Below are positions 1 through 64,000 of a DNA stretch of 64,000 nt, in pieces. Both the position numbers and the translations under genes were made by a program. Source of the stretch: Deltaproteobacteria bacterium (GTDB taxonomy: Bacteria > Myxococcota > Myxococcia > Myxococcales > 40CM-4-68-19); assembly GCA_025358085.1 (NCBI GenBank), contig JANYKT010000058.1, forward strand, positions 7,744-71,743, in the 5' to 3' direction. Positions within the stretch are counted from its first letter, which is position 1; each line of letters begins with the position of its first letter. The notes under the pieces were generated by a model, which saw only the letters and a list, made by a program, of their open reading frames with translations, did no database searches and was not told the origin of the DNA.

Positions 1-671
1 CTGGTGGCCGGTCCCGGCATCTGGTCGGCGATGCCCAGGGTGTACTTGACCACGCGCTGGGAGTGGTGGCTGGTCTCGTGCTCGCGCGCGTCGAGCGCCT
101 GGACCAGCGCTGCGAGTGTGCTTGCGTAGGCGGTTTCGATCCCGAGCAGCGCAGCGCTCAGCTCGGAGGTCTTTTCGCGGACCAGGTGTGTCAGGCCCTC
201 ATGGTACCGGGTGCGGGCAAGGGCGAGCTCGCGCCCGCTGTGGGCGCGCTCGACCGCTCGCACGAGCTCGGTCACGCGCGGCGGCTTCAGCAGGTAGTCG
301 GCCGCGCCGCGCTTCAAGCATGCGACCGCCGACTCGGTGTCGCCATAGCCGGTCAGCATCACGACGGCGGCGTCGGGGTGGCGCTCGAAGATCTGGTCGA
401 GCAGCCACATGCCGTCGTGGTCGGGCATCTTCATGTCCGAAAGGATGAGCGGCAGCTCAGGCTCGCTGCTGAGCACCCTCAGCGCAGCCTCGGCGCAGTC
501 GGCCTGGCGCACGCGATAGCCCTCCTCGCGCAGGACCGCGCAGAGCACCTCGCGCACGGCTCGGTCGTCATCGACCACCAGTACGATCGGCTGCGCATCG
601 GCAGGCCGCTTGCGCTCGTCCGCAAGGCGATCGCCAGCGGCCGGGGGGCTTGCGCTGATGAGGCGAATCAT
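1..671 (-). CDS. Response regulator (REC domain) fused to an HD-GYP phosphodiesterase domain; 3' end lies outside the window
   Basis: Reverse-complement translation from the ATG at 669-671 gives MIRLISASPP...PIVLVVDDDRAVREVL (REC), then ...LDAREHETSHHSQRVVKYTLGIADQMPG (HD-GYP-type motif). Not in the ORF track because it runs off the window edge. Confidence 0.6.
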   Translation of the reverse strand, partial: MIRLISASPPAAGDRLADERKRPADAQPIVLVVDDDRAVREVLCAVLREEGYRVRQADCAEAALRVLSSEPELPLILSDMKMPDHDGMWLLDQIFERHPDAAVVMLTGYGDTESAVACLKRGAADYLLKPPRVTELVRAVERAHSGRELALARTRYHEGLTHLVREKTSELSAALLGIETAYASTLAALVQALDAREHETSHHSQRVVKYTLGIADQMPGPAT

Positions 672-817
672 CGTTGTTCGCTCCTGGAAAAGCGGTTGTT
701 CTACCGCGGCGGGGGGCGAGCAAGTCAATCGCTCCGCGGGGACTTCGCGCGCGATTGACATCGCGAGGTGTCTCCGGGTAGGGCGGATTCCCTTCTGAGC
801 GCGAAGCAGGAGTCCCC

Positions 818-2428
818 ATGGCTGATTCCGTCCCCTCCCTTTCGCAGTCGCAGATCCCGACGCCGCTCGCGAATGCGCCGTTGCGGCTGCCGCAGGGCGT
901 GGTGAGCGCGCAGGGCACGCTGGTGGTGTACGAGCCGGGCAGCGGCAAGCTGCTGGGTGAGGTGCGCGTCAGCACGCCGCTGCAAGTCACCGAGGCGGTG
1001 GCGGCGTCGCGAGCGGCGCAGGCCGAGTGGGGTGCCGAAAGCTTCGCCGCGCGCAAGGCAGTGCTGCTCCGTTTCCAGCGATTGCTGCTCGAGCGCGCCG
1101 AAGACTTCTGTGACCACATCACCCGCGAGAACGGCAAGACCCGCAACGAGTCGCTTTTCATGGAGGTGCTGCCGGTCGCTGACGCGGTGCACTTCTGGGC
1201 CGGCAACGCGCGCAAGCTGCTGCGGGACGAGAAGATCCCGCTGCACCTGTTCCCTCACAAGAAGAGCTACCTGCGCTACTACCCGCGCGGCGTCATCGGC
1301 ATCATCGCGCCCTGGAATTATCCCTTCTCCATTCCCACTGGCGACGCGGTGGCGGCGCTGATGGCGGGCAACGGCGTGGTGGTCAAGCCGTCGGAATACA
1401 CGCCGCTCATCATGGAGAAGACGCGCGCACTCTTTGAGGAGGCGGGCCTTCCCCGCGGGCTCTTCTCGGTGGTGCAAGGCCGCGGCGAGGTGGGCGCGAC
1501 GCTTGTCGCCTCGGGCGTGAACATGGTCATCTTCACCGGGTCGGTCGCGACCGGCCGCAAGGTGAATGTCGCGGCCGCCCAGCAGCTGGTCCCGTGCGTG
1601 CTGGAGCTCGGCGGCAAGGACCCCGCCCTGGTGCTGGCCGACGCAGACCTCGACAGCGCGGCCAAAAAGATTGCCTGGGGTGCATTCGCCAACTCGGGCC
1701 AGATCTGCGCATCGGTCGAGCGCGTCTACGTGCACGAGAGCGTGGCCCGGCCGCTCACCGACAAGCTGGTCGCGCTCACCAAAACGCTGCGTCAGGGCGA
1801 GCCCAACACCCACGAAGTCGACGTCGGCGCCATGACCACCCAGATGCAGCTGGACGTCATCCAGCGCCACCTGGACGATGCGCTTGCGAAGGGCGCGGTG
1901 ATCCTGGCTGGTGGCCACATCACCGTGACGCCCTCCGGCGCGCGCTTCGTGCAGCCGACCGTGCTCGGCAACGTGACCCGCGAGATGGCCATCGTCCGCG
2001 ACGAGACCTTCGGACCGATGCTGCCGATCATGACCTTCAAGACGGACGACGAGGCGGTCCGGCTGGCCAACGATTCCGTCTACGGCCTCTCCGCTTATGT
2101 GTTCTCCGGCAGCCGCGCCCATGCGGAAAAGATCGCCAACCGGCTCATCGCCGGGACCGTCATGCACAACGACACGCTGTACACGCACGCCGCGCCCGAG
2201 ACGCCCTGGGGCGGGGTCAAGCAGTCGGGCCTGGGACGCGTGCACGGCAAGCACGGCCTCAAGGACCTGTGCGAGGTGCGGCACGTCAACCTGGAACGCT
2301 TCAACGTTCCCGCCTTCTGGTACTACCCGTACGGCAAGAAGGCCTGGACCAACGGGCTGCGCCTTTACCGCACCCTGCTCGGCAACGGACTGGGCGCTCG
2401 GCTGAAGGCCTTGTTCGGGAAGCACTGA
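818..2428 (+). CDS. NAD(P)-dependent aldehyde dehydrogenase family protein
   Basis: 536-aa ORF with ALDH hallmarks (ELGGKDP, GQICASVERVYVHE, VNMVIFTGSVATG). Confidence 0.85.
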   Translation: MADSVPSLSQSQIPTPLANAPLRLPQGVVSAQGTLVVYEPGSGKLLGEVRVSTPLQVTEAVAASRAAQAEWGAESFAARKAVLLRFQRLLLERAEDFCDHITRENGKTRNESLFMEVLPVADAVHFWAGNARKLLRDEKIPLHLFPHKKSYLRYYPRGVIGIIAPWNYPFSIPTGDAVAALMAGNGVVVKPSEYTPLIMEKTRALFEEAGLPRGLFSVVQGRGEVGATLVASGVNMVIFTGSVATGRKVNVAAAQQLVPCVLELGGKDPALVLADADLDSAAKKIAWGAFANSGQICASVERVYVHESVARPLTDKLVALTKTLRQGEPNTHEVDVGAMTTQMQLDVIQRHLDDALAKGAVILAGGHITVTPSGARFVQPTVLGNVTREMAIVRDETFGPMLPIMTFKTDDEAVRLANDSVYGLSAYVFSGSRAHAEKIANRLIAGTVMHNDTLYTHAAPETPWGGVKQSGLGRVHGKHGLKDLCEVRHVNLERFNVPAFWYYPYGKKAWTNGLRLYRTLLGNGLGARLKALFGKH

Positions 2429-2489
2429 GCCGCTAAGGCAGGCATTGTTGACAGGGGAGGACCCCGGCGCTACTTGAGCCGCCCTTTCG

Positions 2490-3932
2490 ATGGGAGGCAC
2501 TTCAGTGGCCCAGGCACCGATTCAATATGACGTCGCGATCATCGGCGCAGGACCGGGCGGGTATGTCGCCGCCATCCGGGCCGGGCAGCTGGGCCTCAAA
2601 GTCGTGGTGATTGAAAAGGACGAACGGCTGGGCGGCACCTGCCTCCTTCGCGGCTGCATCCCCACCAAATGCCTGCTGCACTCGGCCGCCGTTCTGGAGG
2701 AGGCCCGCGACGGCGCCGAGCATGGGGTCATCGCCGAGAACGTGCGCATCGACATGCCCGGCGTGAACAAGCGCAAGGACAAGGTCGTCGCCAAGAATGC
2801 AAAAGGCGTCGAGTTCCTCTTTCGCAAGAACAAAGTCGATCGGCTACACGGCCACGCGCGCATCGCGGGACCGGGCAAGATCTCCGTCAGCGGCGGGTCT
2901 TCGAAAGAAGTCTCGGTCGAAGCGAAGCACATCGTCCTCGCCACCGGCAGCGCGCCGCGGGTGATTCCGGGCATCCAGGTCGACGGCAGGCAAGTCGTTA
3001 CCAGCGATGAGCTGCTGAAGAATGATGTAGTCCCCAAGCGCCTGATCGTGCTGGGCGCCGGCGCGGTGGGCGTGGAGTTCGCCTCGGTCTACAGACGCTT
3101 CGGAAGCGAGGTCACCATCGTCGAGATGCTGCCGCACCTGGTGCCGCTCGAGGACGTGGACATCTCGACCGAGTTCGAGAAAGCCATGCGGAGGCGCGGC
3201 ATCAAGGGCCTGACCAGCGCGAAGCTGGAAAAAGTCGAGGTCGCCGGCGGCCTGGTCAAGGCCACGGTGACTACATCGAAAGGCAGCGAGGTCCTCGAGG
3301 CGGAAATGTTCCTCTGTGCCGTGGGCCGGCGGCCGGTCTCCGAAAATCTGGACTTGGAAAAATTTCCCAAGGTCAAGGTCGAGCGCGGCTACGTGGTGGT
3401 CGATCAGAAGACCATGCTCACCGGCGAAGAGTGGCTGTCGGCCATCGGCGACGTCGTCGCGGTGCCGGGCCGCCCGCACCCGCAGCTCGCGCACCTGGCG
3501 TCGGCCGAGGGCATCTTCGTCATCGAGCGGCTCGCGGGGCTGAAGCCGCACCCGATCAATCTCGATCTCGTCCCGGGCGCGACCTACTCCGACCCGGAGG
3601 TGGCGTCGGTCGGGCTGACCGAAAAAGCGGCGCGCGAGAAGGGTTATCAGGTCAAGATTGGCGTCTTCCCGTTCTCCGCCAATTCAAAGGGCATGATCCT
3701 CGGCACCAGCGAAGGCATGGTGAAGATCGTCGCCGAGGAGAAGTACGACGAGGTGCTCGGCGTGCACATCGTCGGCCCAGCGGCGACCGAGCTGATTGCC
3801 GAAGCGTGCGCGCTCCTGCGGCTGGAGGCCACCAGCGAAGAGATGATGCACGTCATACGGCCGCACCCGACGCTGAGCGAGGCGCTCACCGAAGCGTCCG
3901 AGGCAGTGCGCGGAAAGTCCATGCATATCTGA
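2490..3932 (+). CDS. lpdA: Dihydrolipoyl dehydrogenase (E3)
   Basis: YDVAIIGAGPGGYVAAIRAGQLG FAD-binding motif, redox-active CLLRGCIPTK, C-terminal HPTLSEAL. The start may be the GTG at 2505. Confidence 0.9.
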   Translation: MGGTSVAQAPIQYDVAIIGAGPGGYVAAIRAGQLGLKVVVIEKDERLGGTCLLRGCIPTKCLLHSAAVLEEARDGAEHGVIAENVRIDMPGVNKRKDKVVAKNAKGVEFLFRKNKVDRLHGHARIAGPGKISVSGGSSKEVSVEAKHIVLATGSAPRVIPGIQVDGRQVVTSDELLKNDVVPKRLIVLGAGAVGVEFASVYRRFGSEVTIVEMLPHLVPLEDVDISTEFEKAMRRRGIKGLTSAKLEKVEVAGGLVKATVTTSKGSEVLEAEMFLCAVGRRPVSENLDLEKFPKVKVERGYVVVDQKTMLTGEEWLSAIGDVVAVPGRPHPQLAHLASAEGIFVIERLAGLKPHPINLDLVPGATYSDPEVASVGLTEKAAREKGYQVKIGVFPFSANSKGMILGTSEGMVKIVAEEKYDEVLGVHIVGPAATELIAEACALLRLEATSEEMMHVIRPHPTLSEALTEASEAVRGKSMHI

Positions 3933-4007
3933 GCCAAGGCCGCATCGCCGGGCAGCGGCCGCGTCGCTCACTTCTGCGCGATGCTTGTCGATGGGCCGGC
4001 GTGGCCG

Positions 4008-4430
4008 CTAATCGCCCGCCTCGTCCCTGCGCGAGATCCACAGGACGAGCGCGATGAAGAGCGGCTGAAACGGCAAGCGGGCCCAGAGCAACCAGACCGG
4101 CAGCGAGCCGCCGAGCGCGGGGTGCAACACCATGTTCACGTTCGCCGGAAAGACAGCGACGAAGAGCAGTGCGAGGCCGATGCCGGCCGCTCGACGGACC
4201 TGCCGGACCAGCAATCCCAGCCCGCCGAGCACCTCGAAGAAGCCGCTCAGCTGCACCAGCAACAGCTTGGCCGGCAGCGCGACCGGCACGATGCGCACGA
4301 AGCCGCCGGGGCTGGCGAAGTGAGCCCCGCCGATAGCGAGCATCGCTCCAGCCGTGAGGACGCGCACGATTCCGCGGATGCGTTCCTTCTTGCCGCGCAC
4401 GATTCCGCGGATGCGTTTCTTCTCGATCAC
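4008..4430 (-). CDS. DoxX-family small membrane protein
   Basis: The C-terminal ~140 aa of the 4008..5258 minus-strand ORF is hydrophobic and DoxX-like (LTAGAMLAIGGAHF...VFPANVNMV). The proposed GTG start at 4428-4430 avoids overlap with the plus-strand gene. Confidence 0.55.
   Translation of the reverse strand: MIEKKRIRGIVRGKKERIRGIVRVLTAGAMLAIGGAHFASPGGFVRIVPVALPAKLLLVQLSGFFEVLGGLGLLVRQVRRAAGIGLALLFVAVFPANVNMVLHPALGGSLPVWLLWARLPFQPLFIALVLWISRRDEAGD
4362..4417. repeat. Perfect 23-bp direct repeat with 33-bp period (GCGCACGATTCCGCGGATGCGTT at 4362-4384 and 4395-4417), in frame within the DoxX N-terminus
   Basis: Seen directly in the sequence. It encodes a duplicated KRIRGIVRGK / ERIRGIVRVL peptide. 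Confidence 0.85.
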
Positions 4431-4490
4431 GAGCGCCTCCGCACCACACAAGCGCGAAGCCGCCGCCGCGCGCCACTCGAATCGTGGGAA

Positions 4491-5177
4491 GTGTTCTCTC
4501 CGTTGCCCGCTCTCTCGCCCAGGCTGGAAGCAGTCCTCGCCGCCGCCGGCCGCTGCGGCGTGCTCGCGGACATCTGCGCCGACCACGCGCTGGTCGCGCT
4601 CGCGGCTGTCGCCCGGGGGACGGCAATGCTCGCCATCGCGGTCGAGTCGCGGAGTGCGCCGCTGCTGCTGGCCTCGCGCAACCTGGCACTCTCCCGGCTT
4701 TCGGGCCGGGTGCTGCTGGTGCGCGGCAGCGGGCTCGCGCCGGTGCGTCGCGCGGACGTCATCGTGATCGCCGGCGTCGGCGGCGACCTGGCGGCGCAGC
4801 TGCTGGACGCAGGCGGCGCAGGCGGCGGCTTCGCAAACCGCGTCGTAGTGCAGCCCAATCGCCACTCGCGTGAAGTGCGGTCGTGGGCCAGGGGCGCGGG
4901 CTTCCACGTCGTCGAGGAGCGCGCAGTGGCTGAAGGCGGCCAGCTCCACCTGGTGCTCTCGTTCGAGCGGCGGGGTGGCGACGACCCCGCTTACGGCGCG
5001 CGGCCCGATCAGGCGGAGCTGCTGCTGGGGCCACTGCTGCTCGCCCGCGGCGCTGCGGCGGACCCGGCCTCGCGGCTTTTCCTGCGCCGCGAGCTGCCGC
5101 GGCTGCGCGCACTCTCGGAACGCCGGCCTGACCTCGCCTGCGCCGCGGCAGTCCTGGAAGAGCTGTTCGGGGGCTGA
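4491..5177 (+). CDS. Class I SAM-dependent methyltransferase, TrmK-like (tRNA adenine-N1 methyltransferase family)
   Basis: LSPRLEAVLAAAGRCGVLADICADHALVALAAV and VIVIAGVGGDLAAQLL resemble the TrmK/YqfN N-terminus and core. Start is uncertain (GTG 4491 or TTG 4503); it is the 3' part of the 3981..5177 ORF. Confidence 0.5.
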   Translation: MFSPLPALSPRLEAVLAAAGRCGVLADICADHALVALAAVARGTAMLAIAVESRSAPLLLASRNLALSRLSGRVLLVRGSGLAPVRRADVIVIAGVGGDLAAQLLDAGGAGGGFANRVVVQPNRHSREVRSWARGAGFHVVEERAVAEGGQLHLVLSFERRGGDDPAYGARPDQAELLLGPLLLARGAAADPASRLFLRRELPRLRALSERRPDLACAAAVLEELFGG

Positions 5178-5182
5178 AAAGC

Positions 5183-6274
5183 TCAGCGCTGCAGCCGGAG
5201 CGCGGGCCCGCGACCCATCTGGCGCAACCAGCGCAGGTTCGAGGCGAGGGCGCTCCACAGGGTCGGCTCGGCGCTGTAGACGACCCCGTAATCACCGCAG
5301 GTCTTTTGCACGATGGCCGAGACCGCCGGGTAGTGCACGTGGCAGATGCGCGGGAAGAGGTGGTGCTCGATCTGGAAATTCAGCCCGCCCAGGTACCAGC
5401 TGAGAAGCCGGCTGCGGCGCGCGAAGTCAACCGTGGTAGCGACCTGGTGCTCGGCCCAGCCCGCCTGCATCTGGCCGCCCGCGTTCGCCTCGGGAAACTG
5501 GGCCAGGCTCACGCAGTGCGCGAGCTGGAAGACGACCGATGTGACTACACCGAGCGTGCCCACTCCCAGGAGCCAGAGCGGCAGGAGTTTCCAGGTCGGA
5601 TGCAGGAGCAGCGGCACGACGAAGGCCCAGGTCACGAACAGCACCTTCCCACCGAGCGCGCTCGCGAGTGCCCAGCCGCGCGCGGGAGGAAAGCTGTGCG
5701 AGGCGATCCGGCCGCTCGCCAGCTCGCGCGAGTCGTCCAGGAACCACCACTTGAGCGGGAAGACGGCGTACAAAATCCAGATGTAGAGGTGCTGGAAGCG
5801 GTGAAAGCGACGCTGCTCCTGGGAGGGCGCGAGCCGCAGCATCGAGCTTGCCTCGAGGTCCGTGTCGAGCCCGGCGATGTTCGTATAGGTGTGGTGAAGG
5901 ATGTTGTGCTTCTGCCGCCAGACGTGCGAGCTCGCGCCCAGCACGTCGATGCTGAAGCCCATCAGCCGATTGAGCCGGGGACTCTTGGCGTAGCTGCCGT
6001 GGTTGGCGTCGTGCATCACGCTGAAACCGATGCCCGCCATGGCGAGCCCGATGGAGACGGTCAAGAGCCCGGTGAGCACCGGCCCCACGTCGGCGAAGAG
6101 CGCCAATGCGTAGGAGCCCATCAGCCAGGCGGCCAGGATCGCGGTCTTGACCCGGATTGCCCAGCCTCCGTGCGGCTCACGGCCGGTGCTGTCGAAGTAG
6201 GCTTGCACCCTCGACTTGAGGTCGGTGTGGAAGGTGCTGCCGGAGGGGAAGTGGACGCGGGCGGCGGACGACAT
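5183..6274 (-). CDS. Membrane fatty-acid desaturase
   Basis: Three histidine boxes: HDANHGS, HNILHHTYTN, QIEHHLFP. Multiple hydrophobic segments. Confidence 0.8.
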   Translation of the reverse strand: MSSAARVHFPSGSTFHTDLKSRVQAYFDSTGREPHGGWAIRVKTAILAAWLMGSYALALFADVGPVLTGLLTVSIGLAMAGIGFSVMHDANHGSYAKSPRLNRLMGFSIDVLGASSHVWRQKHNILHHTYTNIAGLDTDLEASSMLRLAPSQEQRRFHRFQHLYIWILYAVFPLKWWFLDDSRELASGRIASHSFPPARGWALASALGGKVLFVTWAFVVPLLLHPTWKLLPLWLLGVGTLGVVTSVVFQLAHCVSLAQFPEANAGGQMQAGWAEHQVATTVDFARRSRLLSWYLGGLNFQIEHHLFPRICHVHYPAVSAIVQKTCGDYGVVYSAEPTLWSALASNLRWLRQMGRGPALRLQR

Positions 6275-6430
6275 TGGGGGGGAGACTAGGAAGCGTAGGT
6301 CACCGAGGCGTCACGGCCTGAAAAGCGGGTACCCGCGAAATCAGTAAGGTGTCCCGGATCAGGGCCCCGGATCGCGGGCAGGATTAGCAGCCTCGCGCTT
6401 CGGCGCGCTTTCGGTTATGACCGCCGCCTC

Positions 6431-7372
6431 ATGGGCCAGGGATTGATCCAGCTCGGGGGGACTCCGGTCGCGGCAGGCTGCGGCCCCGTGCGCAGGCGCG
6501 ACCCCAAACCCGACTGGCTGAAGGTCAAGATGCCAGGCGGCGGCCGCTATGAGCAGGTCAAACAGACTCTCCGCGAGCTCAACCTGGTCACCGTCTGCGA
6601 GGAGGCCAGCTGCCCCAATGTCGGCGAGTGCTGGGGCTCGGGCACCGCGACCGTCATGCTCATGGGCGACGTCTGCACGCGTGGCTGCCGCTTCTGCGAC
6701 GTCAGCTCGGGCACGCCGGGGCCGCTCGACCCGCTGGAGCCGCGGCACCTGGCCGAAGCGGTCTCGCGACTGGGGCTCGACTACCTTGTAGTCACCTCGG
6801 TCAATCGCGACGAGCTTGCGGATGGCGGCGCAGCTCACTTCGCCACCGCCATCGCCGAGCTGCGCCGCGCGGCGCCGCGCACGCTGGTCGAGGTGCTGAC
6901 GCCGGACTTCCAGGGGCGCTCGTTCGCGCTGGATATGATCATCGAAGCCGAACCGGCCGTCGCCGCCCACAACCTCGAGACGGTGCAGCGCCTGACCCCG
7001 CGGGTCCGCGACCGGCGCGCCTCGTACCAGCAGTCGCTCGAGGTGCTCGCTTATTACAAGGCCGGCGGAATGCGGACCAAGAGCTCCATCATGCTCGGGC
7101 TCGGCGAGACCCGCGAAGAGGTGCTGCAGGCCATGCAGGACCTGCGCGCGGTGGGCTGCGACATCCTCACGCTCGGGCAGTATTTGCGCCCCACCGACAA
7201 GCACCTCGCGGTCGAGGAGTTCGTCCGGCCGGAGGTCTTCCAGCAGCTTGAGCAGGACGGCCTCGGGCTCGGCTTCAAGTTCGTGGCCGCAGGGCCGCTG
7301 GTGCGTTCGTCCTACAAGGCCGGCGAATTCTTCATCCGCAACTGGGTCGAGTCGGCCCGCGCCGTCGGTTAA
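6431..7372 (+). CDS. lipA: Lipoyl synthase
   Basis: CEEASCPNVGECW and CTRGCRFC radical-SAM/auxiliary cluster motifs; KPDWLKVK N-terminus. Confidence 0.9.
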   Translation: MGQGLIQLGGTPVAAGCGPVRRRDPKPDWLKVKMPGGGRYEQVKQTLRELNLVTVCEEASCPNVGECWGSGTATVMLMGDVCTRGCRFCDVSSGTPGPLDPLEPRHLAEAVSRLGLDYLVVTSVNRDELADGGAAHFATAIAELRRAAPRTLVEVLTPDFQGRSFALDMIIEAEPAVAAHNLETVQRLTPRVRDRRASYQQSLEVLAYYKAGGMRTKSSIMLGLGETREEVLQAMQDLRAVGCDILTLGQYLRPTDKHLAVEEFVRPEVFQQLEQDGLGLGFKFVAAGPLVRSSYKAGEFFIRNWVESARAVG

Positions 7373-7385
7373 CAAAATTACCGAA

Positions 7386-8360
7386 ATGCCCATCAACAAT
7401 ATCATCCAGGCGGTCAACGACGCCCTGCGCATCGAGATGCGCCGCGACCCGCGCGTGGTCGTGCTCGGCGAGGACGTCGGCAAGTTCGGCGGCGTCTTCC
7501 GCGCCACCGCTGGCCTCTACGAGGAGTTCGGCGAGGACCGGGTCATCGACACGCCGCTCGCCGAGGCGGGCATCATCGGCGCCGCCATCGGCATGGCCAT
7601 GTACGGCTTGCGGCCCGTCCCCGAGATCCAGTTCAGCGACTTCATCTTCCCTGCCTTCGACCAGATCGTTAATGAATTGGCAAAGCTTCGTTATCGAAGC
7701 GGCGGCCAGTACACCGCGCCGGTCGTCATCCGCACGCCGGTGGGCGGCGGCATCAAGGGCGGGCACTATCACTCGCAGTCGCCCGAGGCGCTCTTCATCC
7801 ACACGCCCGGCTTGCAAGTGGTCTGTCCGTCCAACCCGCACGACGCCAAGGGGCTCTTGCTCTCGGCGCTTCGAGGGGACGATCCGGTGCTCTTCATGGA
7901 GCCGAAGCGCGTGTACCGCGCGTCGAAAGGCGAAGTTCCCGAAGGTGACTACACCATCCCTCTGGGCGTGCTGCGGGTAGCGCGCGAGGGGCGCGGCCTC
8001 ACCGTGATCGCCTGGGGCGCCATGTTTCACGAAGCGCTCGCGGCGGTCACGCAGGCGCCCGAGCTGGACGCCGAGCTGCTCGATCTGCGCACGCTCTGGC
8101 CGCTCGATCTCGACGCCATCGTGCGCAGCGTGCGGAAGACCGGCCGCCTCGCCATCGTGCAGGAGGCGCCGCGGACGTGTGGTCTCGCGGCCGAGATCGC
8201 AGCGCTGGTGCAGGAGCGCTGCTTCACCTCTCTGGAGGCCCCCATCCGCCGCATCACCGGGTGGGACGTGCCGTTTCCGTACACGCTCGAAAATGATTAC
8301 CTGCCGCTCGCGCCGCGCATCCTGCAGGGACTGCGCGAGCTTTCGGCCTACCAGCCTTAA
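7386..8360 (+). CDS. 2-oxoacid dehydrogenase E1 component, beta subunit
   Basis: MPINNIIQAVNDALRIEMRRDPRVVVLGEDVG... is a typical E1-beta N-terminus; the ATG at 7386 lies inside the longer 7248..8360 ORF. Confidence 0.85.
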   Translation: MPINNIIQAVNDALRIEMRRDPRVVVLGEDVGKFGGVFRATAGLYEEFGEDRVIDTPLAEAGIIGAAIGMAMYGLRPVPEIQFSDFIFPAFDQIVNELAKLRYRSGGQYTAPVVIRTPVGGGIKGGHYHSQSPEALFIHTPGLQVVCPSNPHDAKGLLLSALRGDDPVLFMEPKRVYRASKGEVPEGDYTIPLGVLRVAREGRGLTVIAWGAMFHEALAAVTQAPELDAELLDLRTLWPLDLDAIVRSVRKTGRLAIVQEAPRTCGLAAEIAALVQERCFTSLEAPIRRITGWDVPFPYTLENDYLPLAPRILQGLRELSAYQP

Positions 8361-8372
8361 GGAGCACTCCAC

Positions 8373-9734
8373 ATGGCACAATTCGAGTTCAAGCTACCGG
8401 ACATCGGCGAGGGCGTCGTCGAGGGCGAGATCGTCAAGTGGCTGGTGAAAACCGGCGACGACATCATCGAGGACCAGCCGCTCGTCGAGGTGATGACCGA
8501 TAAGGCAACGGTGACCATCCCCTCGCCGCGACGGGGCAAGGTCGTGCGGACGGTGGGCAGCGAAGGCGAGATCGCCAGGGTGCACGGGACGCTGGTGGTG
8601 CTCGAGGTCGGCGGGACCGGGCCGGATACGGCATCGCACGGGCAGCCGAGCAACGCGCAGGCGGCGCCGTCGTTGCCTGCCTCCAGTGCAGGGCAGCCAG
8701 CGCCGCTGCAGACCGCGCACGCGCCGGTGGCGGCGACTTCCGCGAGAGCTTCGGGTGCGGCGGCCGGGGCCGGCGCCTACGGTCACGCGCCTGCCGCCGA
8801 GGTCGATGCATCCGGGGCGAACGGTCAGACCAACGGCGATGGCCGTCGCGTGCTGGCCACGCCGGTCACCCGCAAGATGGCGCGAGAGTTTGGCGTTGAT
8901 CTCTCGCAGTTGCATGGGTCCGGTCCGCAAGGCCGCGTGATGAAGGCCGACCTGCTCGCGCACCAGGAGCGGCCGCAGCCGGCAGCGAGGCCAGCCGCAC
9001 CGTCCCCTGTGCCAAGCGAGGCCGACGAGGTCCGCCCCTTGCGGGGCCTGCGCAAGAGCATCGCGAAGAGCATGGTGCAGAGCCACGGCTTCGTGGTGCC
9101 GTTCACCTTCATCGAAGAGTGCGACACCGCGCGGCTTACCCAACTGCGCGAGCGTCTGAATGGGGAGTTGGTCAAGCGCGGCGAGGCGAAGCTCAGTTAC
9201 CTGCCGTTCATCACCAAGGCGCTGCTGCACGGCTTCCGCAAGTTCCCGGAGCTCAACGCGGTGATGGACGAGCAGAAGCAGGCGCTCATCGTCCGCAAGG
9301 AGTTCAACATCGGCTATGGCGCGGCCACGGACGCGGGGCTGACGGTCTTCGTCATCAAGGACGTCGCGCACAAGTCGGTGAAGGTGCTTGGCGCCGAGCT
9401 GGAGCGACTTTCGAAGGCGGCGCGCGAGAACAAGCTGCAGCTGAGCGATTTCAAGGGCTCGACCTTCACGGTGACCTCGCTGGGCCGCGATGGCGGGCTG
9501 ATGGCGACGCCGGTTGTCAATCATCCCGAGGTGGCCATTCTCGGCATCCACAAGATCAAGGAATGGGCGAAGCCCGTGCGCAACTCCGACGGAAGCGTGA
9601 GCGTGGAGATCGCCGAGCGGATGAACCTGTCCTGCTCGTTCGATCACCGCGTCATCGACGGCCACATCGGCGCGGCTTTTCTCTACGAAGTCATCCGCGC
9701 GCTGGAAGCTCCGGAGCTGCTGCTCATCGATTGA
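8373..9734 (+). CDS. Dihydrolipoamide acyltransferase (E2) of a 2-oxoacid dehydrogenase complex
   Basis: N-terminal lipoyl domain (DIGEGVVEGEIVKWLVKTGD...VMTDKATV), Ala/Pro-rich linker, catalytic DHRVIDG motif. Confidence 0.85.
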   Translation: MAQFEFKLPDIGEGVVEGEIVKWLVKTGDDIIEDQPLVEVMTDKATVTIPSPRRGKVVRTVGSEGEIARVHGTLVVLEVGGTGPDTASHGQPSNAQAAPSLPASSAGQPAPLQTAHAPVAATSARASGAAAGAGAYGHAPAAEVDASGANGQTNGDGRRVLATPVTRKMAREFGVDLSQLHGSGPQGRVMKADLLAHQERPQPAARPAAPSPVPSEADEVRPLRGLRKSIAKSMVQSHGFVVPFTFIEECDTARLTQLRERLNGELVKRGEAKLSYLPFITKALLHGFRKFPELNAVMDEQKQALIVRKEFNIGYGAATDAGLTVFVIKDVAHKSVKVLGAELERLSKAARENKLQLSDFKGSTFTVTSLGRDGGLMATPVVNHPEVAILGIHKIKEWAKPVRNSDGSVSVEIAERMNLSCSFDHRVIDGHIGAAFLYEVIRALEAPELLLID

Positions 9735-9739
9735 TCAGA

Positions 9740-10132
9740 TCAGCCGGGGATGCCGAGGCGGGCCAGCTCGGCCGGAAGCCGGCCGGTGAGCGCAAAAGCG
9801 AGCATGCGAAAGTCGCCGCGGAAGCTCCAGAGCGGGTGCTGGAATGTGGCTGGCCGGTTGTGCTCGATGAAGAAGTGGCCAATCCAGGCGAAGGCATACC
9901 CGCAGAGGAGCGCGGCCAGCACGAATCGCGGCTGCCGTGTCGCGAAGGCGTAGAGGGCGATCAAGACCGCGAGTGAAGTGCCGATGAAGTGCAACCTGCG
10001 GGTGGCCGCGCGGGCGTGCTCGCGCAGATAAAAGGGCCAGAAGTCTTCGAAGGTCTTCATTGCAATTGCCTCGTCGATGGCTTGCGTACCGAAGCCTTCG
10101 ATCAATGTTCCGCGAATGTCGAGCACCGGCAC
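9740..10132 (-). CDS. DUF962/Mpo1-like small membrane protein
   Basis: FEDFWPFYLREHARAATRRLHFIGT pattern typical of the DUF962 family; two or three TM helices. Confidence 0.5.
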   Translation of the reverse strand: MPVLDIRGTLIEGFGTQAIDEAIAMKTFEDFWPFYLREHARAATRRLHFIGTSLAVLIALYAFATRQPRFVLAALLCGYAFAWIGHFFIEHNRPATFQHPLWSFRGDFRMLAFALTGRLPAELARLGIPG

Positions 10133-10266
10133 GCCGTGGTACGCGACGCCGGCCGCGCGCGTCCGCCATCTCGCGGTCCGCCGCGGGATCCTTCTCGATG
10201 TCGCGGTCCGCGAACGTGCGGAAGGCGGTTGCGAGCTGAAGGCCCCTCCTCTACAACTGCGCGCCT

Positions 10267-11325
10267 ATGCATGCTCCCGCCATTCAGCGCGACACGTTGC
10301 TGCGCCTCTACCGCGAGATGGTCCGCCTGCGCGTGCTCGACGAGCGCATGATGACGCTGCAGCGGCAGGGTCGGGTGGGCTTCTACGGCGCTTGCACCGG
10401 CCAGGAAGCGGCCACGCTCGCGAGCGCCATTGTCCTCGAGCCCAGCGACTGGATCTTCCCGGCGTTGCGCGAGAGCGGCGCCATGCCGCTGCGCGGGTTC
10501 CCGATGGTGCCCTATCTGTGCCAGGTGTTCGGCAACTCGGGCGACGAGACGAAGGGCCGGCAGATGCCGAGCCACATGGCTTCCCGCAGCGTCAACCAGG
10601 TCTCGTGGGGCTCGTGCATCGGCACCCAGCTGCCACAGGCGGTGGGCGCGGCGATGGCGGCGAAAATCAAGGGCGACCGCACCGTCATCGCCGCTTACCT
10701 GGGCGACGGCGCCACCAGCGAGGGCGACTTTCATGTGGCGATGAACTTCGCCGGCGTCTTCAAGGCCCCGGTGGTCTTCATCTGCCAGAACAACCACTGG
10801 GCGATCAGCGTGCCGACCTCGAAGCAGACCGCGTCGGAGTCCATCGCCATCAAGGCGCAGGCCTACGGTTTCCCGGGTGTCAAGGTGGACGGCAACGACG
10901 CGGTCGCGGTCTATGAGGCGGTGCGCGCGGCGGTCGATCGCGCGCGGTCGGGCGGAGGGCCGTCGCTGGTCGAGTGCGAGACGTATCGGATTGGCGCGCA
11001 CAGCTCCAGCGACGATCCGACCCGGTATCGCGACGAGCGCGAGGTCGAGGCCTGGCGCAAGCGCGACCCCATCGAGATCCTGCGCGGCCGTCTGAACGCC
11101 ATGGGCATCTGGAGCGCGCTGGACGAGGACGCGCTGCGCGCAAGGCTTCTCTCGGAAGTCAACGCCGCCATCGCCGAAGCCGAGCAGAAGCCGGACCCGC
11201 CGCGCGAAAGCCTCTTCGACGACGTCTACTCGACGCTGCCCTGGACCCTGCGTGAGCAGCGCGAGGAGATGATGGCGGCGCCTACCGTCCCGCGGCCTGA
11301 CGCGAAGACCATCGCGGGGAAATAG
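10267..11325 (+). CDS. 2-oxoacid dehydrogenase E1 component, alpha subunit (TPP-binding)
   Basis: GDGATSEGDFHVAMNFA TPP-binding motif; YRIGAHSSSDD. Confidence 0.85.
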   Translation: MHAPAIQRDTLLRLYREMVRLRVLDERMMTLQRQGRVGFYGACTGQEAATLASAIVLEPSDWIFPALRESGAMPLRGFPMVPYLCQVFGNSGDETKGRQMPSHMASRSVNQVSWGSCIGTQLPQAVGAAMAAKIKGDRTVIAAYLGDGATSEGDFHVAMNFAGVFKAPVVFICQNNHWAISVPTSKQTASESIAIKAQAYGFPGVKVDGNDAVAVYEAVRAAVDRARSGGGPSLVECETYRIGAHSSSDDPTRYRDEREVEAWRKRDPIEILRGRLNAMGIWSALDEDALRARLLSEVNAAIAEAEQKPDPPRESLFDDVYSTLPWTLREQREEMMAAPTVPRPDAKTIAGK

Positions 11326-11332
11326 GATCCCC

Positions 11333-12445
11333 GTGCGCGAGCTGCATGTCCGCAGGCTCGGGCGGGTCGAGTACGAGGACGGTCTCGCGGCGCAGAAGGC
11401 GGTCTTCGACGCGCGCGCGGCCGGGCTGGTGCCCGATACGCTCCTGTTGCTCGAGCACCCGCGGGTGATCACGCTGGGCCGCGGGGCGCACCGCGAGAAC
11501 ATTCTTTGGGATCCCAAGCAATTGGCAGGGCGTGGCTTCGAGGTTTTCGAGACCAACCGCGGCGGTGACGTGACCTACCATGGGCCCGGGCAGGTCGTCG
11601 GCTACCCGATCCTCGATCTGAAGCCCGACCGCAAGGACGTGCGCAAGTACGTCGCCTCGGTCGAAGAGCTGATGATTCGCGTCGCCGCCGACTATGGAAT
11701 CCGCGCGGAGCGAGTCGCGGGCCGCACCGGGATCTGGGTCAGGCCGGGAGGACTGCTGGAAAGGCCCGGCAAACGCCAGGGACCCGAGGACAACGCGGGG
11801 CGCGCGGAAGGCAAGCTGGGCGCCATCGGCGTGCACATCGCGCGCTGGATCACCTCGCACGGGTTCGCCTTCAATGTCTCGACCGACCTGCGCGACTTCG
11901 ACGCCATCGTTCCGTGCGGCATCGCCGACGCGAGCGTCACGTCGCTGCAGGGCCTGCTGGGCCGCACGCCGGCGGACGTGGAGGACCGCTTCATCGCGCG
12001 CGCCGCCGAGGTCTGGGAGTCGCAGGTCTCGGAGGTGCCGTGCGAACTGCGCACCATCTCGGTCGCGATCACCGACGGACGCGGCCGGCTCCTGCTACTG
12101 CGCCGCACCCCCGAGCGCGGCGGGTTCTGGCAGATCCTCACCGGCCGCTGCGAGGCGGGCGAGAGCCCGCTGCAGACCGCGGCGCGCGAGGTCCACGAGG
12201 AGACCGGCTTCTCTCCGACGCTGGCCGAGTTGCGCGATCTCGACTACACGCACGCGTTCGCGCTGCAGCTTCCCGGTGCACCGCGGTTCGCGCGCGAGAG
12301 CGCGTTTGCGCTGCAGGTTTCGGGCGACCCGCGCCTCTCCGGCGAGCACGACGCGTTCCGCTGGTGCACCCTTGAGGAGGCGCTGCCGCTGCTGCCCTTC
12401 GCCGGCCTCCGCCGCGCCGCGCGGCTCGCGGTGGCGCGGGGCTGA
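11333..12445 (+). CDS. lipB: Octanoyltransferase LipB fused to a C-terminal NUDIX hydrolase domain
   Basis: N-terminal two thirds is LipB-like (RVEYEDGLAAQKAVFDARAAG...NRGGDVTYHGPGQVVGYP...KLGAIGVHIARWITSHGFAFNV). The C-terminus carries a Nudix box GRCEAGESPLQTAAREVHEETGF. Confidence 0.75.
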   Translation: MRELHVRRLGRVEYEDGLAAQKAVFDARAAGLVPDTLLLLEHPRVITLGRGAHRENILWDPKQLAGRGFEVFETNRGGDVTYHGPGQVVGYPILDLKPDRKDVRKYVASVEELMIRVAADYGIRAERVAGRTGIWVRPGGLLERPGKRQGPEDNAGRAEGKLGAIGVHIARWITSHGFAFNVSTDLRDFDAIVPCGIADASVTSLQGLLGRTPADVEDRFIARAAEVWESQVSEVPCELRTISVAITDGRGRLLLLRRTPERGGFWQILTGRCEAGESPLQTAAREVHEETGFSPTLAELRDLDYTHAFALQLPGAPRFARESAFALQVSGDPRLSGEHDAFRWCTLEEALPLLPFAGLRRAARLAVARG

Positions 12446-12767
12446 CTCCAGCAGCCCTGTCGCCCGCCGTCCCCGAGGCCCGCAGCGAAGCCAGCGGACT
12501 CGCGACTGCGCAGCGTGCCGACGCTGAGCGGGAGATGGCCCGCTCGGCTCGGCTTCGTCGCATCGACAGTGCGCTCGGCCGCGGAGGCACTGGAGTCGCT
12601 CTGGCGTGCGCATCCCGAGCAATGCGGTCGGCCTCGACGCTGGTCTCGAAGAGCGCCGGGAGAAGCTGTACGAGACCCTGCGGCCGCCTCGTTGGGTCCG
12701 CGCTCCCGAATTCCTCGAGGACTGAGCTTGACCGGCTCGCCTCTCCCATTGTACTCTCCTCAATCAA

Positions 12768-13367
12768 ATGAAGCCGCTACAGCTCGAGCTGCCCACCTGG
12801 GGCGGGCGCCGCAAAGGCGCCGGGCGGAAGCGCAAGGGGCCGGTGCGTCTCGTCTCGCACCGGGCGCGACCGGCACATCTGGCGCGCCATCCGCTGCACG
12901 CGGTGTGGCGGACGCGGCCCGACGTCCCCAGCCTACGCAAGCGCGCCGTGATGGAGTTGCTGCGCGTGGCCTTGGCCGCGGGAGGCTCGCGCGCGACGTT
13001 CCGGCTGGTCCATTACTCGGTCCAGGGCAATCACCTGCACCTGGTCGTCGAGGCTCACGACAAGGTGGCGCTGTCGCGCGGGATGCAGGGGCTGGCGGTG
13101 CGCATCGCGCGGGCCGTCAACACCGCCGCGGGCCGCAGGGGCCGCGTCTTTGCCGACCACTACTTCGCCCGGGAGTTGCGCACGCCGGCCGAGGTCCGCC
13201 GCGCGGTCCGCTATGTGCTGGACAACCACCTGCACCACGCGGCGGGCCGCGCTCTCCAGGCGGACTCTTGCGCCGCGCCCGTCACGGCGCCGCGGACATG
13301 GTTGCTCACCGTCGGGTGGCTGAAGAGCCGCGCCGGACCGCTGCCGGTCGCGTACTGGTCAGGCTGA
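12768..13367 (+). mobile_element. IS200/IS605-family Y1 (HUH) transposase-like gene (RAYT-like / COG1943), solitary
   Basis: HUH motif NHLHLVVEA and the catalytic Tyr region RRAVRYVLDNH. No recognisable flanking inverted repeats and no nearby tnpB. Confidence 0.55.
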
Positions 13368-13532
13368 CTCGCGAGCATCACCAATTGTCGAGTCCCATAT
13401 CGATTGGGGAGTCTCCCGCCGTTGCCGGCTCTGGATCCTGCCAGGCACGTTCGTTGGACGCCCGCTTGGCCGCGCTTGTCGCCACAGCCCAACGGTTGGA
13501 ATCGCATCTTGCCGATTGAAGGCCCGTCAGAT

Positions 13533-14360
13533 TCAGAGGTCGACGACGAGCCCCTCGCGCGCCGCGAAGGCGCCGGGCATGATCTTGCGCGCCAACCGCG
13601 CGAGCTTCTCGATGTCGCGGTCGTCGCGGTCTGGCGCGTGGTGAAAGAGAGCCAGCTTTCTGGCGCCTGCGCGCTGTGCGAGCTGGGCGCCGATCTCGTA
13701 CGTCGAGTGCCCCCAGCCCTTCTTCGACAGCGGTCCGTCGGCATACTCAGCCGGCGTGTATTGCGCGTCGCAGATCAGGAGGTCCACGTCGCGCGCCAAC
13801 TCGACAAGGCGCTCGTCGGCCGCGCTGCCGTGCTCGAAATCGGTGGCGTAGACCATCGACCGGCCGCCGTGCTCGAGCCGGAAGCCGAGCGCGCCGCCGG
13901 GATGATTCAGCTCGGCGGCGCGGAGCATTCCTTTGCCGATGCGCGCTGTTCCGCCTCCCTGCAACGGCACGAAGCTGATGCGCGCGCTCAGCGCTTCCAG
14001 CTCTACCGGGAAGTAGGGTTCGACCATCTGGCCGGAGAGGATCTGCCGCACGTCGCGGCCCTTGCGGGTGGGGCCGTGGATGGTCAGCTCCGAGCGCGGA
14101 TCGTACGCTGGAGCGAAGAACGGCAGGCCCGCGATGTGGTCCCAATGGTAGTGCGAGAGGAAGAGGCTGGCGCGCACTGGGCCGCGGCTTGCGAGCTCGA
14201 CGCCGAGTGCGCGCAGGCCGGTGCCGAGGTCGAAGATCACGGTCTCGTCGTCGAAACGAACCTCGACGCAAGACGTGTTACCGCCGGTAAGGAGCGTCTG
14301 CTTGCCGGGCGAGGCGAGGCTGCCCCGCACGCCCCAGAACCGCACCTGGAGCAGCGGCTT
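13533..14360 (-). CDS. MBL-fold metallo-hydrolase
   Basis: SHYHWDHIAG (HxHxDH) motif. Start chosen at MKPLLQVRFWGVRGS, which has a plausible RBS; the ORF itself extends to 14480. Confidence 0.7.
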   Translation of the reverse strand, partial: KPLLQVRFWGVRGSLASPGKQTLLTGGNTSCVEVRFDDETVIFDLGTGLRALGVELASRGPVRASLFLSHYHWDHIAGLPFFAPAYDPRSELTIHGPTRKGRDVRQILSGQMVEPYFPVELEALSARISFVPLQGGGTARIGKGMLRAAELNHPGGALGFRLEHGGRSMVYATDFEHGSAADERLVELARDVDLLICDAQYTPAEYADGPLSKKGWGHSTYEIGAQLAQRAGARKLALFHHAPDRDDRDIEKLARLARKIMPGAFAAREGLVVDL

Positions 14361-14445
14361 CATTTTGACCTTGGAAGGGGAAGCCATCGACTCAGCAGCC
14401 TGCCGCGAGAAGAGCTCGGCCGCAAGAAAGCTCAAGACAAGAATC

Positions 14446-15114
14446 TCAAGCAGACGTCTGGTCCAATCCGGGCAGTTCAATCAAGTGACCCGTGCGCTCG
14501 CGCTTGGTCATCAGATAGCCGAGGTTGTGCGGATTGACCTGCGCAGTGGAGGCAATCCGGTGGCGCACCTGGATGCCCATGTTTTCCAGGCCGGCGATCT
14601 TGAGCGGATTGTTGGTGATGAGATCGATGCTGCGCACGCCCAGCTGCTTCAGCATGCAGGCTGCAATGTCGTACCGGCGCAGGTCGTCAGGGAAGCCGAG
14701 CTGGCGATTGGCTTCGTAAGTGTCGGCGCCGCGCGCCTGCAGCGCATAAGCGCGAATCTTGTTGCCAAGGCCGATGCCGCGGCCTTCCTGCCGCAGGTAG
14801 ATGACGGCGCCGCGCTCGCTCTTGCCGACCAGATCCAGAGCGTGCTCGAGCTGCTCTCGGCAGTCGCACTTCAGGCTGCCGAAGATCTCACTGGTCAAGC
14901 ACTCGCTGTGGACGCGCACTGGCACGCCTTCCTGACCCTGGAGGTCTCCCTTGACGGCAACCACGTGCTCCTTGTCCGTGCCCTTCTCGCGAAAGACCAT
15001 CGCGCGCAGCGGGCCATGGCGTGTCGGCAGCGGCGCTTCGGCATAGAGCGAAACGAGCGTGTCATTCGCGGCAGGAACACTGTGTAGAAAGGCGCGGGCC
15101 TGATCGAGAGCCAT
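14446..15114 (-). CDS. ribA: GTP cyclohydrolase II (RibA-type, single domain)
   Basis: VHSECLTSEIFGSLKCDCREQLE and YLRQEGRGIGLGNKIRAYALQ motifs. ATG at 15112-15114 is preceded by a CAGGAG RBS. Confidence 0.8.
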   Translation of the reverse strand: MALDQARAFLHSVPAANDTLVSLYAEAPLPTRHGPLRAMVFREKGTDKEHVVAVKGDLQGQEGVPVRVHSECLTSEIFGSLKCDCREQLEHALDLVGKSERGAVIYLRQEGRGIGLGNKIRAYALQARGADTYEANRQLGFPDDLRRYDIAACMLKQLGVRSIDLITNNPLKIAGLENMGIQVRHRIASTAQVNPHNLGYLMTKRERTGHLIELPGLDQTSA

Positions 15115-15232
15115 CGTTGAGTTCTCCTGTGTGCATCCTCTGATGCGTCGAGCGCGAGCGAGATTCCGGCGAAATCGACCAAACCGCTCACCGCCTCCGG
15201 CATCAAAGGAGATAAGTGATAGGAGACAAATC

Positions 15233-15595
15233 ATGCATCAGATAGAGGCCGAATTTACCTTCGCCGCCGCGCACCGCCTGCCGCGCTACCAGGGCAAGTG
15301 CTTCAACCTGCACGGCCACAACTACCGCTTTCGTGTCTCGCTGCGGGGCGAGCCTGACGCGCACTCGGGGATCTTCGTGGACTTCGGCGATGTCGAGAAG
15401 GCAGTCAAAGCCAACATCCTCGATCAGTGTGACCACACGAACCTCAATGACTTTATCGGGAATCCGACGGCCGAGAATCTCGCCAGCTGGATATGGGAGC
15501 GGCTCGACGGCAAGCTGCCTGGCCTCGCCGAAGTGCGGCTCTGGGAGATCCCCACCAGCTGCGTCGTCTACCGTGGACCGCAGGGAAAATTCTGA
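15233..15595 (+). CDS. 6-pyruvoyl-tetrahydropterin synthase family protein (PTPS/QueD-like)
   Basis: CFNLHGHNY (CxxxHGH) catalytic motif and EAEFTFAAAHRLP; AGGAGA RBS. Its stop overlaps the folE start (TGATG). Confidence 0.8.
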   Translation: MHQIEAEFTFAAAHRLPRYQGKCFNLHGHNYRFRVSLRGEPDAHSGIFVDFGDVEKAVKANILDQCDHTNLNDFIGNPTAENLASWIWERLDGKLPGLAEVRLWEIPTSCVVYRGPQGKF

Positions 15596-16182
15596 TGCTT
15601 CTCGACCGCAAAGCGCGGCCGCCGAACCGCGCCGCCATGGAGAAGGCGGTCGCGGACCTGCTTGAAGCGAGTGGCGCCGAGTTGGACGCCGAGACGCGGG
15701 ACACGCCGGGACGCGTGGCCAAGGCCTTCGCGGAAGATCTGCTGGACGGCTACGGGCAGGATCCCGTCGCGGCGCTCGCGAGTTCGCTGGTGCCAGCGCC
15801 GCGCAAGGGCGAGCTCGTGATTGCCTCACAGCTGGACTTTCACTCGATGTGTCCACATCACCTGCTTCCGTACAAAGGCACCGCGGCGGTGGGCTACCTC
15901 GCGGACGCGCACCTGGTCGGCTTCGGCAAGATCGCCGAGGCGGTCGACGCGCTGTCGCACCGGCTCATCCTGCAGGAGACGCTGGTGCATCGCCTCTGCG
16001 AGGCCGTGATGACGGCGCTGCAGCCGCTGGGCGCGGGCGTGGTGATCACCGCCGAGCACGGCTGCATGCAGGTGCGCGGGCCGATGCGCCGGCAGAGCCG
16101 CATCACGGTCGAGGCCTGGGCGGGCGCCTTCGAGCACGACGCCGAGTTGCGCAGCTCGCTGGCGCGCCGGGCCGGGGGATGA
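15595..16182 (+). CDS. folE: GTP cyclohydrolase I
   Basis: QLDFHSMCPHHLLPY...GYLADAHLVGFGKIAEAVD...QETL... is the FolE signature. Confidence 0.85.
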   Translation: MLLDRKARPPNRAAMEKAVADLLEASGAELDAETRDTPGRVAKAFAEDLLDGYGQDPVAALASSLVPAPRKGELVIASQLDFHSMCPHHLLPYKGTAAVGYLADAHLVGFGKIAEAVDALSHRLILQETLVHRLCEAVMTALQPLGAGVVITAEHGCMQVRGPMRRQSRITVEAWAGAFEHDAELRSSLARRAGG

Positions 16183-16841
16183 GCGCGCTGCGCGGGAAGG
16201 TCTGCGTGGTGACGGGCGCGTCGCGCGGTATCGGCCTCGCCATCGCGGAGTTGCTTGCAGCCGAGGGAGCGCGCCTGTCGGTCTGTGCCGTGCAAAAGCC
16301 GCCGCGGTTTGGCGAACACGCCGCCCGCTGCGACGTGGCGGACGCGAAGGAGGTCGAAAGCTTCTTCGCCGAGTCGCAGAGGCGGCTGGGTCCGCCGGAC
16401 ATTCTGGTCATCAACGCTGGTGTCCTCGAGCGCGGCGCGTTGGACGAACTCTCGGAGCGGCAGTGGGACCGGGTGCTCGGCGTCAACCTGAAAGGCGCCT
16501 TCCTCTGCGCGCGCGCCGTCTGGCCGTCGATGCGGTCGCGCAAGAGCGGCCGCATCATCGCCCTGGGGTCGATCAGCGGCACGCTCGGCACCAGTTTCGC
16601 GTCGGCTTACAACGCCTCGAAGTGGGGCCTGACGGGCTTCATCAAGTCCATCGCCGAGGAGGGCCGTGACCACGGCATCTTTTGCGCGACGGTGCTGCCG
16701 GGCTCGACCGACACCGATATGCTTCGCCAGACAACGTTCGCACCGCAGATGACGCCGCTCGATGTGGCGGGCGTGGTGCGCTACCTCGCTGCCGACGCGC
16801 CGATGGCGATGACCGGCAGCGCAGTGGAGGTCTTCGGGTGA
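16179..16841 (+). CDS. Short-chain dehydrogenase/reductase (candidate pteridine or sepiapterin reductase by context)
   Basis: TGASRGIGLAIA Rossmann motif and the YNASK catalytic motif. The start overlaps the folE stop (ATGA). Confidence 0.8.
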   Translation: MSALRGKVCVVTGASRGIGLAIAELLAAEGARLSVCAVQKPPRFGEHAARCDVADAKEVESFFAESQRRLGPPDILVINAGVLERGALDELSERQWDRVLGVNLKGAFLCARAVWPSMRSRKSGRIIALGSISGTLGTSFASAYNASKWGLTGFIKSIAEEGRDHGIFCATVLPGSTDTDMLRQTTFAPQMTPLDVAGVVRYLAADAPMAMTGSAVEVFG

Positions 16842-18190
16842 TGAGTCTTGCAGGTGAGCTGAAGGCGCTGGACCTCGACGCGCAGGAGCCGACCGAGGCG
16901 TACGCGCGCGACGAGAGCGGCACCGGCGACTACCCGCCGCAAGCGGTGGTGCTGGCGCATTCAGTCCTCGACGTGCAGAAGGTTCTGCGTTTTTCCAAAC
17001 ATCGCAAGATCCCGGTGGTGCCCCGCGGCGGCGGCTCCGGCAAGAGCGGCGGCGCTTTGGCGGAGCGCGGCGGCATCGTGCTTTCCCTCGAGAAGATGAA
17101 TCGCATCGTCGAGATTTCGCGGCCCGACATGGTCTGCGTCGTCGAGCCCGGCGTGATCTTGCAGGACTTGCAAGTCGCGGTTGAAGAGCAGGGCTTGTTC
17201 TACCCGCCTGACCCGAACTCGCAGGCCTGGTGCACGCTGGGCGGCAACCTTGCGCACAACGCCGGCGGCCCGCGCGCGCTCAAGTACGGCGTCACCCGCG
17301 ACTACGTGCTGGGCGTCGAGGCGGTGCTGCCGACCGGAGAATTCATTCATGCTGGCCACCGCAGCTGGAAAGGCGTCGCCGGCTACGACATCACCCAGCT
17401 GCTGGTCGGCAGCGAAGGCACGCTCGGGGTGATCACGCAGGCGACGCTCAAGCTCATTCCGCTCCCGCGCCGCGTGGCGACCATGCTGGCCTTCTTTCCC
17501 GACGAGGCGAAGGCGGCGCTGGGCGTGCAGAAGATCTTCGGCGCCGGCCTCCTGCCGCGCACCTGCGAGCTGATGGACGGACCGACCATGCGCGCCCTGA
17601 AAGGCAAGGCTCCGTTCCAATTCCCCGATGAGGTCGGCGGCGCGCTCATCGTCGAGCACGACGGGAACGGCGACGGCGTGATGGAGGACCTCGCGCAATC
17701 GGGGGAGATGTGCATGGAAGCCGGGGCCATCGACGTGGTCGCGGCGCAGGACGAATCACAGCGTCGGCGCATCTGGGAGACGCGGCGGATGATCTCGGTG
17801 GCCATGAGCTCGATCCGGCCGCACAAGATCAGCGAGGACGTAGCGGTGCCGCGCGGGCGGCTGGTCGACCTGATCAATGCGGTGCGCGAGATCGGTGCCC
17901 GGTACAGCCTGGAAACAGCCTGCTACGGGCACGCGGGCGACGGCAACATGCACGTGAACTTGCTCTTCGCCAGCGCCGAGGAGCGCGTCCGCGGGCAGAA
18001 GGCGGTCGACGAGGTGATCCAGACCGCGATCGATTTCGGCGGCACCATCACCGGAGAACACGGCGTGGGCCTCGCGAAGCGTGCTTTCCTGGCGCGCGAG
18101 CAGGGCCCGGATCTGATCGCGCTGCAGAAGCGGGTCAAGCGCGCCTTCGATCCTGAAGACCTGTTGAATCCGGGAAAGATCTTTCCATGA
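16841..18190 (+). CDS. FAD-linked oxidase (GlcD / D-lactate dehydrogenase family, FAD_binding_4)
   Basis: VVPRGGGSGKSGGAL FAD-binding region and the C-terminal HVNLL...GTITGEHGVG motif. The start overlaps the SDR stop. Confidence 0.8.
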   Translation: MSLAGELKALDLDAQEPTEAYARDESGTGDYPPQAVVLAHSVLDVQKVLRFSKHRKIPVVPRGGGSGKSGGALAERGGIVLSLEKMNRIVEISRPDMVCVVEPGVILQDLQVAVEEQGLFYPPDPNSQAWCTLGGNLAHNAGGPRALKYGVTRDYVLGVEAVLPTGEFIHAGHRSWKGVAGYDITQLLVGSEGTLGVITQATLKLIPLPRRVATMLAFFPDEAKAALGVQKIFGAGLLPRTCELMDGPTMRALKGKAPFQFPDEVGGALIVEHDGNGDGVMEDLAQSGEMCMEAGAIDVVAAQDESQRRRIWETRRMISVAMSSIRPHKISEDVAVPRGRLVDLINAVREIGARYSLETACYGHAGDGNMHVNLLFASAEERVRGQKAVDEVIQTAIDFGGTITGEHGVGLAKRAFLAREQGPDLIALQKRVKRAFDPEDLLNPGKIFP

Positions 18191-18753
18191 GCGCACCCTG
18201 TTCCTTTCCTGCGCGGAGACGTTTGGCCGCGCCCAAGCTCGCTGCCGGCTGTCTCTTTGCGTTGGTGCTCGCCTGCGATATCCCGCTGCACGCTGGCCGC
18301 GGCAGCGCGCCGCGCGGCATCGACCAGCAGGCGCTACCGGTGGGCGCCAGAGCCCAGCCGGTGGGCCTCGGCGCTCACCTTCCGGCCGCGGTGGTTTTCT
18401 ACCGCGGCCATTGGTGACCCTATTGCAAGAGGCAGCTCGGTGAGCTGCAAAAAGCACTCCCGGAATTCACCAAACGCCACGCCTTTCTGGTCGCGGTGTC
18501 CGTCGATGACCCGAGCACTTCGCGCAGCCTGGCCGAGACGTTGGGCCTCCGCTTCCCCATCGTCTCCGACGAGCAGCGCAAGCTGATCCGCAAGTACGGC
18601 GTGCTCGATGCCGAGAACGACATCGCCTGGCCTGCCCTTTTCGTGATCGGCCGCGATGGGAAAGTCGCTTGGCGCTCCCTCGCGGATTCGCCTTCGAAGC
18701 GCGCTGGCGTCAACGAAATCCTGGCGGCGCTGGATGGGCTGGTCGCGCCTTGA
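18187..18753 (+). CDS. Redoxin (AhpC/TSA-fold) lipoprotein with an in-frame TGA at the first position of its CxxC motif; candidate selenoprotein (U-P-Y-C)
   Basis: ORFs 18187..18417 and 18496..18753 are in the same frame and separated only by the TGA at 18415-18417. Together they read ...AAVVFYRGHW[TGA]PYCKRQLGELQKALPEF...LRFPIVSDEQRKL...FVIGRDGKVAW. The N-terminus has a lipobox (LFALVLAC). The start overlaps the FAD-oxidase stop. Confidence 0.55.
18432..18448 (+). ncRNA. Candidate bacterial SECIS hairpin (GCAGCUC-GGU-GAGCUGC) beginning 15 nt after the TGA
   Basis: Perfect 7-bp stem with a GGU apical loop. The loop G lies about 22 nt downstream of the UGA, within the bacterial SECIS window, and the loop resembles the GGUC loop of E. 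coli fdhF. Confidence 0.5.
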
Positions 18754-18805
18754 CCGGCGACGCGTGCTGCTCTACGGTCCGCCGCCCTTGGACCAGCCCC
18801 ACCCG

Positions 18806-19429
18806 ATGATGCCCGAGGCTCCCCGCACCGACGGAGAGCCCACCGACCGCGAGCTGGTCGAGCTTTCGCAGAAGGGCGACGGCGCTGCGTTTGCGCGGCT
18901 GGTGGAGCGGCACCAGCGCCAGCTCTACCGTCTGGCGCTGCGCATGACGGGCTCCGAGGCGGACGCCAACGAAGTCCTGCAGGAAGCTTTCCTCAACGCC
19001 TGGCAGAAGCTGCCGGCCTTCCGCGGTGAGTCGCAATTCTCGAGTTGGCTTTATCGGATCGCGGCCAACAGCGCGCTGATGCGGCTGCGTCGCAAGCGCC
19101 GCGCGCCCGATGGGTTGCCAGACCAGCCGCTCGAACTGCAGGCGCCCAAGTTTTCGTCCGAAGGCCTCCTCGACCCGCCTCCCTACAGCGACTGGTCGCA
19201 GCGCGCCGACGAGAAGATGATGTCCAGCCAGTTGGGTGTCGCCATCGAGAAAGCGGTGCAGGAGCTTCCGGAAGACTATCGAACGGTGTTCCTCCTCAAG
19301 GATGTGGACGGTCTTTCCAACGAAGACATCGCGACCTCGCTCGACCTCACGGTGCCGGCCGTGAAGAGCCGCCTGCACCGCGCGCGCCTCGCGCTTCGAG
19401 AGAAGCTGGGAGATTTCTTTGGAGCGTGA
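18806..19429 (+). CDS. ECF-family RNA polymerase sigma factor
   Basis: Sigma-70 region 2 (NEVLQEAFLNAWQKLPAFRGESQFSSWLYRIA) and region 4 (VFLLKDVDGLSNEDIATSLDLTVPAVKSRLHRAR). ATG at 18806. Confidence 0.8.
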   Translation: MMPEAPRTDGEPTDRELVELSQKGDGAAFARLVERHQRQLYRLALRMTGSEADANEVLQEAFLNAWQKLPAFRGESQFSSWLYRIAANSALMRLRRKRRAPDGLPDQPLELQAPKFSSEGLLDPPPYSDWSQRADEKMMSSQLGVAIEKAVQELPEDYRTVFLLKDVDGLSNEDIATSLDLTVPAVKSRLHRARLALREKLGDFFGA

Positions 19430-19528
19430 CTCGAATCCGCCTCGCGAACGGTGCATCTCAAACGTGTCGGTCGGTTACTCTGGCGACCTCTTGACCACGC
19501 TCCCCGGGAACTACCCTTGACCAGCCCC

Positions 19529-19834
19529 ATGATTGAACATTGCAAGGAGTGCGTTGACCTCCTCGGGGACTACGTCGAGGGACAACTTCCTCCCGAGCAG
19601 GAGAAGGCGCTCGAGACACATCTCAGCATGTGCATGCCGTGCATCACGTTCGTGCGAACGTACAAGGCGACGCGGCGGCTCTGCCGCACGGCGCTCGCCA
19701 AAGAGATGCCGTCCGAATTGATGGGCGCTCTCTCCTCTTTCCTCGGCAAGCACGTGCCGGGGTTCAGTTGCCCGAAGTCGAAGCAGGGCCAGCCGGAAGC
19801 GGTGGCCCCCGACAGCGAGCTCAAGAAGGGCTAG
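19529..19834 (+). CDS. ZAS-type (zinc-binding, RsrA-like) anti-sigma factor, cytoplasmic
   Basis: HCKEC plus H-x3-C-x2-C (HLSMCMPC), no TM segment; immediately downstream of the ECF sigma gene. Confidence 0.6.
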   Translation: MIEHCKECVDLLGDYVEGQLPPEQEKALETHLSMCMPCITFVRTYKATRRLCRTALAKEMPSELMGALSSFLGKHVPGFSCPKSKQGQPEAVAPDSELKKG

Positions 19835-19843
19835 AACGTCTTA

Positions 19844-22465
19844 ATGAAATTTGAAATCGAGGAAGTATCCCGCGTGCTGCAGCGCGCGCGCGGGAAGGGC
19901 TGCAGCCTCAAGCAGCTTGCCGAGGAACTCAAGGCAGGGAAGGGCGAGCGCCTCAAGCTGCGCCGCATTCTTTCGGAGATGATCGAGACGGGCCGCGCGA
20001 CCTTCGCCGACGGCGGATATCGCGTAGCCCAGTCGCAGCAGCAACCTCGCGCGACACTGCACCGTGATTCGGCGCCGTCGCCACGCGCGTCCGCGCAGCG
20101 AGAAGCACACGCGTCGCCGCCCGCTTCTCCCCGCACGCCGGCTGCCCCAAAGTCTCAGCCGCCTCCCGCCGGCAAGCGAAAGCTGCCCGCCGCCATGACC
20201 GAGGGGACCCGCCAGCGGCGCCTGGCGCAGGCGGGCCGTCCCGACGCCCCGGCGCAGGAGCACGAACCGCGCGGCAAGAAATACGATCGCAAACCCGCGC
20301 CGCGGAAGAAGGGCGAGGCGACGCGCGTCGGCGGCGAGGTCGTCGGCGTGCTCCATCTCAAGAGCGAGGGCTACGGCTTCGTCAGTCCGCTCGTGCCCAC
20401 CGGCGCCGGGCGCGAGGGCGATCTCTTCATTCCCCCGCAGCACACGCTGGGCGCGCTCGACGGCGACGTGGTCAACGTCCGCGCCGTCAAAGGCCGCGAT
20501 GGCCGGCTCGCAGGCGAGGTGACCGAGGTGGTCGAGCGCCGGCGCCAACTCGCGCTGGGCACCTACCAATCACGCGGGCCGAACGGCTCGGCTGGCGGCG
20601 GCTGGGTGATCCCGCTCGACCGCAACCTGACCGGCAACATCGCCGTTCCGCGCGACGCCAAGGCGCACGACGGCGAGATGGTCAAGGTCCGCCTCGACCG
20701 CGACAGGCCGGGCCCGCTCTCGGGAACCATCATCGGCGTGCTCGGCCCGCGCGGCGACCCGCGCTTCGAAATCCTGGCCAGCGCGTATGCCGCCGGCTTT
20801 TCCGACGAGTTCGATCCAGCCACGCTGCTGGCCGCGCAGAGCGTCCCTGATCGCGTGTTGCCCGAAGATTTGACCGCGCGCCGCGATCTGCGCCACCTGC
20901 CGCTCGTCACCATCGACGGCGAGGACGCCCGCGACTTCGACGACGCGGTTCATGTCTCGCGCACCGCCAGCGGCTATCGCCTGGTGGTCGCCATCGCCGA
21001 TGTTGCCCATTACGTGCGGCCAGGCGGCTCGCTCGACCGCGAGGCCTTGCGCCGCGGCACCAGCGTCTACTTCCCGGGCACCGTGATTCCAATGTTGCCC
21101 GAGCGCCTGTCGAACGGCATCTGCTCGCTCAACCCGGACGTCGACCGCCTCTGCATGGTCTGCGATCTGGCGCTCGACGCGAACGGCAAGCCCATGCAGG
21201 CCGACCTCTACGACGCGGTCATGCGCAGCCACGCGCGGCTCACTTACACGAAGGTTGCCGCCGCGCTCGAGGGCGCGCCGCCGCCCGACGTGAAGCCGCT
21301 GATGGAAGACCTCAAGATCGCGGGTGAGCTGGCGAAGAAGCTCACCGCGCAGCGCAAGCTCCGCGGCGCCATCGAGTTCGATCTGCCCGAAGCAAAAATC
21401 ATTCTGGACGACGACGGCCACATCAAGGAGATCACGCGGCGTCCGCGCAACGACGCGCACAAGTTGGTGGAGGAGTTCATGCTCGCCGCCAACGAAGCGG
21501 TGGCGCGGTTCTTCGACGTGCGCGGGCTGCCGACCGTCTATCGCATCCACGATGCACCGGACGAGACGAAGCTGGAGTCGTTCGCGGCACTGGCGCGCAT
21601 CCACGGCTTCGACGTCCCGGCCGGTAAAGAAATGACGCCGTCGGTGCTGAATAAATTTCTCGAGCAGGTCGAGGGCAAGCCGCAGCAGAAGGCGCTGAAT
21701 TCGCTCTTGCTGCGCGCGATGATGCAAGCGCAGTACAGCCCGGACAACATCGGCCACTACGGCCTCGCCGCGCCGACCTATCTACACTTCACCTCTCCTA
21801 TCCGGCGTTATCCGGACTTGATCGTGCATCGGTTATTGAAGGAGCATTGGGCGCGCGGCGGACAGACGCTGCGCACGCATGAGCGCGACGAGCAGGAGGC
21901 AGTGCTGGCGGGTGTGGCAGCGCAGTGCTCGGAGCGCGAGCGCGCCTCGATGAAGGCCGAGCGCGACATCGACGCTTATTACATGGCGATGTTCATGATG
22001 GACAAGATCGGCAATCGCTATAAGGCGGTGGTCGCGGGCGTGGCCGAGTTTGGACTCTTCTGCGAGATGGAAGAAATCTTCGTCGAGGGCCTGGTGCCCG
22101 CGGAAGATCTGGGCGAGGGCGTCGAGCTCGACAAGGAGCGCCACCGGCTGGTGGTGGGCAGGAGCGGGAAGAGCTTCGGCGTCGGGGACCGGCTCGAGAT
22201 CGAGGTGGTCTCGGCCGACCCCGCCCGCCGGCGCATTACGCTGCGCATCGCGGGGGGCGCGGAGAAAAAGAGTGCACCGGGCAAGAACGCCCCCGGCGGC
22301 ACGCAGCCCTGGTTTACGCCCGACGATCTGACTCCGGGCGCGCCCTCTCCTAAGCGCCGTTTGCCGCAGAAGGCGCAGCAGCGGCCTGGACAACGGCCGC
22401 CTCCGCGCGGGTCATCGCCTGGCCAGAAGCCTCCTCGTGGACGAAAACCAGGTCGCGGTCGATGA
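19844..22465 (+). CDS. rnr: Ribonuclease R
   Basis: N-terminal HTH, cold-shock-like region, RNB catalytic core, S1 domain, and a basic Lys/Arg/Pro-rich C-terminal tail. Confidence 0.9.
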   Translation: MKFEIEEVSRVLQRARGKGCSLKQLAEELKAGKGERLKLRRILSEMIETGRATFADGGYRVAQSQQQPRATLHRDSAPSPRASAQREAHASPPASPRTPAAPKSQPPPAGKRKLPAAMTEGTRQRRLAQAGRPDAPAQEHEPRGKKYDRKPAPRKKGEATRVGGEVVGVLHLKSEGYGFVSPLVPTGAGREGDLFIPPQHTLGALDGDVVNVRAVKGRDGRLAGEVTEVVERRRQLALGTYQSRGPNGSAGGGWVIPLDRNLTGNIAVPRDAKAHDGEMVKVRLDRDRPGPLSGTIIGVLGPRGDPRFEILASAYAAGFSDEFDPATLLAAQSVPDRVLPEDLTARRDLRHLPLVTIDGEDARDFDDAVHVSRTASGYRLVVAIADVAHYVRPGGSLDREALRRGTSVYFPGTVIPMLPERLSNGICSLNPDVDRLCMVCDLALDANGKPMQADLYDAVMRSHARLTYTKVAAALEGAPPPDVKPLMEDLKIAGELAKKLTAQRKLRGAIEFDLPEAKIILDDDGHIKEITRRPRNDAHKLVEEFMLAANEAVARFFDVRGLPTVYRIHDAPDETKLESFAALARIHGFDVPAGKEMTPSVLNKFLEQVEGKPQQKALNSLLLRAMMQAQYSPDNIGHYGLAAPTYLHFTSPIRRYPDLIVHRLLKEHWARGGQTLRTHERDEQEAVLAGVAAQCSERERASMKAERDIDAYYMAMFMMDKIGNRYKAVVAGVAEFGLFCEMEEIFVEGLVPAEDLGEGVELDKERHRLVVGRSGKSFGVGDRLEIEVVSADPARRRITLRIAGGAEKKSAPGKNAPGGTQPWFTPDDLTPGAPSPKRRLPQKAQQRPGQRPPPRGSSPGQKPPRGRKPGRGR

Positions 22466-22634
22466 AGGCGCGGAAGTAGACCGGCCAGCCGACGCGCACC
22501 TCTTGAGGCGTGACGTCCTCGCGCAGGGCGAGGCGCACCAGGCTCATGTCGCTGCGGCTGGCCACGGGGAAGAGGCGGTGGTGCCCGGCAAAGTGGATGA
22601 TCTCGCCGTGATCAGTCGTCAGCTTCCTGGTCAT
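22350..22634 (-). CDS. Hypothetical small protein (94 aa, MTRKLTTDHGEIIHF...); low confidence
   Basis: Sits in the rnr-malQ gap but overlaps the rnr 3' tail by 116 bp on the opposite strand; no clear RBS. Confidence 0.2.
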   Translation of the reverse strand: MTRKLTTDHGEIIHFAGHHRLFPVASRSDMSLVRLALREDVTPQEVRVGWPVYFRAFIDRDLVFVHEEASGQAMTRAEAAVVQAAAAPSAANGA

Positions 22635-22784
22635 GAGCCGGGCCTGTAGCAGAAGCCTGCGCGCGCGCGCAACAGGAGCGCGGCGCCGGTTGACTGCTGC
22701 ACGGGCATCGAAGTCCAGGCTTGCGTGCGGCCCGTCCAAGGCCCCATACCTCCGCCGAACGCACAGCTCTACAGGAGTCTCGAC

Positions 22785-24311
22785 TTGGAACACCGCTCTC
22801 CGCTCGGCCGCCGGGCCGGCCTGCTGCTCCCGCTCTCTTCCGTGCGCGGCCCTCGCGGCGATCTTGGGAGCTATGCCGACGCAGGTGGCGTCGCCCACTA
22901 TCTGGCCTCTGCCGGCTGCACTCTCTGGCAGTTGTTGCCCTTGAATGAAGTAGCGCCGGGGCAGGACAGTCCGTACGCCGCCTCCAGCTCCAATGCGCTC
23001 GAGCCGGTTTATATCGATCTTGATTCAATTGAAGGCCTCACGCTCGAGCCTGCGGAGCACGCGCGGCTCGATCGGCTGCGCGAGGAGAAGACGGTCGATT
23101 TTAACGGCTATCGGGCGATCAAGCTGAGCGCCATTGCTCGCGCCTGGAAATCGTTTCCGCGCGACGGCGAGCGGTATGCCGACCTCTTGCGCTTTCGCGA
23201 GGAGCACCGCGCCTGGCTGGAGGACTACGCCTTCTATCGCGCCATCCACGACGAGCGGCAGAAGAGCTGGCGCGACTGGGAGCCCGCGCTGCGCGACCGC
23301 GAGCCGCGAGCTCTTGCCGTCGCTCGCGAGCGTCTGCGCGACCAGGTGGACCAGGTGGTCTTCTCGCAGTGGATCGCCGACCAGCAGTGGCGCGAAGGCC
23401 GGCGCGCGGCCAACGAGCAGGGCGTCAAGGTTGTCGGCGACCTGCCGTTCATGGTGGCCGAGGACTCAGCCGACGTCTGGGGCTTGCAGCAGCTCTTCCG
23501 CTTCGACGCCACCGTCGGGGTGCCGCCCGACGCCTATAGCCCTGACGGTCAGGACTGGGGCCTGCCGGTGCCGCGCTGGAAGGAAATGCACGACCAGGGC
23601 GACCCGTGGCTGCGGCCGCGCGCGGCCCGTGCCGCCGGGCTCTACGACGCCTTTCGCGTCGATCACGTGGTCGGTCTTTACCGGACCTATGCGCGGCCAG
23701 TGAACAAGAGCGCGGCCTTCTTTACGCCTGCGGACGAGCCTTCGCAGCGAGCACAAGGCGAGCGGATCCTCGAGCTGATGGGCGAGCAGGCCGAGGTGCT
23801 GGCCGAGGATCTGGGCACCGTCCCCGATTTTGTCCGCGCGTCGCTCGCCCGGATCAAGATACCGGGAACAAAGGTGCTCCGCTGGGAGAACGACCAGGGC
23901 GAGCCGCGAGACGTCACCGGGTTTTCCACCGTCTCTCTCGCGGTCACTGGCACTCACGACACCGAATCGCTGCTGACCTGGTGGAAAGAGCTGGCCACCT
24001 GGGAACGCGAGCAGCAGCTCACCCAGCCGCCTCTGGCCCGGCTGCGCGGTCCGTCGCAGACGAGCTTTACTCCCGAGACCAAACGCGCGCTGCTCGAGCT
24101 TGCCTATCAAAGCGCCTCAGATGCCTTGTTGATTCCAATCACCGATGCGCTGGGCTGGCCCGACCGGATGAATACGCCAGGCACTGTCGGTCAGCACAAC
24201 TGGACTTTCCGGCTGCCGTGGAAGCTCGGCGAACTCCTGACCGCAGCGGAGCCTTCGGCTGTGGCGCGCGAGCTTGCAAGCCTTGCCGAACGGCACGGCC
24301 GTCAGCGCTAG
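22785..24311 (+). CDS. malQ: 4-alpha-glucanotransferase (amylomaltase, GH77)
   Basis: RRAGLLLPLSSVRGPRGDLGSY N-terminus, GH77 core. Proposed TTG start at 22785 has an AGGAG RBS 7 nt upstream; the track ORF begins at 22725. Confidence 0.8.
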   Translation: MEHRSPLGRRAGLLLPLSSVRGPRGDLGSYADAGGVAHYLASAGCTLWQLLPLNEVAPGQDSPYAASSSNALEPVYIDLDSIEGLTLEPAEHARLDRLREEKTVDFNGYRAIKLSAIARAWKSFPRDGERYADLLRFREEHRAWLEDYAFYRAIHDERQKSWRDWEPALRDREPRALAVARERLRDQVDQVVFSQWIADQQWREGRRAANEQGVKVVGDLPFMVAEDSADVWGLQQLFRFDATVGVPPDAYSPDGQDWGLPVPRWKEMHDQGDPWLRPRAARAAGLYDAFRVDHVVGLYRTYARPVNKSAAFFTPADEPSQRAQGERILELMGEQAEVLAEDLGTVPDFVRASLARIKIPGTKVLRWENDQGEPRDVTGFSTVSLAVTGTHDTESLLTWWKELATWEREQQLTQPPLARLRGPSQTSFTPETKRALLELAYQSASDALLIPITDALGWPDRMNTPGTVGQHNWTFRLPWKLGELLTAAEPSAVARELASLAERHGRQR

Positions 24312-24341
24312 CAACTTTCTCCTGGCAAGGCGGCTCCCCAC

Positions 24342-27300
24342 ATGAATGAGGACGCGATGCGCGAAGAGGCACGGCGGCTGCTGCACCAGGTAGCTGCGGA
24401 GTTGGAGACGGTGCGGCGACCGCTCGCGACCTACCGAGTGCAGCTGCATAAAGGCTTCAATTTCGACGATGCCGCCGCGGTCACCGCGTATATCGCCGAC
24501 CTCGGCGTCAGTGACTTCTATACCAGCCCGTATCTCAAGGCCGCGCCCGGCTCCATGCACGGCTATGACGTGCTCGATCACCAGTTGCTCAATCCAGAGC
24601 TGGGTGGCGCCGAGGGGCACGAGCGCTTCATCGCCGCGGTGAAAGCGCAGGGCCTGGGACACCTGTTTGATATCGTGCCCAATCATATGGGCATCGGCTC
24701 GGGGAATACCCTTTGGCGCGAGGTGCTGGAGAACGGTCCCAGCGCGCAGGCGGCCCGATTCTTTGATATCGAATGGCACCCGGTCAAGGAAGAGCTGGCC
24801 GACAAGGTGCTGGTGCCGGTGCTGGGCGACCGCTATGGCGCGGTGCTGGAGCGCGGCGAGCTGAAGCTCGTGCTGGTGGACGGTGCCTTCGAAATTCACT
24901 ATTTCGACAACGTCTTTCCGGTCAATCCGCGCTCGTATGTGCAGATCCTCAAGTATCGGATTGAGGAGCTGGAGCAGAAGCTCGCGGGCGATATCGCACT
25001 CGATGATCTCAAGTCCATCATCACCGCGTTGCAGAACATGCCGATGCGCAAGGAAGTGGACGCGGACCGGATGGAGGAGCGGCGGCGCGAGAAGGAGGTC
25101 GCCAAGCGAAGGGTCGCGCACCACTGCAAGAAGAGCCCGGTCATCCTCGCGCACCTGGAGGAGAACGTGCGGCTCTTCAACGGCACGCCAGGGAAGCCGC
25201 GCAGCTTCGACCTGCTCGACAAGCTGCTCGGGGCGCAGGCCTATCGCTTGGCGCATTGGCGCGTCTCGTCGGAGGAGATCAACTATCGACGTTTCTTCGA
25301 TATCAATTCATTGGCGGCGATTCGCGTCGAGGATCCGGTGGTCTTCGAGGAAGCGCACCGCGTGCCGCTGCGGCTCCTGGCGGAGGGCAAGGTCACCGGG
25401 CTGCGGGTCGATCACCCGGACGGCCTCGCCTATCCGACCGAATACTTCCGGCTGCTGCAGGACGCGCGGATCCTGCAGCGGGCGCAGGCGCTGGCATCGG
25501 GTTTCGGGTTCGACTGGGGGCAACTCGAACCCTTGTTCCGGGAGGAGCTGGCTGAAGAGCTGCGCGTGCGGGGCCGCGCGTCTGCGCTGTTCCGGCCGCT
25601 CTATGTGGTGGCGGAGAAGATCCTCGGGCGGACCGAGACGCTGCCCTCGAGCTGGGCGGTGTCAGGGACCACCGGATATGACGCAATGAATGCGATCAAT
25701 GGAATCTTCATCGACCGCGCGAACCAGAACCGGTTCGAGAAGCTCTATGCCCGCTTCATTGGCGACGAGGTGGATTTCGAGGAGCTGGTCTATCAAAAAA
25801 AGAAGCTGATTCTTTATACGGCGCTGGCGAGCGAGATGAATCTCCTGGCGCGGCAACTCAATCGCATCTCCGAAGGAAACCGCTGGACGCGGGACTTCAC
25901 CCTCTATTCGCTGCGGGCCGGCCTGATTGAGCTGGTGGCCTGCTTCTCGGTCTATCGGACGTATATCGCCGGCGAGGGGAAGATCGACGAGCACGACCGG
26001 CGCTATGTCCTGCAGGCGGTGGCGAGCGCCAAGCGGCGCAATCCGGCGGAGAATGCGTCCATCTATGAGTTCATCGCCGATATCCTGCTGCAAAAGTTTG
26101 CCGCTTACGTAGAGGAGAGCGAGCGGCCCGCCCAGAAGGCCTTTGCCATCAAGCTGCAGCAGACCTTGGGTCCGGTCATGGCGAAGGGCGTGGAGGACAC
26201 GACCTTCTATGTCTACAATCGATTGATCTCATTGAATGAGGTGGGCGGCGAGCCGGTTCACTTCGGCTCGACGGTCGACTGGCTGCACGAGCAGAATGCG
26301 CTGCGGGCGCGCGAGTGGCCGCTCTCTCTGGTGGCCACCGCCACCCACGACACCAAGCGCGGCGAGGACACGCGCGCGCGCATCGACGCGCTCTCCGAGC
26401 TGCCTGACGAGTTCCGCAAGCTGCTGGCGGTCTTCGCGCGGCGGACCGAGGGGCTGCGCCGCGACGTCGATGACCGGCACGCACCCGACCGCAACGAGCA
26501 GATGCTCCTGCTGCAGACGGTGCTGGGAGTCTGGCCGGCCGCCGCGGGAATGCCTTCGCAACAGGAGCTGGAGTCGCTGCGGGATCGCGTGCAGCAATAT
26601 CTTTTCAAGGCGGCGAAGGAGGCCAAAGTCAACACCTCCTGGATTCAGGAGGACCAGCGCTGGGAGGAGGCTCTGCGCGCGTTCGTGACCGGCCTCTTCG
26701 CGCTGCCGGCGCGGCACAAGCTCTGGGGGGATTTGCTGCCCTTTGCGCGGCGCATTGGCGAGATCGGGCTGCACAACTCGCTCTCCCAGCTGGTGCTGAA
26801 GCTTTCAATGCCGGGCGTGCCGGACATCTACCAGGGCTGCGAGCTGTGGGATTTTTCCCTGGTCGATCCGGACAATCGGCGCCCGGTGGACTTCGCGCTG
26901 CGTCGGGCGATGCTGGCTGAAATGCGCGCGTCGTCGCTGGCAAAGGCTGAGCTGGCGCGGTCGCTTTACCAAGGCTGGGAAGACGGTCGCATCAAGCTCT
27001 TCATCACGCAGGCCGGGCTCCAGGCGCGCAAGCGGCTGCCGCAGCTGTTTACCGAGGGCGGGTATAGCAAGCTCCGCGGCGAGGGGCCGCGCGCCGCCAA
27101 CCTCTGCGCCTATGCGCGCACCGGCAAGGATGGCCAGCTCGCGATCGTGGTCGTGCCTCGCCTGGTCGCGGGCCTGCTCGACGGCGCCCGCTTGAATCCG
27201 GATTCATTCTCTGAAACACGGATTCAGATTCCGAACTCAGCTTCGCCTTTTCGCGACGCGCTCACCGGGGAAGAGCGGCAGGTGCACGGGGACTCGCTCG

Positions 27301-27362
27301 CCTGCGACGAACTCTTCTCGACGCTGCCGGTGGCCTTTCTGGTGAACGCTCCGCTGCGTTGA
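24342..27362 (+). CDS. treY: Malto-oligosyltrehalose synthase
   Basis: 1006 aa; YRVQLHKGFNFDDAA...YTSPYLKAAPGSMHGYDV...DIVPNHMGI is the TreY signature. Confidence 0.85.
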   Translation: MNEDAMREEARRLLHQVAAELETVRRPLATYRVQLHKGFNFDDAAAVTAYIADLGVSDFYTSPYLKAAPGSMHGYDVLDHQLLNPELGGAEGHERFIAAVKAQGLGHLFDIVPNHMGIGSGNTLWREVLENGPSAQAARFFDIEWHPVKEELADKVLVPVLGDRYGAVLERGELKLVLVDGAFEIHYFDNVFPVNPRSYVQILKYRIEELEQKLAGDIALDDLKSIITALQNMPMRKEVDADRMEERRREKEVAKRRVAHHCKKSPVILAHLEENVRLFNGTPGKPRSFDLLDKLLGAQAYRLAHWRVSSEEINYRRFFDINSLAAIRVEDPVVFEEAHRVPLRLLAEGKVTGLRVDHPDGLAYPTEYFRLLQDARILQRAQALASGFGFDWGQLEPLFREELAEELRVRGRASALFRPLYVVAEKILGRTETLPSSWAVSGTTGYDAMNAINGIFIDRANQNRFEKLYARFIGDEVDFEELVYQKKKLILYTALASEMNLLARQLNRISEGNRWTRDFTLYSLRAGLIELVACFSVYRTYIAGEGKIDEHDRRYVLQAVASAKRRNPAENASIYEFIADILLQKFAAYVEESERPAQKAFAIKLQQTLGPVMAKGVEDTTFYVYNRLISLNEVGGEPVHFGSTVDWLHEQNALRAREWPLSLVATATHDTKRGEDTRARIDALSELPDEFRKLLAVFARRTEGLRRDVDDRHAPDRNEQMLLLQTVLGVWPAAAGMPSQQELESLRDRVQQYLFKAAKEAKVNTSWIQEDQRWEEALRAFVTGLFALPARHKLWGDLLPFARRIGEIGLHNSLSQLVLKLSMPGVPDIYQGCELWDFSLVDPDNRRPVDFALRRAMLAEMRASSLAKAELARSLYQGWEDGRIKLFITQAGLQARKRLPQLFTEGGYSKLRGEGPRAANLCAYARTGKDGQLAIVVVPRLVAGLLDGARLNPDSFSETRIQIPNSASPFRDALTGEERQVHGDSLACDELFSTLPVAFLVNAPLR

Positions 27363-27731
27363 GTCCAAGGTTTTCCCGGGCAAGACTCGGGTTTCAGGAC
27401 GGCTTTAGACCCAATGCCACTCAGTTAAGGAGGCCTTTCACTTGGCAACGAACGCTTCTCCTGCGGCTCTCGCGCGCTGAAGCTCTCGCGCGAACCGTCC
27501 GCAAGCGCGCATCCGTTCCTCGCCAGTCGAGAAAGGACCAGCCGCCTCTCCTTCAGGCTGCGCTGACTGTTTCGCGGTATTGGCTTTAGTTAGACCCCAG
27601 GGGCTCGGCCGGATTCGCCAGTCTGGCTCGGGCGCCCAGCTGGAATCAGGCGGCGCTGGGAAGCAAGCGAAATCTCGCTCTCGCCGATGCGACAAATTTA
27701 TCGAATCGTGCGCGCTGCGTGTTGTACCGAC

Positions 27732-28901
27732 ATGCGACGAGCTTTCCTGTTGAGTCTTTCGATCCTGCTGGCGGCCGCGGCCCTCCCTGCGCGCGCCCAA
27801 GTCAGCGTGAGCGCGAACGTCACGGTCGGCGGCCCGGTCGAAGTCGCGAGCTTCCACGAGCGGCTCGGCGGGTACGGTCATTGGACTTACGTTGACGGCT
27901 ACGGCCAGGTCTGGGCTCCCAACTCGATGCGTGCCGGCTGGCGCCCCTATTCCGACGGCCGCTGGGTGCTGACCGAGTATGGATGGACCTATGTCTCCGA
28001 CGACCCCTGGGGCTGGGCAGCGTATCATTACGGCAACTGGGTCTTCGCCGGCGGCGCGGGCTGGGTGTGGATCCCCGGACGCGTCTGGGCGCCGGCCTGG
28101 GTGACCTGGCGCTATGGCGGCGGCTATGCCGCGTGGGCCCCCGCGCCGCCGATTGGATACGGCTATCGGGTCCGCGTCGTCGAATATAACTCTCCGGGAT
28201 GGGTGGTGGTGCAGGAGGCGCACTTCACGCAGCCCATTGCGACGTTCGCGGTGAGTGCCAATCTCTCGGCGGGATACGTCGCCCGCGCCCAGCCTCTCGC
28301 CGCGCCGGTCGCGGTGACCGGCGGCGTCGCGGTCAATCCGGGCCCGCACCCGCAAGCCGTGGCCGCCGCGGTGGGAACTTCGGTGCAGCCGGTCTCGGCG
28401 AACGCCGTAGTCAGCGGCGGAACGCGCTCTATCGCTACCGCCGCGCGCGCACCCTCGGCCCCCGCTCCGGTCGCGCAAGCGATGCAGAATCACTGGAATC
28501 AACCTGCCTCGAGCGGCGGCCATGCACTCACCGCGGCGCAGCGGCAGAATACTTCCGCCACGCAACTGAGCCAGCGCGCAGACGCAGCGCCCGCGACGGC
28601 CGCACCATCCGCCGCCGCGACCAAGGCAGGCGCGCCCGGAGGCAAGCCCGCCGCGGTCGGGACGCAGGCAGCCGCTTCCGCAAGCAAGCCTGCCGGGGGG
28701 CAAGCAGGGCCTTCCGCAAATCAGCGCGTCGCTGGCCTGCACTCCGCGCAGACTCCAGCCGACCGCGCGGCCAATCGCGAGCAGCGCCAGCAACAGCACG
28801 AGCAGAACCGCCAGCAGCGGCAGGCCGCCAATCGCGCCCAGCAACCCGCTCCACACGGCGCGGGGCATTCAAAGGGCGCGGGCAAGAACCGCCGCCGCTA
28901 A
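27732..28901 (+). CDS. Secreted Trp/Gly-rich repeat protein (YXWGXW-repeat-like) with an Ala/Gln/Arg-rich low-complexity tail
   Basis: Signal peptide MRRAFLLSLSILLAAAALPARAQ; repeated W-x-x-G-W / G-Y-G units; C-terminal QQHEQNRQQRQAANRAQQ. Confidence 0.5.
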   Translation: MRRAFLLSLSILLAAAALPARAQVSVSANVTVGGPVEVASFHERLGGYGHWTYVDGYGQVWAPNSMRAGWRPYSDGRWVLTEYGWTYVSDDPWGWAAYHYGNWVFAGGAGWVWIPGRVWAPAWVTWRYGGGYAAWAPAPPIGYGYRVRVVEYNSPGWVVVQEAHFTQPIATFAVSANLSAGYVARAQPLAAPVAVTGGVAVNPGPHPQAVAAAVGTSVQPVSANAVVSGGTRSIATAARAPSAPAPVAQAMQNHWNQPASSGGHALTAAQRQNTSATQLSQRADAAPATAAPSAAATKAGAPGGKPAAVGTQAAASASKPAGGQAGPSANQRVAGLHSAQTPADRAANREQRQQQHEQNRQQRQAANRAQQPAPHGAGHSKGAGKNRRR

Positions 28902-29287
28902 AGGCAGGCTTGGCGTGGGCGCGGTCGCCAGTGCCGCAGAGCCTCGCCGAATGAGGTTTCGCCACTGAACTGTACCGGCGAACCCCCGGGTCCCGGCCAG
29001 TTCTCGGTCAAAGCAAAGCTGCCCGTCAATTCGCAGCCCGCGCGTCGCAGTGCCTCCCGCGGAATCTCATCGCGGAAATGCCGCGCGAGATCGATGTCGA
29101 GGGTGGTGCGTGGCTCGGCCGCGTGGATCTGGTACGCGAGTCCATTGGTGAGGGCCCACTCGATGCCGGCCTCGTTGAGCACGCGCGCCACGGGTAGAAG
29201 ATCGTCCTGCTTCGATTCCAGGCGCTCCCCGCGAAGCAGATGCCAGCGCTGGTCGAGTCGGAATCCGATATCGAGTCCCGTCTTCAT
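28898..29287 (-). CDS. Hypothetical protein; weak nucleotidyltransferase-like motif (TTLDIDLA)
   Basis: 129-aa ORF with no strong family signature. Confidence 0.3.
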   Translation of the reverse strand: MKTGLDIGFRLDQRWHLLRGERLESKQDDLLPVARVLNEAGIEWALTNGLAYQIHAAEPRTTLDIDLARHFRDEIPREALRRAGCELTGSFALTENWPGPGGSPVQFSGETSFGEALRHWRPRPRQACL

Positions 29288-29462
29288 TGCCAGCAGTCTG
29301 GGTCGAGCTCGACCGAGTCTGCCGGAGACGATCCGGAACGAGTTGCAAGACCAAAATCTTCATCGGCGTTGCATTGACACGGCCGCCCCCACTGGGGCGA
29401 AACTGGGCGTTGTGGCTATTCCCGTCGGGCCGAGTGAGGTGGGGTTCCCGGCGAGCCGCAGC

Positions 29463-31472
29463 ATGCCTGTTCCGCGGGCCCCAAACCCTTCCTGCACGGT
29501 GCTTCTCCTGGGCCCCTCCGGGGCTCTGCGGCACCAAGTCGCGGAGCAGCTGATTGCGCGCGGGATCCAGCCCCGCCTGGCTGAAGATGTCCCCAGCGGG
29601 GGGGTCTCTCATTGGCTTTGACTCTCTTCCCTGATGCGACGGTGGCCGAAATCGGCGCGCGCTTCAAAGAACTTTCCCGGGCGGGCGTTCGCGAGATCAT
29701 CAGTCTCTGCTTGGAGCTTGAAGCTCCGCACGCCGAGGCGGTGTTGCGCGCGGGAGCCACCGATGTCCTGGCAGTGCCCGAAGGACTGCCCTTCCTCTTT
29801 TCGCGCGTCAGCGCCGCAAACGATCGTCTGCGCCGGTTCGCCGATGCCAATCAGCTGGCCGACCGGGCGTTGGCGGAGAGTGAAAAGACGCTCCGTTCGG
29901 TGATTGATTGCGCCACCGATGTCATCTTCATCAAAGACCTGGACGGCCGCTACCTGCATATGAACCCGGCGGGCGCGTTTCTGCTGGGGATGAAGCAGGA
30001 GATGATCATCGGATGCACCGACGAGCAAGTCTTTGGCGTCGAGGTAGGCCGCGGCGTACGGGAGCGAGATCAGCCGGCACTCGACCGCGGCGCGCCCTAT
30101 GTCTTCGAACAGGACCTCGAGTTGATAGGCAAGCTGCGCACGCTCTCGACCTGCAAGGCGCCCTGGCTCGGCGCGGATGGAGCGCTGCGGGGAATCATCG
30201 GTGTCAGTCGGGACGTGACCGACCGCAAGCAGCTCGAGGAGCGATTGATGCTGGCCGACCGCCTTTCTTCGCTGGGCACGCTGGCGGCCAGCGTCGGACA
30301 CGAACTGAATAACCCGCTCGCCTGGCTGACGGCGAATCTTACCTGGGTCTCCGACCTCTTGCGCGGCCTGCGCCCGGCGCTGCAGCAAGCCGGCGCCGAT
30401 GTCGATGAGGTGCAATGCGCGATGAGCGAGTCGGTCGAAGGAGCTGCCCGGATCAGTGCCATCGTACGCGATCTGAAAAGCTTCTCACGCGGCGAGGAGG
30501 GGAAGTTTGAACCGGTCGACCTGCAAGCCGCGCTGGAGGCCGCGGTGCGCATGGCGCACGGCCAACTTCACCAGCGCGTCGAAATCGTTCGCGAGTATGG
30601 GCAGGTGCCGCTGGCGCAGGGAAATCTGGCGCGACTCGGCCAGGTCTTTCTCAACCTCATCGTCAATGCACCCAGGCGATGCCGCAGGAGCGCGTCGCGG
30701 ACGGCACCATCTGGCTGCGCACCTGGCTTGCCGACGGACGCGTCCTGGTCGAGGTGCGCGACAACGGTGCGGGCATGAGCCCCGAAGTCCTGCGCCGCGC
30801 CTTCGACCCTTTTTCACCACCAGGAAGGTGGGCGGTGGCACGGGACTCGGACTCTCCGTTTGCCACACCCTGGTGACGATGATGGGCGGCACCCTTGAAG
30901 CGCAGAGCGCCCAGGCAGGCACGACGATGCGCGTGTCCCTTCCTGTTGCACGCTGTGAACCTCTTTCCCCTAAAGTCATTGAAGCATTGCCGCCCACGTC
31001 GCGCGCGAAAGTTTTGCTGGTTGACGACGAACGCCTGGTGACCCGCGCCGTGCGCAGAGCCATCTCCCCGCCGCACGAAGTGGAGCTTGCAAGCGGAGGC
31101 GAGGCTGCGCTGCAGTGCATCTCGGCCGCAGGCGGGCGCTATGACGTGATCCTTTGTGACTTGATGATGCCGGACCTGTCGGGAATGCAGCTCTACGAGG
31201 AGATTGCAAGGCGGCATTCCGGGTTGGAGGAGCGAATCGTCTTCGTCTCCGGGGGTGCCATCACCGAGGCTGCGCGGGTCTTTCTTGCGTCGGTCAGGAA
31301 CCGCGGGCTGGACAAACCGGTGGACGCAGCCAGGTTGCTCGCAGTGGTGGCTCAAGTTGCAGCGGAGTCGGCCCGAGCCGTCGTGACCAGATTGAGAGCG
31401 CTGGATTCAAGCAGCCAGAAGGCGAAGACGGGCAGTGATCTGCCCGAGGCCTTCTGTCGAGGGAACGATTGA
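29463..31472 (+). pseudogene. Hybrid sensor histidine kinase (degenerate REC - PAS - HisKA - HATPase - REC) disrupted by three single-base frameshifts
   Basis: Continuing the protein requires frame changes at the G7 run 29598-29604, at about 30668-30672 (NA[A/P]QAMPQERV...), and at the T5 run near 30812-30816 (AFDPFF-TTRKVGGGTGLGLSV). The H-box SVGHELNNPL, the N/G boxes, and the C-terminal receiver (VLLVDDE...ILCDLMMPDLSG) are all present but split over three frames. Confidence 0.55.
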
Positions 31473-31811
31473 AAGAGGGGAAAGCTCGCGTTCCAGGCGG
31501 AGGCCGCGACTGGCGTCGTCCAGATCGGCGAACAGGAGCGCCGGTGTTGCGATACCGCGGGCGCGCAGCGCGCGGAGGATCAAGATGCCTTGAACGTCGG
31601 CGAGCGCTTCGGCTGAAGGTGAGCCCGAAGCATCGATGAGCAGGCTGCGCGGCGTGCGGCGGAAGTCTTGATCGAGCAAGAGCGCGAGTGCGCCTGGAGC
31701 GAGCGCGAGCGCTTCGGCGAAGTGGCCGGCGCGGATGAAATCAAAGCCGGGGACGAAGCGGCGGAATCGTTCGATGTATTCAAAGCCGTCCTCACAGACA
31801 ATGATTCTCAT
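31407..31811 (-). CDS. Receiver-like (pseudo-receiver) domain protein lacking the acidic pocket
   Basis: MRIIVCEDGFEYIERF...LLLDQDF... has a REC-like topology without the DD pair. Its start overlaps the stop of the upstream TPR kinase (ATGA). Confidence 0.4.
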   Translation of the reverse strand: MRIIVCEDGFEYIERFRRFVPGFDFIRAGHFAEALALAPGALALLLDQDFRRTPRSLLIDASGSPSAEALADVQGILILRALRARGIATPALLFADLDDASRGLRLERELSPLSIVPSTEGLGQITARLRLLAA

Positions 31812-34795
31812 ATCGATGGTGCTGGAAAGCAGGCGCCGATGGCTTTGCGAAAAGGCAGGGATTCGGGGCGGACGATCAAATGGCCGTGCCACTCGCGGGT
31901 GAGGTCGCGGACGATGGCGAGACCGCGGCCGCTTTCGCGCGACTCGATCGCATCCAGGGAGATCCCGCCCGCGGCCGAGTCGCCGACCAGCAGGACGTGG
32001 AGGTCGCGGCCCGCGGCGTCGCGCTCGCGGGCGAGGCGGACGATCACGCGGCCGTCGGGGGCGGCAGCCGCCTGAGCGTTGCGCAGCAGGTTGGTGAAAA
32101 TGGTCGAGAGCGCTGCCTGCTCGACGGGGAACTCGATTTCCATGCCCTGCAAAAGGATGGATGGCGAGGTCCAGAAGGCGCCGCCCTGGCGGACTTCGGC
32201 TTCGACGGCTTGAATCCAGACAGCCAGTGCGCTTTTGTCGAGGCGGGTGCGCGGCCCCAGACGCAGCAGCCCGGCCATGCGCTGCGCGTGCACGGTGCGA
32301 ATGCGGACGTCGAGCGCGGAAAGCTCGCTCGCGCGCGAGTTCGGCGCGGAGGAGGGTGCCAGTGCAGGCGAGGATGCGAGTGCGGGCGAGAGTGCCGGCG
32401 CAGACGAGTGGTCGCGCAGCAGCGTCTCGGCGCGCGCGAGGTCGCGCACCAGCGGTCCGAACGACGGCTCGCGCGCGAGGCGCCGCATGGCCACGCCCTG
32501 CGCCCGCGCGGCCGTCCGCAGCCGCTCATAGGTGCGCGCCACCACCTGCGATGCGGGTTCGGGCGCAAGGAGCGCGCGCGCCACCTCGGCGGGATTCTCG
32601 CCGGCGAGGCCCAGCACGCTGGCGCGGTGCTTGATGACGTCGTGCCGCACCTCCGCGACCGAGCGCAGCAAAGTGGGGAAGAGCGACGGAGCGCGCACAA
32701 GCGCCGTCTCGACGGTAGCGCCGGCCCAGAGCAGCCAGGAGGCGAGGAGGGCCATCGCGAGCAACAGTAGAGCCAGCGCGAGGTTGCGCCGCTGGCGGTG
32801 CTCGGCGGCAAGCGACGACCGCCGATCGAGCGATGACTTGACGGCGCGCGCGTCGGCGAGGAAGGGATCGCCCTCGGGCGCGGTGGCGAGGAAGCGATCG
32901 AGGTGCGGCAGCGGCGGCTCGAGCTGCGCGAGCGCCCACTCGGCGTCGGGGATGCCGCGCGCCGCGGCCACTCGCAGCTCGGGCAAAAGCGCGGTCGAGG
33001 GCGCGCGGGCCGCCACGCGAGAGAGGCGCTGCAGCGATTCGAAGTCTGCTCCTCCCGCGAGTTTGACGCGCGCTGCGAGTTGATAACAGTCAGCAGCGGC
33101 AGGCAGCTCGCCCGCGAACTCGTGGACCTCGCCGAGCGCGAGCAGCCGGCCCGAGCCCAGCCCTTCGATGCAGTGGCCACCCAGCACTGCCAGCGCCAGC
33201 TCGGGGAGGTCGTCCGCGAGCGCGAGCCGCGCCAAGATATCCGCCGAATCGATCCGCGGCGCCGGCAGCAGCTGCGCGCGCAAGGCGCGGGCATCGTCCA
33301 GGTGCGGGGGCCGCGGCGCGCTGGCGACGTAGGCGACCAAATCGCTGAGCGCGCCTTCGCGGTTGCCAAGCTCGGCATGCAGTCGCGCGCGCTCGAACCG
33401 CGCCTCGGGCGTTCCCAGCTCAACCGCGCGATCGATCCACGGCTGCACCAGGCCGATCGACGCCCCGGCGCGGCGGAGCTGGGTAGCGAGATCGAGCAGG
33501 CCCGGGCCGTCGTCCGTAAGCGCCTGCACGGTCGCCTCGGGGACTCCGGAAATGATCGGGTAGAGCGCCGCTGCCGCCTCGACGAAGCCAGGCGAAAGCT
33601 GCAGCGCGCGCAACAGATCGACGCGCGCGAGCTCCGGCTCGAGTCGCCACTCCTGCGCCTGCTGGTAGAGCGCCTGCGCCTCGGAGGTGGGCACCCGCGA
33701 GGGCGGCACCGAGGTGCCGGTCGACAGCGGCGCCGACCCCGCCTGCGCGCGCGCCAGCTGCGTCAGTCGCTGGGCCTCTTCCGACCCGGAGGCTGAGCGC
33801 TTCAAGAAGACGAGCGCGTCCGCGGCCCGCCCGCGTCGCAGCGCTACCCGCGCGCGGAGCAGCCACAGCCCGGTCCATGAAGGCTCGAGCGCGAGCGCCT
33901 GCCGCAGCGCCTCGTCGGCCCGGTCGGCTTCCAGCAGGCCGCCGTGAACCGAGAGGATCTCGCCGAGCCGCCGCCAACCGCGCGCGTGCGAGGGCGCGAG
34001 CTGCGTGAGCACGCCCAGCTCGCGCGCCGCCTCGTCGATGCGGCCCACCGACTCAAGCGTCAGCGCTCGCAGCCAGCGCGCTGCCTGCCACCCCGGCCGC
34101 TCCGCGCTGAGCCGGTCGGTGATGGGCAGCGCGAGCGCCGGAGGCAAACTTGCGGCGCGCGCGAGCTCGGCGAGCTCCTGCGGCGGTACCGCCGGCTCGG
34201 GCCAGTCTTCGGTCGCGCGCGCGCGCTCCTCCAGCGCGATGCGGCCCTCCAGCTCGTTGATGCGCCGCTCGTCGCCCGACGAGAGACCCGGCTCGCGCAA
34301 GGAGAGCAGCCGTTCGCGGGCCTGCGCGGTGCGGCCCACCGAACGCTCGAAGTCGGCGATGCGGACCGACAGGTTGGCGATGCCGGACGGCGGCGCCAGG
34401 GCGAGGCCCTGCCCGAGAAAGGCGAGGATTTCGTCGGCGCGCTCCCAGCGATCGGGCGCGGCACTGAAGAGCTCGGCGAGGTTCGCCCAGGCATAGAAGC
34501 GCGCGGGATCGAGAGCGATGGCGCGGCGGTAAAGTCGCTCGGCGTCGGCGGCGCGGCCCAGGCGCCAGTAGGCGAAGCCGAGGTCGTTGGCGTAGGCGGC
34601 GTTTCGCGGCTCGCGGGCGAGCAATTTCTCGAGCACGGTAGCTGCCTCGCCCGGGTGGCCTTGCCGGAGCAGGCGCAAGCCCGAAGTCGCCGGGGCAGCG
34701 ACCGGCGCGGCCGCTGTGAGAAGTAGCCCGCGGGGCAACGCGGAGGGCGGATTCCGCGCGAGCGGCGCCGCGCAGAGGAGCAGCAGCAGGATCAC
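31808..34795 (-). CDS. TPR-repeat periplasmic sensor histidine kinase (HisKA_3-like H-box + HATPase_c)
   Basis: Signal peptide; ~650-aa TPR-rich periplasmic region; one TM helix (LALALLLLAMALLASWLLWAGA); EVRHDVIKHRASVL H-box; C-terminal TNLLRNAQ...GRGLAIVRDL ATPase motifs. Confidence 0.7.
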   Translation of the reverse strand: MILLLLLCAAPLARNPPSALPRGLLLTAAAPVAAPATSGLRLLRQGHPGEAATVLEKLLAREPRNAAYANDLGFAYWRLGRAADAERLYRRAIALDPARFYAWANLAELFSAAPDRWERADEILAFLGQGLALAPPSGIANLSVRIADFERSVGRTAQARERLLSLREPGLSSGDERRINELEGRIALEERARATEDWPEPAVPPQELAELARAASLPPALALPITDRLSAERPGWQAARWLRALTLESVGRIDEAARELGVLTQLAPSHARGWRRLGEILSVHGGLLEADRADEALRQALALEPSWTGLWLLRARVALRRGRAADALVFLKRSASGSEEAQRLTQLARAQAGSAPLSTGTSVPPSRVPTSEAQALYQQAQEWRLEPELARVDLLRALQLSPGFVEAAAALYPIISGVPEATVQALTDDGPGLLDLATQLRRAGASIGLVQPWIDRAVELGTPEARFERARLHAELGNREGALSDLVAYVASAPRPPHLDDARALRAQLLPAPRIDSADILARLALADDLPELALAVLGGHCIEGLGSGRLLALGEVHEFAGELPAAADCYQLAARVKLAGGADFESLQRLSRVAARAPSTALLPELRVAAARGIPDAEWALAQLEPPLPHLDRFLATAPEGDPFLADARAVKSSLDRRSSLAAEHRQRRNLALALLLLAMALLASWLLWAGATVETALVRAPSLFPTLLRSVAEVRHDVIKHRASVLGLAGENPAEVARALLAPEPASQVVARTYERLRTAARAQGVAMRRLAREPSFGPLVRDLARAETLLRDHSSAPALSPALASSPALAPSSAPNSRASELSALDVRIRTVHAQRMAGLLRLGPRTRLDKSALAVWIQAVEAEVRQGGAFWTSPSILLQGMEIEFPVEQAALSTIFTNLLRNAQAAAAPDGRVIVRLARERDAAGRDLHVLLVGDSAAGGISLDAIESRESGRGLAIVRDLTREWHGHLIVRPESLPFRKAIGACFPAPSI

Positions 34796-36510
34796 GCGCT
34801 GCCCCGCAGCACGCGCAGCCGCAAGCCCAGCTGGTTCATGCGCAGGTGCACTTTGCGGCGATTGGCTCCCGGCCCGAACAGCTCGACGGCCATCCGGTCG
34901 AGGTCGCCGTCGAGCGCGGTAAAGAGCGCCATCAGGTATTGCCGCTCCACGTCGGCGGAGATGTCAGCAAAGCTCTGGCCCGGCTTCAGCAAGATCGCAA
35001 CCCGGCGCGACCCTTCGACGGGATCGCCCGTGACCGGCGTGCGGTCGAGCTTCACCGGCGCAGAGGGCTTGCCGAGCAGCTGATCCCACAGCGCGTCCGG
35101 CACCGCGAGCACCGCGGGCGCGCGCTCCGTGAATGCCTGCGCTCCGCGCTTTTCGCCGCCGGCAAGACCTTCGGGCGCGTCCAGCTGCTGCACCAGCGCG
35201 AACACCAGCGCGTTGATCGCGAGCAGCTTCAACTCGCGATGGTTGCCGGGCCACGGGTGCGCCTCCAGCCGCGACAGCGCGGCGCTGCTGACAAAGACTG
35301 CGAAGGCGTCGCGCCGGGCCCCGCGCGCCGCGGGTTTGCCGAAGGTCACCGTGGAATTCGAATCGACGAAATCGTCGGGCGTGGGAAAGCGGGCGAGAAA
35401 GGCGCGCACCAACGGCCTCAGCGATTCGGACTTCAGGGCGTCGAGCAGCGCGAAGCGAATCAGCTCGGGCAGGTCGGCCCGGCGCTCGCGCAGCGGCGGT
35501 ACCCGCAGCCGCGTGGCCGGGTTGAGCCGCATATAGAGGTCTTGCCGGAAGCGGCCCTCGCGCACCAGCTCGGCGAGATCCAGATTGGTCGCGGCCACCA
35601 GCTTGGGCTGCGCGGGCCGCGGCTTCGAGTCGCCCAGCCGGGTGACGGTGCCCCGCTCGAGCACCAGCAAGAGCTGCCGTTGCAGGTCCAGCTCGAGATT
35701 TGCAATTTCGTCGAGGAAGAGCGTGCCCCCGTGCGCCTGCTCGAAGACGCCGGCATGGTCCTCGACCGCACCGGTGTACGAGCCGCGCCGCGAGCCGAAC
35801 AAGTGCGATGGCAGCAGCGACGCCGGCACGGTGGAGAGGTCCGTGACCACCAGCGGCCCTTTCGCGCCCGAGCGCGGGTGCAGCACGTGCTCGGCGAGGA
35901 AGCTCTTGCCGGTGCCGGTCTCGCCTTCGATGAGGACCGGCAGCGGGCTGCGCGAGAGAACCGAGAGCTTCTGCCGCAGCTCGGCCATGCCGGGCGCGCG
36001 ACCCCAGAAGACGTTGCCCTCCTGCGCCGCGTGCTCCCGGCCGAGCGCGCGCGTGATTTCGGCCGCGAGGGTGCGGCTGTCGACGATGTCGTTCTCGCAG
36101 AAGTGCACCAGCGGATCGGTGCTGCCGGGCGCGCCGTCGGTGGTGGTCAGCATCACCACTGGCAGGCGCGGGTAGTCGCGGCGCAGGCGCTCGAGGATGA
36201 AGAGGCCCTGCTTTCTCCGCACCGTCTCGAGCTTGAGGTCCGCCTTGTCTTCGGGCAGCAGCCGGTCCGCGGGCAGCGCGAAGTGCAGGTCGAGCACGAC
36301 GAGATCCGGCAGCGCGCCCTCGCACGAGAGAGCCTGCGACGCCTCGGCGTAGTCGTGCGCGCACTTGAGCGGGCAGCTTCGGTCGCGCTCCTCGCACACC
36401 TGGCAGGGGATGCTTTTGCCGCAGCGGGTGACGTAGTCGAACTGGGGCAGGTGCTTGTGGCAAAGCTCGATGGTCTGGTCGCGGTCGTCGATGATCAGCA
36501 GTCGGGGCAA
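34792..36510 (-). CDS. Sigma-54-dependent transcriptional activator (bEBP, Fis-type HTH) with a receiver domain carrying a five-cysteine insertion
   Basis: GETGTGKS Walker A, GAFTGA-like GSYTGA, and a C-terminal HTH. The receiver (LLIIDD...DLVVLDLHF) contains C-x5-C-x2-C-x6-C-x3-C (YVTRCGKSIPCQVCEERDRSCPLKCAH). The proposed TTG start at 36508-36510 has a GGAGG RBS 6 nt upstream; the track ORF extends to 36558. Confidence 0.8.
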   Translation of the reverse strand: MPRLLIIDDRDQTIELCHKHLPQFDYVTRCGKSIPCQVCEERDRSCPLKCAHDYAEASQALSCEGALPDLVVLDLHFALPADRLLPEDKADLKLETVRRKQGLFILERLRRDYPRLPVVMLTTTDGAPGSTDPLVHFCENDIVDSRTLAAEITRALGREHAAQEGNVFWGRAPGMAELRQKLSVLSRSPLPVLIEGETGTGKSFLAEHVLHPRSGAKGPLVVTDLSTVPASLLPSHLFGSRRGSYTGAVEDHAGVFEQAHGGTLFLDEIANLELDLQRQLLLVLERGTVTRLGDSKPRPAQPKLVAATNLDLAELVREGRFRQDLYMRLNPATRLRVPPLRERRADLPELIRFALLDALKSESLRPLVRAFLARFPTPDDFVDSNSTVTFGKPAARGARRDAFAVFVSSAALSRLEAHPWPGNHRELKLLAINALVFALVQQLDAPEGLAGGEKRGAQAFTERAPAVLAVPDALWDQLLGKPSAPVKLDRTPVTGDPVEGSRRVAILLKPGQSFADISADVERQYLMALFTALDGDLDRMAVELFGPGANRRKVHLRMNQLGLRLRVLRGSA

Positions 36511-36511
36511 G

Positions 36512-36850
36512 TCAGACCTCCACTGGAGAGGGCGTCGCGAGGCGGGCGAGCGCGTCAAACGCCGGTTCGAGGGCGAGAAGATTTTCCAGCGGGACCGGCC
36601 AGGGCTCTTGCAAGCCCGCGACCGCGCTGCAGAGCGCGCGCTCGAAGGCGTCCGTCGGCATCGGCGCGTCGCGCTTGAGGATCTCCCACAGGCCGAGCGC
36701 GTCGATGCGCTGACCCTCGGGACAGGTGAGCTGCTCCACGGCCATTCGCAACAGCGCGAGATCGTGAAGGCCAGAGTCGCGCTGGTCGCGCGCGGCCCAG
36801 ACCACGCGCTTCACCAGATCGTGCCGGAGCGTCTGCAACCAGGGGTGCAT
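36512..36850 (-). CDS. Hypothetical 112-aa protein translationally coupled to the sigma-54 activator
   Basis: Its stop codon ends 1 nt before the activator's TTG start. No recognisable domain and no TM segment. Confidence 0.4.
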   Translation of the reverse strand: MHPWLQTLRHDLVKRVVWAARDQRDSGLHDLALLRMAVEQLTCPEGQRIDALGLWEILKRDAPMPTDAFERALCSAVAGLQEPWPVPLENLLALEPAFDALARLATPSPVEV

Positions 36851-36877
36851 CTCTCCATTCTATAGAATCCAATCTCC

Positions 36878-37003
36878 GGGGACACCATCGCTTCTAATGG
36901 TGTCCCCAATTGGTTGCAGAAGGCTGCACGTATTCTGCAGAAGGCTGCACCGGACATAATCCGTATGGTGTCCCCATATTCTTTGTAGAAGGCTGCGTGG
37001 CAC
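36878..37003. promoter_or_regulatory. Cluster of palindromes and tandem sites in the divergent intergenic region between the sigma-54 operon and the SPFH gene
   Basis: GGGGACACCAT-N8-ATGGTGTCCCC (36878-36907) with a third half-site at 36965-36975. Two tandem TGCAG-N4-CTGCA palindromes (36915-36928 and 36936-36949, centres 21 bp apart) plus a degenerate copy at 36984-36997. Confidence 0.45.
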
Positions 37004-37008
37004 GGCGC

Positions 37009-38220
37009 ATGAAGAAGGACCGGGGAAGGAGGGCCACCCCCGTGAGCCACTTACAGAAAACCGCTTCATTCGTCCGCGCGGCCTGCGCTGCGCTTCTCGT
37101 CCTCTTCGTCGAATTCTTTTCCGTCCCCTGGCGCCGCGTCGGCATTGGCGTGCTGCTCCTCGGCGTCGCGGTCTTTCTCAACCCTCCCTTGCGCAGCGTC
37201 CTGCCCGGCGAGGTCGGCATTCGGGTGAACCGGCTCACCGGCACGCTCGCCATCAAGCAGGAAGGACCGGTGCTGGTCGCGCCCTTCCTGCACGAGCTGC
37301 GCGTCTACTCGCTGCGAGATCAAGTCTATCGGCCCGCGCGCAGCATGAAGTCCTCCGGCGAGGCGCCGTTCCAGTCGGTCGAGGGCCTGTCCCTGGGAAT
37401 GGAGGTCACGGTGCGGTACGCGCTCGACCCCCAGCGCATCCAGAGCGTCGCGCGCGCGCTGCCGCAGGACGTGGGCCGCGATCTGATCGAGCCGGTGGTG
37501 GACGGCGTGCTCTACCGGACGCTGGCGAAATACACGGTGCGGGAGATCTTCAGCGACAAGCGCGCCGAACTGCAGCAGGCGGTCGCGAGCGAGCTGTCGT
37601 CCGTGCTCGGCGCGGACGGCGTGCTGGTGCGCGCCCTCTTCCTCGGCAACGTGGATCTGCCCGCGCAATATCGACAGGGGATGGAGGGCATGCTGGCCGA
37701 AGAGCTGGCCTCGCAGAAGATGCGCTTCACGCTGGAGCTCCGGGAGAAACAGCTCAAGCAGACCGAGCTCGAGGGCGAGGCGAAAAAGATCGAGCGCGAG
37801 AAGGCGGCCGAAGCGTCAGCTTCCGAGGAAGTGATCGCGGCCAAGGGCAAGGCCGAGGCGATGAAGCACGTTCTGCCGTTCAAGCAGAAGGAGATTCAGC
37901 AGCGCAAGCTGGAGGCCGAGGCGCGCAAACAGACGCGGGTCAAGGACGCCGAGGCGGACTCGGAGGCGCGCAAGATCGAGAGCGTGGCCGAGGCCGGCGC
38001 CCGGCGCACCCTGGCCGACGCGGACGCGTACCGGATGGACGTCACCAGCAAGGCGCACACCGACGAGCTGGCGCGCGAGTCCACGCTGATCGCGGCCAAT
38101 CCGCTGCTGATTCAAAAAGCCTTCGCGGACAAGCTCTCCGACAAGATCCAGGTGATTGTGGCGGCGCCCGGCAGCGACGGCTTTTTCGGCGCAAACCTGC
38201 TGCCCGCGGTGAAGAAGTGA
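37009..38220 (+). CDS. SPFH/band 7 (prohibitin/flotillin-like) membrane protein with a long coiled-coil tail
   Basis: N-terminal TM helix, SPFH core, then a Glu/Lys/Ala-rich coiled coil. Confidence 0.8.
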   Translation: MKKDRGRRATPVSHLQKTASFVRAACAALLVLFVEFFSVPWRRVGIGVLLLGVAVFLNPPLRSVLPGEVGIRVNRLTGTLAIKQEGPVLVAPFLHELRVYSLRDQVYRPARSMKSSGEAPFQSVEGLSLGMEVTVRYALDPQRIQSVARALPQDVGRDLIEPVVDGVLYRTLAKYTVREIFSDKRAELQQAVASELSSVLGADGVLVRALFLGNVDLPAQYRQGMEGMLAEELASQKMRFTLELREKQLKQTELEGEAKKIEREKAAEASASEEVIAAKGKAEAMKHVLPFKQKEIQQRKLEAEARKQTRVKDAEADSEARKIESVAEAGARRTLADADAYRMDVTSKAHTDELARESTLIAANPLLIQKAFADKLSDKIQVIVAAPGSDGFFGANLLPAVKK

Positions 38221-39635
38221 TCGCGCTCTTGCTGGTCGCAGCGGCTGTGTCGCAGGCTGGACCGGTAGCGGCGCAGGCCGGACCGGGGGCGGCGCACCCC
38301 ATCGCGGTGGTGGCGGAGGACCGCGTGGCGCTGCGGGCGGCGCCGCGCGAGACCGCGGTAGTCGAGGCGATGCTCTCCCGCGGGGAGTGGCTCGAGGTGC
38401 GCGGCGAGGCCCCCGGCTTTCTCAAGGTCTATGACCACCGCCGCGAGAGGCCTGGCTTCGTGCGCGCGGACCGGGTGCGGCTCGCACCTTCCGATCCGGT
38501 GGAGCTGCGCGCCATCGTCCGCTTCCTGCGCGGGTCGTCGGGCCTGGAGTCGCTGGGCATTGCCTATGCCGCCCTCGCGCTGCGCGACGGGCCGTCTCCC
38601 GAAGTCTTCGCGGCCATCGGCGAACTGGCGTCGCGCCTGGCCGCGCGGCAGGACTCGCACCGCGAAGTGGTCGAGTCCGCGGGCGTGAAGTTCGTCGATG
38701 TCGAGCGCGAGGGCCGGGTGGTCACCTGCTACGACGGCGATGCTTTTCGCCGGGTGCTCACCATGCCGGGCGCGGACGGGGCGGATCGCGCGCGAGCAGC
38801 GCTGGCGCTCACCAGCGCGGATTGCGTCGACCGGACCGCGGCGCCGTCAGTGGCGAAGACCTGGAATGAATGGCGCTTGACGGTGCTGGACCAGGTGCTG
38901 GCGGCGCCGGTGCAGCTGCTCGCGCGCGTTCGTTTGCGGCGGGTCGAGGCACTGGGCGCGCTCGCGTATGCGGAAGGGCGCGCCTTCGATCCGGTGAAGG
39001 CCGCCGAGCGTGCCGAACGCGCGCTGGGCGAGCTACAGCAGGTCTCCCGCGCGACGCTCGCGGAAGAGGAGCTGCCTCTTTACGCCGCCGCCGCCGTGCA
39101 GCTGGCGGCGGTGCGCTGGGCCATGGAGCAGCCCGAGTTGCCGCCCGGTCAGGTGACGCATCTCGAAATGCGGCGCACCGGGCGCGCGGGCGAGACCTGC
39201 CTGAGCGTGATTGCGGGCGGAAAGGCGCAGACCGAGCGTTGCACCTGGGGGCATGTCTGGGAAAGCTCGCTGCGGCGCACGCCCGGCGCGCTGACCGCGG
39301 CGGTGCAGCTCGGGCCCGCCTGGACCGAGCTGTGGATTTTTCACCAGGCCAATCATCGATGGACCTCCGATGTCATTCCACCGGCGTCGTCCATATCCAT
39401 TCCCGGATCCGCCAGCAGCCCGGATGTTGGAACTGCAGAGTCCGCCGGCTCGACGCCAGACGGAACTCGACTGCTCATTGCGCGTGAAGCAATGGTGCGC
39501 GGGCGGCTCGAGCGTCATTTCCAACTCGTATTGACGCGCAGCATGCGAGTAGTCGCTCAATCGAATGCTCCGGCTGCCTGGTTCGAAAGGATATCAGCTC
39601 CCTCGTGGCGCGACCGCACTCTGGCATTGAGATGA
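38217..39635 (+). CDS. Secreted hypothetical protein (472 aa), translationally coupled to the SPFH gene
   Basis: GTG start overlaps the band-7 stop; signal peptide MIALLLVAAAVSQA; no recognised domain. Confidence 0.5.
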   Translation: MIALLLVAAAVSQAGPVAAQAGPGAAHPIAVVAEDRVALRAAPRETAVVEAMLSRGEWLEVRGEAPGFLKVYDHRRERPGFVRADRVRLAPSDPVELRAIVRFLRGSSGLESLGIAYAALALRDGPSPEVFAAIGELASRLAARQDSHREVVESAGVKFVDVEREGRVVTCYDGDAFRRVLTMPGADGADRARAALALTSADCVDRTAAPSVAKTWNEWRLTVLDQVLAAPVQLLARVRLRRVEALGALAYAEGRAFDPVKAAERAERALGELQQVSRATLAEEELPLYAAAAVQLAAVRWAMEQPELPPGQVTHLEMRRTGRAGETCLSVIAGGKAQTERCTWGHVWESSLRRTPGALTAAVQLGPAWTELWIFHQANHRWTSDVIPPASSISIPGSASSPDVGTAESAGSTPDGTRLLIAREAMVRGRLERHFQLVLTRSMRVVAQSNAPAAWFERISAPSWRDRTLALR

Positions 39636-39658
39636 ATAAGTGTAGCGCTTGAGATAAA

Positions 39659-40189
39659 TTGATTTCCTCGATCGATGCTGATATCGCGGGCCCTATGGCA
39701 ATCAATACCTCGTTACAGTCAATCATTGAAGGCTTGATCGATCGCATTGCGCACGCAATTGCCGCCCGGGCACCCGCGGGGGAAAAACGCAAGCCCGGGC
39801 GTCCGCTCGGATCCGGCCGCGCCGCCGTCAAGCCGGATGGACGAAGCAAGGGCGCGCGCCTGTGCCCGGTACCCGGCTGCGGCGAGCCCGGCGCGGGGCC
39901 GCGCAACCGTTTCTTCTGCCGCGATCACGCGGCAAACCTTTCAGTCACCGAGCAGAAAAAATTGCTCGCGCAATCCAAGGGCCAGCGCAACGCGTCCGCT
40001 CCGCCCGCGGCGCGCAAGGCCGGCCGCCGCGCAGGCCGCAAGATGGATATGCAGTGCCGCGTCCCGGGCTGCCCCAACCTGTCGCGCGGTCCCCGGTTCA
40101 GCTTTATCTGCGACATGCACCGCAAGGACCTGACCAAGGCTGAGCAGAGGTCGGTCCGCGAGAAGTACAACGCCAGGAAGGCTGCCTAG
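39659..40189 (+). CDS. Small basic protein with an AT-hook-like motif and two tandem Cys3-His zinc-ribbon-like repeats
   Basis: KRKPGRPLG (AT-hook), then LCPVPGCGEPGAGPRNRFFCRDH and QCRVPGCPNLSRGPRFSFICDMH repeats. The start may instead be the ATG at 39695. Confidence 0.5.
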   Translation: MISSIDADIAGPMAINTSLQSIIEGLIDRIAHAIAARAPAGEKRKPGRPLGSGRAAVKPDGRSKGARLCPVPGCGEPGAGPRNRFFCRDHAANLSVTEQKKLLAQSKGQRNASAPPAARKAGRRAGRKMDMQCRVPGCPNLSRGPRFSFICDMHRKDLTKAEQRSVREKYNARKAA

Positions 40190-40215
40190 ATCCTGACAGC
40201 CTCGTCGCTGTTTGG

Positions 40216-42666
40216 TCAGCCGCGCAGGGTCACCACGGTGACCCCGTCGCCGCCCTCGTGCGACTCGGCCGAGCGTGATTTCAAGACGTAGGGGCTGCGG
40301 CTCAGGTGCTCGCGCACCGCTGCTTTAAGCGCGCCCGAGCCGTGGCCGTGCAGCACCTGCACCGTCTCTTCGCCCGCACGCAGATGGCCGTCCAGCTCCA
40401 GATCGAGCGTGCGCAGCGCCTCGTCCACGCGCTGCCCGCGCACGTCCACGAGCGGGCTGCGGACTTCCACCGCCGCGGCGCGCGCCGCCTCGCCGCGGCC
40501 CAGCTTCTCCGCATTCGACTTGCGGAAGCCTGGCTGCGGCAGCGCCTTCTTCGCCGCGGTGACCGGCAGCAGATCTTCGAGCAACACCTTGCTCCGCAGC
40601 GCGCCCAGCTGGACTGTCGCGTGGGCGCCCGAGATCTCGAGCACCACGCCGTCGCTGCCGAAGCGCAGGTGCCGCACGCGCGCTCCCGGCGCGATCGTTC
40701 CTGGCCCGGCTTGCGCGGGCGGCGCCTCTTCCTCGCGCACTTGCGCGCGCTGCTCCAGGGCCGCGGCCTGCTCCAGCGCGCGCTGCGCCTCGATGGCCTG
40801 GGCCATGGCCGGCGCCGCCTGCAGCTGCGCAATCAGCCTCGCGATCTCCGCGCGCTTCTGCACGAAGTCTTCCACCAGCTCCGCGCGAGCGCCTTTGCGG
40901 GTCTCCTGTTCCAGTTCGCGCAGCTGCTGCCGCTCGCGGACGAGCTGCGCCCGCTCCTCCGCCAGCTGCGCGCGCAGCTCGGCGACTTCCTCTCGCGCCT
41001 GGGCCGCGCGATGGCGTTCTTCCTCCAGCTTCTGGACCGCCTCGCTGATGGTCGAGCCGGAGCCGCCGAGGATCTCGCGCGCGCGCGTGCAGAGCGCCTC
41101 GCTCAGTCCCACCCGCCGCGCGATGGCGATGGCCGACGATGCACCCACCTCGCCCATCTTCAGCTGGTAGGTGGGCGCGAGCCGGTCGACGTCGAATCCG
41201 ACGCTCGCCGGCGCGAAGCGCGGGTCGGTTAGGCCCAGCGCCTTCAGCTCCTCCAGATGCGTGGTGATCAGCACCTGCGCGCCTTTGCTGACCAGGTCCT
41301 CGAGCGCCGCCACCGCCAGCGCGGCGCCCTCGCGCGGGTCGGTGTCGGCCGCGATCTCGTCGATCAGCACCAGCGTTCCGGGCCCCGCAGCCTCGAGGAT
41401 GTGGCGCAGCGCCGACAAGTGCGCGGTGAAGGTCGACAGGTCGCGAGACATGTCGCCTTCGTCACCGATGGCCGTATAGACGGTGCGGTACAGCGGCATC
41501 CGCGAGCCTTCGGCGGCAGCGATCGGCAAGCCCGCGCGCGCCATCAGCGCCGACAGTCCCACCGAGGTGATGGTGACCGTCTTGCCACCGGCATTGGGGC
41601 CGCTGACGATGAGCGCCTGCGCCGGTGCCGGCAGCGCGATGTCGTTCGCCACCGCCGACCCGCGGCCGCGGGACTTGACCTGCAGGGCCAAGAGCGGATG
41701 CCGCGCCTCGCGCAGCTCGAACCGGTCGCCGCCGAGCAGCGGCGCCGTCGCGTTGAGATCGTCGGCGAGGCGTCCACCGGCGCCCGCTTCGTCGAGCGTG
41801 GCGATGGTGACGACATCGCGGATGAGCTCCGGTGCGCGCCGGCCGACCGCGCCCGAGAGCTCGTGCAGGATGCGCTGCTCTTCTTCGAGGATGCCCGACT
41901 CGGCGATAGTGAGTTGGTTGCCGAGCTCCACCATCTCCTGCGGCTCGACGAAGAGCGTCTGCCCCGAGCCCGAAGCGTTGTGCACGATGCCGGGCAGGTG
42001 GCTCTTGTGCTCGGCGCGGATGGGCAGCACATAGCGATCGCCGCGGACCGAATAATAAACCTCGCGAAGCATATCGACGATCTTCTCGTCGACGAGCATC
42101 TCCTCGAGCCGGGCCTTGATGGCGCGGTGCAGACCGCGGGCGCGCTCGCGCAGCTCGCCGAGGAGCGGGCTCGCGGTGTCGAGCAGCTTGCCCCCGGGAT
42201 CGAAGGCGCGCTCCAGCTCCTGCGCCAGCGGGTCGAGCTCGGACAGCGTCTGGGCCAGCGCGAAGTGCAGCGGCGCGCGGTCGGCCTGCGAGTAGCAGAA
42301 GCGCCGCGCGCTGGCGTCGGCACGGATGAGCTTCGCGACCTGCAGCAACTCCTGGGGCTCGAGCGTACCGTCTCGTGCTGCGCGGCCCAGCGGCGAGCGC
42401 ACGTCGACCGCCTCGGCCACGGGCAGCTCCTTGTCGAAGCGCTTGAGCAGCCGCGCCTCCTCGACACGCGCGAGCCTGGTTGCCGCGAGCTCTTCGTCGT
42501 CGCCGGGCAAGAGCGCGCGGCACAGCTCTCGGCCCATCGGCGTGCGGGCGCGCTGCGCCAACTCACCGCACAGCAAAGCCCACCCCAGCTCGAGCAGCGT
42601 CTTGTCGTTCACCAAGCCAAGCGTCATCAGTTTGCGGAAGGTAGCCCGGCTCATGAGTCTCGTCAC
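40216..42666 (-). CDS. mutS2: Endonuclease MutS2 (MutS domain + C-terminal Smr)
   Basis: GPNAGGKT Walker A, coiled coil, C-terminal Smr (VQVLHGHGSGALKAAV). Start is either the GTG at 42666 or the ATG at 42654. Confidence 0.85.
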   Translation of the reverse strand: MTRLMSRATFRKLMTLGLVNDKTLLELGWALLCGELAQRARTPMGRELCRALLPGDDEELAATRLARVEEARLLKRFDKELPVAEAVDVRSPLGRAARDGTLEPQELLQVAKLIRADASARRFCYSQADRAPLHFALAQTLSELDPLAQELERAFDPGGKLLDTASPLLGELRERARGLHRAIKARLEEMLVDEKIVDMLREVYYSVRGDRYVLPIRAEHKSHLPGIVHNASGSGQTLFVEPQEMVELGNQLTIAESGILEEEQRILHELSGAVGRRAPELIRDVVTIATLDEAGAGGRLADDLNATAPLLGGDRFELREARHPLLALQVKSRGRGSAVANDIALPAPAQALIVSGPNAGGKTVTITSVGLSALMARAGLPIAAAEGSRMPLYRTVYTAIGDEGDMSRDLSTFTAHLSALRHILEAAGPGTLVLIDEIAADTDPREGAALAVAALEDLVSKGAQVLITTHLEELKALGLTDPRFAPASVGFDVDRLAPTYQLKMGEVGASSAIAIARRVGLSEALCTRAREILGGSGSTISEAVQKLEEERHRAAQAREEVAELRAQLAEERAQLVRERQQLRELEQETRKGARAELVEDFVQKRAEIARLIAQLQAAPAMAQAIEAQRALEQAAALEQRAQVREEEAPPAQAGPGTIAPGARVRHLRFGSDGVVLEISGAHATVQLGALRSKVLLEDLLPVTAAKKALPQPGFRKSNAEKLGRGEAARAAAVEVRSPLVDVRGQRVDEALRTLDLELDGHLRAGEETVQVLHGHGSGALKAAVREHLSRSPYVLKSRSAESHEGGDGVTVVTLRG

Positions 42667-42734
42667 GGGAGAATCAGGCCGTGGCTGACATGGATGTCAC
42701 GGTCTGACTCTTGTGACGCGGGTCACGGGTCCGC

Positions 42735-42758
42735 GGAACCGTGTGTTTTCACTCGTAA
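42735..42758 (+). promoter_or_regulatory. Candidate ECF-type promoter (GGAAC-N14-CGTAA) upstream of the second ECF sigma gene
   Basis: Seen in sequence; the spacer is 1-2 nt shorter than the canonical ECF spacing. GTCACGG is repeated three times in 42667-42750. Confidence 0.3.
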
Positions 42759-42801
42759 GCCGTGGCATCGATGGCACGGGCACGGCGGATGCTAAGGACC
42801 T

Positions 42802-43461
42802 ATGGCCCCTGCAACGAATCAGGTTGAAAAGCCCGGACCGGCAGAGACGTTCCGCAAGCCCACGCTGACTGTGCTCGAGGGGCGGGTGGACGACCACGAG
42901 CTCATCAACCGAGTGCTGCGGTCAGGACCGCGCGGCCACGCCGCCGAGGAGGAGTTGTACCGGCGCTACCGCCCGGCCGTGTCGCGGCTGGCGGGCAGCT
43001 TCTCCGAGCTGGACGTGGACGAGGCGGAGGACGTGGTGCAGGAAGCGTTTGTGCGCGCCTTCCGTGCGCTGGGCTCGTTGAAGGAGCGCGAACGGTTCTC
43101 GGCCTGGCTCTTCACCATCGCGCGCAACCGCGCTCGCAGCTACCTCACCTCGCGAGCCACACATGTGAAGGCAGCGGAGGACGCCGGGCGCCAGGCCGCA
43201 TTGCTCGAGGATCACGTTCCCGCGGCGTCGCACCAGCTGGAGCACGAGGCTGAACTGCGCGCGGTCCGCGAAGTCATCGCCTCGCTGCGCGAGGGGCCGG
43301 AGAAGGAAACGGTGCGGCTCTTTTATCTTGAGGGCACGCTGTCGGCGCGCGAGATCGCACTGCAGATGGGCGTGGGCAAGAGCGCGGTCACCATGCGGCT
43401 GGAGCGCTTCCGGGCGAAGGTCAAGGCGCAGCTCTGCGAGAAGCTGCAGAGGACCGGCTAG
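42802..43461 (+). CDS. ECF-family RNA polymerase sigma factor
   Basis: Region 2 (DVVQEAFVRAFRALGSLKERERFSAWLFTIARN) and region 4 (LFYLEGTLSAREIALQMGVGKSAVTMRLERFR). Confidence 0.8.
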   Translation: MAPATNQVEKPGPAETFRKPTLTVLEGRVDDHELINRVLRSGPRGHAAEEELYRRYRPAVSRLAGSFSELDVDEAEDVVQEAFVRAFRALGSLKERERFSAWLFTIARNRARSYLTSRATHVKAAEDAGRQAALLEDHVPAASHQLEHEAELRAVREVIASLREGPEKETVRLFYLEGTLSAREIALQMGVGKSAVTMRLERFRAKVKAQLCEKLQRTG

Positions 43462-43463
43462 CC

Positions 43464-43643
43464 ATGGGACGCCTGACACTGAAGCAGCGCCTCTTCGCCG
43501 TCGCGGTGGGCGCGCTCTTCGCCGCGGCGCAGTCCGCTGGGGCGAGCGCCTGGGCTCACAATCAGCAGCGCTCCTTGCTCATGGCAAGCGGTGGCGGACT
43601 TCATTCAATGGTCCCCAAAGTTCTCCTGGTATCGGGAAGCTGA
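43464..43643 (+). CDS. Candidate 59-aa secreted peptide, coupled to the ECF sigma gene
   Basis: ATG 2 nt after the sigma stop; MGRLTLKQRLFAVAVGALFAAAQSAGASA looks like a signal peptide. A further 26-aa hydrophobic micro-ORF (43643..43723) starts in a TGATG overlap. Both are too short for the ORF track. Confidence 0.3.
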   Translation: MGRLTLKQRLFAVAVGALFAAAQSAGASAWAHNQQRSLLMASGGGLHSMVPKVLLVSGS

Positions 43644-43814
43644 TGCGATCCATCGCTTGCGGGTTCGCGCAGATTGCCGCGGCTGTCGCGCTCGTCTGGT
43701 GCGCGGTGCTGGTGTCCTGGTAGGCACGCGGCGCCTGCTTGTAGCAACTGGAATACCGGGGGATGGGGTTGCCGACCTGCAGCGATTGGAGCAGCCAGGG
43801 GATGGCTGTCCCTG

Positions 43815-44081
43815 TCAGGCTGGATCGACCCGGAGAATCTGCTCGCCCACCAGCAGCAAGTCGCCGCTGCTGACCGATGACGAGCCGCTGATGCGCACGA
43901 AGGTGCCGTTGGCGCTGCCCAGATCTTTCACCGCCAGTGCGCCCTCGGCGACCGTAATCAGCGCGTGCTTGCTGGACACGTAGCCGTCCTGGGGAAAGCT
44001 GACATCGCCGGTTCCGCGGCCGACCAGGTTCTCGCCGGTCTTGAGCGGAAAGACGTCACCGTCGCCCCCGCCCTCGAGAAG
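43815..44081 (-). other. Second FHA domain, in frame immediately after the TAG stop of the upstream FHA gene, with no start codon of its own
   Basis: Reads LLEGGGDGDVFPLKTGENLVGRGTGDVSFPQDGYVSSKHALITVAEGALAVKDLGSANGTFVRISG..., a canonical FHA fold. The intact paralog at 46571..48517 has both FHA domains contiguous. Confidence 0.55.
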
Positions 44082-44969
44082 CTACACGGCGCGCGCGACG
44101 TAGCCCGGATTGGGACTGCCGAGGAGCGGCTGTTCCGTGAGCAACTCTGGCTCGTCGGGCAACCATTCGATGCGCAGCCGCTGGCGTCCAATGCGCAGCT
44201 CGTCGCCCGGATTGAGCTGGCGCTCTTTCAGCCAGAGGAAGACGCCGTTGGCGGTGCCGCTGTCTTGCACCACCAGCTGCGGACCGTCGAACTTGAAGAC
44301 GGCGTGCTGGGGCGCGATGAACGGATCTTTGTCGAGTTTGACTTCGCTATCGGAGACCTCGCGGCCGACGCGGGTCTCGTCCTTGATCAGCACGAAGTCA
44401 GCGGAGCGGCTGCCGTCTCGCGCGATGGCGGAGACGCGAGCGCGGGCCCGCGCCGGAGGGGACGGCTTGACCGCGATGGAAGGTGGTGCACGCGTGGCGC
44501 CGGGGGCCGGCTTGGGCGGAGGCGGCGGGGCCGGGCGTGGCGCGGTCGGCGGCCGGGTGGCAGCGGCTGGCGCTGAAGGCCTGGGTGCGACCGAGGCAGG
44601 AGCAGGCGCGGCAGGCGCTTTCGCCGGAGGAGGCCTGGACGAAAGCTCTCCCGCAGGGCGCGCAGCCGGCGGCGCGCCCTTCGCCGCCGAGGGAGCCTGC
44701 GTTGCCTGCGGCGCACTGGTGGCGGCAAGGGGCGTTCCGCAGCGAGCGCAGAATTTGAAGGTGGCCGCGTTCAGCGTCATGCAATTGGGGCATTGCTTCG
44801 GCGGGGCGTTTGACGCCGCGAGACGGGCGCTGCCGGGCTTCGCGGTCGGAGGCGCGGACTTCTGCATCATCGTTGGGGCGGCATCCTCCTCTTCTTCGAG
44901 CGAGGCTCCGCACGACAAGCACGACCCGACGGGGTTCTCGTTCAGCGCGCCGCAGCGGGGGCAATCCAT
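44082..44969 (-). CDS. Zinc-ribbon + Pro-rich linker + FHA domain protein, terminated by an in-frame TAG
   Basis: MDCPRCGALN...CLSCGAS and CPNC...CARCG ribbons, a PAPAP linker, and an FHA domain (ETRVGRE...FDGPQLVVQDSGTANGVF). ATG at 44967-44969. Confidence 0.7.
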   Translation of the reverse strand: MDCPRCGALNENPVGSCLSCGASLEEEEDAAPTMMQKSAPPTAKPGSARLAASNAPPKQCPNCMTLNAATFKFCARCGTPLAATSAPQATQAPSAAKGAPPAARPAGELSSRPPPAKAPAAPAPASVAPRPSAPAAATRPPTAPRPAPPPPPKPAPGATRAPPSIAVKPSPPARARARVSAIARDGSRSADFVLIKDETRVGREVSDSEVKLDKDPFIAPQHAVFKFDGPQLVVQDSGTANGVFLWLKERQLNPGDELRIGRQRLRIEWLPDEPELLTEQPLLGSPNPGYVARAV

Positions 44970-45079
44970 GGCCTGCGCTTGTATATTGGGCGTCGCGCCG
45001 GGGCAAGAAGCGCGCTTTTCCCCGGTGGTCAAAGCCTCGCTCCTGTGAGAACCTTTGGTCCTTGCTCGAAGGTGGAAGA

Positions 45080-46561
<1,482 letters not shown>

Positions 46562-46570
46562 GCAACGCGG

Positions 46571-48517
46571 CTACGGACCGATTTCGACGCGCAGGTCCTG
46601 CTCCCCCACGCGAACGATGTCGCCGGCCTGCAGTTCCTGGGCGCCGCGCGCGCGGACCCGGACGAAGATGCCGCTCGGCCCCTGTCCCAGATCGACGAGC
46701 GAGACGGTTCCGTCGTCGGCGAGCCGCACCTCCGCGTGCCGCGCCCCGAGCAGCGAATCGGTCGGGAAGTTCATGTCGCAGCCCGTCCGCCCGATGGAGA
46801 TGGTTGGCCCCGACCGGTGGCAGGTGCGACCGGTCTTGCCACCTTCGACAACCTCGACCAGGCGGACGGCAAGGCCCGGCGGTCGTGGCGCACCAAGGAA
46901 CGGCACCTCGCCCTCGTGGGTCTGGGGCAGGTCGCACGGCCCGTCGAACCGCAGCAGGCGCTCGCCGGCATAGAAGTGGTCGCCGGCCTCGATGGGCGAC
47001 TTCTCGCGGATCCGGACGTAGACGCCGTTCGCGGTGCCCTCGTCGCGCAGCACCAGCCTGTCATCGGCAAAGGCGAGCGTCGCAGCGTGCGGAGCCACCG
47101 ATGGGTCGTCGGCGAATTCAATGCAAGCCCCGGCGCCGCCGATGCTGTTCTCGAGGCGGACCAGAGCGAGGGCCGTGCCCGCAAAGGGCCCCTTCTCAAA
47201 GACCAGGCTGGCTTGGAAGGGTGGCTCGGGCTCGGGCAGCGGCTCGGCGAGTTCCTCGACCGGGGATGGCTCGGGGAGCGGGTCCGCCAGCTCTTCGACC
47301 GGCGTCTCGTCCCAGGCGGCGGATTCGTGCGGCGCGGCCTCTTCAAAAGGAACGGCGTCGAGCGCAGAAGCGATCTCCGCAGGGACGGGATGCTCGGTCG
47401 CGGCCGGTTCCTCGAAGCCTACGGGAAGCCCGGAAAGCACGACACTCTCGTGATCCAGGTGCTCCACCTGGACCGCCTGTTCGTGCGACACCGGCGAGAC
47501 CGGCTCAAAGACCCTCTCGGGCGCCTCGTGAGCGGACGGCACTTCGTGCTGCGGGTGAACGAAACGCTCTGGCTCCTCATCGAGCGAAATCGGGAATGTT
47601 TCGCTGGTGGAATCCAGGGTCTCACCGCGGACGGCGGGAACGCCCCCGCCGGGCTCGGTGTTTTCTGCCCAGCCCTTTGGCGAGGGTTCGAGAGCCAGCT
47701 CGACCGCTTTCGGCTGCGGTTCGGCCAGCTTCGACGGGGGCGCGGCCGATTTCCTGGCGAATGGAGTGCCGCAGTCAAAACAGAACTTTGCCACGGCTGG
47801 ATTGAGGGAGGCGCACTCGGCGCACGCCTTCAGCTCGGGCGCTGTCTTCGCGATGGGCAACGGCCCAGGCGGCGCGAGCGGCGACGGCGCGGACGGCTCG
47901 GGAGTGCGCCGGACCACTCCCGCGACCGCCGCAGCGGCGCCAGCCGCGACACCGGTGACCGCACCCAAGGCCACTCCTGCCGCTTCCGCGACCGCGACTT
48001 TGCTCCTCGTGACCAGCGACGGCACCTCGGCGGCAGGGTGCGAAAACGCCTGCGGTGGCGTCTTGTCGAGCGGCGGCTCGCCGTGGCGCGTCTCGACGCC
48101 GTGGGCTGGCGGGGACAGTCCGGCTTCCGCAGCCTCCTCGGGACTGATGGCCAGCGCAGACAACTCGTCAGCAACGGACGGTGGCCCCGGCTGTTCCTGC
48201 GGCGGCCCCGGTGGGTCCTCGACCAGCATGTAGCCGCAACTCCCGCACCGCCTCGCTCCGGGCTCATTGTACGAGTCGCAGCGACGACAAACCTCGCCCA
48301 GCGACTCGGAGCTGGCGGCGGGCTCGTCGGCGGTAGCCGCCGGCTGCTCGTTGGCCGGGTCGTGGGCAGCAACCGGAGCCGGCGCCCCGTGATGCGCGTC
48401 CGGGGCGGACTCTTCAGGGATGTGTTCTTCGGGCTCGTCGCGCAGTGGCCCCCTGCAGCGCCGGCACAGCACTGCCGCGTCCTCGTTCTCCTTCCCGCAG
48501 GCAGGACAGCTGGTCAT
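46571..48517 (-). CDS. Triple zinc-ribbon, acidic/Pro-rich linker, tandem FHA-FHA protein
   Basis: Three CxxC...CxxC ribbons, a long acidic PEP-repeat linker, and two contiguous FHA domains at the C-terminus. Confidence 0.8.
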   Translation of the reverse strand: MTSCPACGKENEDAAVLCRRCRGPLRDEPEEHIPEESAPDAHHGAPAPVAAHDPANEQPAATADEPAASSESLGEVCRRCDSYNEPGARRCGSCGYMLVEDPPGPPQEQPGPPSVADELSALAISPEEAAEAGLSPPAHGVETRHGEPPLDKTPPQAFSHPAAEVPSLVTRSKVAVAEAAGVALGAVTGVAAGAAAAVAGVVRRTPEPSAPSPLAPPGPLPIAKTAPELKACAECASLNPAVAKFCFDCGTPFARKSAAPPSKLAEPQPKAVELALEPSPKGWAENTEPGGGVPAVRGETLDSTSETFPISLDEEPERFVHPQHEVPSAHEAPERVFEPVSPVSHEQAVQVEHLDHESVVLSGLPVGFEEPAATEHPVPAEIASALDAVPFEEAAPHESAAWDETPVEELADPLPEPSPVEELAEPLPEPEPPFQASLVFEKGPFAGTALALVRLENSIGGAGACIEFADDPSVAPHAATLAFADDRLVLRDEGTANGVYVRIREKSPIEAGDHFYAGERLLRFDGPCDLPQTHEGEVPFLGAPRPPGLAVRLVEVVEGGKTGRTCHRSGPTISIGRTGCDMNFPTDSLLGARHAEVRLADDGTVSLVDLGQGPSGIFVRVRARGAQELQAGDIVRVGEQDLRVEIGP

Positions 48518-48726
48518 GGTTGCACGTTCTCGTTCGAGTGAAGGGGAGCAGGGATGAAGACGGGCGGCGGAGTCTACGGTTCGCCTCTGCGAGGGTCAAT
48601 TCTGCAACTTCACTGGGCGCAGCTGGACTGTTGCATTGCGTCGAAATGTCACCCAGAGCGTTTGCCGCGTGCGTTTCCATCCGCTAGCTTACCAAGCTTC
48701 ATTGTGATGATTCGCCTGAACGCCTG

Positions 48727-50904
48727 ATGATCCGCCTGAACGACATCCTCGAGAAGGTCAGTGGGTACCACCCGGATGCGGATCTGGACCTGATCAAGAA
48801 GGCCTACGTTTACAGCGCCAAGGTCCACCAGGGCCAGGTCCGCAAATCGGGCGAGCCGTACCTGATCCATCCGCTGGAAGTGGCCGGCGTCCTCGCGGAC
48901 CTGAAGCTGGACGAGGCCAGCATCGTCGCGGGCCTGCTTCACGACACCATCGAAGACACTCTCGCCAAGCCGGATGAAATCAAGGAACTTTTTGGTGCAG
49001 AGATCCTCGACCTGGTCGAAGGCGTGACCAAACTCGGCACCTTCGGCATGTCGCAGCAGGCTTCGGTCGAGGAGAAGCAGGCCGAGAACTTCCGCAAGAT
49101 GCTGGTGGCGATGGCCAAGGATATCCGGGTCATCCTGGTCAAGCTCGCGGACCGTACGCACAACATGCGGACTCTCGAGCACATGAAGCCCGAGAGCCAG
49201 CAGCGCATCGCGCAGGAGACGCTGGACATCTATGCGCCGCTCGCCAACCGGCTCGGTATCCAATGGATCAAGATTGAGCTGGAAGAGCTGGCCTTCAGGT
49301 ATTTGAAGCCCGCTGAGTACGCCGAGGTCGAGGCGCAGGTCGCGCAGTCGCAGAAGGATCGCGTCAAGTTCATCGCCGACGTCGTGCTGCTATTGAAAGC
49401 AAAGCTGAAGGACGCCGGGCTCGAGGCCGACGTGGAAGGGCGTCCGAAGCATCTCTATTCCATCTGGAAGAAGATGCGGAAGAACGAGCTTCATTCCGTC
49501 TCGCAGCTTTACGATATCGTCGCCTTCCGGTTGATCCTCAAATCGGTCCCGGCTTGTTATGAAGCGCTGGGCTTGATTCACTCGCTCTGGAAGCCGGTGC
49601 CCGGTCGATTCAAGGATTACATCGCGATACCGAAACCGAATCTTTACCAGTCCCTGCACACGACGGTGATCGGGCCGACCGGCGACCGCATCGAGATTCA
49701 AATGCGCACCGAGGAGATGCACCGCATCGCCGAGGAAGGCATCGCCGCTCATTGGGCCTATAAAGAAGGCAAGACAGGCAAGGACGAGCAGAACTTTGCC
49801 TGGCTGCGACAGTTGATGGAGTGGCAGCAGGACCTCAAGGATCCACGCGAGTTCCTCGAGACCGTCAAAGTCGATCTCTTCGCCGACGAGGTCTTCGTCT
49901 TCACCCCGAAAGGCGACGTGCGGTCGCTACCGCAGGGCTCGACGCCGATTGACTTCGCCTACGCCATCCACTCCGAGGTCGGGGCGCACACCTCGGGCGC
50001 CAAGGTGAATGGAAAGATCGTTCCGCTTCGCTACAAGTTGAAAAACGGCGATTCGGTCGAGATCCTGACCGGTACCAATATCCGCCCAAACAAGGATTGG
50101 CTCGGCTTCGTCAAGACCTCGCGCGCGCAGGCTCGCATTCGCAATTATATCAAGGGGCAGCAGCGCGAGCGGTCCATCGATATCGGCCGCGACTTGCTCG
50201 AGCGCGAGTTCCGCCGCTTCGATCTCAATTACGGAAAGATGGTGAAGTCGGCTGACTTCCTCAAGGCCGCAAATGACATGGGGCACGCGCGCGCCGACGA
50301 CCTGGTGAGCGCGGTTGGCTACGGCAAGCTCTCGCCGACGAACGTGCTGCAGAAGATCCTGCCGCCCGAGAAGATGCTGGCGAGCGAGAAGAAGGCCGAG
50401 TCGCCGCCTCCAGAGACCGGCAATCGACTCACCGAACTGTTCCGCCGGGTGGCGCGGCGCACGCGCACCACCGGCGGCGTTCGCGTCGGCAACATCGACG
50501 ACGTGCTGGTCCGCTACGGAAAGTGCTGCGGACCGGTGCCGGGAGACGCCATTACCGGCTTCATTACCCGCGGGCGCGGCGTCACCGTGCATACGCGCGC
50601 CTGCAAGAAGGGGATGGAGACCGACCCCGAACGGCGCGTCGAGGTGGCGTGGGACGTGCACGGCGAGTTCAAGCGGGCGGTCAATCTTCGCGTACGGAGC
50701 GACGATCGCAAAGGCCTGCTGGCGAAATTGACCGAGACCTTCGCCGCAGTCGGGGTCAATATCCTGCAGGCCACTGCGCGCTCGATTGGAGATCAGGGCG
50801 CCATCTCGACCTTTGAAATCGAGATCGGCGACGTCAAGCAGCTGAATGAACTGACCCGCGCCATCGGGCAGATTTCCGGCGTACACGAGGTGGAGCGGAT
50901 ATGA
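48727..50904 (+). CDS. rel: Bifunctional (p)ppGpp synthetase/hydrolase (RSH)
   Basis: HD domain (HPLEVAGVL...HDTIEDT), synthetase domain, TGS and ACT domains. Confidence 0.9.
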   Translation: MIRLNDILEKVSGYHPDADLDLIKKAYVYSAKVHQGQVRKSGEPYLIHPLEVAGVLADLKLDEASIVAGLLHDTIEDTLAKPDEIKELFGAEILDLVEGVTKLGTFGMSQQASVEEKQAENFRKMLVAMAKDIRVILVKLADRTHNMRTLEHMKPESQQRIAQETLDIYAPLANRLGIQWIKIELEELAFRYLKPAEYAEVEAQVAQSQKDRVKFIADVVLLLKAKLKDAGLEADVEGRPKHLYSIWKKMRKNELHSVSQLYDIVAFRLILKSVPACYEALGLIHSLWKPVPGRFKDYIAIPKPNLYQSLHTTVIGPTGDRIEIQMRTEEMHRIAEEGIAAHWAYKEGKTGKDEQNFAWLRQLMEWQQDLKDPREFLETVKVDLFADEVFVFTPKGDVRSLPQGSTPIDFAYAIHSEVGAHTSGAKVNGKIVPLRYKLKNGDSVEILTGTNIRPNKDWLGFVKTSRAQARIRNYIKGQQRERSIDIGRDLLEREFRRFDLNYGKMVKSADFLKAANDMGHARADDLVSAVGYGKLSPTNVLQKILPPEKMLASEKKAESPPPETGNRLTELFRRVARRTRTTGGVRVGNIDDVLVRYGKCCGPVPGDAITGFITRGRGVTVHTRACKKGMETDPERRVEVAWDVHGEFKRAVNLRVRSDDRKGLLAKLTETFAAVGVNILQATARSIGDQGAISTFEIEIGDVKQLNELTRAIGQISGVHEVERI

Positions 50905-51101
50905 AAAAAGCCTTGATTCTCCTGCTGCTGGCCGGCTGCGCGCACGCCATCAAGAATGTCTCCGATTGCGATCGCGTCGACGGCATCAAGCGCGTTGAGT
51001 GCGGCGCCTGCACCCTGCAGAACAAGGCTGGCGGATATCTGGGCGAATACGAGTACAAGCCCGACAACAACGCTGGCGACCGCTGCGTGCGGCTGAAGTA
51101 G
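50901..51101 (+). CDS. Small Cys-rich lipoprotein (66 aa), coupled to rel (ATGA overlap)
   Basis: Lipobox LLLAGC; four further Cys residues. Confidence 0.4.
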   Translation: MKKALILLLLAGCAHAIKNVSDCDRVDGIKRVECGACTLQNKAGGYLGEYEYKPDNNAGDRCVRLK

Positions 51102-51168
51102 CTGCGGGCTTGATGGCGGCAAGCCATGGCACTTGACCTTGCGTCAAGGCGCGCGCATATCCCGCGCC

Positions 51169-51552
51169 ATGACAAGCCAGAGCATTTATACCGACAGCGC
51201 ACCAAAGGCGATTGGCCCGTACTCGCAGGCCATCGTGGCTGGCAATCTGGTTTTTACCAGTGGCCAGATCCCGCTCGACCCGAAGACGCAGCAGATGATC
51301 GAGGGCGATATCCGCGCGCAGACGGAGCGCGTGATGGAGAACCTGGCCGCCGTGCTGCAGGCCGCCGGCGTCACCTTCGCCGACGTGGTAAAGGCGACCA
51401 TCTTCGTCGCCGACCTGGGCGACTTCGCGGCCGTCAATGAGATCTACGGGAAGCGCTTTCCCACCAACCCGCCCGCGCGTTCGACTGTGCAGGTGGCTGC
51501 GCTCCCCAAAGGCGCTCGCCTCGAAATCGACCTCGTCGCCATCAAGAGATAG
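51169..51552 (+). CDS. ridA: RidA/YjgF-family reactive-intermediate deaminase
   Basis: AIGPYSQAIVAGNLVFTSGQIPLDP...PARSTVQVAALPKGARLEID. Confidence 0.8.
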   Translation: MTSQSIYTDSAPKAIGPYSQAIVAGNLVFTSGQIPLDPKTQQMIEGDIRAQTERVMENLAAVLQAAGVTFADVVKATIFVADLGDFAAVNEIYGKRFPTNPPARSTVQVAALPKGARLEIDLVAIKR

Positions 51553-52005
51553 CTAATGCAGCAGCGCGCCGGTGAACTCGGCATCGTCGGGGAGCGGCTT
51601 GCGGCCGGCCGCCCCGGCATCGATCTCGTGGTAATGCTCGACGCGCTTCTCGCCGTAGCGCCAGCAAAGCAGCACCGCGCGGCCGCGCAGCTTGGTGCGG
51701 AAGTCCACCAGGCCGTCCGCCGCCTTCACTTCCACGCCAAGTTCGGACACCTCGCGCAGGATGCCGCGCAATTCGTCGATGATGGCCGCGGCGATCCGCT
51801 GCAGCCGCTGCACCGCAGGGGGCGCGGCCGGATCGATCTGGATCTCGGGCCTCTGCATGGGGTGCCGCGCCTGCGACAGCTGGCCCTGGACCTCGCCGAG
51901 CTTGTCGCGCAGTCTGCGTGCGTGCTCGAACTGTGCTTGCAGCGTGTCGACCAGCGCGTTGGCCTGGCTGAGCGAGAAGAGCCGCGTCTGGAAGGAGCTA
52001 TCCAC
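51553..52005 (-). CDS. Hypothetical protein (DUF2203-like?)
   Basis: 150-aa ORF with a coiled-coil N-terminus; no firm family assignment. Confidence 0.35.
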   Translation of the reverse strand: MDSSFQTRLFSLSQANALVDTLQAQFEHARRLRDKLGEVQGQLSQARHPMQRPEIQIDPAAPPAVQRLQRIAAAIIDELRGILREVSELGVEVKAADGLVDFRTKLRGRAVLLCWRYGEKRVEHYHEIDAGAAGRKPLPDDAEFTGALLH

Positions 52006-52064
52006 CAGGGCACCGTACCTGAGCGCCGCGTGAGATCAAGAGCGCACGGCATGGTAGTTAAGCG

Positions 52065-53006
52065 GTGAAGCTGGCCCTGCGCGACCTGACGGCCGAGGAG
52101 CGGGCCGCCTACTTCCAGGGCGTGCATCCCATCTGGGGCGGCGGGCTGGACGAGGAGCGCTTCGTCACTTTCCAGCGAAGGCTTGCCGACTCGACCGAGG
52201 CGCGTGATCGCTACCGTCTGCTCGGGCTGTTCGAGGGCGGCGGCTTCCTCTCGGCGATGAAGGCGTATGAGCTGGACGGCCGCTTCGAGGGGCAGCCGTT
52301 GCGCCTGATCGGCATCGGGGCGGTCTACACCCCCCCGCACCTGCGCCGGCGGGGCTCGGCGGCCGCCATGTTGTCGCTGGCGATGAACGAATATGCGCAG
52401 CGCGGCTGCGGCGCGGCGGTGCTCTTCTCTGATATCGAGACCGCCTATTACGAGCGGCTTGGCTTCCGCGCGCTCGACAGTCGCGAGTGCCTGATTGAAT
52501 TGTCAGCGCTGCCGCGGCCGGACGGAGGGCATCGCGCGGTGGGGCCGGGCGAGGAAGGCGAGGTCTCGGCGCTGCTCGCACGGGGTCGCGACGGCACCGG
52601 CCAGCTCACACTGTCGCGCGATGGCTGGACGCTGCGGCTGCAGCTGCGCCGGCTGCGCGAGCTGGCGCGGGCGCGGGGCGTCGGCGAGCCCGAGTGGGGC
52701 ATCCGCGTCGAGGGCCGCGGCGGCGATGCAGTGGCGATAGTACGGCTCGGCCGCGACACGCTCGACCTGCTCGACGCCGCGTGGACCAGCGACTCGGCCC
52801 GCGGCAAACTCCTGGGAGCGCTGCGCGACTGCATGGCGCGCTCGGGCCGCAGCCGGCTCCGGCTCTGGCCTTCGCACCAGCTGCGGCACCTGTTCGCCTC
52901 GCAGGCCCGGACCAGCGCGGTGGCCATGGTGGCTCCGCTCCGCGACGGCATCGCCGTCCCCGAGCGAGACGCGAAAGCCGAGCTCGCGCTGCTCGATCAT
53001 ATCTAG
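52065..53006 (+). CDS. GNAT-family N-acetyltransferase with a C-terminal extension
   Basis: Acetyl-CoA-binding motif HLRRRGSAAAML...FSDIETAYYERLGF. Confidence 0.6.
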   Translation: MKLALRDLTAEERAAYFQGVHPIWGGGLDEERFVTFQRRLADSTEARDRYRLLGLFEGGGFLSAMKAYELDGRFEGQPLRLIGIGAVYTPPHLRRRGSAAAMLSLAMNEYAQRGCGAAVLFSDIETAYYERLGFRALDSRECLIELSALPRPDGGHRAVGPGEEGEVSALLARGRDGTGQLTLSRDGWTLRLQLRRLRELARARGVGEPEWGIRVEGRGGDAVAIVRLGRDTLDLLDAAWTSDSARGKLLGALRDCMARSGRSRLRLWPSHQLRHLFASQARTSAVAMVAPLRDGIAVPERDAKAELALLDHI

Positions 53007-53017
53007 TTGCGGTGGCG

Positions 53018-53707
53018 CTAGTGGAGCACTTCAACCAGCTCCGCCACGATGCTGAGCCCCTCCCCGTTGCGCAGGGAGATGGCGCGGTATCGACGCGAGG
53101 TGCTGCGAGGCTCGAGCCGCACCGAGCGCCCGTCGCGCGCATAGACTTTGACCGTGTATTGACCGCCGTGATCCGGGTCTTCGATGCGGCGATGCTGGGC
53201 CAGCACGATGCTGCCAGCCAGCGGCCCTGCGGGCGGCGCGCGGAAGACGCAATACGAGCCGCTCGGGATGCGGCGATTCATCGATTCGCCGACCACGCGC
53301 GCGACGAACAGGCCCGGGGACGGCTGGGTCCGCCCTCGCGTCCTGACCCAGGACTCGGGGCGCACTTCTTCGAAGCGGCCGAAGGCGCCGGCCGCGGCCT
53401 CCAGCGAGTACAGCGGGATCGCGTCGATGAAAGGCCGCACCTCGCGGCCGGCGGACGCCAGCAGCCGCGTGAACGGCTCCTCCGCTTCTTCCGGCAAGAT
53501 CAACGATGCGACCGCCGTCCCGTACGCGTGCGCGCAGGCCACCAGCGTCGCGAAGGTCACGTTGGCAGAGCCGCGCTCCAGGCGCTGTAGATGTTTCGCG
53601 TGCAGGCCGATCCGTTCTGCCGCCTGCTCCTGTGTCAGGCCGGCCCGCTCCCGGACCGCTCGCAGGCGCAGGGCGAGAGTGCGCAACTCCCGCGCCACCT
53701 CGCGCAT
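53018..53707 (-). CDS. XRE-family HTH + S24 peptidase (LexA/CI-like autocleaving) repressor
   Basis: HTH LTQEQAAERIGLHAKHLQRLERG; S24 motifs GESM (Ser) and TVKV (Lys). Start placed at the ATG at 53707; the track's TTG at 53797 lies inside the palindrome. Confidence 0.65.
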   Translation of the reverse strand: MREVARELRTLALRLRAVRERAGLTQEQAAERIGLHAKHLQRLERGSANVTFATLVACAHAYGTAVASLILPEEAEEPFTRLLASAGREVRPFIDAIPLYSLEAAAGAFGRFEEVRPESWVRTRGRTQPSPGLFVARVVGESMNRRIPSGSYCVFRAPPAGPLAGSIVLAQHRRIEDPDHGGQYTVKVYARDGRSVRLEPRSTSRRYRAISLRNGEGLSIVAELVEVLH

Positions 53708-53790
53708 CAGCACCGGCCGGCCCTTCAGCTCGGAGGCGCCGTGCGCGTGAATCGAAGGGTTACCGGTCACCCGGCCCAAGTACTCGACGC

Positions 53791-53818
53791 AACTCAAGAG
53801 TTACACCACTCTTGAGTT
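53791..53818. promoter_or_regulatory. Perfect 10-bp inverted repeat AACTCAAGAG-N8-CTCTTGAGTT; candidate operator between the S24 repressor gene and a divergent small gene
   Basis: Seen directly in the sequence. Confidence 0.45.
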
Positions 53819-53846
53819 CCCTCGCTGCGCGCTGTACCGTCGAAGC

Positions 53847-54101
53847 ATGTTTTCTGCACCTGATCCCGCGAAGGCGCGCGTCGAGAAGCTGATCAAACTG
53901 GTCGAGGTGGGCGCCATCGCGCGCGCGGCAGCCAGTCGCCAGTGGCACGAGGCGGTGTGCATCGTCTGGTTCGCGCTCTCGATCGAGCCGCGCGACGTCA
54001 AAGGCCTCGCCGATGAAGGCCTCGACAAGAACGCCATTGACCTGATCAATTACGCCATGCGCGAAGGCCCGCGGCCCGTCTGGTACCGCGACGCTGGCTG
54101 A
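53847..54101 (+). CDS. Hypothetical small protein (84 aa), divergent from the S24 repressor
   Basis: No family signature; the ORF begins about 30 bp downstream of the palindrome. Confidence 0.35.
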   Translation: MFSAPDPAKARVEKLIKLVEVGAIARAAASRQWHEAVCIVWFALSIEPRDVKGLADEGLDKNAIDLINYAMREGPRPVWYRDAG

Positions 54102-54191
54102 TCGCGGACGTCTCTGGCAACGAGACCGGCGTCGTCTCAGCCTGAAAGCCTGCAGCCTCAAGCTCTTGGGCCAACCTGGATCAGGCCTGCC

Positions 54192-55565
54192 TCAGGCCGC
54201 GGGCTGCTCGACCTGGTCTCGCCACCACTGCTGGCCGGCGGCCGGGAGCTGGTCAATCGGGTCGTAATACTCATACCGGCGCGTCAGTGCGTCGGGGTCG
54301 TTGGCCTCGATGCCAGTCTTGTAGTTCTTGGTCCAGTACGAGATCCCTTTTTCGCGGTCGTATTCCGCGACCTGGTGGACCCACCGCTTGCCGACGAAGG
54401 GAACGTCGCAGACGATGCGTGGGGTGGCGAAGCCCGGGAGATATCCCATGATGTCGTGCTGAAGCTTCTGCGCCACGGCCACGGAAGTGCGCCAGTGCTC
54501 CGAATTCGGAATCAGATCGCACATATAGAAGTAATAGGGGAGCACGCGCGCGTGGTCCTGCAGCATGAAGCAAAGATCCAGCAGGGCCTTCTGCGAATCA
54601 TTTACTCCGCGCAACAAGACCCCTTGATTGCGCACGTCGCGGAAACCCATGGAGAGCAATTTCTGCGCGGCGCGGCCGAACAGCGGCGTCACCTGATTGG
54701 CGTGATTGACGTGGGTATGCATCGCCAGCGAAACATTCCGCTCGACAGCCTTGCGCGCCAACCGGTCCAGCGCGTGCAGTACGTCGTCCTGGAGGAAGTG
54801 CTGGGGAATGCCCATCAATCCCTTCGAGGCCAGCCGGATATCGCGGACGTTCTCGATATCGAGCAGCGCGGAGACGAAGCTCTCGAGTGATTGAATGGGC
54901 AGGTTCGCGATATCGCCGCCCGAGACCACCACGTCGCGCACTTGAGGGGTCGCGCGCAGGTATTCGAGCATTTGCAAGTGCCGGTCCTTCTGCTGCACCA
55001 CGAACTTGAGCTTCTTCACCTGCGGCACGCTGTTGCCGACCAGATCCATTCGAGTGCAATGGCCGCAATACTGCGGGCAGGTCGAGAGCATCTCGGCCAA
55101 TACCTTGGTCGGATAACGATGCGTCAGGCCCTCGACCTTCCACATCTCCTGCTCGTGCAGGGAATCGCGCGACGCCCTGGGATGCGACGGCCAGTCGGTC
55201 CGGCGATCGCTGAAGGCCGGCAGCATATAGTGCCGCAGGGGGTCCGCCCGCAGGTCCCGCTCATCCAGCGTGTTGAGCATATGCGGCGTAATCAGGATCG
55301 ACATCGTCGCGCGCTCGCGCTGGTCGCGCTCCAGGTCCAATGCCAGCTCGTCACTGAGCAGGTCGCCGAGGACTTCTTTCAGCTCGCGCAGGTTCTTGAC
55401 CGTGTTCTTGCGCTGCCACAGCGCGCTCTCCCACTCGATCCTGGTGACAGCGCGATAGCCGGGCAGGCGCGTCCAATCGGGCTCGATGAAGGCGCGGTCC
55501 AAAGGATATTTGAACGGCTGACCACTCTGCTCCGGCACTGCGACTGCAACAACTGGAACGCTCAC
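54192..55565 (-). CDS. KamA-family radical SAM aminomutase paralog (lysine/glutamate 2,3-aminomutase-like), 457 aa
   Basis: CPQYCGHCTR cluster motif; C-terminal conservation with lysine 2,3-aminomutases. Confidence 0.75.
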   Translation of the reverse strand: MSVPVVAVAVPEQSGQPFKYPLDRAFIEPDWTRLPGYRAVTRIEWESALWQRKNTVKNLRELKEVLGDLLSDELALDLERDQRERATMSILITPHMLNTLDERDLRADPLRHYMLPAFSDRRTDWPSHPRASRDSLHEQEMWKVEGLTHRYPTKVLAEMLSTCPQYCGHCTRMDLVGNSVPQVKKLKFVVQQKDRHLQMLEYLRATPQVRDVVVSGGDIANLPIQSLESFVSALLDIENVRDIRLASKGLMGIPQHFLQDDVLHALDRLARKAVERNVSLAMHTHVNHANQVTPLFGRAAQKLLSMGFRDVRNQGVLLRGVNDSQKALLDLCFMLQDHARVLPYYFYMCDLIPNSEHWRTSVAVAQKLQHDIMGYLPGFATPRIVCDVPFVGKRWVHQVAEYDREKGISYWTKNYKTGIEANDPDALTRRYEYYDPIDQLPAAGQQWWRDQVEQPAA

Positions 55566-55665
55566 TGGATGCTCCCTCGGAAAGGCCGCCGATTTAGCGT
55601 CGCCCGGCGTTCGCGGTCAAGCTGGGCTGCAGCGGCCGTCAACACCCGCTAGACTGCCAGGCACA

Positions 55666-56709
55666 GTGCTCCGCTTCCGCGTCGGTCCCTTTCCCGTTGC
55701 CGTCTTTCCCTCCTTCCTCATCGGGGCGCTGCTGCTCGGCTTCTACTACGGCGAGCCGTGGAAGCTGGTCGCCTGGACCTTCGTGGTCTTCGTCAGCGTG
55801 CTGGTGCACGAGCTGGGGCACGCGGTGGTGGGCCGCGCGCTCGGGGGCAGCCCCGAGATCCGGCTCGAGGGCTTCGGAGGCGTCACCTTTCCGAATCTGC
55901 CGCGGGCGGTGAGCGCGTCGAAACAGATGCTGCTGTCGGTGGCGGGCCCGGTCTTCGGGCTGCTGCTCGGTGCGGCAATTTACCTGCTCAAGCGCGGCCT
56001 GCCGCCCGACCCCGGCTCGCCGTCGGCCTGGGTGGTGAGGCAATTCATCTTTACCAGTGTCGTGTGGGCCGGCTTCAACCTGTTGCCGATGCTGCCGCTC
56101 GACGGCGGACACATCCTCCTCGCCGCGGTCGAGGGCGTGCGCAGGAAGCCTTCAATGGTGGCGGTGTCCTGGTTCTCGGCCCTCTTCGGCGTCGCGCTCG
56201 GGCTGGTCGCCTGGCTCGGCTTCGACCAGACCTTCGTCGCCATTTTCTGCGCGATGTTTGCCTTCCAGAACTTCAGCCGCGCGCGTCTGGCGGGCCGCGG
56301 GCCCAAAGAGGCTGACGAGCCCTCGAAAAAAGAGATCGATTCGCAGACGCGCGGCGATGTTCAAAGCGGCATCGAAGAAGCGCGTCGCGCGCTCGGGGCC
56401 CAGGAATTCGACGCCGCATTCGCCGCAGCGGCGCGGCTGGAAGAGGGCGAGGGACCGTTCCGCCAGGCCGCTGGCTTGCGGCTGCGCGCGGCCATCGAGC
56501 TTTCTCGCGGCGACAACAAGGCGGCCGCGCTGCTGGCGGGGCAGAGCTTTTCGCTCTGGCCGTCGCCTGACGCAGCGGTGGTGGCCGCGCGCGCGAACCT
56601 CCGCTCCGGCGAGCGCAGCCGCGCCCTCAACTGGCTCAAGCGCGCCCTGGAAGCAGGGGCTCTGCCGGCTGCCGTCCGCGAAGACCCGGAGCTCTCGGTC
56701 CTCGCTTGA
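55666..56709 (+). CDS. M50-family (site-2 protease-like) membrane metalloprotease with a C-terminal TPR-like tail
   Basis: HELGH zinc motif and the LPLDGGH motif; multiple TM segments. Confidence 0.7.
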   Translation: MLRFRVGPFPVAVFPSFLIGALLLGFYYGEPWKLVAWTFVVFVSVLVHELGHAVVGRALGGSPEIRLEGFGGVTFPNLPRAVSASKQMLLSVAGPVFGLLLGAAIYLLKRGLPPDPGSPSAWVVRQFIFTSVVWAGFNLLPMLPLDGGHILLAAVEGVRRKPSMVAVSWFSALFGVALGLVAWLGFDQTFVAIFCAMFAFQNFSRARLAGRGPKEADEPSKKEIDSQTRGDVQSGIEEARRALGAQEFDAAFAAAARLEEGEGPFRQAAGLRLRAAIELSRGDNKAAALLAGQSFSLWPSPDAAVVAARANLRSGERSRALNWLKRALEAGALPAAVREDPELSVLA

Positions 56710-56761
56710 CCTCGCCGATGCGGCGCGGGCATGGTGCGCGCCTTTTCAAGGACCAAAACCG

Positions 56762-57943
56762 ATGCGCCCTCTCTTCCCCAACGCGACGGATGCCGAATGG
56801 CGCGACTGGCGCTGGCAGCAGCGCAACGCCGTGCGCAGCCTGGCCGAGCTCGAGCGCTTCCTTCCGCTCACCGACGACGAGCGCCGCGGCTGCATCGAGA
56901 CGGCCGGCATCTTTCGCCTCGGCATCTCTCCTTATTACTTGAGCCTGATCGATCGCGATCATCCCTTCTGCCCGGTGCGGATGCAGGCCATTCCGACCCG
57001 CGCCGAGGCCGAGAAGCAGCCGGGCGAGCTGCGCGATCCGCTGGGCGAGGACCACCACCGCCCGGTGCGCGCCATCGTGCACAAGTACCCCGACCGCGTG
57101 CTGCTGCTCGCGCTCGATCACTGCTCGGTCTATTGCCGCCACTGCACCCGGCGCCGCATCACCAGCGGGGCCGAGGGCGGCATCTCCCGCGACGAGCTCA
57201 AAGAAGCAATTGATTATCTCAAGGCGCATCCCGAAGTCCGCGACGTGCTCATTTCTGGCGGCGACCCGCTGCTGCTGGGGACCGCGCGGCTCGACGAGCT
57301 GTTGACCGAACTGCGCGCGATTCCGCACATCGAGATCATTCGCATCGGCACGCGCATCCCGGTCTGCCTGCCCATGCGCGTCGATGAAGAACTGGCGAAG
57401 GTGCTGCGCCGGGCCGCGCCGCTGTACGTCGTCACTCATTTCAATCACGCCAAAGAGATCACGCCCGACGCCCGCGCCGCTTGCGAGCTCCTGGTCGATC
57501 ACGGCGTGCCGGTCGAGAACCAGGCCGTGCTGATGCGCCGCCTCAACTCCAGCGCGGTCGCTATCAAGGACTTGATGCAGAAGTGCCTGACCATGCGGGT
57601 GCGGCCGTATTACCTGCACCAGATGGACGTGGCCGAGGGACTCGAGCACCTGCGCACGCCGCTGTCGAAAGGCGTCGAGATCCTGCAATCGCTGCGCGGC
57701 TGGACCTCCGGCCTCGCGGTGCCACACCTCGCGGTCGACCTGCCCGACGGCGGCGGCAAGGTGACGCTGCAGCCCGACTACGTGGTCGAGCGGCGCGCGA
57801 GCGAGACCATCTTCCGCAACTATCGCGGCGAGCGCTATGCGTACCCCGAGCCGCGCGAGACCGATTGCAGCGTGCCGTATGACGAAATCCAATATCAAAA
57901 GTTCAATCAGCCGCCGTTACCGAAATTGAGGATCCTGCGATGA
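56762..57943 (+). CDS. kamA: L-lysine 2,3-aminomutase (radical SAM, PLP)
   Basis: CSVYCRHCTRRR cluster motif; ISGGDPLLL; YYLHQMD. Confidence 0.8.
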   Translation: MRPLFPNATDAEWRDWRWQQRNAVRSLAELERFLPLTDDERRGCIETAGIFRLGISPYYLSLIDRDHPFCPVRMQAIPTRAEAEKQPGELRDPLGEDHHRPVRAIVHKYPDRVLLLALDHCSVYCRHCTRRRITSGAEGGISRDELKEAIDYLKAHPEVRDVLISGGDPLLLGTARLDELLTELRAIPHIEIIRIGTRIPVCLPMRVDEELAKVLRRAAPLYVVTHFNHAKEITPDARAACELLVDHGVPVENQAVLMRRLNSSAVAIKDLMQKCLTMRVRPYYLHQMDVAEGLEHLRTPLSKGVEILQSLRGWTSGLAVPHLAVDLPDGGGKVTLQPDYVVERRASETIFRNYRGERYAYPEPRETDCSVPYDEIQYQKFNQPPLPKLRILR

Positions 57944-58563
57944 TCGCCCAGACTCTCGAAGCGCTCGCCCACTGGATACAGGGCGTCATTTCGGCGCTGG
58001 GCTATCCGGGCATCGGTGGCCTGATGGCCATCGAGAGCGCCTGCGTTCCGCTGCCGTCGGAAGTGATCATGCCGTTTGCCGGGAGCCTGATCCCGGTCGG
58101 CCGATTCACGCTCTGGGGCTGCGGGCTCGCGGGCGCCATCGGCTGCGTGGTCGGCTCCATCCCCGCCTATTACGCTGGCGCATTCGGCGGCCGGCCGCTC
58201 ATCCTCAAGTACGGTCGCTATGTTTTCCTGTCGGAAGAACACCTCGACTGGGCAGACCGGTTCTTCCTGCAGCGCGGCGACCTCACCGTCTTCATCGCGC
58301 GCTTGCTCCCGGTGGTCCGGACCTTCATTGCTTTTCCGGCCGGCGTGGCGCGGATGCCGATGGGGAAATTCATCGTCTATACCTTCGCCGGCTCGTTCCC
58401 CTGGTGTCTCGGCCTCGCCTGGGTAGGGATGAAGCTGGGCGAGCACATCGACGAGCTGAAGCCCTGGTTCCACCGCTTCGACGCAGTGCTGGTCGTAACC
58501 TTCCTCGTCGCCGTCGCCTGGTTCGTTCGTAAACAACTCAAAGCCCGCGCCCGGCCCATCTGA
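57940..58563 (+). CDS. DedA-family (VTT/SNARE-associated) membrane protein, coupled to kamA
   Basis: ATGA overlap with kamA; DedA core FIARLLPVVRTFIAFPAG. Confidence 0.8.
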   Translation: MIAQTLEALAHWIQGVISALGYPGIGGLMAIESACVPLPSEVIMPFAGSLIPVGRFTLWGCGLAGAIGCVVGSIPAYYAGAFGGRPLILKYGRYVFLSEEHLDWADRFFLQRGDLTVFIARLLPVVRTFIAFPAGVARMPMGKFIVYTFAGSFPWCLGLAWVGMKLGEHIDELKPWFHRFDAVLVVTFLVAVAWFVRKQLKARARPI

Positions 58564-58581
58564 GTCTTGGCGCTTCTCCCG

Positions 58582-58601
58582 GTGGGAACTCCGGTTCCCA
58601 C
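58582..58601 (+). terminator. GC-rich hairpin GTGGGAAC-TCCG-GTTCCCAC 19 nt after the dedA stop (no T-tract)
   Basis: Seen in sequence. The absent U-tail is common in high-GC genomes but lowers confidence. Confidence 0.3.
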
Positions 58602-58702
58602 GGCCCGCCTGGCTGGCCACCTGGAAGCGGGAGCCGAAGTCTGGCCGTGCTCTTGCAAAACTCTTCGTTTGTCGGCGGGGCGCCGGCGGAGCGGAGGCAG
58701 TC

Positions 58703-59323
58703 ATGGGCGGGTCGGGGTCGGGCAACGGTTTCGGTCGCAAGGTGTCGGTGCTGTTCGCGGTCATGGGCAGCGTGGCTTGCGCCCATCTGGGAGGCCAGCG
58801 GGACGGCCGCGCCCAGCTCAATGCAGGCAAGTACGCAGTCGAGTCGATCCGCTCGCGGGCTACGCTGGACGGCGTCGATCAGGTGATCGAAATCTCTGAG
58901 CAGGGCACCCGCATGGTCGACGGCAACGGCGCCGAGCACACGCTCACCGAGCGCGGCGCGCTGCTGCTGAACGAGAGCGGCGTTTGCCGGCTGGCGTTGG
59001 CGGTCTCGGTGGACGGCGAGGTGCCGGGCGTCTCGGACCGGGCCTGCACCTGGGCGCTCGAGGGCGATAACTTCATCCTCGGCGACTCGAAAGGCGAGGG
59101 CACCAAGACGCTCTACCGGGTCAAGCGGCTGGGCAACAAGCTGGTGCTCGAGGGCGTCAGCGACCTCAGCTCCGACGGCAAGGTGCTCGGCGACGCCAAG
59201 GGCGAGCGTATCGTGCTCGTCGAAGGCGGGCCCGGGCTCGCCAGCAACAGCTCCAAGGAATTTGACCGCACCCGCGAGGAGCGCGCCGCGCGCGAGGCCT
59301 CCGAGATGCTGAACGAGATCTAG
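58703..59323 (+). CDS. Hypothetical lipoprotein (206 aa)
   Basis: GGAGG RBS; VLFAVMGSVAC lipobox-like; Gly/Asp-rich; no recognised domain. Confidence 0.4.
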   Translation: MGGSGSGNGFGRKVSVLFAVMGSVACAHLGGQRDGRAQLNAGKYAVESIRSRATLDGVDQVIEISEQGTRMVDGNGAEHTLTERGALLLNESGVCRLALAVSVDGEVPGVSDRACTWALEGDNFILGDSKGEGTKTLYRVKRLGNKLVLEGVSDLSSDGKVLGDAKGERIVLVEGGPGLASNSSKEFDRTREERAAREASEMLNEI

Positions 59324-59389
59324 CGCAAGCCTCGACAGAGCGAGCGGCGGAGCTGCAATGGGCCCGGGACCCGATTAGGGTACTTCGCC

Positions 59390-60145
59390 ATGGCCGCTTC
59401 TTTGTTCATCACCTCGCCCGCGCTGTCCGCCGCTTCTGTTGTTCACGGGTTCAGCTTGCGAGCCGCCGGGGACCTGCGCTCCTCCGGAGAGCTCTCGCGA
59501 TTGCTGCAGGCCGCTGGGCTGCACACGGTCGTCACCGCGAAACAGGTGCACGAGGATCGCGTGGTGGGGGCGCTGCGCGACGGCAGCCAGACTGAACTCC
59601 TTGCTGCCAGCGAGCCTTTGACGAGCACCGTCGCAGCAGAGGGCGCGGACGCCGTGGTGGCGCTCGGGCCCGAGGTCGCGGTGGGTGTCTTCACCGCCGA
59701 CTGCGTCCCGGTGCTGCTCTACGCTCCGGACTCAGGCGCTGTGGCCGCGGTGCACTCGGGGTGGCGCGGGGCGCGGCTCTCCATCGCCGCGCGCGGCGTC
59801 CGGGCGCTGCAGGAGGCAACAGGCGCGGACCCGAAGCAGGTGATCGCCGCGATCGGGCCTTGCATCGGAGCTTGCTGCTACCAGGTCTCTCCCGAGCTCG
59901 TCGCGACCTTCCGCAATCTCTTTGGCGCCGACGTGGCCGACGAGCGGAGGCATCTGGACTTGCGGTTGATCGTCGAGCGGACGCTGCGCAACGCCTTGGT
60001 CGAGAACATCGAGCAGGTCGAAGGTTGCACCTCCTGCGACACCGGCTCCTTCTTCAGCTACCGCCGCGATCAGCGCAACACCGGGCGCCAGCTCAGCTTC
60101 GTCCGCAGTGGGTCCGAGGCCCACGTCCGCACTCGCCTGCCATAA
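59390..60145 (+). CDS. pgeF: PgeF/YfiH-family (DUF152, polyphenol-oxidase-like) purine nucleoside phosphorylase
   Basis: ADCVPVLL, HSGWRG, GPCIGACCY motifs. Confidence 0.8.
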   Translation: MAASLFITSPALSAASVVHGFSLRAAGDLRSSGELSRLLQAAGLHTVVTAKQVHEDRVVGALRDGSQTELLAASEPLTSTVAAEGADAVVALGPEVAVGVFTADCVPVLLYAPDSGAVAAVHSGWRGARLSIAARGVRALQEATGADPKQVIAAIGPCIGACCYQVSPELVATFRNLFGADVADERRHLDLRLIVERTLRNALVENIEQVEGCTSCDTGSFFSYRRDQRNTGRQLSFVRSGSEAHVRTRLP

Positions 60146-60244
60146 AAACCTGCGCTGGGCTGTTTCTTTGACAGCCCCGGTCTGTCCGGCGATCATTCTC
60201 GTGGGGCGCGTGCCTCAGCGCCGCCCGGCCCCAGGAGTTTTCCT

Positions 60245-61045
60245 CTGCGTCTGCAGCTTCGACATGCCCCGCTCCTGCTCGCGCTCGGCTGCGCCGGGGC
60301 GACGCCCCGCCGCGACCTCGACGCCGGGGCGCTGGGTGACCTGCGCTCGCAATTGACCGCGCAGTCCGACCTGGTCGCGCAGCAGCAGCGGCGCATCGAA
60401 TCGCTCGAGGTCCGGCTGACGGCCCTGGGCGCGCGCACGCAATCTGTTCCGGTCAAGGCCGAGGCCCCCGCGCTGGCTGTGCCTGCGCCGTTCAGGCCTT
60501 CGCTCAAGTCCGTTCAGCTGGGCGAGGTCAAGGGCCGGCGGCTGCAGCACGAGAGGCCCAATCCTGTCGAACGCGCTCCCCGCCTGCCCTCGTCGTTGGA
60601 GTTGAAGGAGCCAGACCAAGCGGTGCTTGAATCGCTCGACCAGCCTTCCGCCGATCCGCATGTGGCCGAGTCCGCTTTGGCCGATTTTGCCTGGGCCGCC
60701 GCGGTACAGAAGCTCAACAATGGCGATCATGCCGCGGCCGAGGCGGACCTGCTTGCCTTCGCCGCCGCGCACCCGCGTCACACCGCGGCCGACAACGCGC
60801 TCTACCTCGCGGGCCTGGTGCGCGAGACGCGGGGCGACTGCTCCGGTGCGCTGGTGCTCTTCGACTCCGTGCCGCGCCGCTATCCGGCGGGCGACGCCGT
60901 GCCGCAAGCGCAGCTCGAGAAGGGCCGCTGCCTGGGGACGCTGGGCAAGACGGTCGAGGCGAAGGCCGTGCTCTCGGCGCTGGGCAAGGAACATCCGGAC
61001 GCGCCCGAAGCGGGCGTTGCCCGGCAACTGCTGCAAGGTTTGTAG
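60245..61045 (+). CDS. CpoB/YbgF-like periplasmic coiled-coil + TPR lipoprotein; proposed CTG start
   Basis: The track ORF (60353..61045) lacks a signal peptide. The same frame upstream encodes (M)RLQLRHAPLLLALGCAG (lipobox), and a CTG at 60245 is preceded by AGGAG with a 7-nt spacer. The C-terminus has TPR repeats (LYLAGL...RYPAGDAVPQAQLEKGRCL). Confidence 0.45.
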   Translation: MRLQLRHAPLLLALGCAGATPRRDLDAGALGDLRSQLTAQSDLVAQQQRRIESLEVRLTALGARTQSVPVKAEAPALAVPAPFRPSLKSVQLGEVKGRRLQHERPNPVERAPRLPSSLELKEPDQAVLESLDQPSADPHVAESALADFAWAAAVQKLNNGDHAAAEADLLAFAAAHPRHTAADNALYLAGLVRETRGDCSGALVLFDSVPRRYPAGDAVPQAQLEKGRCLGTLGKTVEAKAVLSALGKEHPDAPEAGVARQLLQGL

Positions 61046-61077
61046 TCCCGACTTTAGGTAGCTCCAGGAGGTCGCTG

Positions 61078-62397
61078 ATGCGGACGAAGACGATCATGCG
61101 GTGGAGAAGGGCGGCACTCGGTGGCTTGCTGGCGGTGTCGCTGGCCGCTCCCGTGGCACGCGCGCAGGGTGCTCGCGCCCAGGCGGCGACTCCGGACGAT
61201 GCGGACGCCAAGGCCGCCGCAGCCGCGGAGGGGACCAAACCGGAGGGTGCAGCAACGCCGGCCGCGCCTGGGCCGGAGCAGGCCGGAACGCTCGCAATCC
61301 CGCCCGGAACGCCGGGCGAGTACACCATCCAGAAGGGTGACACCCTCTGGGACCTGTCGCAGAAGTTCCTCAGCAACCCCTGGTACTGGCCCAAGATCTG
61401 GAGCCTGAATCCGGGCATCGAAAACCCGCACTGGATCTACCCGGGCAACCGTCTCAAGATCGTCCCCGGCGAGGGCGGCCCGCAGGCACCCGCGCAGGTG
61501 CAGACTGAAGGCGCGAGAGCACCGGCCGAGGGCGCGCAGGCGAGCGATGCCGAGTCCGACACGCCGGCCCGCAGCGCCGACTTCGACGTGGTCAGGAAGA
61601 ACAGCCGCGAGTCCGTCGCCAGCAACAACAGCGTGAGCGTCAGCGGGACGCTTGGCTTCACTCCGCCGCCGTACGTGATGGTTCGAGCCAGTGGATTGGT
61701 CTCGACCGAAGAAATGCAGGACGCAGGCTCGCTCGCGGCGTCCTTCGAAGAGAAGGAAATGCTCTCTACCTTCGACACGGCGTACGTTCGCTACAAGGGC
61801 GAGGCGCCCGTCAAGCCGGGGGACAAACTGCTGCTCTTTCGTCCCGACGGCGAAGTTGTCCATCCGGTCACGCACAAGAAGCTGGCCAGCCTGACCAAGA
61901 CGGTCGCCATCGCGACAGTGGTCTCGGTCAAGGGCGACCTCGCCACGGTCGCCATCGGGCAGGTGTGGGAAGAGATCGGCCGCGGCGATCTGGTGCGGCC
62001 CTGGACGCCGCAGGAGAGGCGCGTCGCTCCACGCCCCAACAGGGCGGACGTCGTCGGCGTGCTGGTCGCGGCGGTCAATCCCGGGCTCTCGACTTTCGGC
62101 GAGTACAACGAGGTGTTCCTCGACAAGGGCTCGGCCGACGGCGTCGAAGAAGGCAACACCTTCGCGGTGGTGCGCAAGGGTGACGGCTTGAGCAACAAGC
62201 TCGTGACCCAGTCGATGGCCGAGGGCGAGGGCGGCAAGCTGGCGGCGAAAGAGAGGACTCCCGACGAGAACGTCGGTCTGCTCCTGGTGGTCGCGACCAA
62301 GGAGCACCTGAGCACGGCCATCGTCATCAAGAGCGTGCGCGAGTTGCAGACTGGCGATGCGGTGGAGATGAGGGCGAGCGGAGCGGGCGGTCCCTGA
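61078..62397 (+). CDS. LysM domain-containing secreted protein
   Basis: Signal peptide; LysM motif YTIQKGDTLWDLSQKF...NRLKI. Confidence 0.7.
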   Translation: MRTKTIMRWRRAALGGLLAVSLAAPVARAQGARAQAATPDDADAKAAAAAEGTKPEGAATPAAPGPEQAGTLAIPPGTPGEYTIQKGDTLWDLSQKFLSNPWYWPKIWSLNPGIENPHWIYPGNRLKIVPGEGGPQAPAQVQTEGARAPAEGAQASDAESDTPARSADFDVVRKNSRESVASNNSVSVSGTLGFTPPPYVMVRASGLVSTEEMQDAGSLAASFEEKEMLSTFDTAYVRYKGEAPVKPGDKLLLFRPDGEVVHPVTHKKLASLTKTVAIATVVSVKGDLATVAIGQVWEEIGRGDLVRPWTPQERRVAPRPNRADVVGVLVAAVNPGLSTFGEYNEVFLDKGSADGVEEGNTFAVVRKGDGLSNKLVTQSMAEGEGGKLAAKERTPDENVGLLLVVATKEHLSTAIVIKSVRELQTGDAVEMRASGAGGP

Positions 62398-62420
62398 AGC
62401 TCCGCGAGCTCGAATACCGC

Positions 62421-63659
62421 ATGCCCATGATTCATCAGAGCCACAGCGCTGCTGACGCGGGCGGAGTGGTCGGGCCGGACGTGGTGGCTGCCTGCGCACT
62501 GTCTGCGGTGCCCGGCATCGGCTCGTCGGCACTGGCGCGGCTGGTCGCGACTTTCGGCACGCTGAGCGACGCGATGGACGCGGGGCCCGCGCGCATCCTC
62601 GCCGAGGCTACCGCGCTCAAGCTGACCCAGCTGGCGCGCGACTTCCTGGTTCGCGAGCCCGACCTCGTGGAGCTGGGGCTCTGGGCGGTGGAGGCGGCCC
62701 GGGTCGCGGGCGCGCGCATCGTGCTGCTGGGCGACCCCTGGTATCCAGAGCTCCTGCGCGAGATCGAACACGCGCCGGCGCTCCTCTACGTGCGCGGGAC
62801 GCTGGACCCGGCGCAGCTGCGCGTGGCGGTGGTCGGCTCGCGCGACGCCGACGACTACGGCCTCGAGGTAGCGAAGCAGGTCGGCGAGGGGCTGGCGCGC
62901 GCGCGCGTGCAGGTCGTCTCCGGTGGCGCGCGAGGCATTGACGCCGCGGCGCACGCGGGCGCGCTCTGGGGCGGGGGCACGACGGTCGCGGTGCTTGGCT
63001 GCGGGATCGATGTGGTCTATCCCCCCGAGCACGGCGAGTTGTACGAGCGACTGGCGCGCGGCGGCGGCGCGGTGATCAGCGAGCTGCCGCCCGGGACGCA
63101 CGCCGGTCCGCGCAACTTCCCGCGACGCAACCGCATCATCAGCGGCCTCTCGAGCGCGGTGGTGGTGGTGCGGGCGGCGCTCGGCTCGGGCGCGCTCAAC
63201 ACCGCCGATCACGCGGCGACCCAGGGCCGGCCGCTCTTTGCGGTGCCCGGCGACACGACTGCCAAGCTCTCGGCCGGCCCCAATGAGCTGCTTCGCCTCG
63301 AGGTCGCGAAGGCCGCGACCAGCGCGAGGGACGTGCTGATGGCATTGGGCTGGGCGGCTCCCGCAGGCCCCGCGCAAGAACCCGCAACCCCCCAGCCAGA
63401 GGAGCCACTCTTTCCCGAAGAGACCGACCCGCACGCCGCCCCGACCAAGCCTGGTACCGTCACGAGCGACCACGTTCTTGACGGCAAGGGTGTGATCCTC
63501 TGGCGCCTGTTGGACCCTCGGCTCCCGCTGCATGTCGACGAGCTGGCGGGCAAGGCCCAGCTCTCCCCGCAGGAGACGCTGCGCTGTCTGGCCGAGCTGG
63601 AATTCAAGGGTCTCTGTACCCAGCGACCGGGAAAATACTTCTTGCGTCGGGAGCCGTAA
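62421..63659 (+). CDS. dprA: DNA-processing protein DprA (Smf)
   Basis: VVGSRDADDYG...VVSGGARGIDAAAH...GTHAGPRNFPRRNRIISG. Confidence 0.85.
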   Translation: MPMIHQSHSAADAGGVVGPDVVAACALSAVPGIGSSALARLVATFGTLSDAMDAGPARILAEATALKLTQLARDFLVREPDLVELGLWAVEAARVAGARIVLLGDPWYPELLREIEHAPALLYVRGTLDPAQLRVAVVGSRDADDYGLEVAKQVGEGLARARVQVVSGGARGIDAAAHAGALWGGGTTVAVLGCGIDVVYPPEHGELYERLARGGGAVISELPPGTHAGPRNFPRRNRIISGLSSAVVVVRAALGSGALNTADHAATQGRPLFAVPGDTTAKLSAGPNELLRLEVAKAATSARDVLMALGWAAPAGPAQEPATPQPEEPLFPEETDPHAAPTKPGTVTSDHVLDGKGVILWRLLDPRLPLHVDELAGKAQLSPQETLRCLAELEFKGLCTQRPGKYFLRREP

Positions 63660-63735
63660 GCATCGTTTAGAACGCGCCGGCATCGTTTGCAGTCCACCAG
63701 GGAGTGACGGCTGTTTACGCCGCCCCGAGGAGAGC

Positions 63736-64000
63736 ATGGCCAAGACCGTCGCAGGCAAGAAGAGCAAGAAGGCCGCAGTCGCAGCGAAGGTCACGGAAGT
63801 CGTCGCGGCTGCAGCCGCTGCCGTCGGCGAAGCGCTGGTCGTCAAGAAGAAGAAGGCGCCCGCCCGGAAGGCCAGCAAGAAGGTGGTCTCGGTCTCAGTC
63901 GAGGACACCGGCGACGGGCTCGCCACGCGCGTCTACAAGAACACGCTGGTGGTGGTGGAATCGCCGGCCAAGGCAAAGACCATCAAGAAGTACCTGGGCG
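63736..64000 (+). CDS. topA: DNA topoisomerase I, N-terminal fragment (continues beyond the window)
   Basis: Lys-rich N-terminal extension followed by LVVVESPAKAKTIKKYLG, the TopA signature. The dprA-topA pairing is common. Confidence 0.75.
   Translation, partial: MAKTVAGKKSKKAAVAAKVTEVVAAAAAAVGEALVVKKKKAPARKASKKVVSVSVEDTGDGLATRVYKNTLVVVESPAKAKTIKKYLG

Follow-up and report, generated by a model that had tools for sequence, protein, structure and literature searches.

The locus at 14446-18753 of the 64-kb stretch of DNA analyzed here (the window) raises the question of which of its closely packed genes act together, and in what pathway. Direct reading of the window sequence places ribA on the minus strand, 118 bp from five plus-strand genes whose stop and start codons overlap throughout. 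All six genes were confirmed at the coordinates assigned to them in the original prediction, which also proved correct, on sequence reading and profile matches, in its family assignments, overlaps and divergent single-domain RibA. The junctions are TGATG at 15593-15597 (queD-folE), ATGA at 16179-16182 (folE-SDR), TGATG at 16839-16843 (SDR-glcD) and ATGA at 18187-18190 (glcD-redoxin). Since overlapping junctions are frequent across this window of 68% GC, where no fewer than five further gene pairs on one strand overlap, such overlaps by themselves signal an operon and nothing further; evidence beyond chance comes from finding the block conserved in other genomes.

The first plus-strand gene (15233-15595; GGAG 8 nt 5' of the ATG) encodes a PTPS-family protein of 120 residues that matches PF01242 (E=5e-38) and passes the TIGR03367 QueD equivalog (98.8 bits versus a cut-off of 89.25). 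Its best PDB matches are the QueD enzymes of P. aeruginosa and E. coli (1e-23 to 1e-26, versus 1e-12 for mammalian PTPS), and the Zn ligands and the catalytic Cys, Asp-His and Glu are kept. The motif C23-F-N-L-H27-G-H29 has the form CxxxHGH, which denotes QueD/PTPS-I, whereas Cx5HGH denotes PTPS-II, the BH4 enzyme (PMC5041015). queD adjoins folE-SDR in 18 loci from Myxococcota and Acidobacteriota, with CxxxHGH in every one of these homologues, and the BH4-type Cx5HGH is absent from the window protein and all module homologues. The gene product is predicted to be a 6-carboxy-5,6,7,8-tetrahydropterin synthase of the QueD type.

The adjoining folE (15595-16182, plus strand) encodes 195 residues that match PF01227 (E=5e-45) and fall under every NCBIfam FolE cut-off (162.7 bits versus 174). 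The protein carries CPHHLLP and EHGCM, corresponding to the Zn ligands and catalytic His of the E. coli enzyme (Cys110/His112/His113 and His179/Cys181), and is a divergent member of the GTP cyclohydrolase I family. In the FolE of two lineages the equivalent of catalytic His179 is Gln; this change and the sub-cut-off scores would be unexpected of a sole housekeeping FolE.

The SDR (16179-16841, plus strand; 220 residues; PF00106, E=2e-47) has TGASRGIG, NAG and the residues S131/Y144/K148. Arginine-based preference for NADP(H) is a general rule among SDRs, and R16 of TGASRGIG, together with the consensus Arg that follows strand 2 in the family, suggests that this protein uses NADP(H). FabG proteins are its best sequence matches and the top fold matches of its AF2 model (pLDDT 95). 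It nevertheless bears marks not found in generic FabG: the sequences SISGTLGT and AAYNASKWGL, a gap of ~14 deleted residues behind PGSxDTxML, and EVFG at the C-terminus. With the Chlorobium sepiapterin reductase 2BD0 it has a short C-terminal architecture in common, and PDB 2et6 is the top or second match for both; at 29% identity, however, it is no closer to 2BD0 than to FabG. The signature of FolM and PTR1, TGX3RXG (PMC1971073), is absent from the SDR, which has TGX3GXG instead. Its assignment as a known pterin reductase is not supported by any feature: not the TGX3GXG motif, not the identity to 2BD0 and not the FabG matches in sequence and fold. It is best classed as a short classical, FabG-like SDR from a distinct subfamily whose genes are linked to folE.

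The fourth gene (16841-18190, plus strand; 449 residues from the ATG at 16841, with an alternative in-frame GTG possible at 16838) encodes a flavoprotein with PF01565 and PF02913 (FAD_binding_4 and FAD-oxidase_C). It matches glycolate oxidase 9qgz (9e-94), LctD (5e-86) and D-LDH (5e-71) in the PDB and lies under the TIGR00387 glcD cut-off (408 bits versus 567.9). With neither GlcE nor GlcF found in the window, the protein would be a stand-alone FAD-dependent D-2-hydroxyacid dehydrogenase or oxidase of the GlcD family. In every Myxococcota locus with queD a glcD gene is part of the operon, and in Vicinamibacteria a three-subunit glcDEF is divergent from, and adjoins, the queD-folE-SDR triad. 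The window protein is 36% identical to the Vicinamibacteria GlcD, which is the background level of the family, so that the association with glcDEF may be coincidence.

Conservation is deepest around FolE and the SDR. FolE is encoded upstream of the SDR subfamily in all 24 informative loci (SDR identity 40-100%), immediately so except for a gap of ~0.9 kb in L004, and the junction is overlapping or almost abutting in most lineages. The full queD-folE-SDR-glcD set is a conserved unit in several Myxococcota lineages, including Anaeromyxobacter, and queD-folE-SDR is found again in Acidobacteriota (Vicinamibacteria), beside glcDEF. In Polyangia, loci L005 and L011-L013 lack queD and glcD and have just FolE-SDR; the four genes are therefore not an obligate set, and FolE-SDR without queD appears to be the deepest conserved pair. 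The genes on the flanks have nothing in common: the window's clade has lipB-nudix and ECF sigma genes, Anaeromyxobacter has rpmI-rplT-pheST-IHF and korAB, Vicinamibacteria have yjbQ and doxX, and Polyangia have either a MerR-like gene or DUF2203. The Nudix domain, which is fused to LipB and encoded directly 5' of queD in L003, has NudB as its best family (E=1e-14, score 54 versus a cut-off of 103). Gene neighborhoods had been proposed as a check on the five-gene block; what they reveal is a queD-folE-SDR core conserved in Myxococcota and Acidobacteriota, and the five-gene block is not the unit.

The redoxin gene (18187-18753, plus strand) is an open frame save for one TGA at 18415-18417, which takes exactly the place of the first Cys in the redox motif (GHW-U-PYC) and is kept in L084-L088. 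With U read as C, the protein matches PF00578 (E=4e-27) across the TGA; its best NCBIfam match is the SelL-related redox protein family, at a score (44) far under the cut-off of 120. A SECIS-like hairpin, GCAGCUC-GGU-GAGCUGC (18432-18448, plus strand), starts 14 nt after the UGA with a 7-bp stem and a GGU loop. Its folding energy by itself is unexceptional (z = -1.0), and it is invariant in the window, L084 and L085 while the flanking codons vary. Its N-terminal region combines RRR with a hydrophobic stretch and a conserved ACD, and the product is probably both a lipoprotein and a UxxC selenoprotein (AhpC/TSA, TlpA/ResA-like). The redoxin is found only in the closest relatives (SDR identity at least 83%); L081-L083 and L002-L003 lack it and have other genes directly 3' of glcD. 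Within its lineage the gene arrangement points to co-transcription with glcD, and the pattern suggests a lineage-specific addition acquired in a shallow lineage. Immediately 3' of the redoxin gene in this lineage is an ECF sigma and zf-HC2 anti-sigma pair.

On the other flank, RibA (14446-15114, minus strand; 222 residues, divergent from the queD-type gene) contains PF00925 only and passes TIGR00505 (223.8 bits versus 205.85) as well as NF001591; it is a single-domain GTP cyclohydrolase II. The gene occurs in the window's clade (L001 and L081-L088) and is absent from L003 and all other lineages. An MBL-fold hydrolase gene lies 3' of it (13533-14387, minus strand; start uncertain, 14387 or 14435). 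Its product has PF12706/PF00753 and weakly matches models for RNase Z and cyclic-nucleotide phosphodiesterase; the gene overlaps ribA in L082 and is missing from L001 and L003. RibA and MBL are clade-specific neighbors, probably acquired in shallow lineages. The intergenic region between ribA and queD (15115-15232, 118 bp) matches no Rfam family and no sigma-70-like promoter, and is kept only among the closest relatives. Limited as they are to shallow relatives, neither the redoxin nor RibA may be counted in the pathway.

Gene identities, motifs, operon structure and conservation pattern are the observations to be explained, and on the best reading four genes, queD-folE-sdr-glcD, form one operon and functional unit, not five genes plus RibA. 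The original proposal of that larger pathway unit is not supported by a redoxin present only where the SDR is at least 83% identical and a RibA confined to the window's clade, and for a pterin cofactor that works with a periplasmic redox enzyme the sole support is adjacency in one shallow lineage. Tentatively, at a little under an even chance, we propose that the operon is a FolE-coupled, NADPH-dependent module processing a pterin or CPH4. With similar reserve, it might be a putative housekeeping-type module for a GTP-derived pterin or deazapurine precursor in Myxococcota and Acidobacteriota. FolE would convert GTP to 7,8-dihydroneopterin triphosphate. For every chemical step past FolE, including action of the SDR and flavoprotein on FolE/QueD products, we infer the following. 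The QueD-type T-fold enzyme would eliminate the triphosphate and rearrange or cleave the side chain, yielding, by its signature, 6-carboxy-tetrahydropterin, with a 6-pyruvoyl-like compound as intermediate. The SDR would most likely be an NADPH-dependent reductase acting on the side-chain carbonyl or ring of a FolE- or QueD-derived pterin, and the GlcD-type flavoprotein might oxidize a D-2-hydroxyacid linked to this chemistry. We count in favor of this module the conserved FolE-SDR linkage and its close junction, the adjoining queD with CxxxHGH, the marks of the SDR subfamily, the absence of queuosine genes nearby, the divergence of FolE and the two arrangements that tie a GlcD-family flavoprotein to it, inside the operon in Myxococcota and as a glcDEF set on the opposite strand in Vicinamibacteria. 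Against it, the SDR is by sequence and fold an ordinary FabG-like reductase, and the housekeeping setting in Anaeromyxobacter is compatible with plain queuosine/folate duty plus passengers.

That last possibility, in which queuosine (and folate) synthesis is the task of queD and folE, queC and queE lie elsewhere and the SDR and D-2-hydroxyacid dehydrogenase are unrelated, agrees with the QueD signature and HMM, the known FolE-QueD clustering of queuosine genes (PMC5041015), the Anaeromyxobacter block within rpmI-rplT-pheST-ihf and the generic look of the SDR and GlcD-like proteins. Passengers, however, are not expected to remain beside FolE in different classes and phyla, at 40-50% identity, while every other neighbor turns over. 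The SDR is moreover a subfamily of its own seen only in FolE-linked position, the GlcD-family association recurs in another arrangement in a second phylum, and Gln takes the place of FolE His179 in two lineages; we consider such adjacency rather unlikely. An improbable account in terms of folate or monapterin gives the SDR the function of FolM, PTR1 or DHFR, in reducing FolE-derived 7,8-dihydropterin, with the LipB-fused, NudB-like Nudix dephosphorylating dihydroneopterin triphosphate and the GlcD-type enzyme disposing of glycolate from the glycolaldehyde of side-chain cleavage. The deepest pair, FolE-SDR without queD in Polyangia, the precedent of folE-folX-folM operons (PMC9758184; PMC1971073), the NudB-like domain 5' of queD in L003 and the glycolate oxidase genes adjoining the triad in Vicinamibacteria favor it. 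Yet the SDR has TGX3GXG and not TGX3RXG, the NudB score is roughly half its cut-off, no folB, folK, folP or folX lies nearby in the window or related loci, and glycolaldehyde would not be expected to be turned into glycolate by an SDR.

The textbook tetrahydrobiopterin route originally proposed, from FolE through a PTPS releasing 6-pyruvoyl-tetrahydropterin to an SDR acting as sepiapterin reductase, with the oxidase and exported redoxin extending it to a modified cofactor, we likewise judge unlikely. 6-Pyruvoyl-tetrahydropterin is accepted as a substrate by E. coli QueD, a FabG-type carbonyl reductase is chemically fit for a diketo side chain, and the SDR resembles 2BD0 in its short C-terminal architecture and shared 2et6 match. 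The three families also stay together in two phyla with no queuosine gene nearby: queC, queE, queF and tgt are absent within 8-10 kb in 25 loci, and the 64-kb window, in which the predicted absence of queC and queE is confirmed, has no queC, queE, queF, tgt, folK, folP, PCD or aromatic amino-acid hydroxylase motif. A Pfam scan of 20 of the other called ORFs in the window likewise found none of the queuosine, folate, PCD or hydroxylase families. Against this route, all module PTPS homologues are CxxxHGH and the window protein passes the QueD cut-off, the SDR is only distantly related to 2BD0, no pterin-dependent hydroxylase, PCD or NOS occurs in the window or 25 related loci, and redoxin and RibA are not conserved along with the block. 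The queD-folE-SDR-flavoprotein operon stands as a moderately interesting comparative-genomics lead to a putative pathway.

Several known systems come close to parts of the locus. Bacterial UxxC thiol-disulfide selenoproteins (AhpC/TSA, TlpA-like, SelL-related) resemble the redoxin in its UGA at the first Cys of CxxC and its downstream hairpin with a G-rich loop, but not in its sub-cut-off SelL-related score, its lipoprotein-type signal or its glcD-adjoining position in only one shallow Myxococcota lineage. The flavoprotein has the two domains of GlcDEF glycolate oxidase, D-lactate dehydrogenase and LctD, with 9qgz closest, yet it stands alone, under the GlcD equivalog cut-off, inside a folE operon. 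The tetrahydrobiopterin pathway of Chlorobium tepidum and cyanobacteria (GTPCH-I, PTPS-II, sepiapterin reductase) draws on the same three superfamilies, in one operon here, with an NADPH-type classical SDR as the final gene of three; the module differs in its QueD-type motif, its low SDR identity to 2BD0 and the lack of a pterin-dependent enzyme nearby. In the tetrahydromonapterin operon folE-folX-folM of E. coli and Pseudomonas, FolE is also co-transcribed with an SDR, and we count as a further likeness that the roles of its unconjugated pterin product are poorly understood, whereas the module, with no FolX and no TGX3RXG in its SDR, has a QueD-type enzyme and a flavoprotein instead. Finally, as in the early queuosine/preQ0 genes folE-queD (PTPS-I, COG0720), FolE adjoins a T-fold enzyme with CxxxHGH and a passing score on the QueD equivalog, but queE, queC, queF and tgt are not adjacent in 25 of 25 loci, and a dedicated SDR, often with a GlcD-type flavoprotein, is present where queuosine genes usually sit.

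The ORF list, the translations and inspection of the nucleotide sequence itself, together with Pfam and NCBIfam matches that back every family call, confirm the layout of the original prediction and the coordinates of its four gene junctions. RibA (14446-15114, minus strand) is separated by a divergent gap of 118 bp from five plus-strand genes that encode a PTPS-family protein (15233-15595), FolE (15595-16182), a short classical SDR of 220 residues (16179-16841), a GlcD-like flavoprotein of the glycolate oxidase/D-LDH type (16841-18190) and an AhpC/TSA redoxin (18187-18753) with one in-frame TGA at 18415-18417. The junctions read, in order, TGATG, ATGA, TGATG and ATGA; since overlapping junctions are common in this genome, the overlaps alone indicate co-transcription only. 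The GC content of the window is about 68%, and over the extent of the locus the sequence is identical to contig JAYUNZ010000546.1 of the metagenome-assembled genome (MAG) GCA_043761225.1; the relatives carry the name 'Myxococcales bacterium' in the database. Rfam returned nothing relevant, neither riboswitch nor leader RNA, for the whole window at the gathering threshold or for 14900-18900 at E<=5, and promoter and terminator scans gave matches no more numerous than in shuffled sequences. Aligned across six relatives, the 118-bp intergenic region is conserved among the closest three only. Directly after the ribA stop and before the MBL gene, whose start is ambiguous (14387 or 14435), lies a weak terminator-like hairpin with three GC pairs (14430-14451, minus strand); the regional count of such hairpins is not above that of shuffles.

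With the SDR as anchor (more than 120 database clusters at an identity of at least 64%), we collected related loci, both from species-representative genomes and from contigs of metagenomes and MAGs, and scored each protein of the window against these loci. FolE lies upstream of the SDR in 24 of the 24 loci with upstream DNA present, down to 40% SDR identity, and the two genes are immediately adjacent except in one locus (L004), where the gap is about 0.9 kb. An adjacent queD is found in 18 loci from both phyla, Myxococcota and Acidobacteriota. A GlcD-like gene follows the SDR in every queD-bearing locus of the Myxococcota, and in Vicinamibacteria a complete, divergent glcDEF operon lies beside yjbQ-queD-folE-SDR. 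The outer neighbours are unrelated from lineage to lineage. The clade of the window has lipB-nudix and an ECF sigma factor gene there, Anaeromyxobacter (loci L093 and L006-L008) has rpmI-rplT-pheS-pheT-IHF and korAB, Vicinamibacteria (L089-L091) have yjbQ and doxX, and Polyangia (L005 and L011-L013) have DUF2203 or a MerR-like gene. RibA is confined to the clade of the window (L001 and L081-L088) and missing from L003, the MBL gene behind ribA is missing from both L001 and L003, and the redoxin is restricted to L084-L088, whose SDRs are at least 83% identical. Because RibA and the redoxin are lineage-limited whereas queD-folE-SDR is widespread, the conserved unit is queD-folE-SDR(-glcD). The proposal of a five-gene block with RibA as the unit does not hold, and the underlying grouping of three families (GTP cyclohydrolase I, PTPS and SDR) survives the comparison of neighbourhoods.

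Active-site motifs divide COG0720 into QueD/PTPS-I, the 6-carboxy-tetrahydropterin synthase of queuosine synthesis (CxxxHGH), PTPS-II, the 6-pyruvoyl-tetrahydropterin synthase of tetrahydrobiopterin (BH4) synthesis (CxxxxxHGH) and PTPS-III of folate synthesis (ExxHGH), with CExxHGH as the motif of PTPS-I/III hybrids (PMC5041015). The PTPS-family protein of the window reads C-F-N-L-H-G-H, that is CxxxHGH with three residues from the Cys to HGH; this spacing is identical in all nine aligned module homologues, and the motif is CxxxHGH in every locus with an adjacent queD. We rejected PTPS-II, the BH4 enzyme, as CxxxHGH stands in place of the absent CxxxxxHGH, and PTPS-III, the FolB replacement, as the residue after the Cys is Phe, Lys or Pro in all homologues and never Glu. 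The protein passes the TIGR03367 QueD equivalog (98.8 bits vs a cut-off of 89.25), and among solved structures it is nearest to the QueD proteins of P. aeruginosa and E. coli (1e-23 to 1e-26), with mammalian PTPS at 1e-12. By every available criterion, the T-fold enzyme is a predicted QueD-type protein. Among the clustering marks of QueD, FolE adjacency alone is present: queC, queE and queF, like tgt, queA, folK, folP, PCD and aromatic amino-acid hydroxylase, were found neither in the 64-kb window (six-frame motif scan, with Pfam on 20 of the remaining ORFs) nor, for 25 related loci, at distances of up to 8-10 kb (precomputed Pfam lists included).

The FolE of the window matches PF01227 (E=5e-45) and, with its CPHHLLP and EHGCM motifs, keeps the zinc ligands Cys110, His113 and Cys181 as well as the catalytic His112 and His179 (E. 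coli numbering). Its scores lie below every NCBIfam FolE cut-off (162.7 vs 174, 156.7 vs 162 and 119.5 vs 181.6), which marks it as a divergent member of the family. The His179 equivalent is retained in the window, in the close relatives L081 and L082, in the Polyangia loci and in L092. At the same position a Gln, within EQLCM or DQ[STL]C[LM], is present in the FolE of the Anaeromyxobacter-type locus L093 (9264-10004) and of the Vicinamibacteria-type loci L089 (7463-8014), L090 (7406-7999) and L091 (7339-7893). E. coli FolE mutants at His179 reportedly stop at the formamidopyrimidine triphosphate intermediate (Bracher et al. 1999, cited in PMC7750480); set beside the substitution, this behaviour suggests that the Gln-bearing FolEs may not be ordinary GTP cyclohydrolases I.

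The glycine-rich motif of the SDR, T-G-A-S-R-G-I-G, conforms to TGX3GXG, with a second Gly that does not vary across 56 family members. FolM/PTR1 pteridine reductases are marked by TGX3RXG in place of TGX3GXG (PMC1971073), and we rejected a FolM/PTR1 assignment because TGX3RXG is absent. A close relationship with the Chlorobium sepiapterin reductase 2BD0 was likewise discarded at 29% identity, and neither the best 60 PDB sequence matches nor the best 50 fold matches include a sepiapterin reductase. The best PDB matches are FabG proteins at 31-37% identity, and the structure model is very confident (pLDDT 95); an assignment based on structure was set aside, since the top PDB fold matches are all FabG-type and the fold does not discriminate. 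The FolE-linked SDRs share marks that are absent from generic FabG, namely the sequences SISGTLGT and AAYNASKWGL, EVFG at the C-terminus, and the loss of about 14 residues. The SDR is without any mark of a known pterin reductase, and, with a T-fold enzyme of the QueD type, the textbook BH4 route put forward for these genes is not borne out.

The flavoprotein resembles glycolate oxidase, LctD and D-lactate dehydrogenases (E from 1e-94 to 1e-71); family-level domains are present, and the TIGR00387 GlcD cut-off is not reached (408 bits vs 567.9). Neither GlcF nor a separate GlcE was found in the window. An identity as alkyl-DHAP synthase of ether lipids was rejected, as the FAD domain alone matches (1e-31, vs 1e-94 over the full length for glycolate oxidase/D-LDH types), and orthology with the GlcD of Vicinamibacteria is unsupported at 36% identity.

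RibA, with PF00925 as its sole domain, passes TIGR00505 (223.8 vs 205.85) and NF001591 (244 vs 148) and is a genuine GTP cyclohydrolase II of the single-domain kind. In the redoxin, the TGA stands where the redox motif (GHW-U-PYC) would have its first Cys, and the AhpC-TSA domain (residues 67-162) runs across this codon, number 77. The TGA is kept in the five related loci L084-L088, in which the gene is called as two separate ORFs. A hairpin, GCAGCUC-GGU-GAGCUGC, with a 7-bp stem and a GGU loop, which may be a SECIS element, begins 14 nt past the UGA; it matches no Rfam model and is invariant in three orthologues while nearby codons vary, with no covariation and a folding z-score of only -1.0. 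We found no tRNA genes in the window. The N-terminus, with RRR, a hydrophobic stretch and a conserved A-C-D, looks like a lipoprotein signal. The redoxin is a predicted UxxC selenoprotein, another of a kind already known, split in two by gene callers. It is wedged between glcD and an ECF sigma/zf-HC2 anti-sigma pair that directly follows glcD in slightly more distant relatives, which indicates that the redoxin is a recent insertion with no demonstrable tie to the pterin genes.

At 11333-12445 (plus strand), LipB (octanoyl/lipoyl transferase) carries a fused Nudix domain (12035-12445). NudB (dihydroneopterin triphosphate diphosphatase) matches this domain best of all families by a wide margin, at E=1e-14 and 54 bits, under the cut-off of 103; the fusion is kept in the clade and lies directly upstream of queD in L003. 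Between lipB-nudix and the MBL gene, an IS200/Y1-transposase-like gene with a weak PF01797 match (12768-13367, plus strand) is limited to the closest relatives L085, L087 and L088. Fatty-acid desaturase (5183-6274, minus strand) and Mpo1-like genes (2-hydroxy fatty acid dioxygenase family; 9740-10132, minus strand) are interleaved with lipA and the genes for 2-oxoacid dehydrogenase E1-beta, E2 and E1-alpha (6431-11325), an arrangement retained in L081, L085 and L087. In two Polyangia loci (L005:8675-9112 and L011:1689-2120) a DUF2203 gene directly precedes FolE-SDR, a DUF2203 fragment lies between PTPS and FolE in L092 (3932-4060), and the window homologue (51589-51984, minus strand) is 33 kb from the operon. 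In the Vicinamibacteria loci L089-L091, a YjbQ (UPF0047) gene at about 6400-7000 is co-directional with queD-folE-SDR, overlapping queD in L091, and a few kb farther downstream a PNPOx-like gene is conserved on the opposite strand. The window also contains two KamA-like genes close to one another, one with a CxxxCxxC motif and no Pfam match at E<=1e-5 (54192-55565, minus strand) and one with Radical_SAM and LAM_C (lysine 2,3-aminomutase) domains (about 56801-57943, plus strand), followed by a gene for a DedA/VTT membrane protein.

We tentatively favour, at somewhat less than even confidence, a FolE-coupled module: the QueD-type enzyme and the NADPH-type SDR would convert what FolE makes into either a pterin or a compound derived from 6-carboxy-5,6,7,8-tetrahydropterin (CPH4), and the flavoprotein would handle a linked D-2-hydroxyacid. 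That queD and folE are instead housekeeping genes, with the others as passengers, seems unlikely. Three observations fit poorly with mere housekeeping adjacency: the SDR subfamily is strictly attached to FolE in both phyla, a GlcD-type enzyme recurs in two arrangements, and FolE of Anaeromyxobacter-type and Vicinamibacteria-type modules has Gln in place of His179; it is on these grounds that we favour the coupled module. A true BH4-like route would have to run with a QueD-type synthase and is, in our estimate, improbable, and a FolM-like or folate-type reading, with a part for the NudB-like Nudix domain of the LipB fusion, is more doubtful still.

It is possible, if rather speculative, that queD-folE-SDR and the GlcD-type flavoprotein constitute an undescribed GTP-derived pathway of Myxococcota and Acidobacteriota, in which the QueD-type enzyme and a dedicated, NADPH-dependent SDR would produce a new unconjugated tetrahydropterin or CPH4-derived metabolite, with a FolE paralogue perhaps diverged in chemistry where His179 is replaced by Gln. 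COG0720 (PTPS/QueD) and FolE are classic cases of pathway misassignment by similarity annotation. A QueD type that, in two phyla, is locked to FolE and to a single SDR subfamily and has no queuosine genes in its vicinity would represent either an unrecognised early deazapurine/pterin step or an unconjugated-pterin route built from non-canonical parts, and either alternative would extend the short list of bacterial pterin cofactors and refine the signature-motif rules for annotating thousands of genomes. The module is found in the genus Anaeromyxobacter, so far in MAGs only; the genus has cultured members, which would make the question directly testable if those strains carry the module. Literature searches returned nothing relevant on the gene combination in myxobacteria, on QueD with SDR, glycolate oxidase and YjbQ, or on YjbQ function. 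All of the gene families are already known, and what is new is best described as their arrangement, a variant of GTP-to-pterin or deazapurine operons.

Follow-up and report, generated by a model that had tools for sequence, protein, structure and literature searches.

A probable selenocysteine codon in a peroxiredoxin-like gene of an uncultured soil myxobacterium

Does a single in-frame TGA end a short lipoprotein gene, or is it read as selenocysteine (Sec) within a longer one? The question is raised by a locus in the window, by which we mean the whole 64-kb stretch of DNA that was analysed. The first-pass annotation had described a frame open throughout 18187-18753 except for one TGA, and translation of the plus strand bore this out, the only internal stop being the TGA at 18415-18417, between VVFYRGHW and PYCKRQLGELQ. 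It had also expected gene callers to split the gene, as they do in the public record: in GCA_043761225.1, which holds an identical contig, the gene is divided into unnamed ORFs of 76 and 85 aa. The features of the locus are listed in Table 1.

Table 1. Features of the locus, with positions in the window, strand and basis of assignment
Feature	Position	Strand	Basis
PTPS	15233-15595	+	Pfam/NCBIfam, public gene calls
GTP cyclohydrolase I FolE	15595-16182	+	Pfam/NCBIfam, public gene calls
SDR	16179-16841	+	Pfam/NCBIfam, public gene calls
GlcD-like FAD-linked oxidase	16841-18190	+	Pfam/NCBIfam, public gene calls
Probable selenoprotein gene, 188 codons, U at codon 77	18187-18753	+	Translation, Pfam, coding signal, collinear TGA orthologs
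Predicted N-terminal export signal ending in lipobox L-V-L-A-C30	18187-18276	+	Motif by eye, conservation
In-frame TGA, probably read as selenocysteine U77, first residue of U-P-Y-C	18415-18417	+	Conserved in orthologs
TGC codon, Cys80, second residue of the U-x-x-C pair	18424-18426	+	Alignment and codon table
SECIS-type hairpin, 7-bp stem GCAGCUC/GAGCUGC, apical loop GGU (18439-18441)	18432-18448	+	Fold, model fit, conservation
ECF sigma factor (start uncertain, alternative ATG near 18806)	18734-19429	+	Sigma70_r2 and r4_2, NCBIfam
zf-HC2/ZAS-type anti-sigma factor	19529-19834	+	PF13490 at 4e-10, NCBIfam; HLSMCMPC = H-x3-C-x2-C

Conservation of the reading frame and of the downstream hairpin

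Alone among the sense-strand TGAs in the window, that at codon 77 is flanked on either side by a coding signature. GC3 is similar upstream and downstream of it (0.78 and 0.80, respectively), while GC2 is 0.61 upstream and 0.45 downstream. TGA is also the commonest of the ordinary stops in the window, and the genetic code is therefore not reassigned. With U replaced by C, the translated protein matched Pfam AhpC-TSA (PF00578) over residues 67-162 (E=4e-27, 95 bits against a cutoff of 26) and Redoxin (2e-17), and the match to AhpC-TSA_2 lay under the gathering score of that family. The best NCBIfam match was the SelL-related redox protein (NF040769), at 44.4 bits and so far under the curated cutoff of 120, and the ResA model gave 42 bits against a cutoff of 170.

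The same codon was TGA in 13 further distinct orthologs, giving 14 of 14 distinct TGA-form sequences, with protein identities of 43-85%. These orthologs came from Kofleriaceae and Myxococcales MAGs (L001, L002), from soil metagenomes (eight distinct sequences, L059-L065 and L069) and from close relatives (L079, L080 and L082); L066-L068 and L070 were duplicates and were left out of the count. The TGA was present as well in L078, an independent assembly of the same organism. Instead of ending at this codon with nothing conserved beyond it, as might be seen if the first-pass annotation were mistaken, the TGA-form orthologs were collinear through to the stop codon, and downstream of the TGA dN/dS was 0.18-0.19 at a dS of about 0.7 (against L079 and L082), indicating that the 3' part is translated. 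An alignment to Cys homologs, proposed earlier as a check, placed the TGA opposite the first Cys of the active-site motif, the near-invariant WCPYC (W-C-P-Y-C) of AhpC/TSA "peroxiredoxin-like" proteins, the named members of which are NCBI "peroxiredoxin-like family protein" entries. In the closest Cys ortholog (L077) the equivalent codon is TGC. The TGC codon of Cys80 was invariant in the 13 codon-tabulated sequences and, at the nucleotide level, in all 14.

The SECIS-like hairpin reported in the first-pass annotation was found where it had been placed, beginning 14 nt after the TGA and lying in codons for (R)-Q-L-G-E-L-(Q). The published bSECIS model calls for an apical loop of 3-9 nt on an upper stem of 4-16 bp, for a G at loop position 1 or 2 (pattern G[G/U]), for a UGA-to-apical-loop spacing of 16-37 nt and for a minimum free energy not above -7.5 kcal/mol (PMC13188914). 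The hairpin agrees with this model on all four counts, with a 3-nt loop on a 7-bp stem, a G in the loop, a spacing of 21 nt (18418-18438) and a folding energy of -10.1 kcal/mol for the 17-mer. When 41-61 nt of context were folded, the result was no better than for shuffled sequences (z = -0.8 to -1.0), and in this 68% GC window 3.9% of the 1336 TGA trinucleotides were followed by a model-type hairpin at least as good, or 11% if any stem of at least 6 bp was counted. A hairpin in a single sequence is thus weak evidence by itself, and the excess over chance lies in its conservation among relatives.

This conservation was marked. Among all 17-nt stretches of the gene, that of the hairpin is the most conserved (pairwise identity 0.965 in 13 sequences), and identity at third codon positions was 0.93 within it versus 0.55 gene-wide. 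It was invariant in 10 of the 14 sequences, and 99% of cells were paired; six of the seven pairs never vary in the alignment of TGA forms, where no covariation in the stem was found. The Gly codon within the hairpin was GGT in 10 of 12 cases, and the G at the base of the stem was kept although the amino acid specified by its codon varies (R/T/V/K/G). The loop variants, GGC in L061 and L062 and AGUUG in L065, all follow the G-in-loop rule. None of 25 Cys-form homologs had a model-type hairpin, and in the Cys ortholog L077 the stem is broken; Rfam returned no match. The excess conservation points to RNA-level constraint on the hairpin, which occurs only in the TGA forms, and the almost invariant 17-nt element, GCAGCUCGGUGAGCUGC, can be used as a search pattern for the subgroup.

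Alternative readings of the TGA

The public gene calls amount to two separate real products, a 76-aa lipoprotein ending at the TGA and an 85-aa protein starting at GTG 18496, and both ORFs do exist and are recorded as separate proteins. However, two products would mean one thioredoxin-fold domain severed between beta-1 and alpha-1, right at the active site; the 78 nt separating the TGA from the GTG (18418-18495) are conserved in frame as coding sequence, and the Cys-form homologs are single polypeptides. Callers also pick differing internal starts in the relatives (91 aa, 106 aa or none), which argues that the second ORF is an artefact, and we regard a pair of genuine products as very improbable. 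The two called ORFs could also be taken as the remains of a pseudogene created by a nonsense mutation, or as the outcome of a sequencing or assembly error at a true TGC or TGT codon, and some relatives do look decayed: L069/L070 carry a frameshift, only the 3' third is left in L071-L075, and the TGA is lost in L003 at a contig end. Against this, 14 distinct sequences, obtained from independent samples with independent assemblers and 43-100% identical at the protein level, share the TGA, as does the independent assembly L078; the purifying selection measured downstream (dN/dS of about 0.19 at a dS of about 0.7) and the occurrence of the hairpin together with TGA, never with TGC or TGT, speak against it as well. 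Judged by the conserved TGA, mutation or error is already effectively refuted, and we give it next to no credence.

The UGA might instead be recoded as something other than Sec, through hairpin-stimulated near-cognate read-through (Trp or Cys) or another form of recoding. A C directly after the UGA makes for leaky termination, and stable downstream hairpins can in general promote read-through. A search of the 64-kb window and of the available flanks of the orthologs turned up no selA, selB, selD or tRNA-Sec gene, which would suit such recoding, but these regions are so small a part of any genome that the result is uninformative. On the other side, the UGA replaces the redox-active Cys of a CxxC motif, the classic Sec/Cys pair, the hairpin matches the SelB-type model down to the small apical loop with G-G/U 21 nt away, and pfam00578 UxxC proteins are an established selenoprotein family with hundreds of members. 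Insertion of Trp would destroy the redox motif, and Cys could be encoded simply as TGC, as it is in the Cys-form relatives. Recoding without Sec is consequently a reading that we hold to be highly unlikely.

All comparative tests, namely TGA conservation, Cys homologs, downstream selection and hairpin constraint, support the U-x-x-C selenoprotein gene with a SECIS-like hairpin that the first-pass annotation had put forward. We therefore consider it highly likely that 18187-18753 is one selenoprotein gene in which the UGA is decoded as Sec by way of the SECIS hairpin, and the uncultured soil myxobacterium very probably makes from it a peroxiredoxin-like redox protein that contains selenium. UGA is very probably a Sec codon in this lineage and in Kofleriaceae and other Myxococcales MAGs, and this affects how other in-frame TGAs in those Myxococcota genomes are to be read. 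The closest named relatives of the RNase R encoded in the window are Myxococcales MAGs, and a precedent for Sec in Myxococcota is Anaeromyxobacter, with 11 selenoproteins (PMC1794560). The main practical value of the result is that it corrects public annotation that cuts the gene in two. GCA_043761225.1 and related metagenome assemblies record the gene as a pair of unnamed pieces, one of 76 aa and the other of 85-106 aa, or as a single piece with nothing besides, so that the full-length redox enzyme is missing from protein databases and selenium use in soil Myxococcota is undercounted.

Active site, export signal and genomic setting

To place the active site we relied on alignment to solved structures. 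Comparison of FYRGHWUPYC with FYPAAFTQVC showed that the peroxiredoxin (Prx) Pro is replaced by Arg and the Thr by Sec, and comparison of AWPALFVI with AKRAVFVI showed that the catalytic Arg is replaced by Pro; the product thus does not conform to the canonical peroxiredoxin pattern of P-x-x-x-T/S-x-x-C(p) plus a catalytic Arg. Against the BCP/PrxQ structures 2ywn and 2cx3, C80 lies opposite the active-site Cys and U77 opposite Thr/Ser, and against ResA (4nmu; E about 1e-8) U77 lies opposite the nucleophilic first Cys of CxxC. The earlier statement that the TGA sits exactly where the nucleophilic Cys belongs consequently holds in the thioredoxin/ResA CxxC sense but not with respect to canonical AhpC/TSA proteins, in which the peroxidatic Cys corresponds to C80 and the TGA to the Thr of PxxxTxxC. 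The AlphaFold model of the closest Cys ortholog (pLDDT 85.5, with the first ~50 residues disordered) superposed on AhpE and Bcp4 with TM scores of 0.86-0.92 (target-normalised) and rmsd values of 1.4-2.2 Å, and its first Cys directly precedes helix 106-117. From the alignments, the active site is a thioredoxin-like U-x-x-C on a peroxiredoxin fold lacking the Prx Pro/Thr/Arg triad. Since these three residues are absent, the activity expected is that of a ResA/TlpA-like thioredoxin-fold CxxC thiol-disulfide oxidoreductase.

A lipobox at the N terminus had been noted before, and the pattern is indeed present at Cys30 (L26-V-L-A-C30, Cys codon 18274-18276) and kept in close relatives, as LA[VL]AC-D in L079-L082. 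Judged by eye, the segment K17-LAAGCLFALVLA-C30 fits the usual lipobox rule, which we take to be that of PROSITE PS51257, and has no charged residues in the h-region. More distant orthologs have lipoboxes or hydrophobic N-termini, several of them without a canonical lipobox. The motif suggests that the product is probably tethered to the membrane on its periplasmic side through lipidation of Cys30.

We propose the following course of synthesis and catalysis. With the UGA decoded as selenocysteine, the hairpin would act as a bacterial SECIS element, bringing SelB, loaded with GTP and Sec-tRNA(Sec), to a ribosome that has the UGA in its A site. In the resulting product of ~19 kDa, Sec77 would cap the N-terminus of helix alpha-1 and be followed by Cys80 (U-P-Y-C), its selenolate serving as the more reactive nucleophile of a ResA/TlpA-like oxidoreductase. 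Sec77 would attack an oxidised substrate, be it a disulfide, a sulfenate or a peroxide, Cys80 would resolve the intermediate to give an intramolecular selenenylsulfide, and an envelope reductant would presumably recycle the enzyme. Cys80, which occupies the position that the peroxidatic Cys has in true peroxiredoxins, would then be the resolving residue.

If the protein is a selenoprotein, it could also be a true envelope peroxidase, peroxiredoxin- or GPx-like, that detoxifies peroxides and in which Sec77 takes the peroxidatic part. Peroxiredoxins (BCP, AhpE) are its best matches in both sequence and structure, and the Pfam family is AhpC-TSA; selenols react fast with peroxides, and the adjoining ECF sigma factor and ZAS-type anti-sigma factor are of a kind often tied to oxidative or thiol stress. 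The upstream operon yields reduced pterins and includes an FAD oxidase, both of which may be sources of H2O2; however, the operon enzymes are cytoplasmic, whereas the product of 18187-18753 bears an export signal. The replacement of the catalytic Pro, Thr and Arg by R, U and P and the Trx/ResA-type CxxC motif also weigh against a peroxidase, and published classifications call the kind "Prx-like thiol:disulfide oxidoreductase", of unknown function. A peroxidase therefore seems to us rather unlikely, though worth serious attention, and we retain the thiol-disulfide oxidoreductase as the expected activity.

As had been reported, the gene is the last cistron of a tightly coupled five-gene operon: successive overlaps from PTPS through FolE, SDR and the FAD-linked oxidase to the selenoprotein gene are 1, 4, 1 and 4 nt, and its ATG overlaps the stop of the oxidase gene (ATGA). 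This gene order was kept in L079-L082 and not in the distant orthologs, so the operon context is clade-specific. The neighbouring ZAS-type anti-sigma factor was likewise recovered, as a zf-HC2 domain with H-x3-C-x2-C encoded after the ECF sigma gene, its redox sensing being putative. In L002/L068 and L069, too, an ECF/anti-sigma pair is found within 3 kb of the ortholog, and the selenoprotein gene may be functionally linked to its neighbouring pair. No cytochrome-maturation genes were found near the selenoprotein gene. It is conceivable, if doubtful, that these sequences form a distinct, mostly-Sec subfamily of soil Myxococcota, in which an extracytoplasmic, lipid-anchored U-x-x-C redoxin has, in this lineage, become translationally coupled to a tetrahydrobiopterin-type operon and to the ECF/ZAS pair and has a specific role; if so, envelope selenol redox chemistry would be linked to pterin metabolism or a dedicated stress regulon and would not be generic antioxidant defence.

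Comparison with known families

Like the SECIS element of E. coli fdhF and the bSECIS consensus, the hairpin is a stem-loop that lies within the coding sequence immediately after the UGA, and its small apical loop begins with G-G/U. It differs from them in its 3-nt loop and its perfect stem without a bulged U, and it is near-identical across the family and so shows no covariation; SelB binding is putative. Among proteins, the Sec-peroxiredoxins (PxxxTxxU) share the fold and the Pfam family and are bacterial selenoproteins too, but their Sec replaces the peroxidatic Cys (TxxU), whereas in the present protein it takes the place of the Thr three positions before, Cys is kept at the peroxidatic position and the active-site Pro and Arg are absent. 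Proteins of the ResA/TlpA/CcmG type resemble the product in having a membrane-tethered thioredoxin fold, the tethering being predicted in our case, with W-C-x-x-C at the start of helix alpha-1; similarity to them is low, the scaffold here is closer to BCP/AhpE, and Sec stands in place of Cys. Likeness to PRX_like2 (cd02970) and SelL is seen in the "peroxiredoxin-like family protein" Cys homologs and in the SelL-related model being the best NCBIfam match. The cd02970 description covers a CxxC-type motif on a Prx scaffold with the second Cys at the peroxidatic position and the Prx triad missing, much as in the product studied here. The motif here is UxxC, unlike the UxxS selenoprotein form reported for cd02970 or the UxxU of eukaryotic SelL.

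The closest counterpart is "Prx-like 1" (pfam00578, UxxC), described by Kryukov & Gladyshev (2004) and in the Sargasso Sea and GOS surveys; knowledge of UxxC Prx-like selenoproteins dates back to 2004-2005, and metagenomes contain them in abundance. The product of 18187-18753 has both defining features, the AhpC/TSA PF00578 domain and Sec in first place in U-x-x-C, not in the TxxU of Sec-peroxiredoxins, and it shares with Prx-like 1 the numerous Cys-form homologs and a SECIS with a small G-containing apical loop just downstream. In contrast to Prx-like 1, the sequences described here have in common a DAEN-I-[AS]-W-P motif and a signal of the lipoprotein or export type at the N terminus, and they come from soil Myxococcota and not from marine or anaerobic delta-proteobacterial sources. 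They are probably a separate sequence subgroup within the Prx-like kind, the family representative of which is WP_010940744.1, because among 125 detectable homologs none was annotated as a selenoprotein and none was from Geobacter. Understanding of Sec insertion and of Prx-like proteins is unchanged by this gene. It is a member of a well-known class, the "Prx-like" UxxC selenoproteins, which rank with the most abundant bacterial selenoprotein families known, and is ordinary for specialists.

Conservation of the in-frame TGA

The + strand frame that opens with the ATG at 18187 and closes with the TGA of 18751–18753 (188 codons) was translated and showed a single interruption, the TGA at 18415–18417 (...AAVVFYRGHW*PYCKRQLGELQ...), as the first-pass annotation had described it. 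When this stop was read as Cys, the 188-aa product matched Pfam AhpC-TSA (E=4e-27, 95 bits) and Redoxin (2e-17) over residues 67–177, and the AhpC-TSA domain therefore spans the internal TGA. Real genes in the window, which has a G+C content of 67.6%, show high GC3 and low GC2, and this codon-position signature was the same on both sides of the TGA (GC3 of 0.78 on the 5' side and 0.80 on the 3' side); when every TGA of the window was inspected in six frames, no other sense-strand TGA had coding signal on both sides. A reassigned genetic code was rejected because TGA is otherwise the commonest ordinary stop of the window's genes.

A homolog scan taking one genome per species recovered Cys-form homologs, which have a Cys codon in place of the TGA, across many phyla, while the three closest loci were all Myxococcota MAGs. 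Two of these three carry TGA at the same codon (L001, Kofleriaceae, LYRGDW*PYC; L002, Myxococcales, FYRGHW*PYC), with homology running past it to the final stop. Of the 18 loci returned by a metagenome scan with the subgroup alignment as query, 12, mostly from soil, extend over the active-site region; they represent nine distinct sequences, one identical to L002, and every one of them has the in-frame TGA, as W*P[YF]CRxQL[GV]ELQ. Contig JAYUNZ010000546.1 (GCA_043761225.1) is the same sequence as the window, with 10 mismatches in 17.7 kb, and the TGA recurs in each of the close relatives L079, L080/L081 and L082, whose RNase R is 85% identical and whose genes run in the same order, bringing the total to 14 distinct sequences with 43–100% protein identity. 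In the alignment the TGA column falls on the first Cys of the near-invariant W-C-P-Y-C of Cys-form homologs, the correspondence with the active-site Cys that had been proposed as a check, and the closest Cys ortholog (P0001, locus L077, 48% identical) has TGC at this position. Comparison of the window with L079/L082 gave a dN/dS of 0–0.08 over 14 codons 5' of the TGA and of 0.18–0.19 over 98 codons 3' of it (dS of about 0.7), so that the region past the TGA is under purifying selection as protein; orthologs do not end at the TGA, the case that had been named as refuting the reading.

Some relatives were altered. In two soil contigs from different samples (L069 and L070) a +1 frameshift lies at the same point, roughly 55 codons past the TGA, with both halves well conserved (57–59% identical to the window protein). 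The frameshift could be real, marking a young pseudogene or recoding, or an assembly error common to both. Five further loci (L071–L075) keep only the last 60–67 codons or so, with no 5' half, TGA or hairpin upstream in any frame; they look like remnants of the gene, which would accord with selenoprotein loss in some lineages.

Public gene calls split the gene into 76 + 85 aa in the window's contig and 70 + 91 aa, or 67 aa and nothing, in close relatives, and a 106-aa fragment is called in an unrelated metagenome contig, just as the first-pass annotation had anticipated of gene callers.

The hairpin downstream of the TGA

The perfect 7-bp hairpin noted earlier, GCAGCUC-GGU-GAGCUGC, was found at 18432–18448, its stem beginning 14 nt and its loop 21 nt past the TGA. 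It agrees with each criterion of the published bacterial SECIS (bSECIS) model (loop of 3–9 nt, stem of 4–16 bp, G in loop positions 1–2, spacing of 16–37 nt and free energy ≤ −7.5 kcal/mol; PMC13188914); at gathering thresholds, the window contained no match to an Rfam SECIS family. The bare 17-mer folded at −10.1 kcal/mol (z = −3.4) and in a context of 41–61 nt was no better than dinucleotide shuffles (z of about −0.8 to −1.0), while 11% of the 1336 TGA trinucleotides in the window had a SECIS-model hairpin of at least 6 bp and 3.9% an equally good one. Taken as a single sequence, the hairpin exceeds chance only weakly. With z near −1 in context and a background of 4–11%, folding energy was dropped as evidence, and the argument is built on the comparative data.

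Ten of the 14 TGA sequences share all 17 nt. Among the variants, L061 and L062 have a GGC loop, L002 differs at the nucleotide that flanks the stem on its 3' side, and L065 has CUA/GUU, which shortens the stem to 6 bp and widens the loop to 5 nt (AGUUG). No covariation was detected, with six of seven pairs invariant and 99% of cells paired; because the stem never varies, covariation cannot prove the structure. In the 339-nt alignment of 13 sequences, no other 17-nt window is as conserved as the hairpin (mean pairwise identity of 0.965), and third-position identity reached 0.93 over codons +5 to +10, as compared with 0.55 gene-wide. Its Leu codons are CTC (12/13) and CTG (13/13), against a split of about 5:4 at the remaining conserved Leu columns, and its Gly is GGT in 10 of 12 sequences, while GGC is preferred at the gene's other conserved Gly columns. 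The codon preceding the stem encodes R, T, V, K or G, yet its last base, which forms the basal pair, is always G. A model-type hairpin was absent from all 25 Cys-form homologs with the [YH]RGxWCPYC motif, and the equivalent sequence of L077, CCAGCTGGTCGACCTGC, cannot form the stem. Taken together, the 17-nt conservation, the fixed codon choice and the TGA-only occurrence show, as far as sequence comparison goes, that a constraint beyond coding acts on the hairpin.

At the contig end of a Myxococcus sp. MAG (L003) the hairpin core CAGCUCGGUGAGCUG is kept, while the expected TGG-TGA stretch is 4 nt shorter and lacks the TGA. Its outermost stem pair is U-A for G-C, the one stem position at which both bases were seen to differ. 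The whole stretch falls within the first 60 nt of the contig, so that misassembly may account for it.

Probable selenocysteine use and predicted activity

On the conserved TGA, the Cys homologs, the selection downstream and the TGA-only hairpin, the selenoprotein call of the first-pass annotation was upheld, and 18187–18753 is very probably a genuine Sec-encoding gene. No tRNA-Sec, or tRNA of any kind, was detected in the 64-kb window (Rfam at gathering thresholds, ARAGORN), and ARAGORN found tRNA-Leu and tRNA-Ala only, with no tRNA-Sec, in 20 ortholog loci. A tblastn search with E. coli SelA, SelB and SelD gave no match in the Sec-ortholog loci or in the window, nor did Pfam and NCBIfam scans reveal Sec machinery among the approximately 45 window ORFs. 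In an unrelated locus of an alphaproteobacterial MAG (L058), a selD homolog (41% identity to E. coli SelD) lies about 2 kb from a distant Cys-type homolog, which may be coincidental. The nearest named relatives of the window are Myxococcales and 'Deltaproteobacteria' MAGs; the 11 selenoproteins reported for Anaeromyxobacter dehalogenans are a precedent for Sec use in the phylum (PMC1794560), and we found no literature specific to assembly GCA_043761225.1 or to Myxococcota selenoproteomes. A Sec gene here would not surprise a specialist, and it is useful for annotation and for recognizing Sec use in these uncultured myxobacteria.

The N-terminus (M1...K17-LAAGCLFALVLA-C30-D) resembles, by eye, a lipoprotein-type signal, in line with the lipobox proposed earlier; LA[VL]AC-D is kept in close relatives, and most of the distant orthologs likewise appear to begin with a lipobox or a hydrophobic export/anchor segment. 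The AlphaFold model of P0001 (mean pLDDT of 85.5, N-terminal 50 residues disordered) superposed on the AhpE and Bcp4 peroxiredoxins with a target-normalised TM of about 0.86–0.92 and an rmsd of 1.4–2.2 Å, and places the first Cys directly before helix alpha-1. The earlier claim that the TGA occupies the redoxin nucleophilic Cys position held in alignment to the solved structure of ResA, where U77 (the TGA read as Sec) lies opposite the first, nucleophilic Cys of CxxC, but not against BCP-type peroxiredoxins, where FYRGHW-U-PY-C lies opposite FYPAAF-T-QV-C and Sec thus takes the conserved Thr position and Cys80 that of the peroxidatic Cys. In the window protein Arg replaces the Pro of the peroxiredoxin motif, and Pro (AWPALFVI) stands in place of the catalytic Arg (AKRAVFVI). 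No NCBIfam model reached its cutoff, the best being 'SelL-related redox protein' (44 bits, cutoff 120). From the active-site alignments and these scores, the protein is, judged by sequence, a 'Prx-like' redoxin with a peroxiredoxin fold and a thioredoxin motif rather than a canonical peroxidase; a peroxidase role instead of an oxidoreductase one is a live alternative, to which we give the smaller share of belief.

In the proposed mechanism, SelB with GTP and Sec-tRNA(Sec) would bind the GGU-loop hairpin while the UGA is in the ribosomal A site, and Sec77 would be inserted there. In the putatively exported, lipid-anchored protein, the Sec77 selenolate would attack an oxidised substrate; the adduct would be resolved by Cys80 into a selenenylsulfide, to be recycled by a reductant of the envelope. 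No DsbD/CcdA or thioredoxin reductase partner adjoins the gene (Pfam and NCBIfam, about 45 window ORFs), and the pyridine-nucleotide disulfide oxidoreductase at 2490–3932 belongs to a 2-oxoacid dehydrogenase cluster.

Genomic setting and known selenoprotein families

The gene is the fifth cistron after PTPS, GTP cyclohydrolase I, SDR and a GlcD-like FAD oxidase, with overlaps of 1–4 nt, an AGGAG sequence 5' of PTPS and no terminator-like site between the five cistrons, which bears out the tightly coupled operon recognized at first reading. PTPS, GTP cyclohydrolase I and SDR together make up the enzymes of a tetrahydrobiopterin-type pterin pathway. The linkage is confined to the window's clade (L078–L082); because synteny is not conserved in distant orthologs, no functional argument for the family was drawn from it.

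Downstream, on the same strand, are an ECF sigma factor, an anti-sigma factor whose HLSMCMPC motif confirms the ZAS type assigned earlier, and, 1 kb downstream, RNase R. An ECF sigma/zf-HC2 anti-sigma pair lies within 3 kb of the gene in three lineages, in differing orientations, which is suggestive of a regulatory link, or may simply follow from the large number of ECF sigma factors that Myxococcota have. The Y1 transposase ORF sits between the LplA/NUDIX gene and a metallo-beta-lactamase-fold gene; since L079 and L081, the relatives at 85% identity, have it at the same place, it resembles a domesticated or REP-associated (RAYT-like) gene more than it does an active insertion.

Coordinates of neighbouring features and of features in related loci
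Feature	Locus	Position	Strand	Remark
Dihydrolipoamide-dehydrogenase-like flavoprotein (pyridine-nucleotide disulfide oxidoreductase)	window	2490–3932		
Lipoyl synthase; 2-oxoacid dehydrogenase E1-beta, E2, E1-alpha; fused LplA/B-type lipoate ligase-NUDIX	window	6431–12445	+	lipoate-centred cluster
IS200-like Y1 transposase ORF	window	12768–13367	+	Pfam Y1_Tnp, 2e-7
GTP cyclohydrolase II (RibA)	window	14446–15114	−	divergent, adjoins pterin cistrons
PTPS (6-pyruvoyl-tetrahydropterin synthase/QueD family), GTP cyclohydrolase I, SDR, GlcD-like FAD-linked oxidase	window	15233–18190	+	upstream cistrons
zf-HC2 anti-sigma factor	window	19529–19834	+	HLSMCMPC
ECF sigma/zf-HC2 anti-sigma pair	L002	12190–13484		
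ECF sigma/zf-HC2 anti-sigma pair	L069	4825–5747		
Frameshifted relative	L069	1712–2066		
Frameshifted relative	L070	1720–2068		
3' remnant	L071	6001–6201		
3' remnant	L072	6001–6198		
3' remnant	L073	3193–3369		
3' remnant	L074	400–576		
3' remnant	L075	1464–1640		
Hairpin core at contig end	L003	1–80		
selD homolog	L058	12082–13006		

None of the 125 detectable homologs of the subgroup is annotated as a selenoprotein. The prediction of 'Prx-like thiol:disulfide oxidoreductase' selenoproteins (pfam00578, UxxC) dates from 2004, and there are 22 in Sargasso Sea data, 225 ('Prx-like 1') in GOS and thousands of Cys homologs; related entries are the UxxS form of the cd02970 'peroxiredoxin-like family', a Redoxin-family UxxC form and the eukaryotic SelL (UxxU). 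The window gene shares the defining features of the Prx-like thiol:disulfide oxidoreductase selenoproteins and thus belongs to an already known selenoprotein kind, within which its subgroup is marked by a DAEN-I-[AS]-W-P motif, an export signal, occurrence in soil Myxococcota and a near-invariant SECIS.
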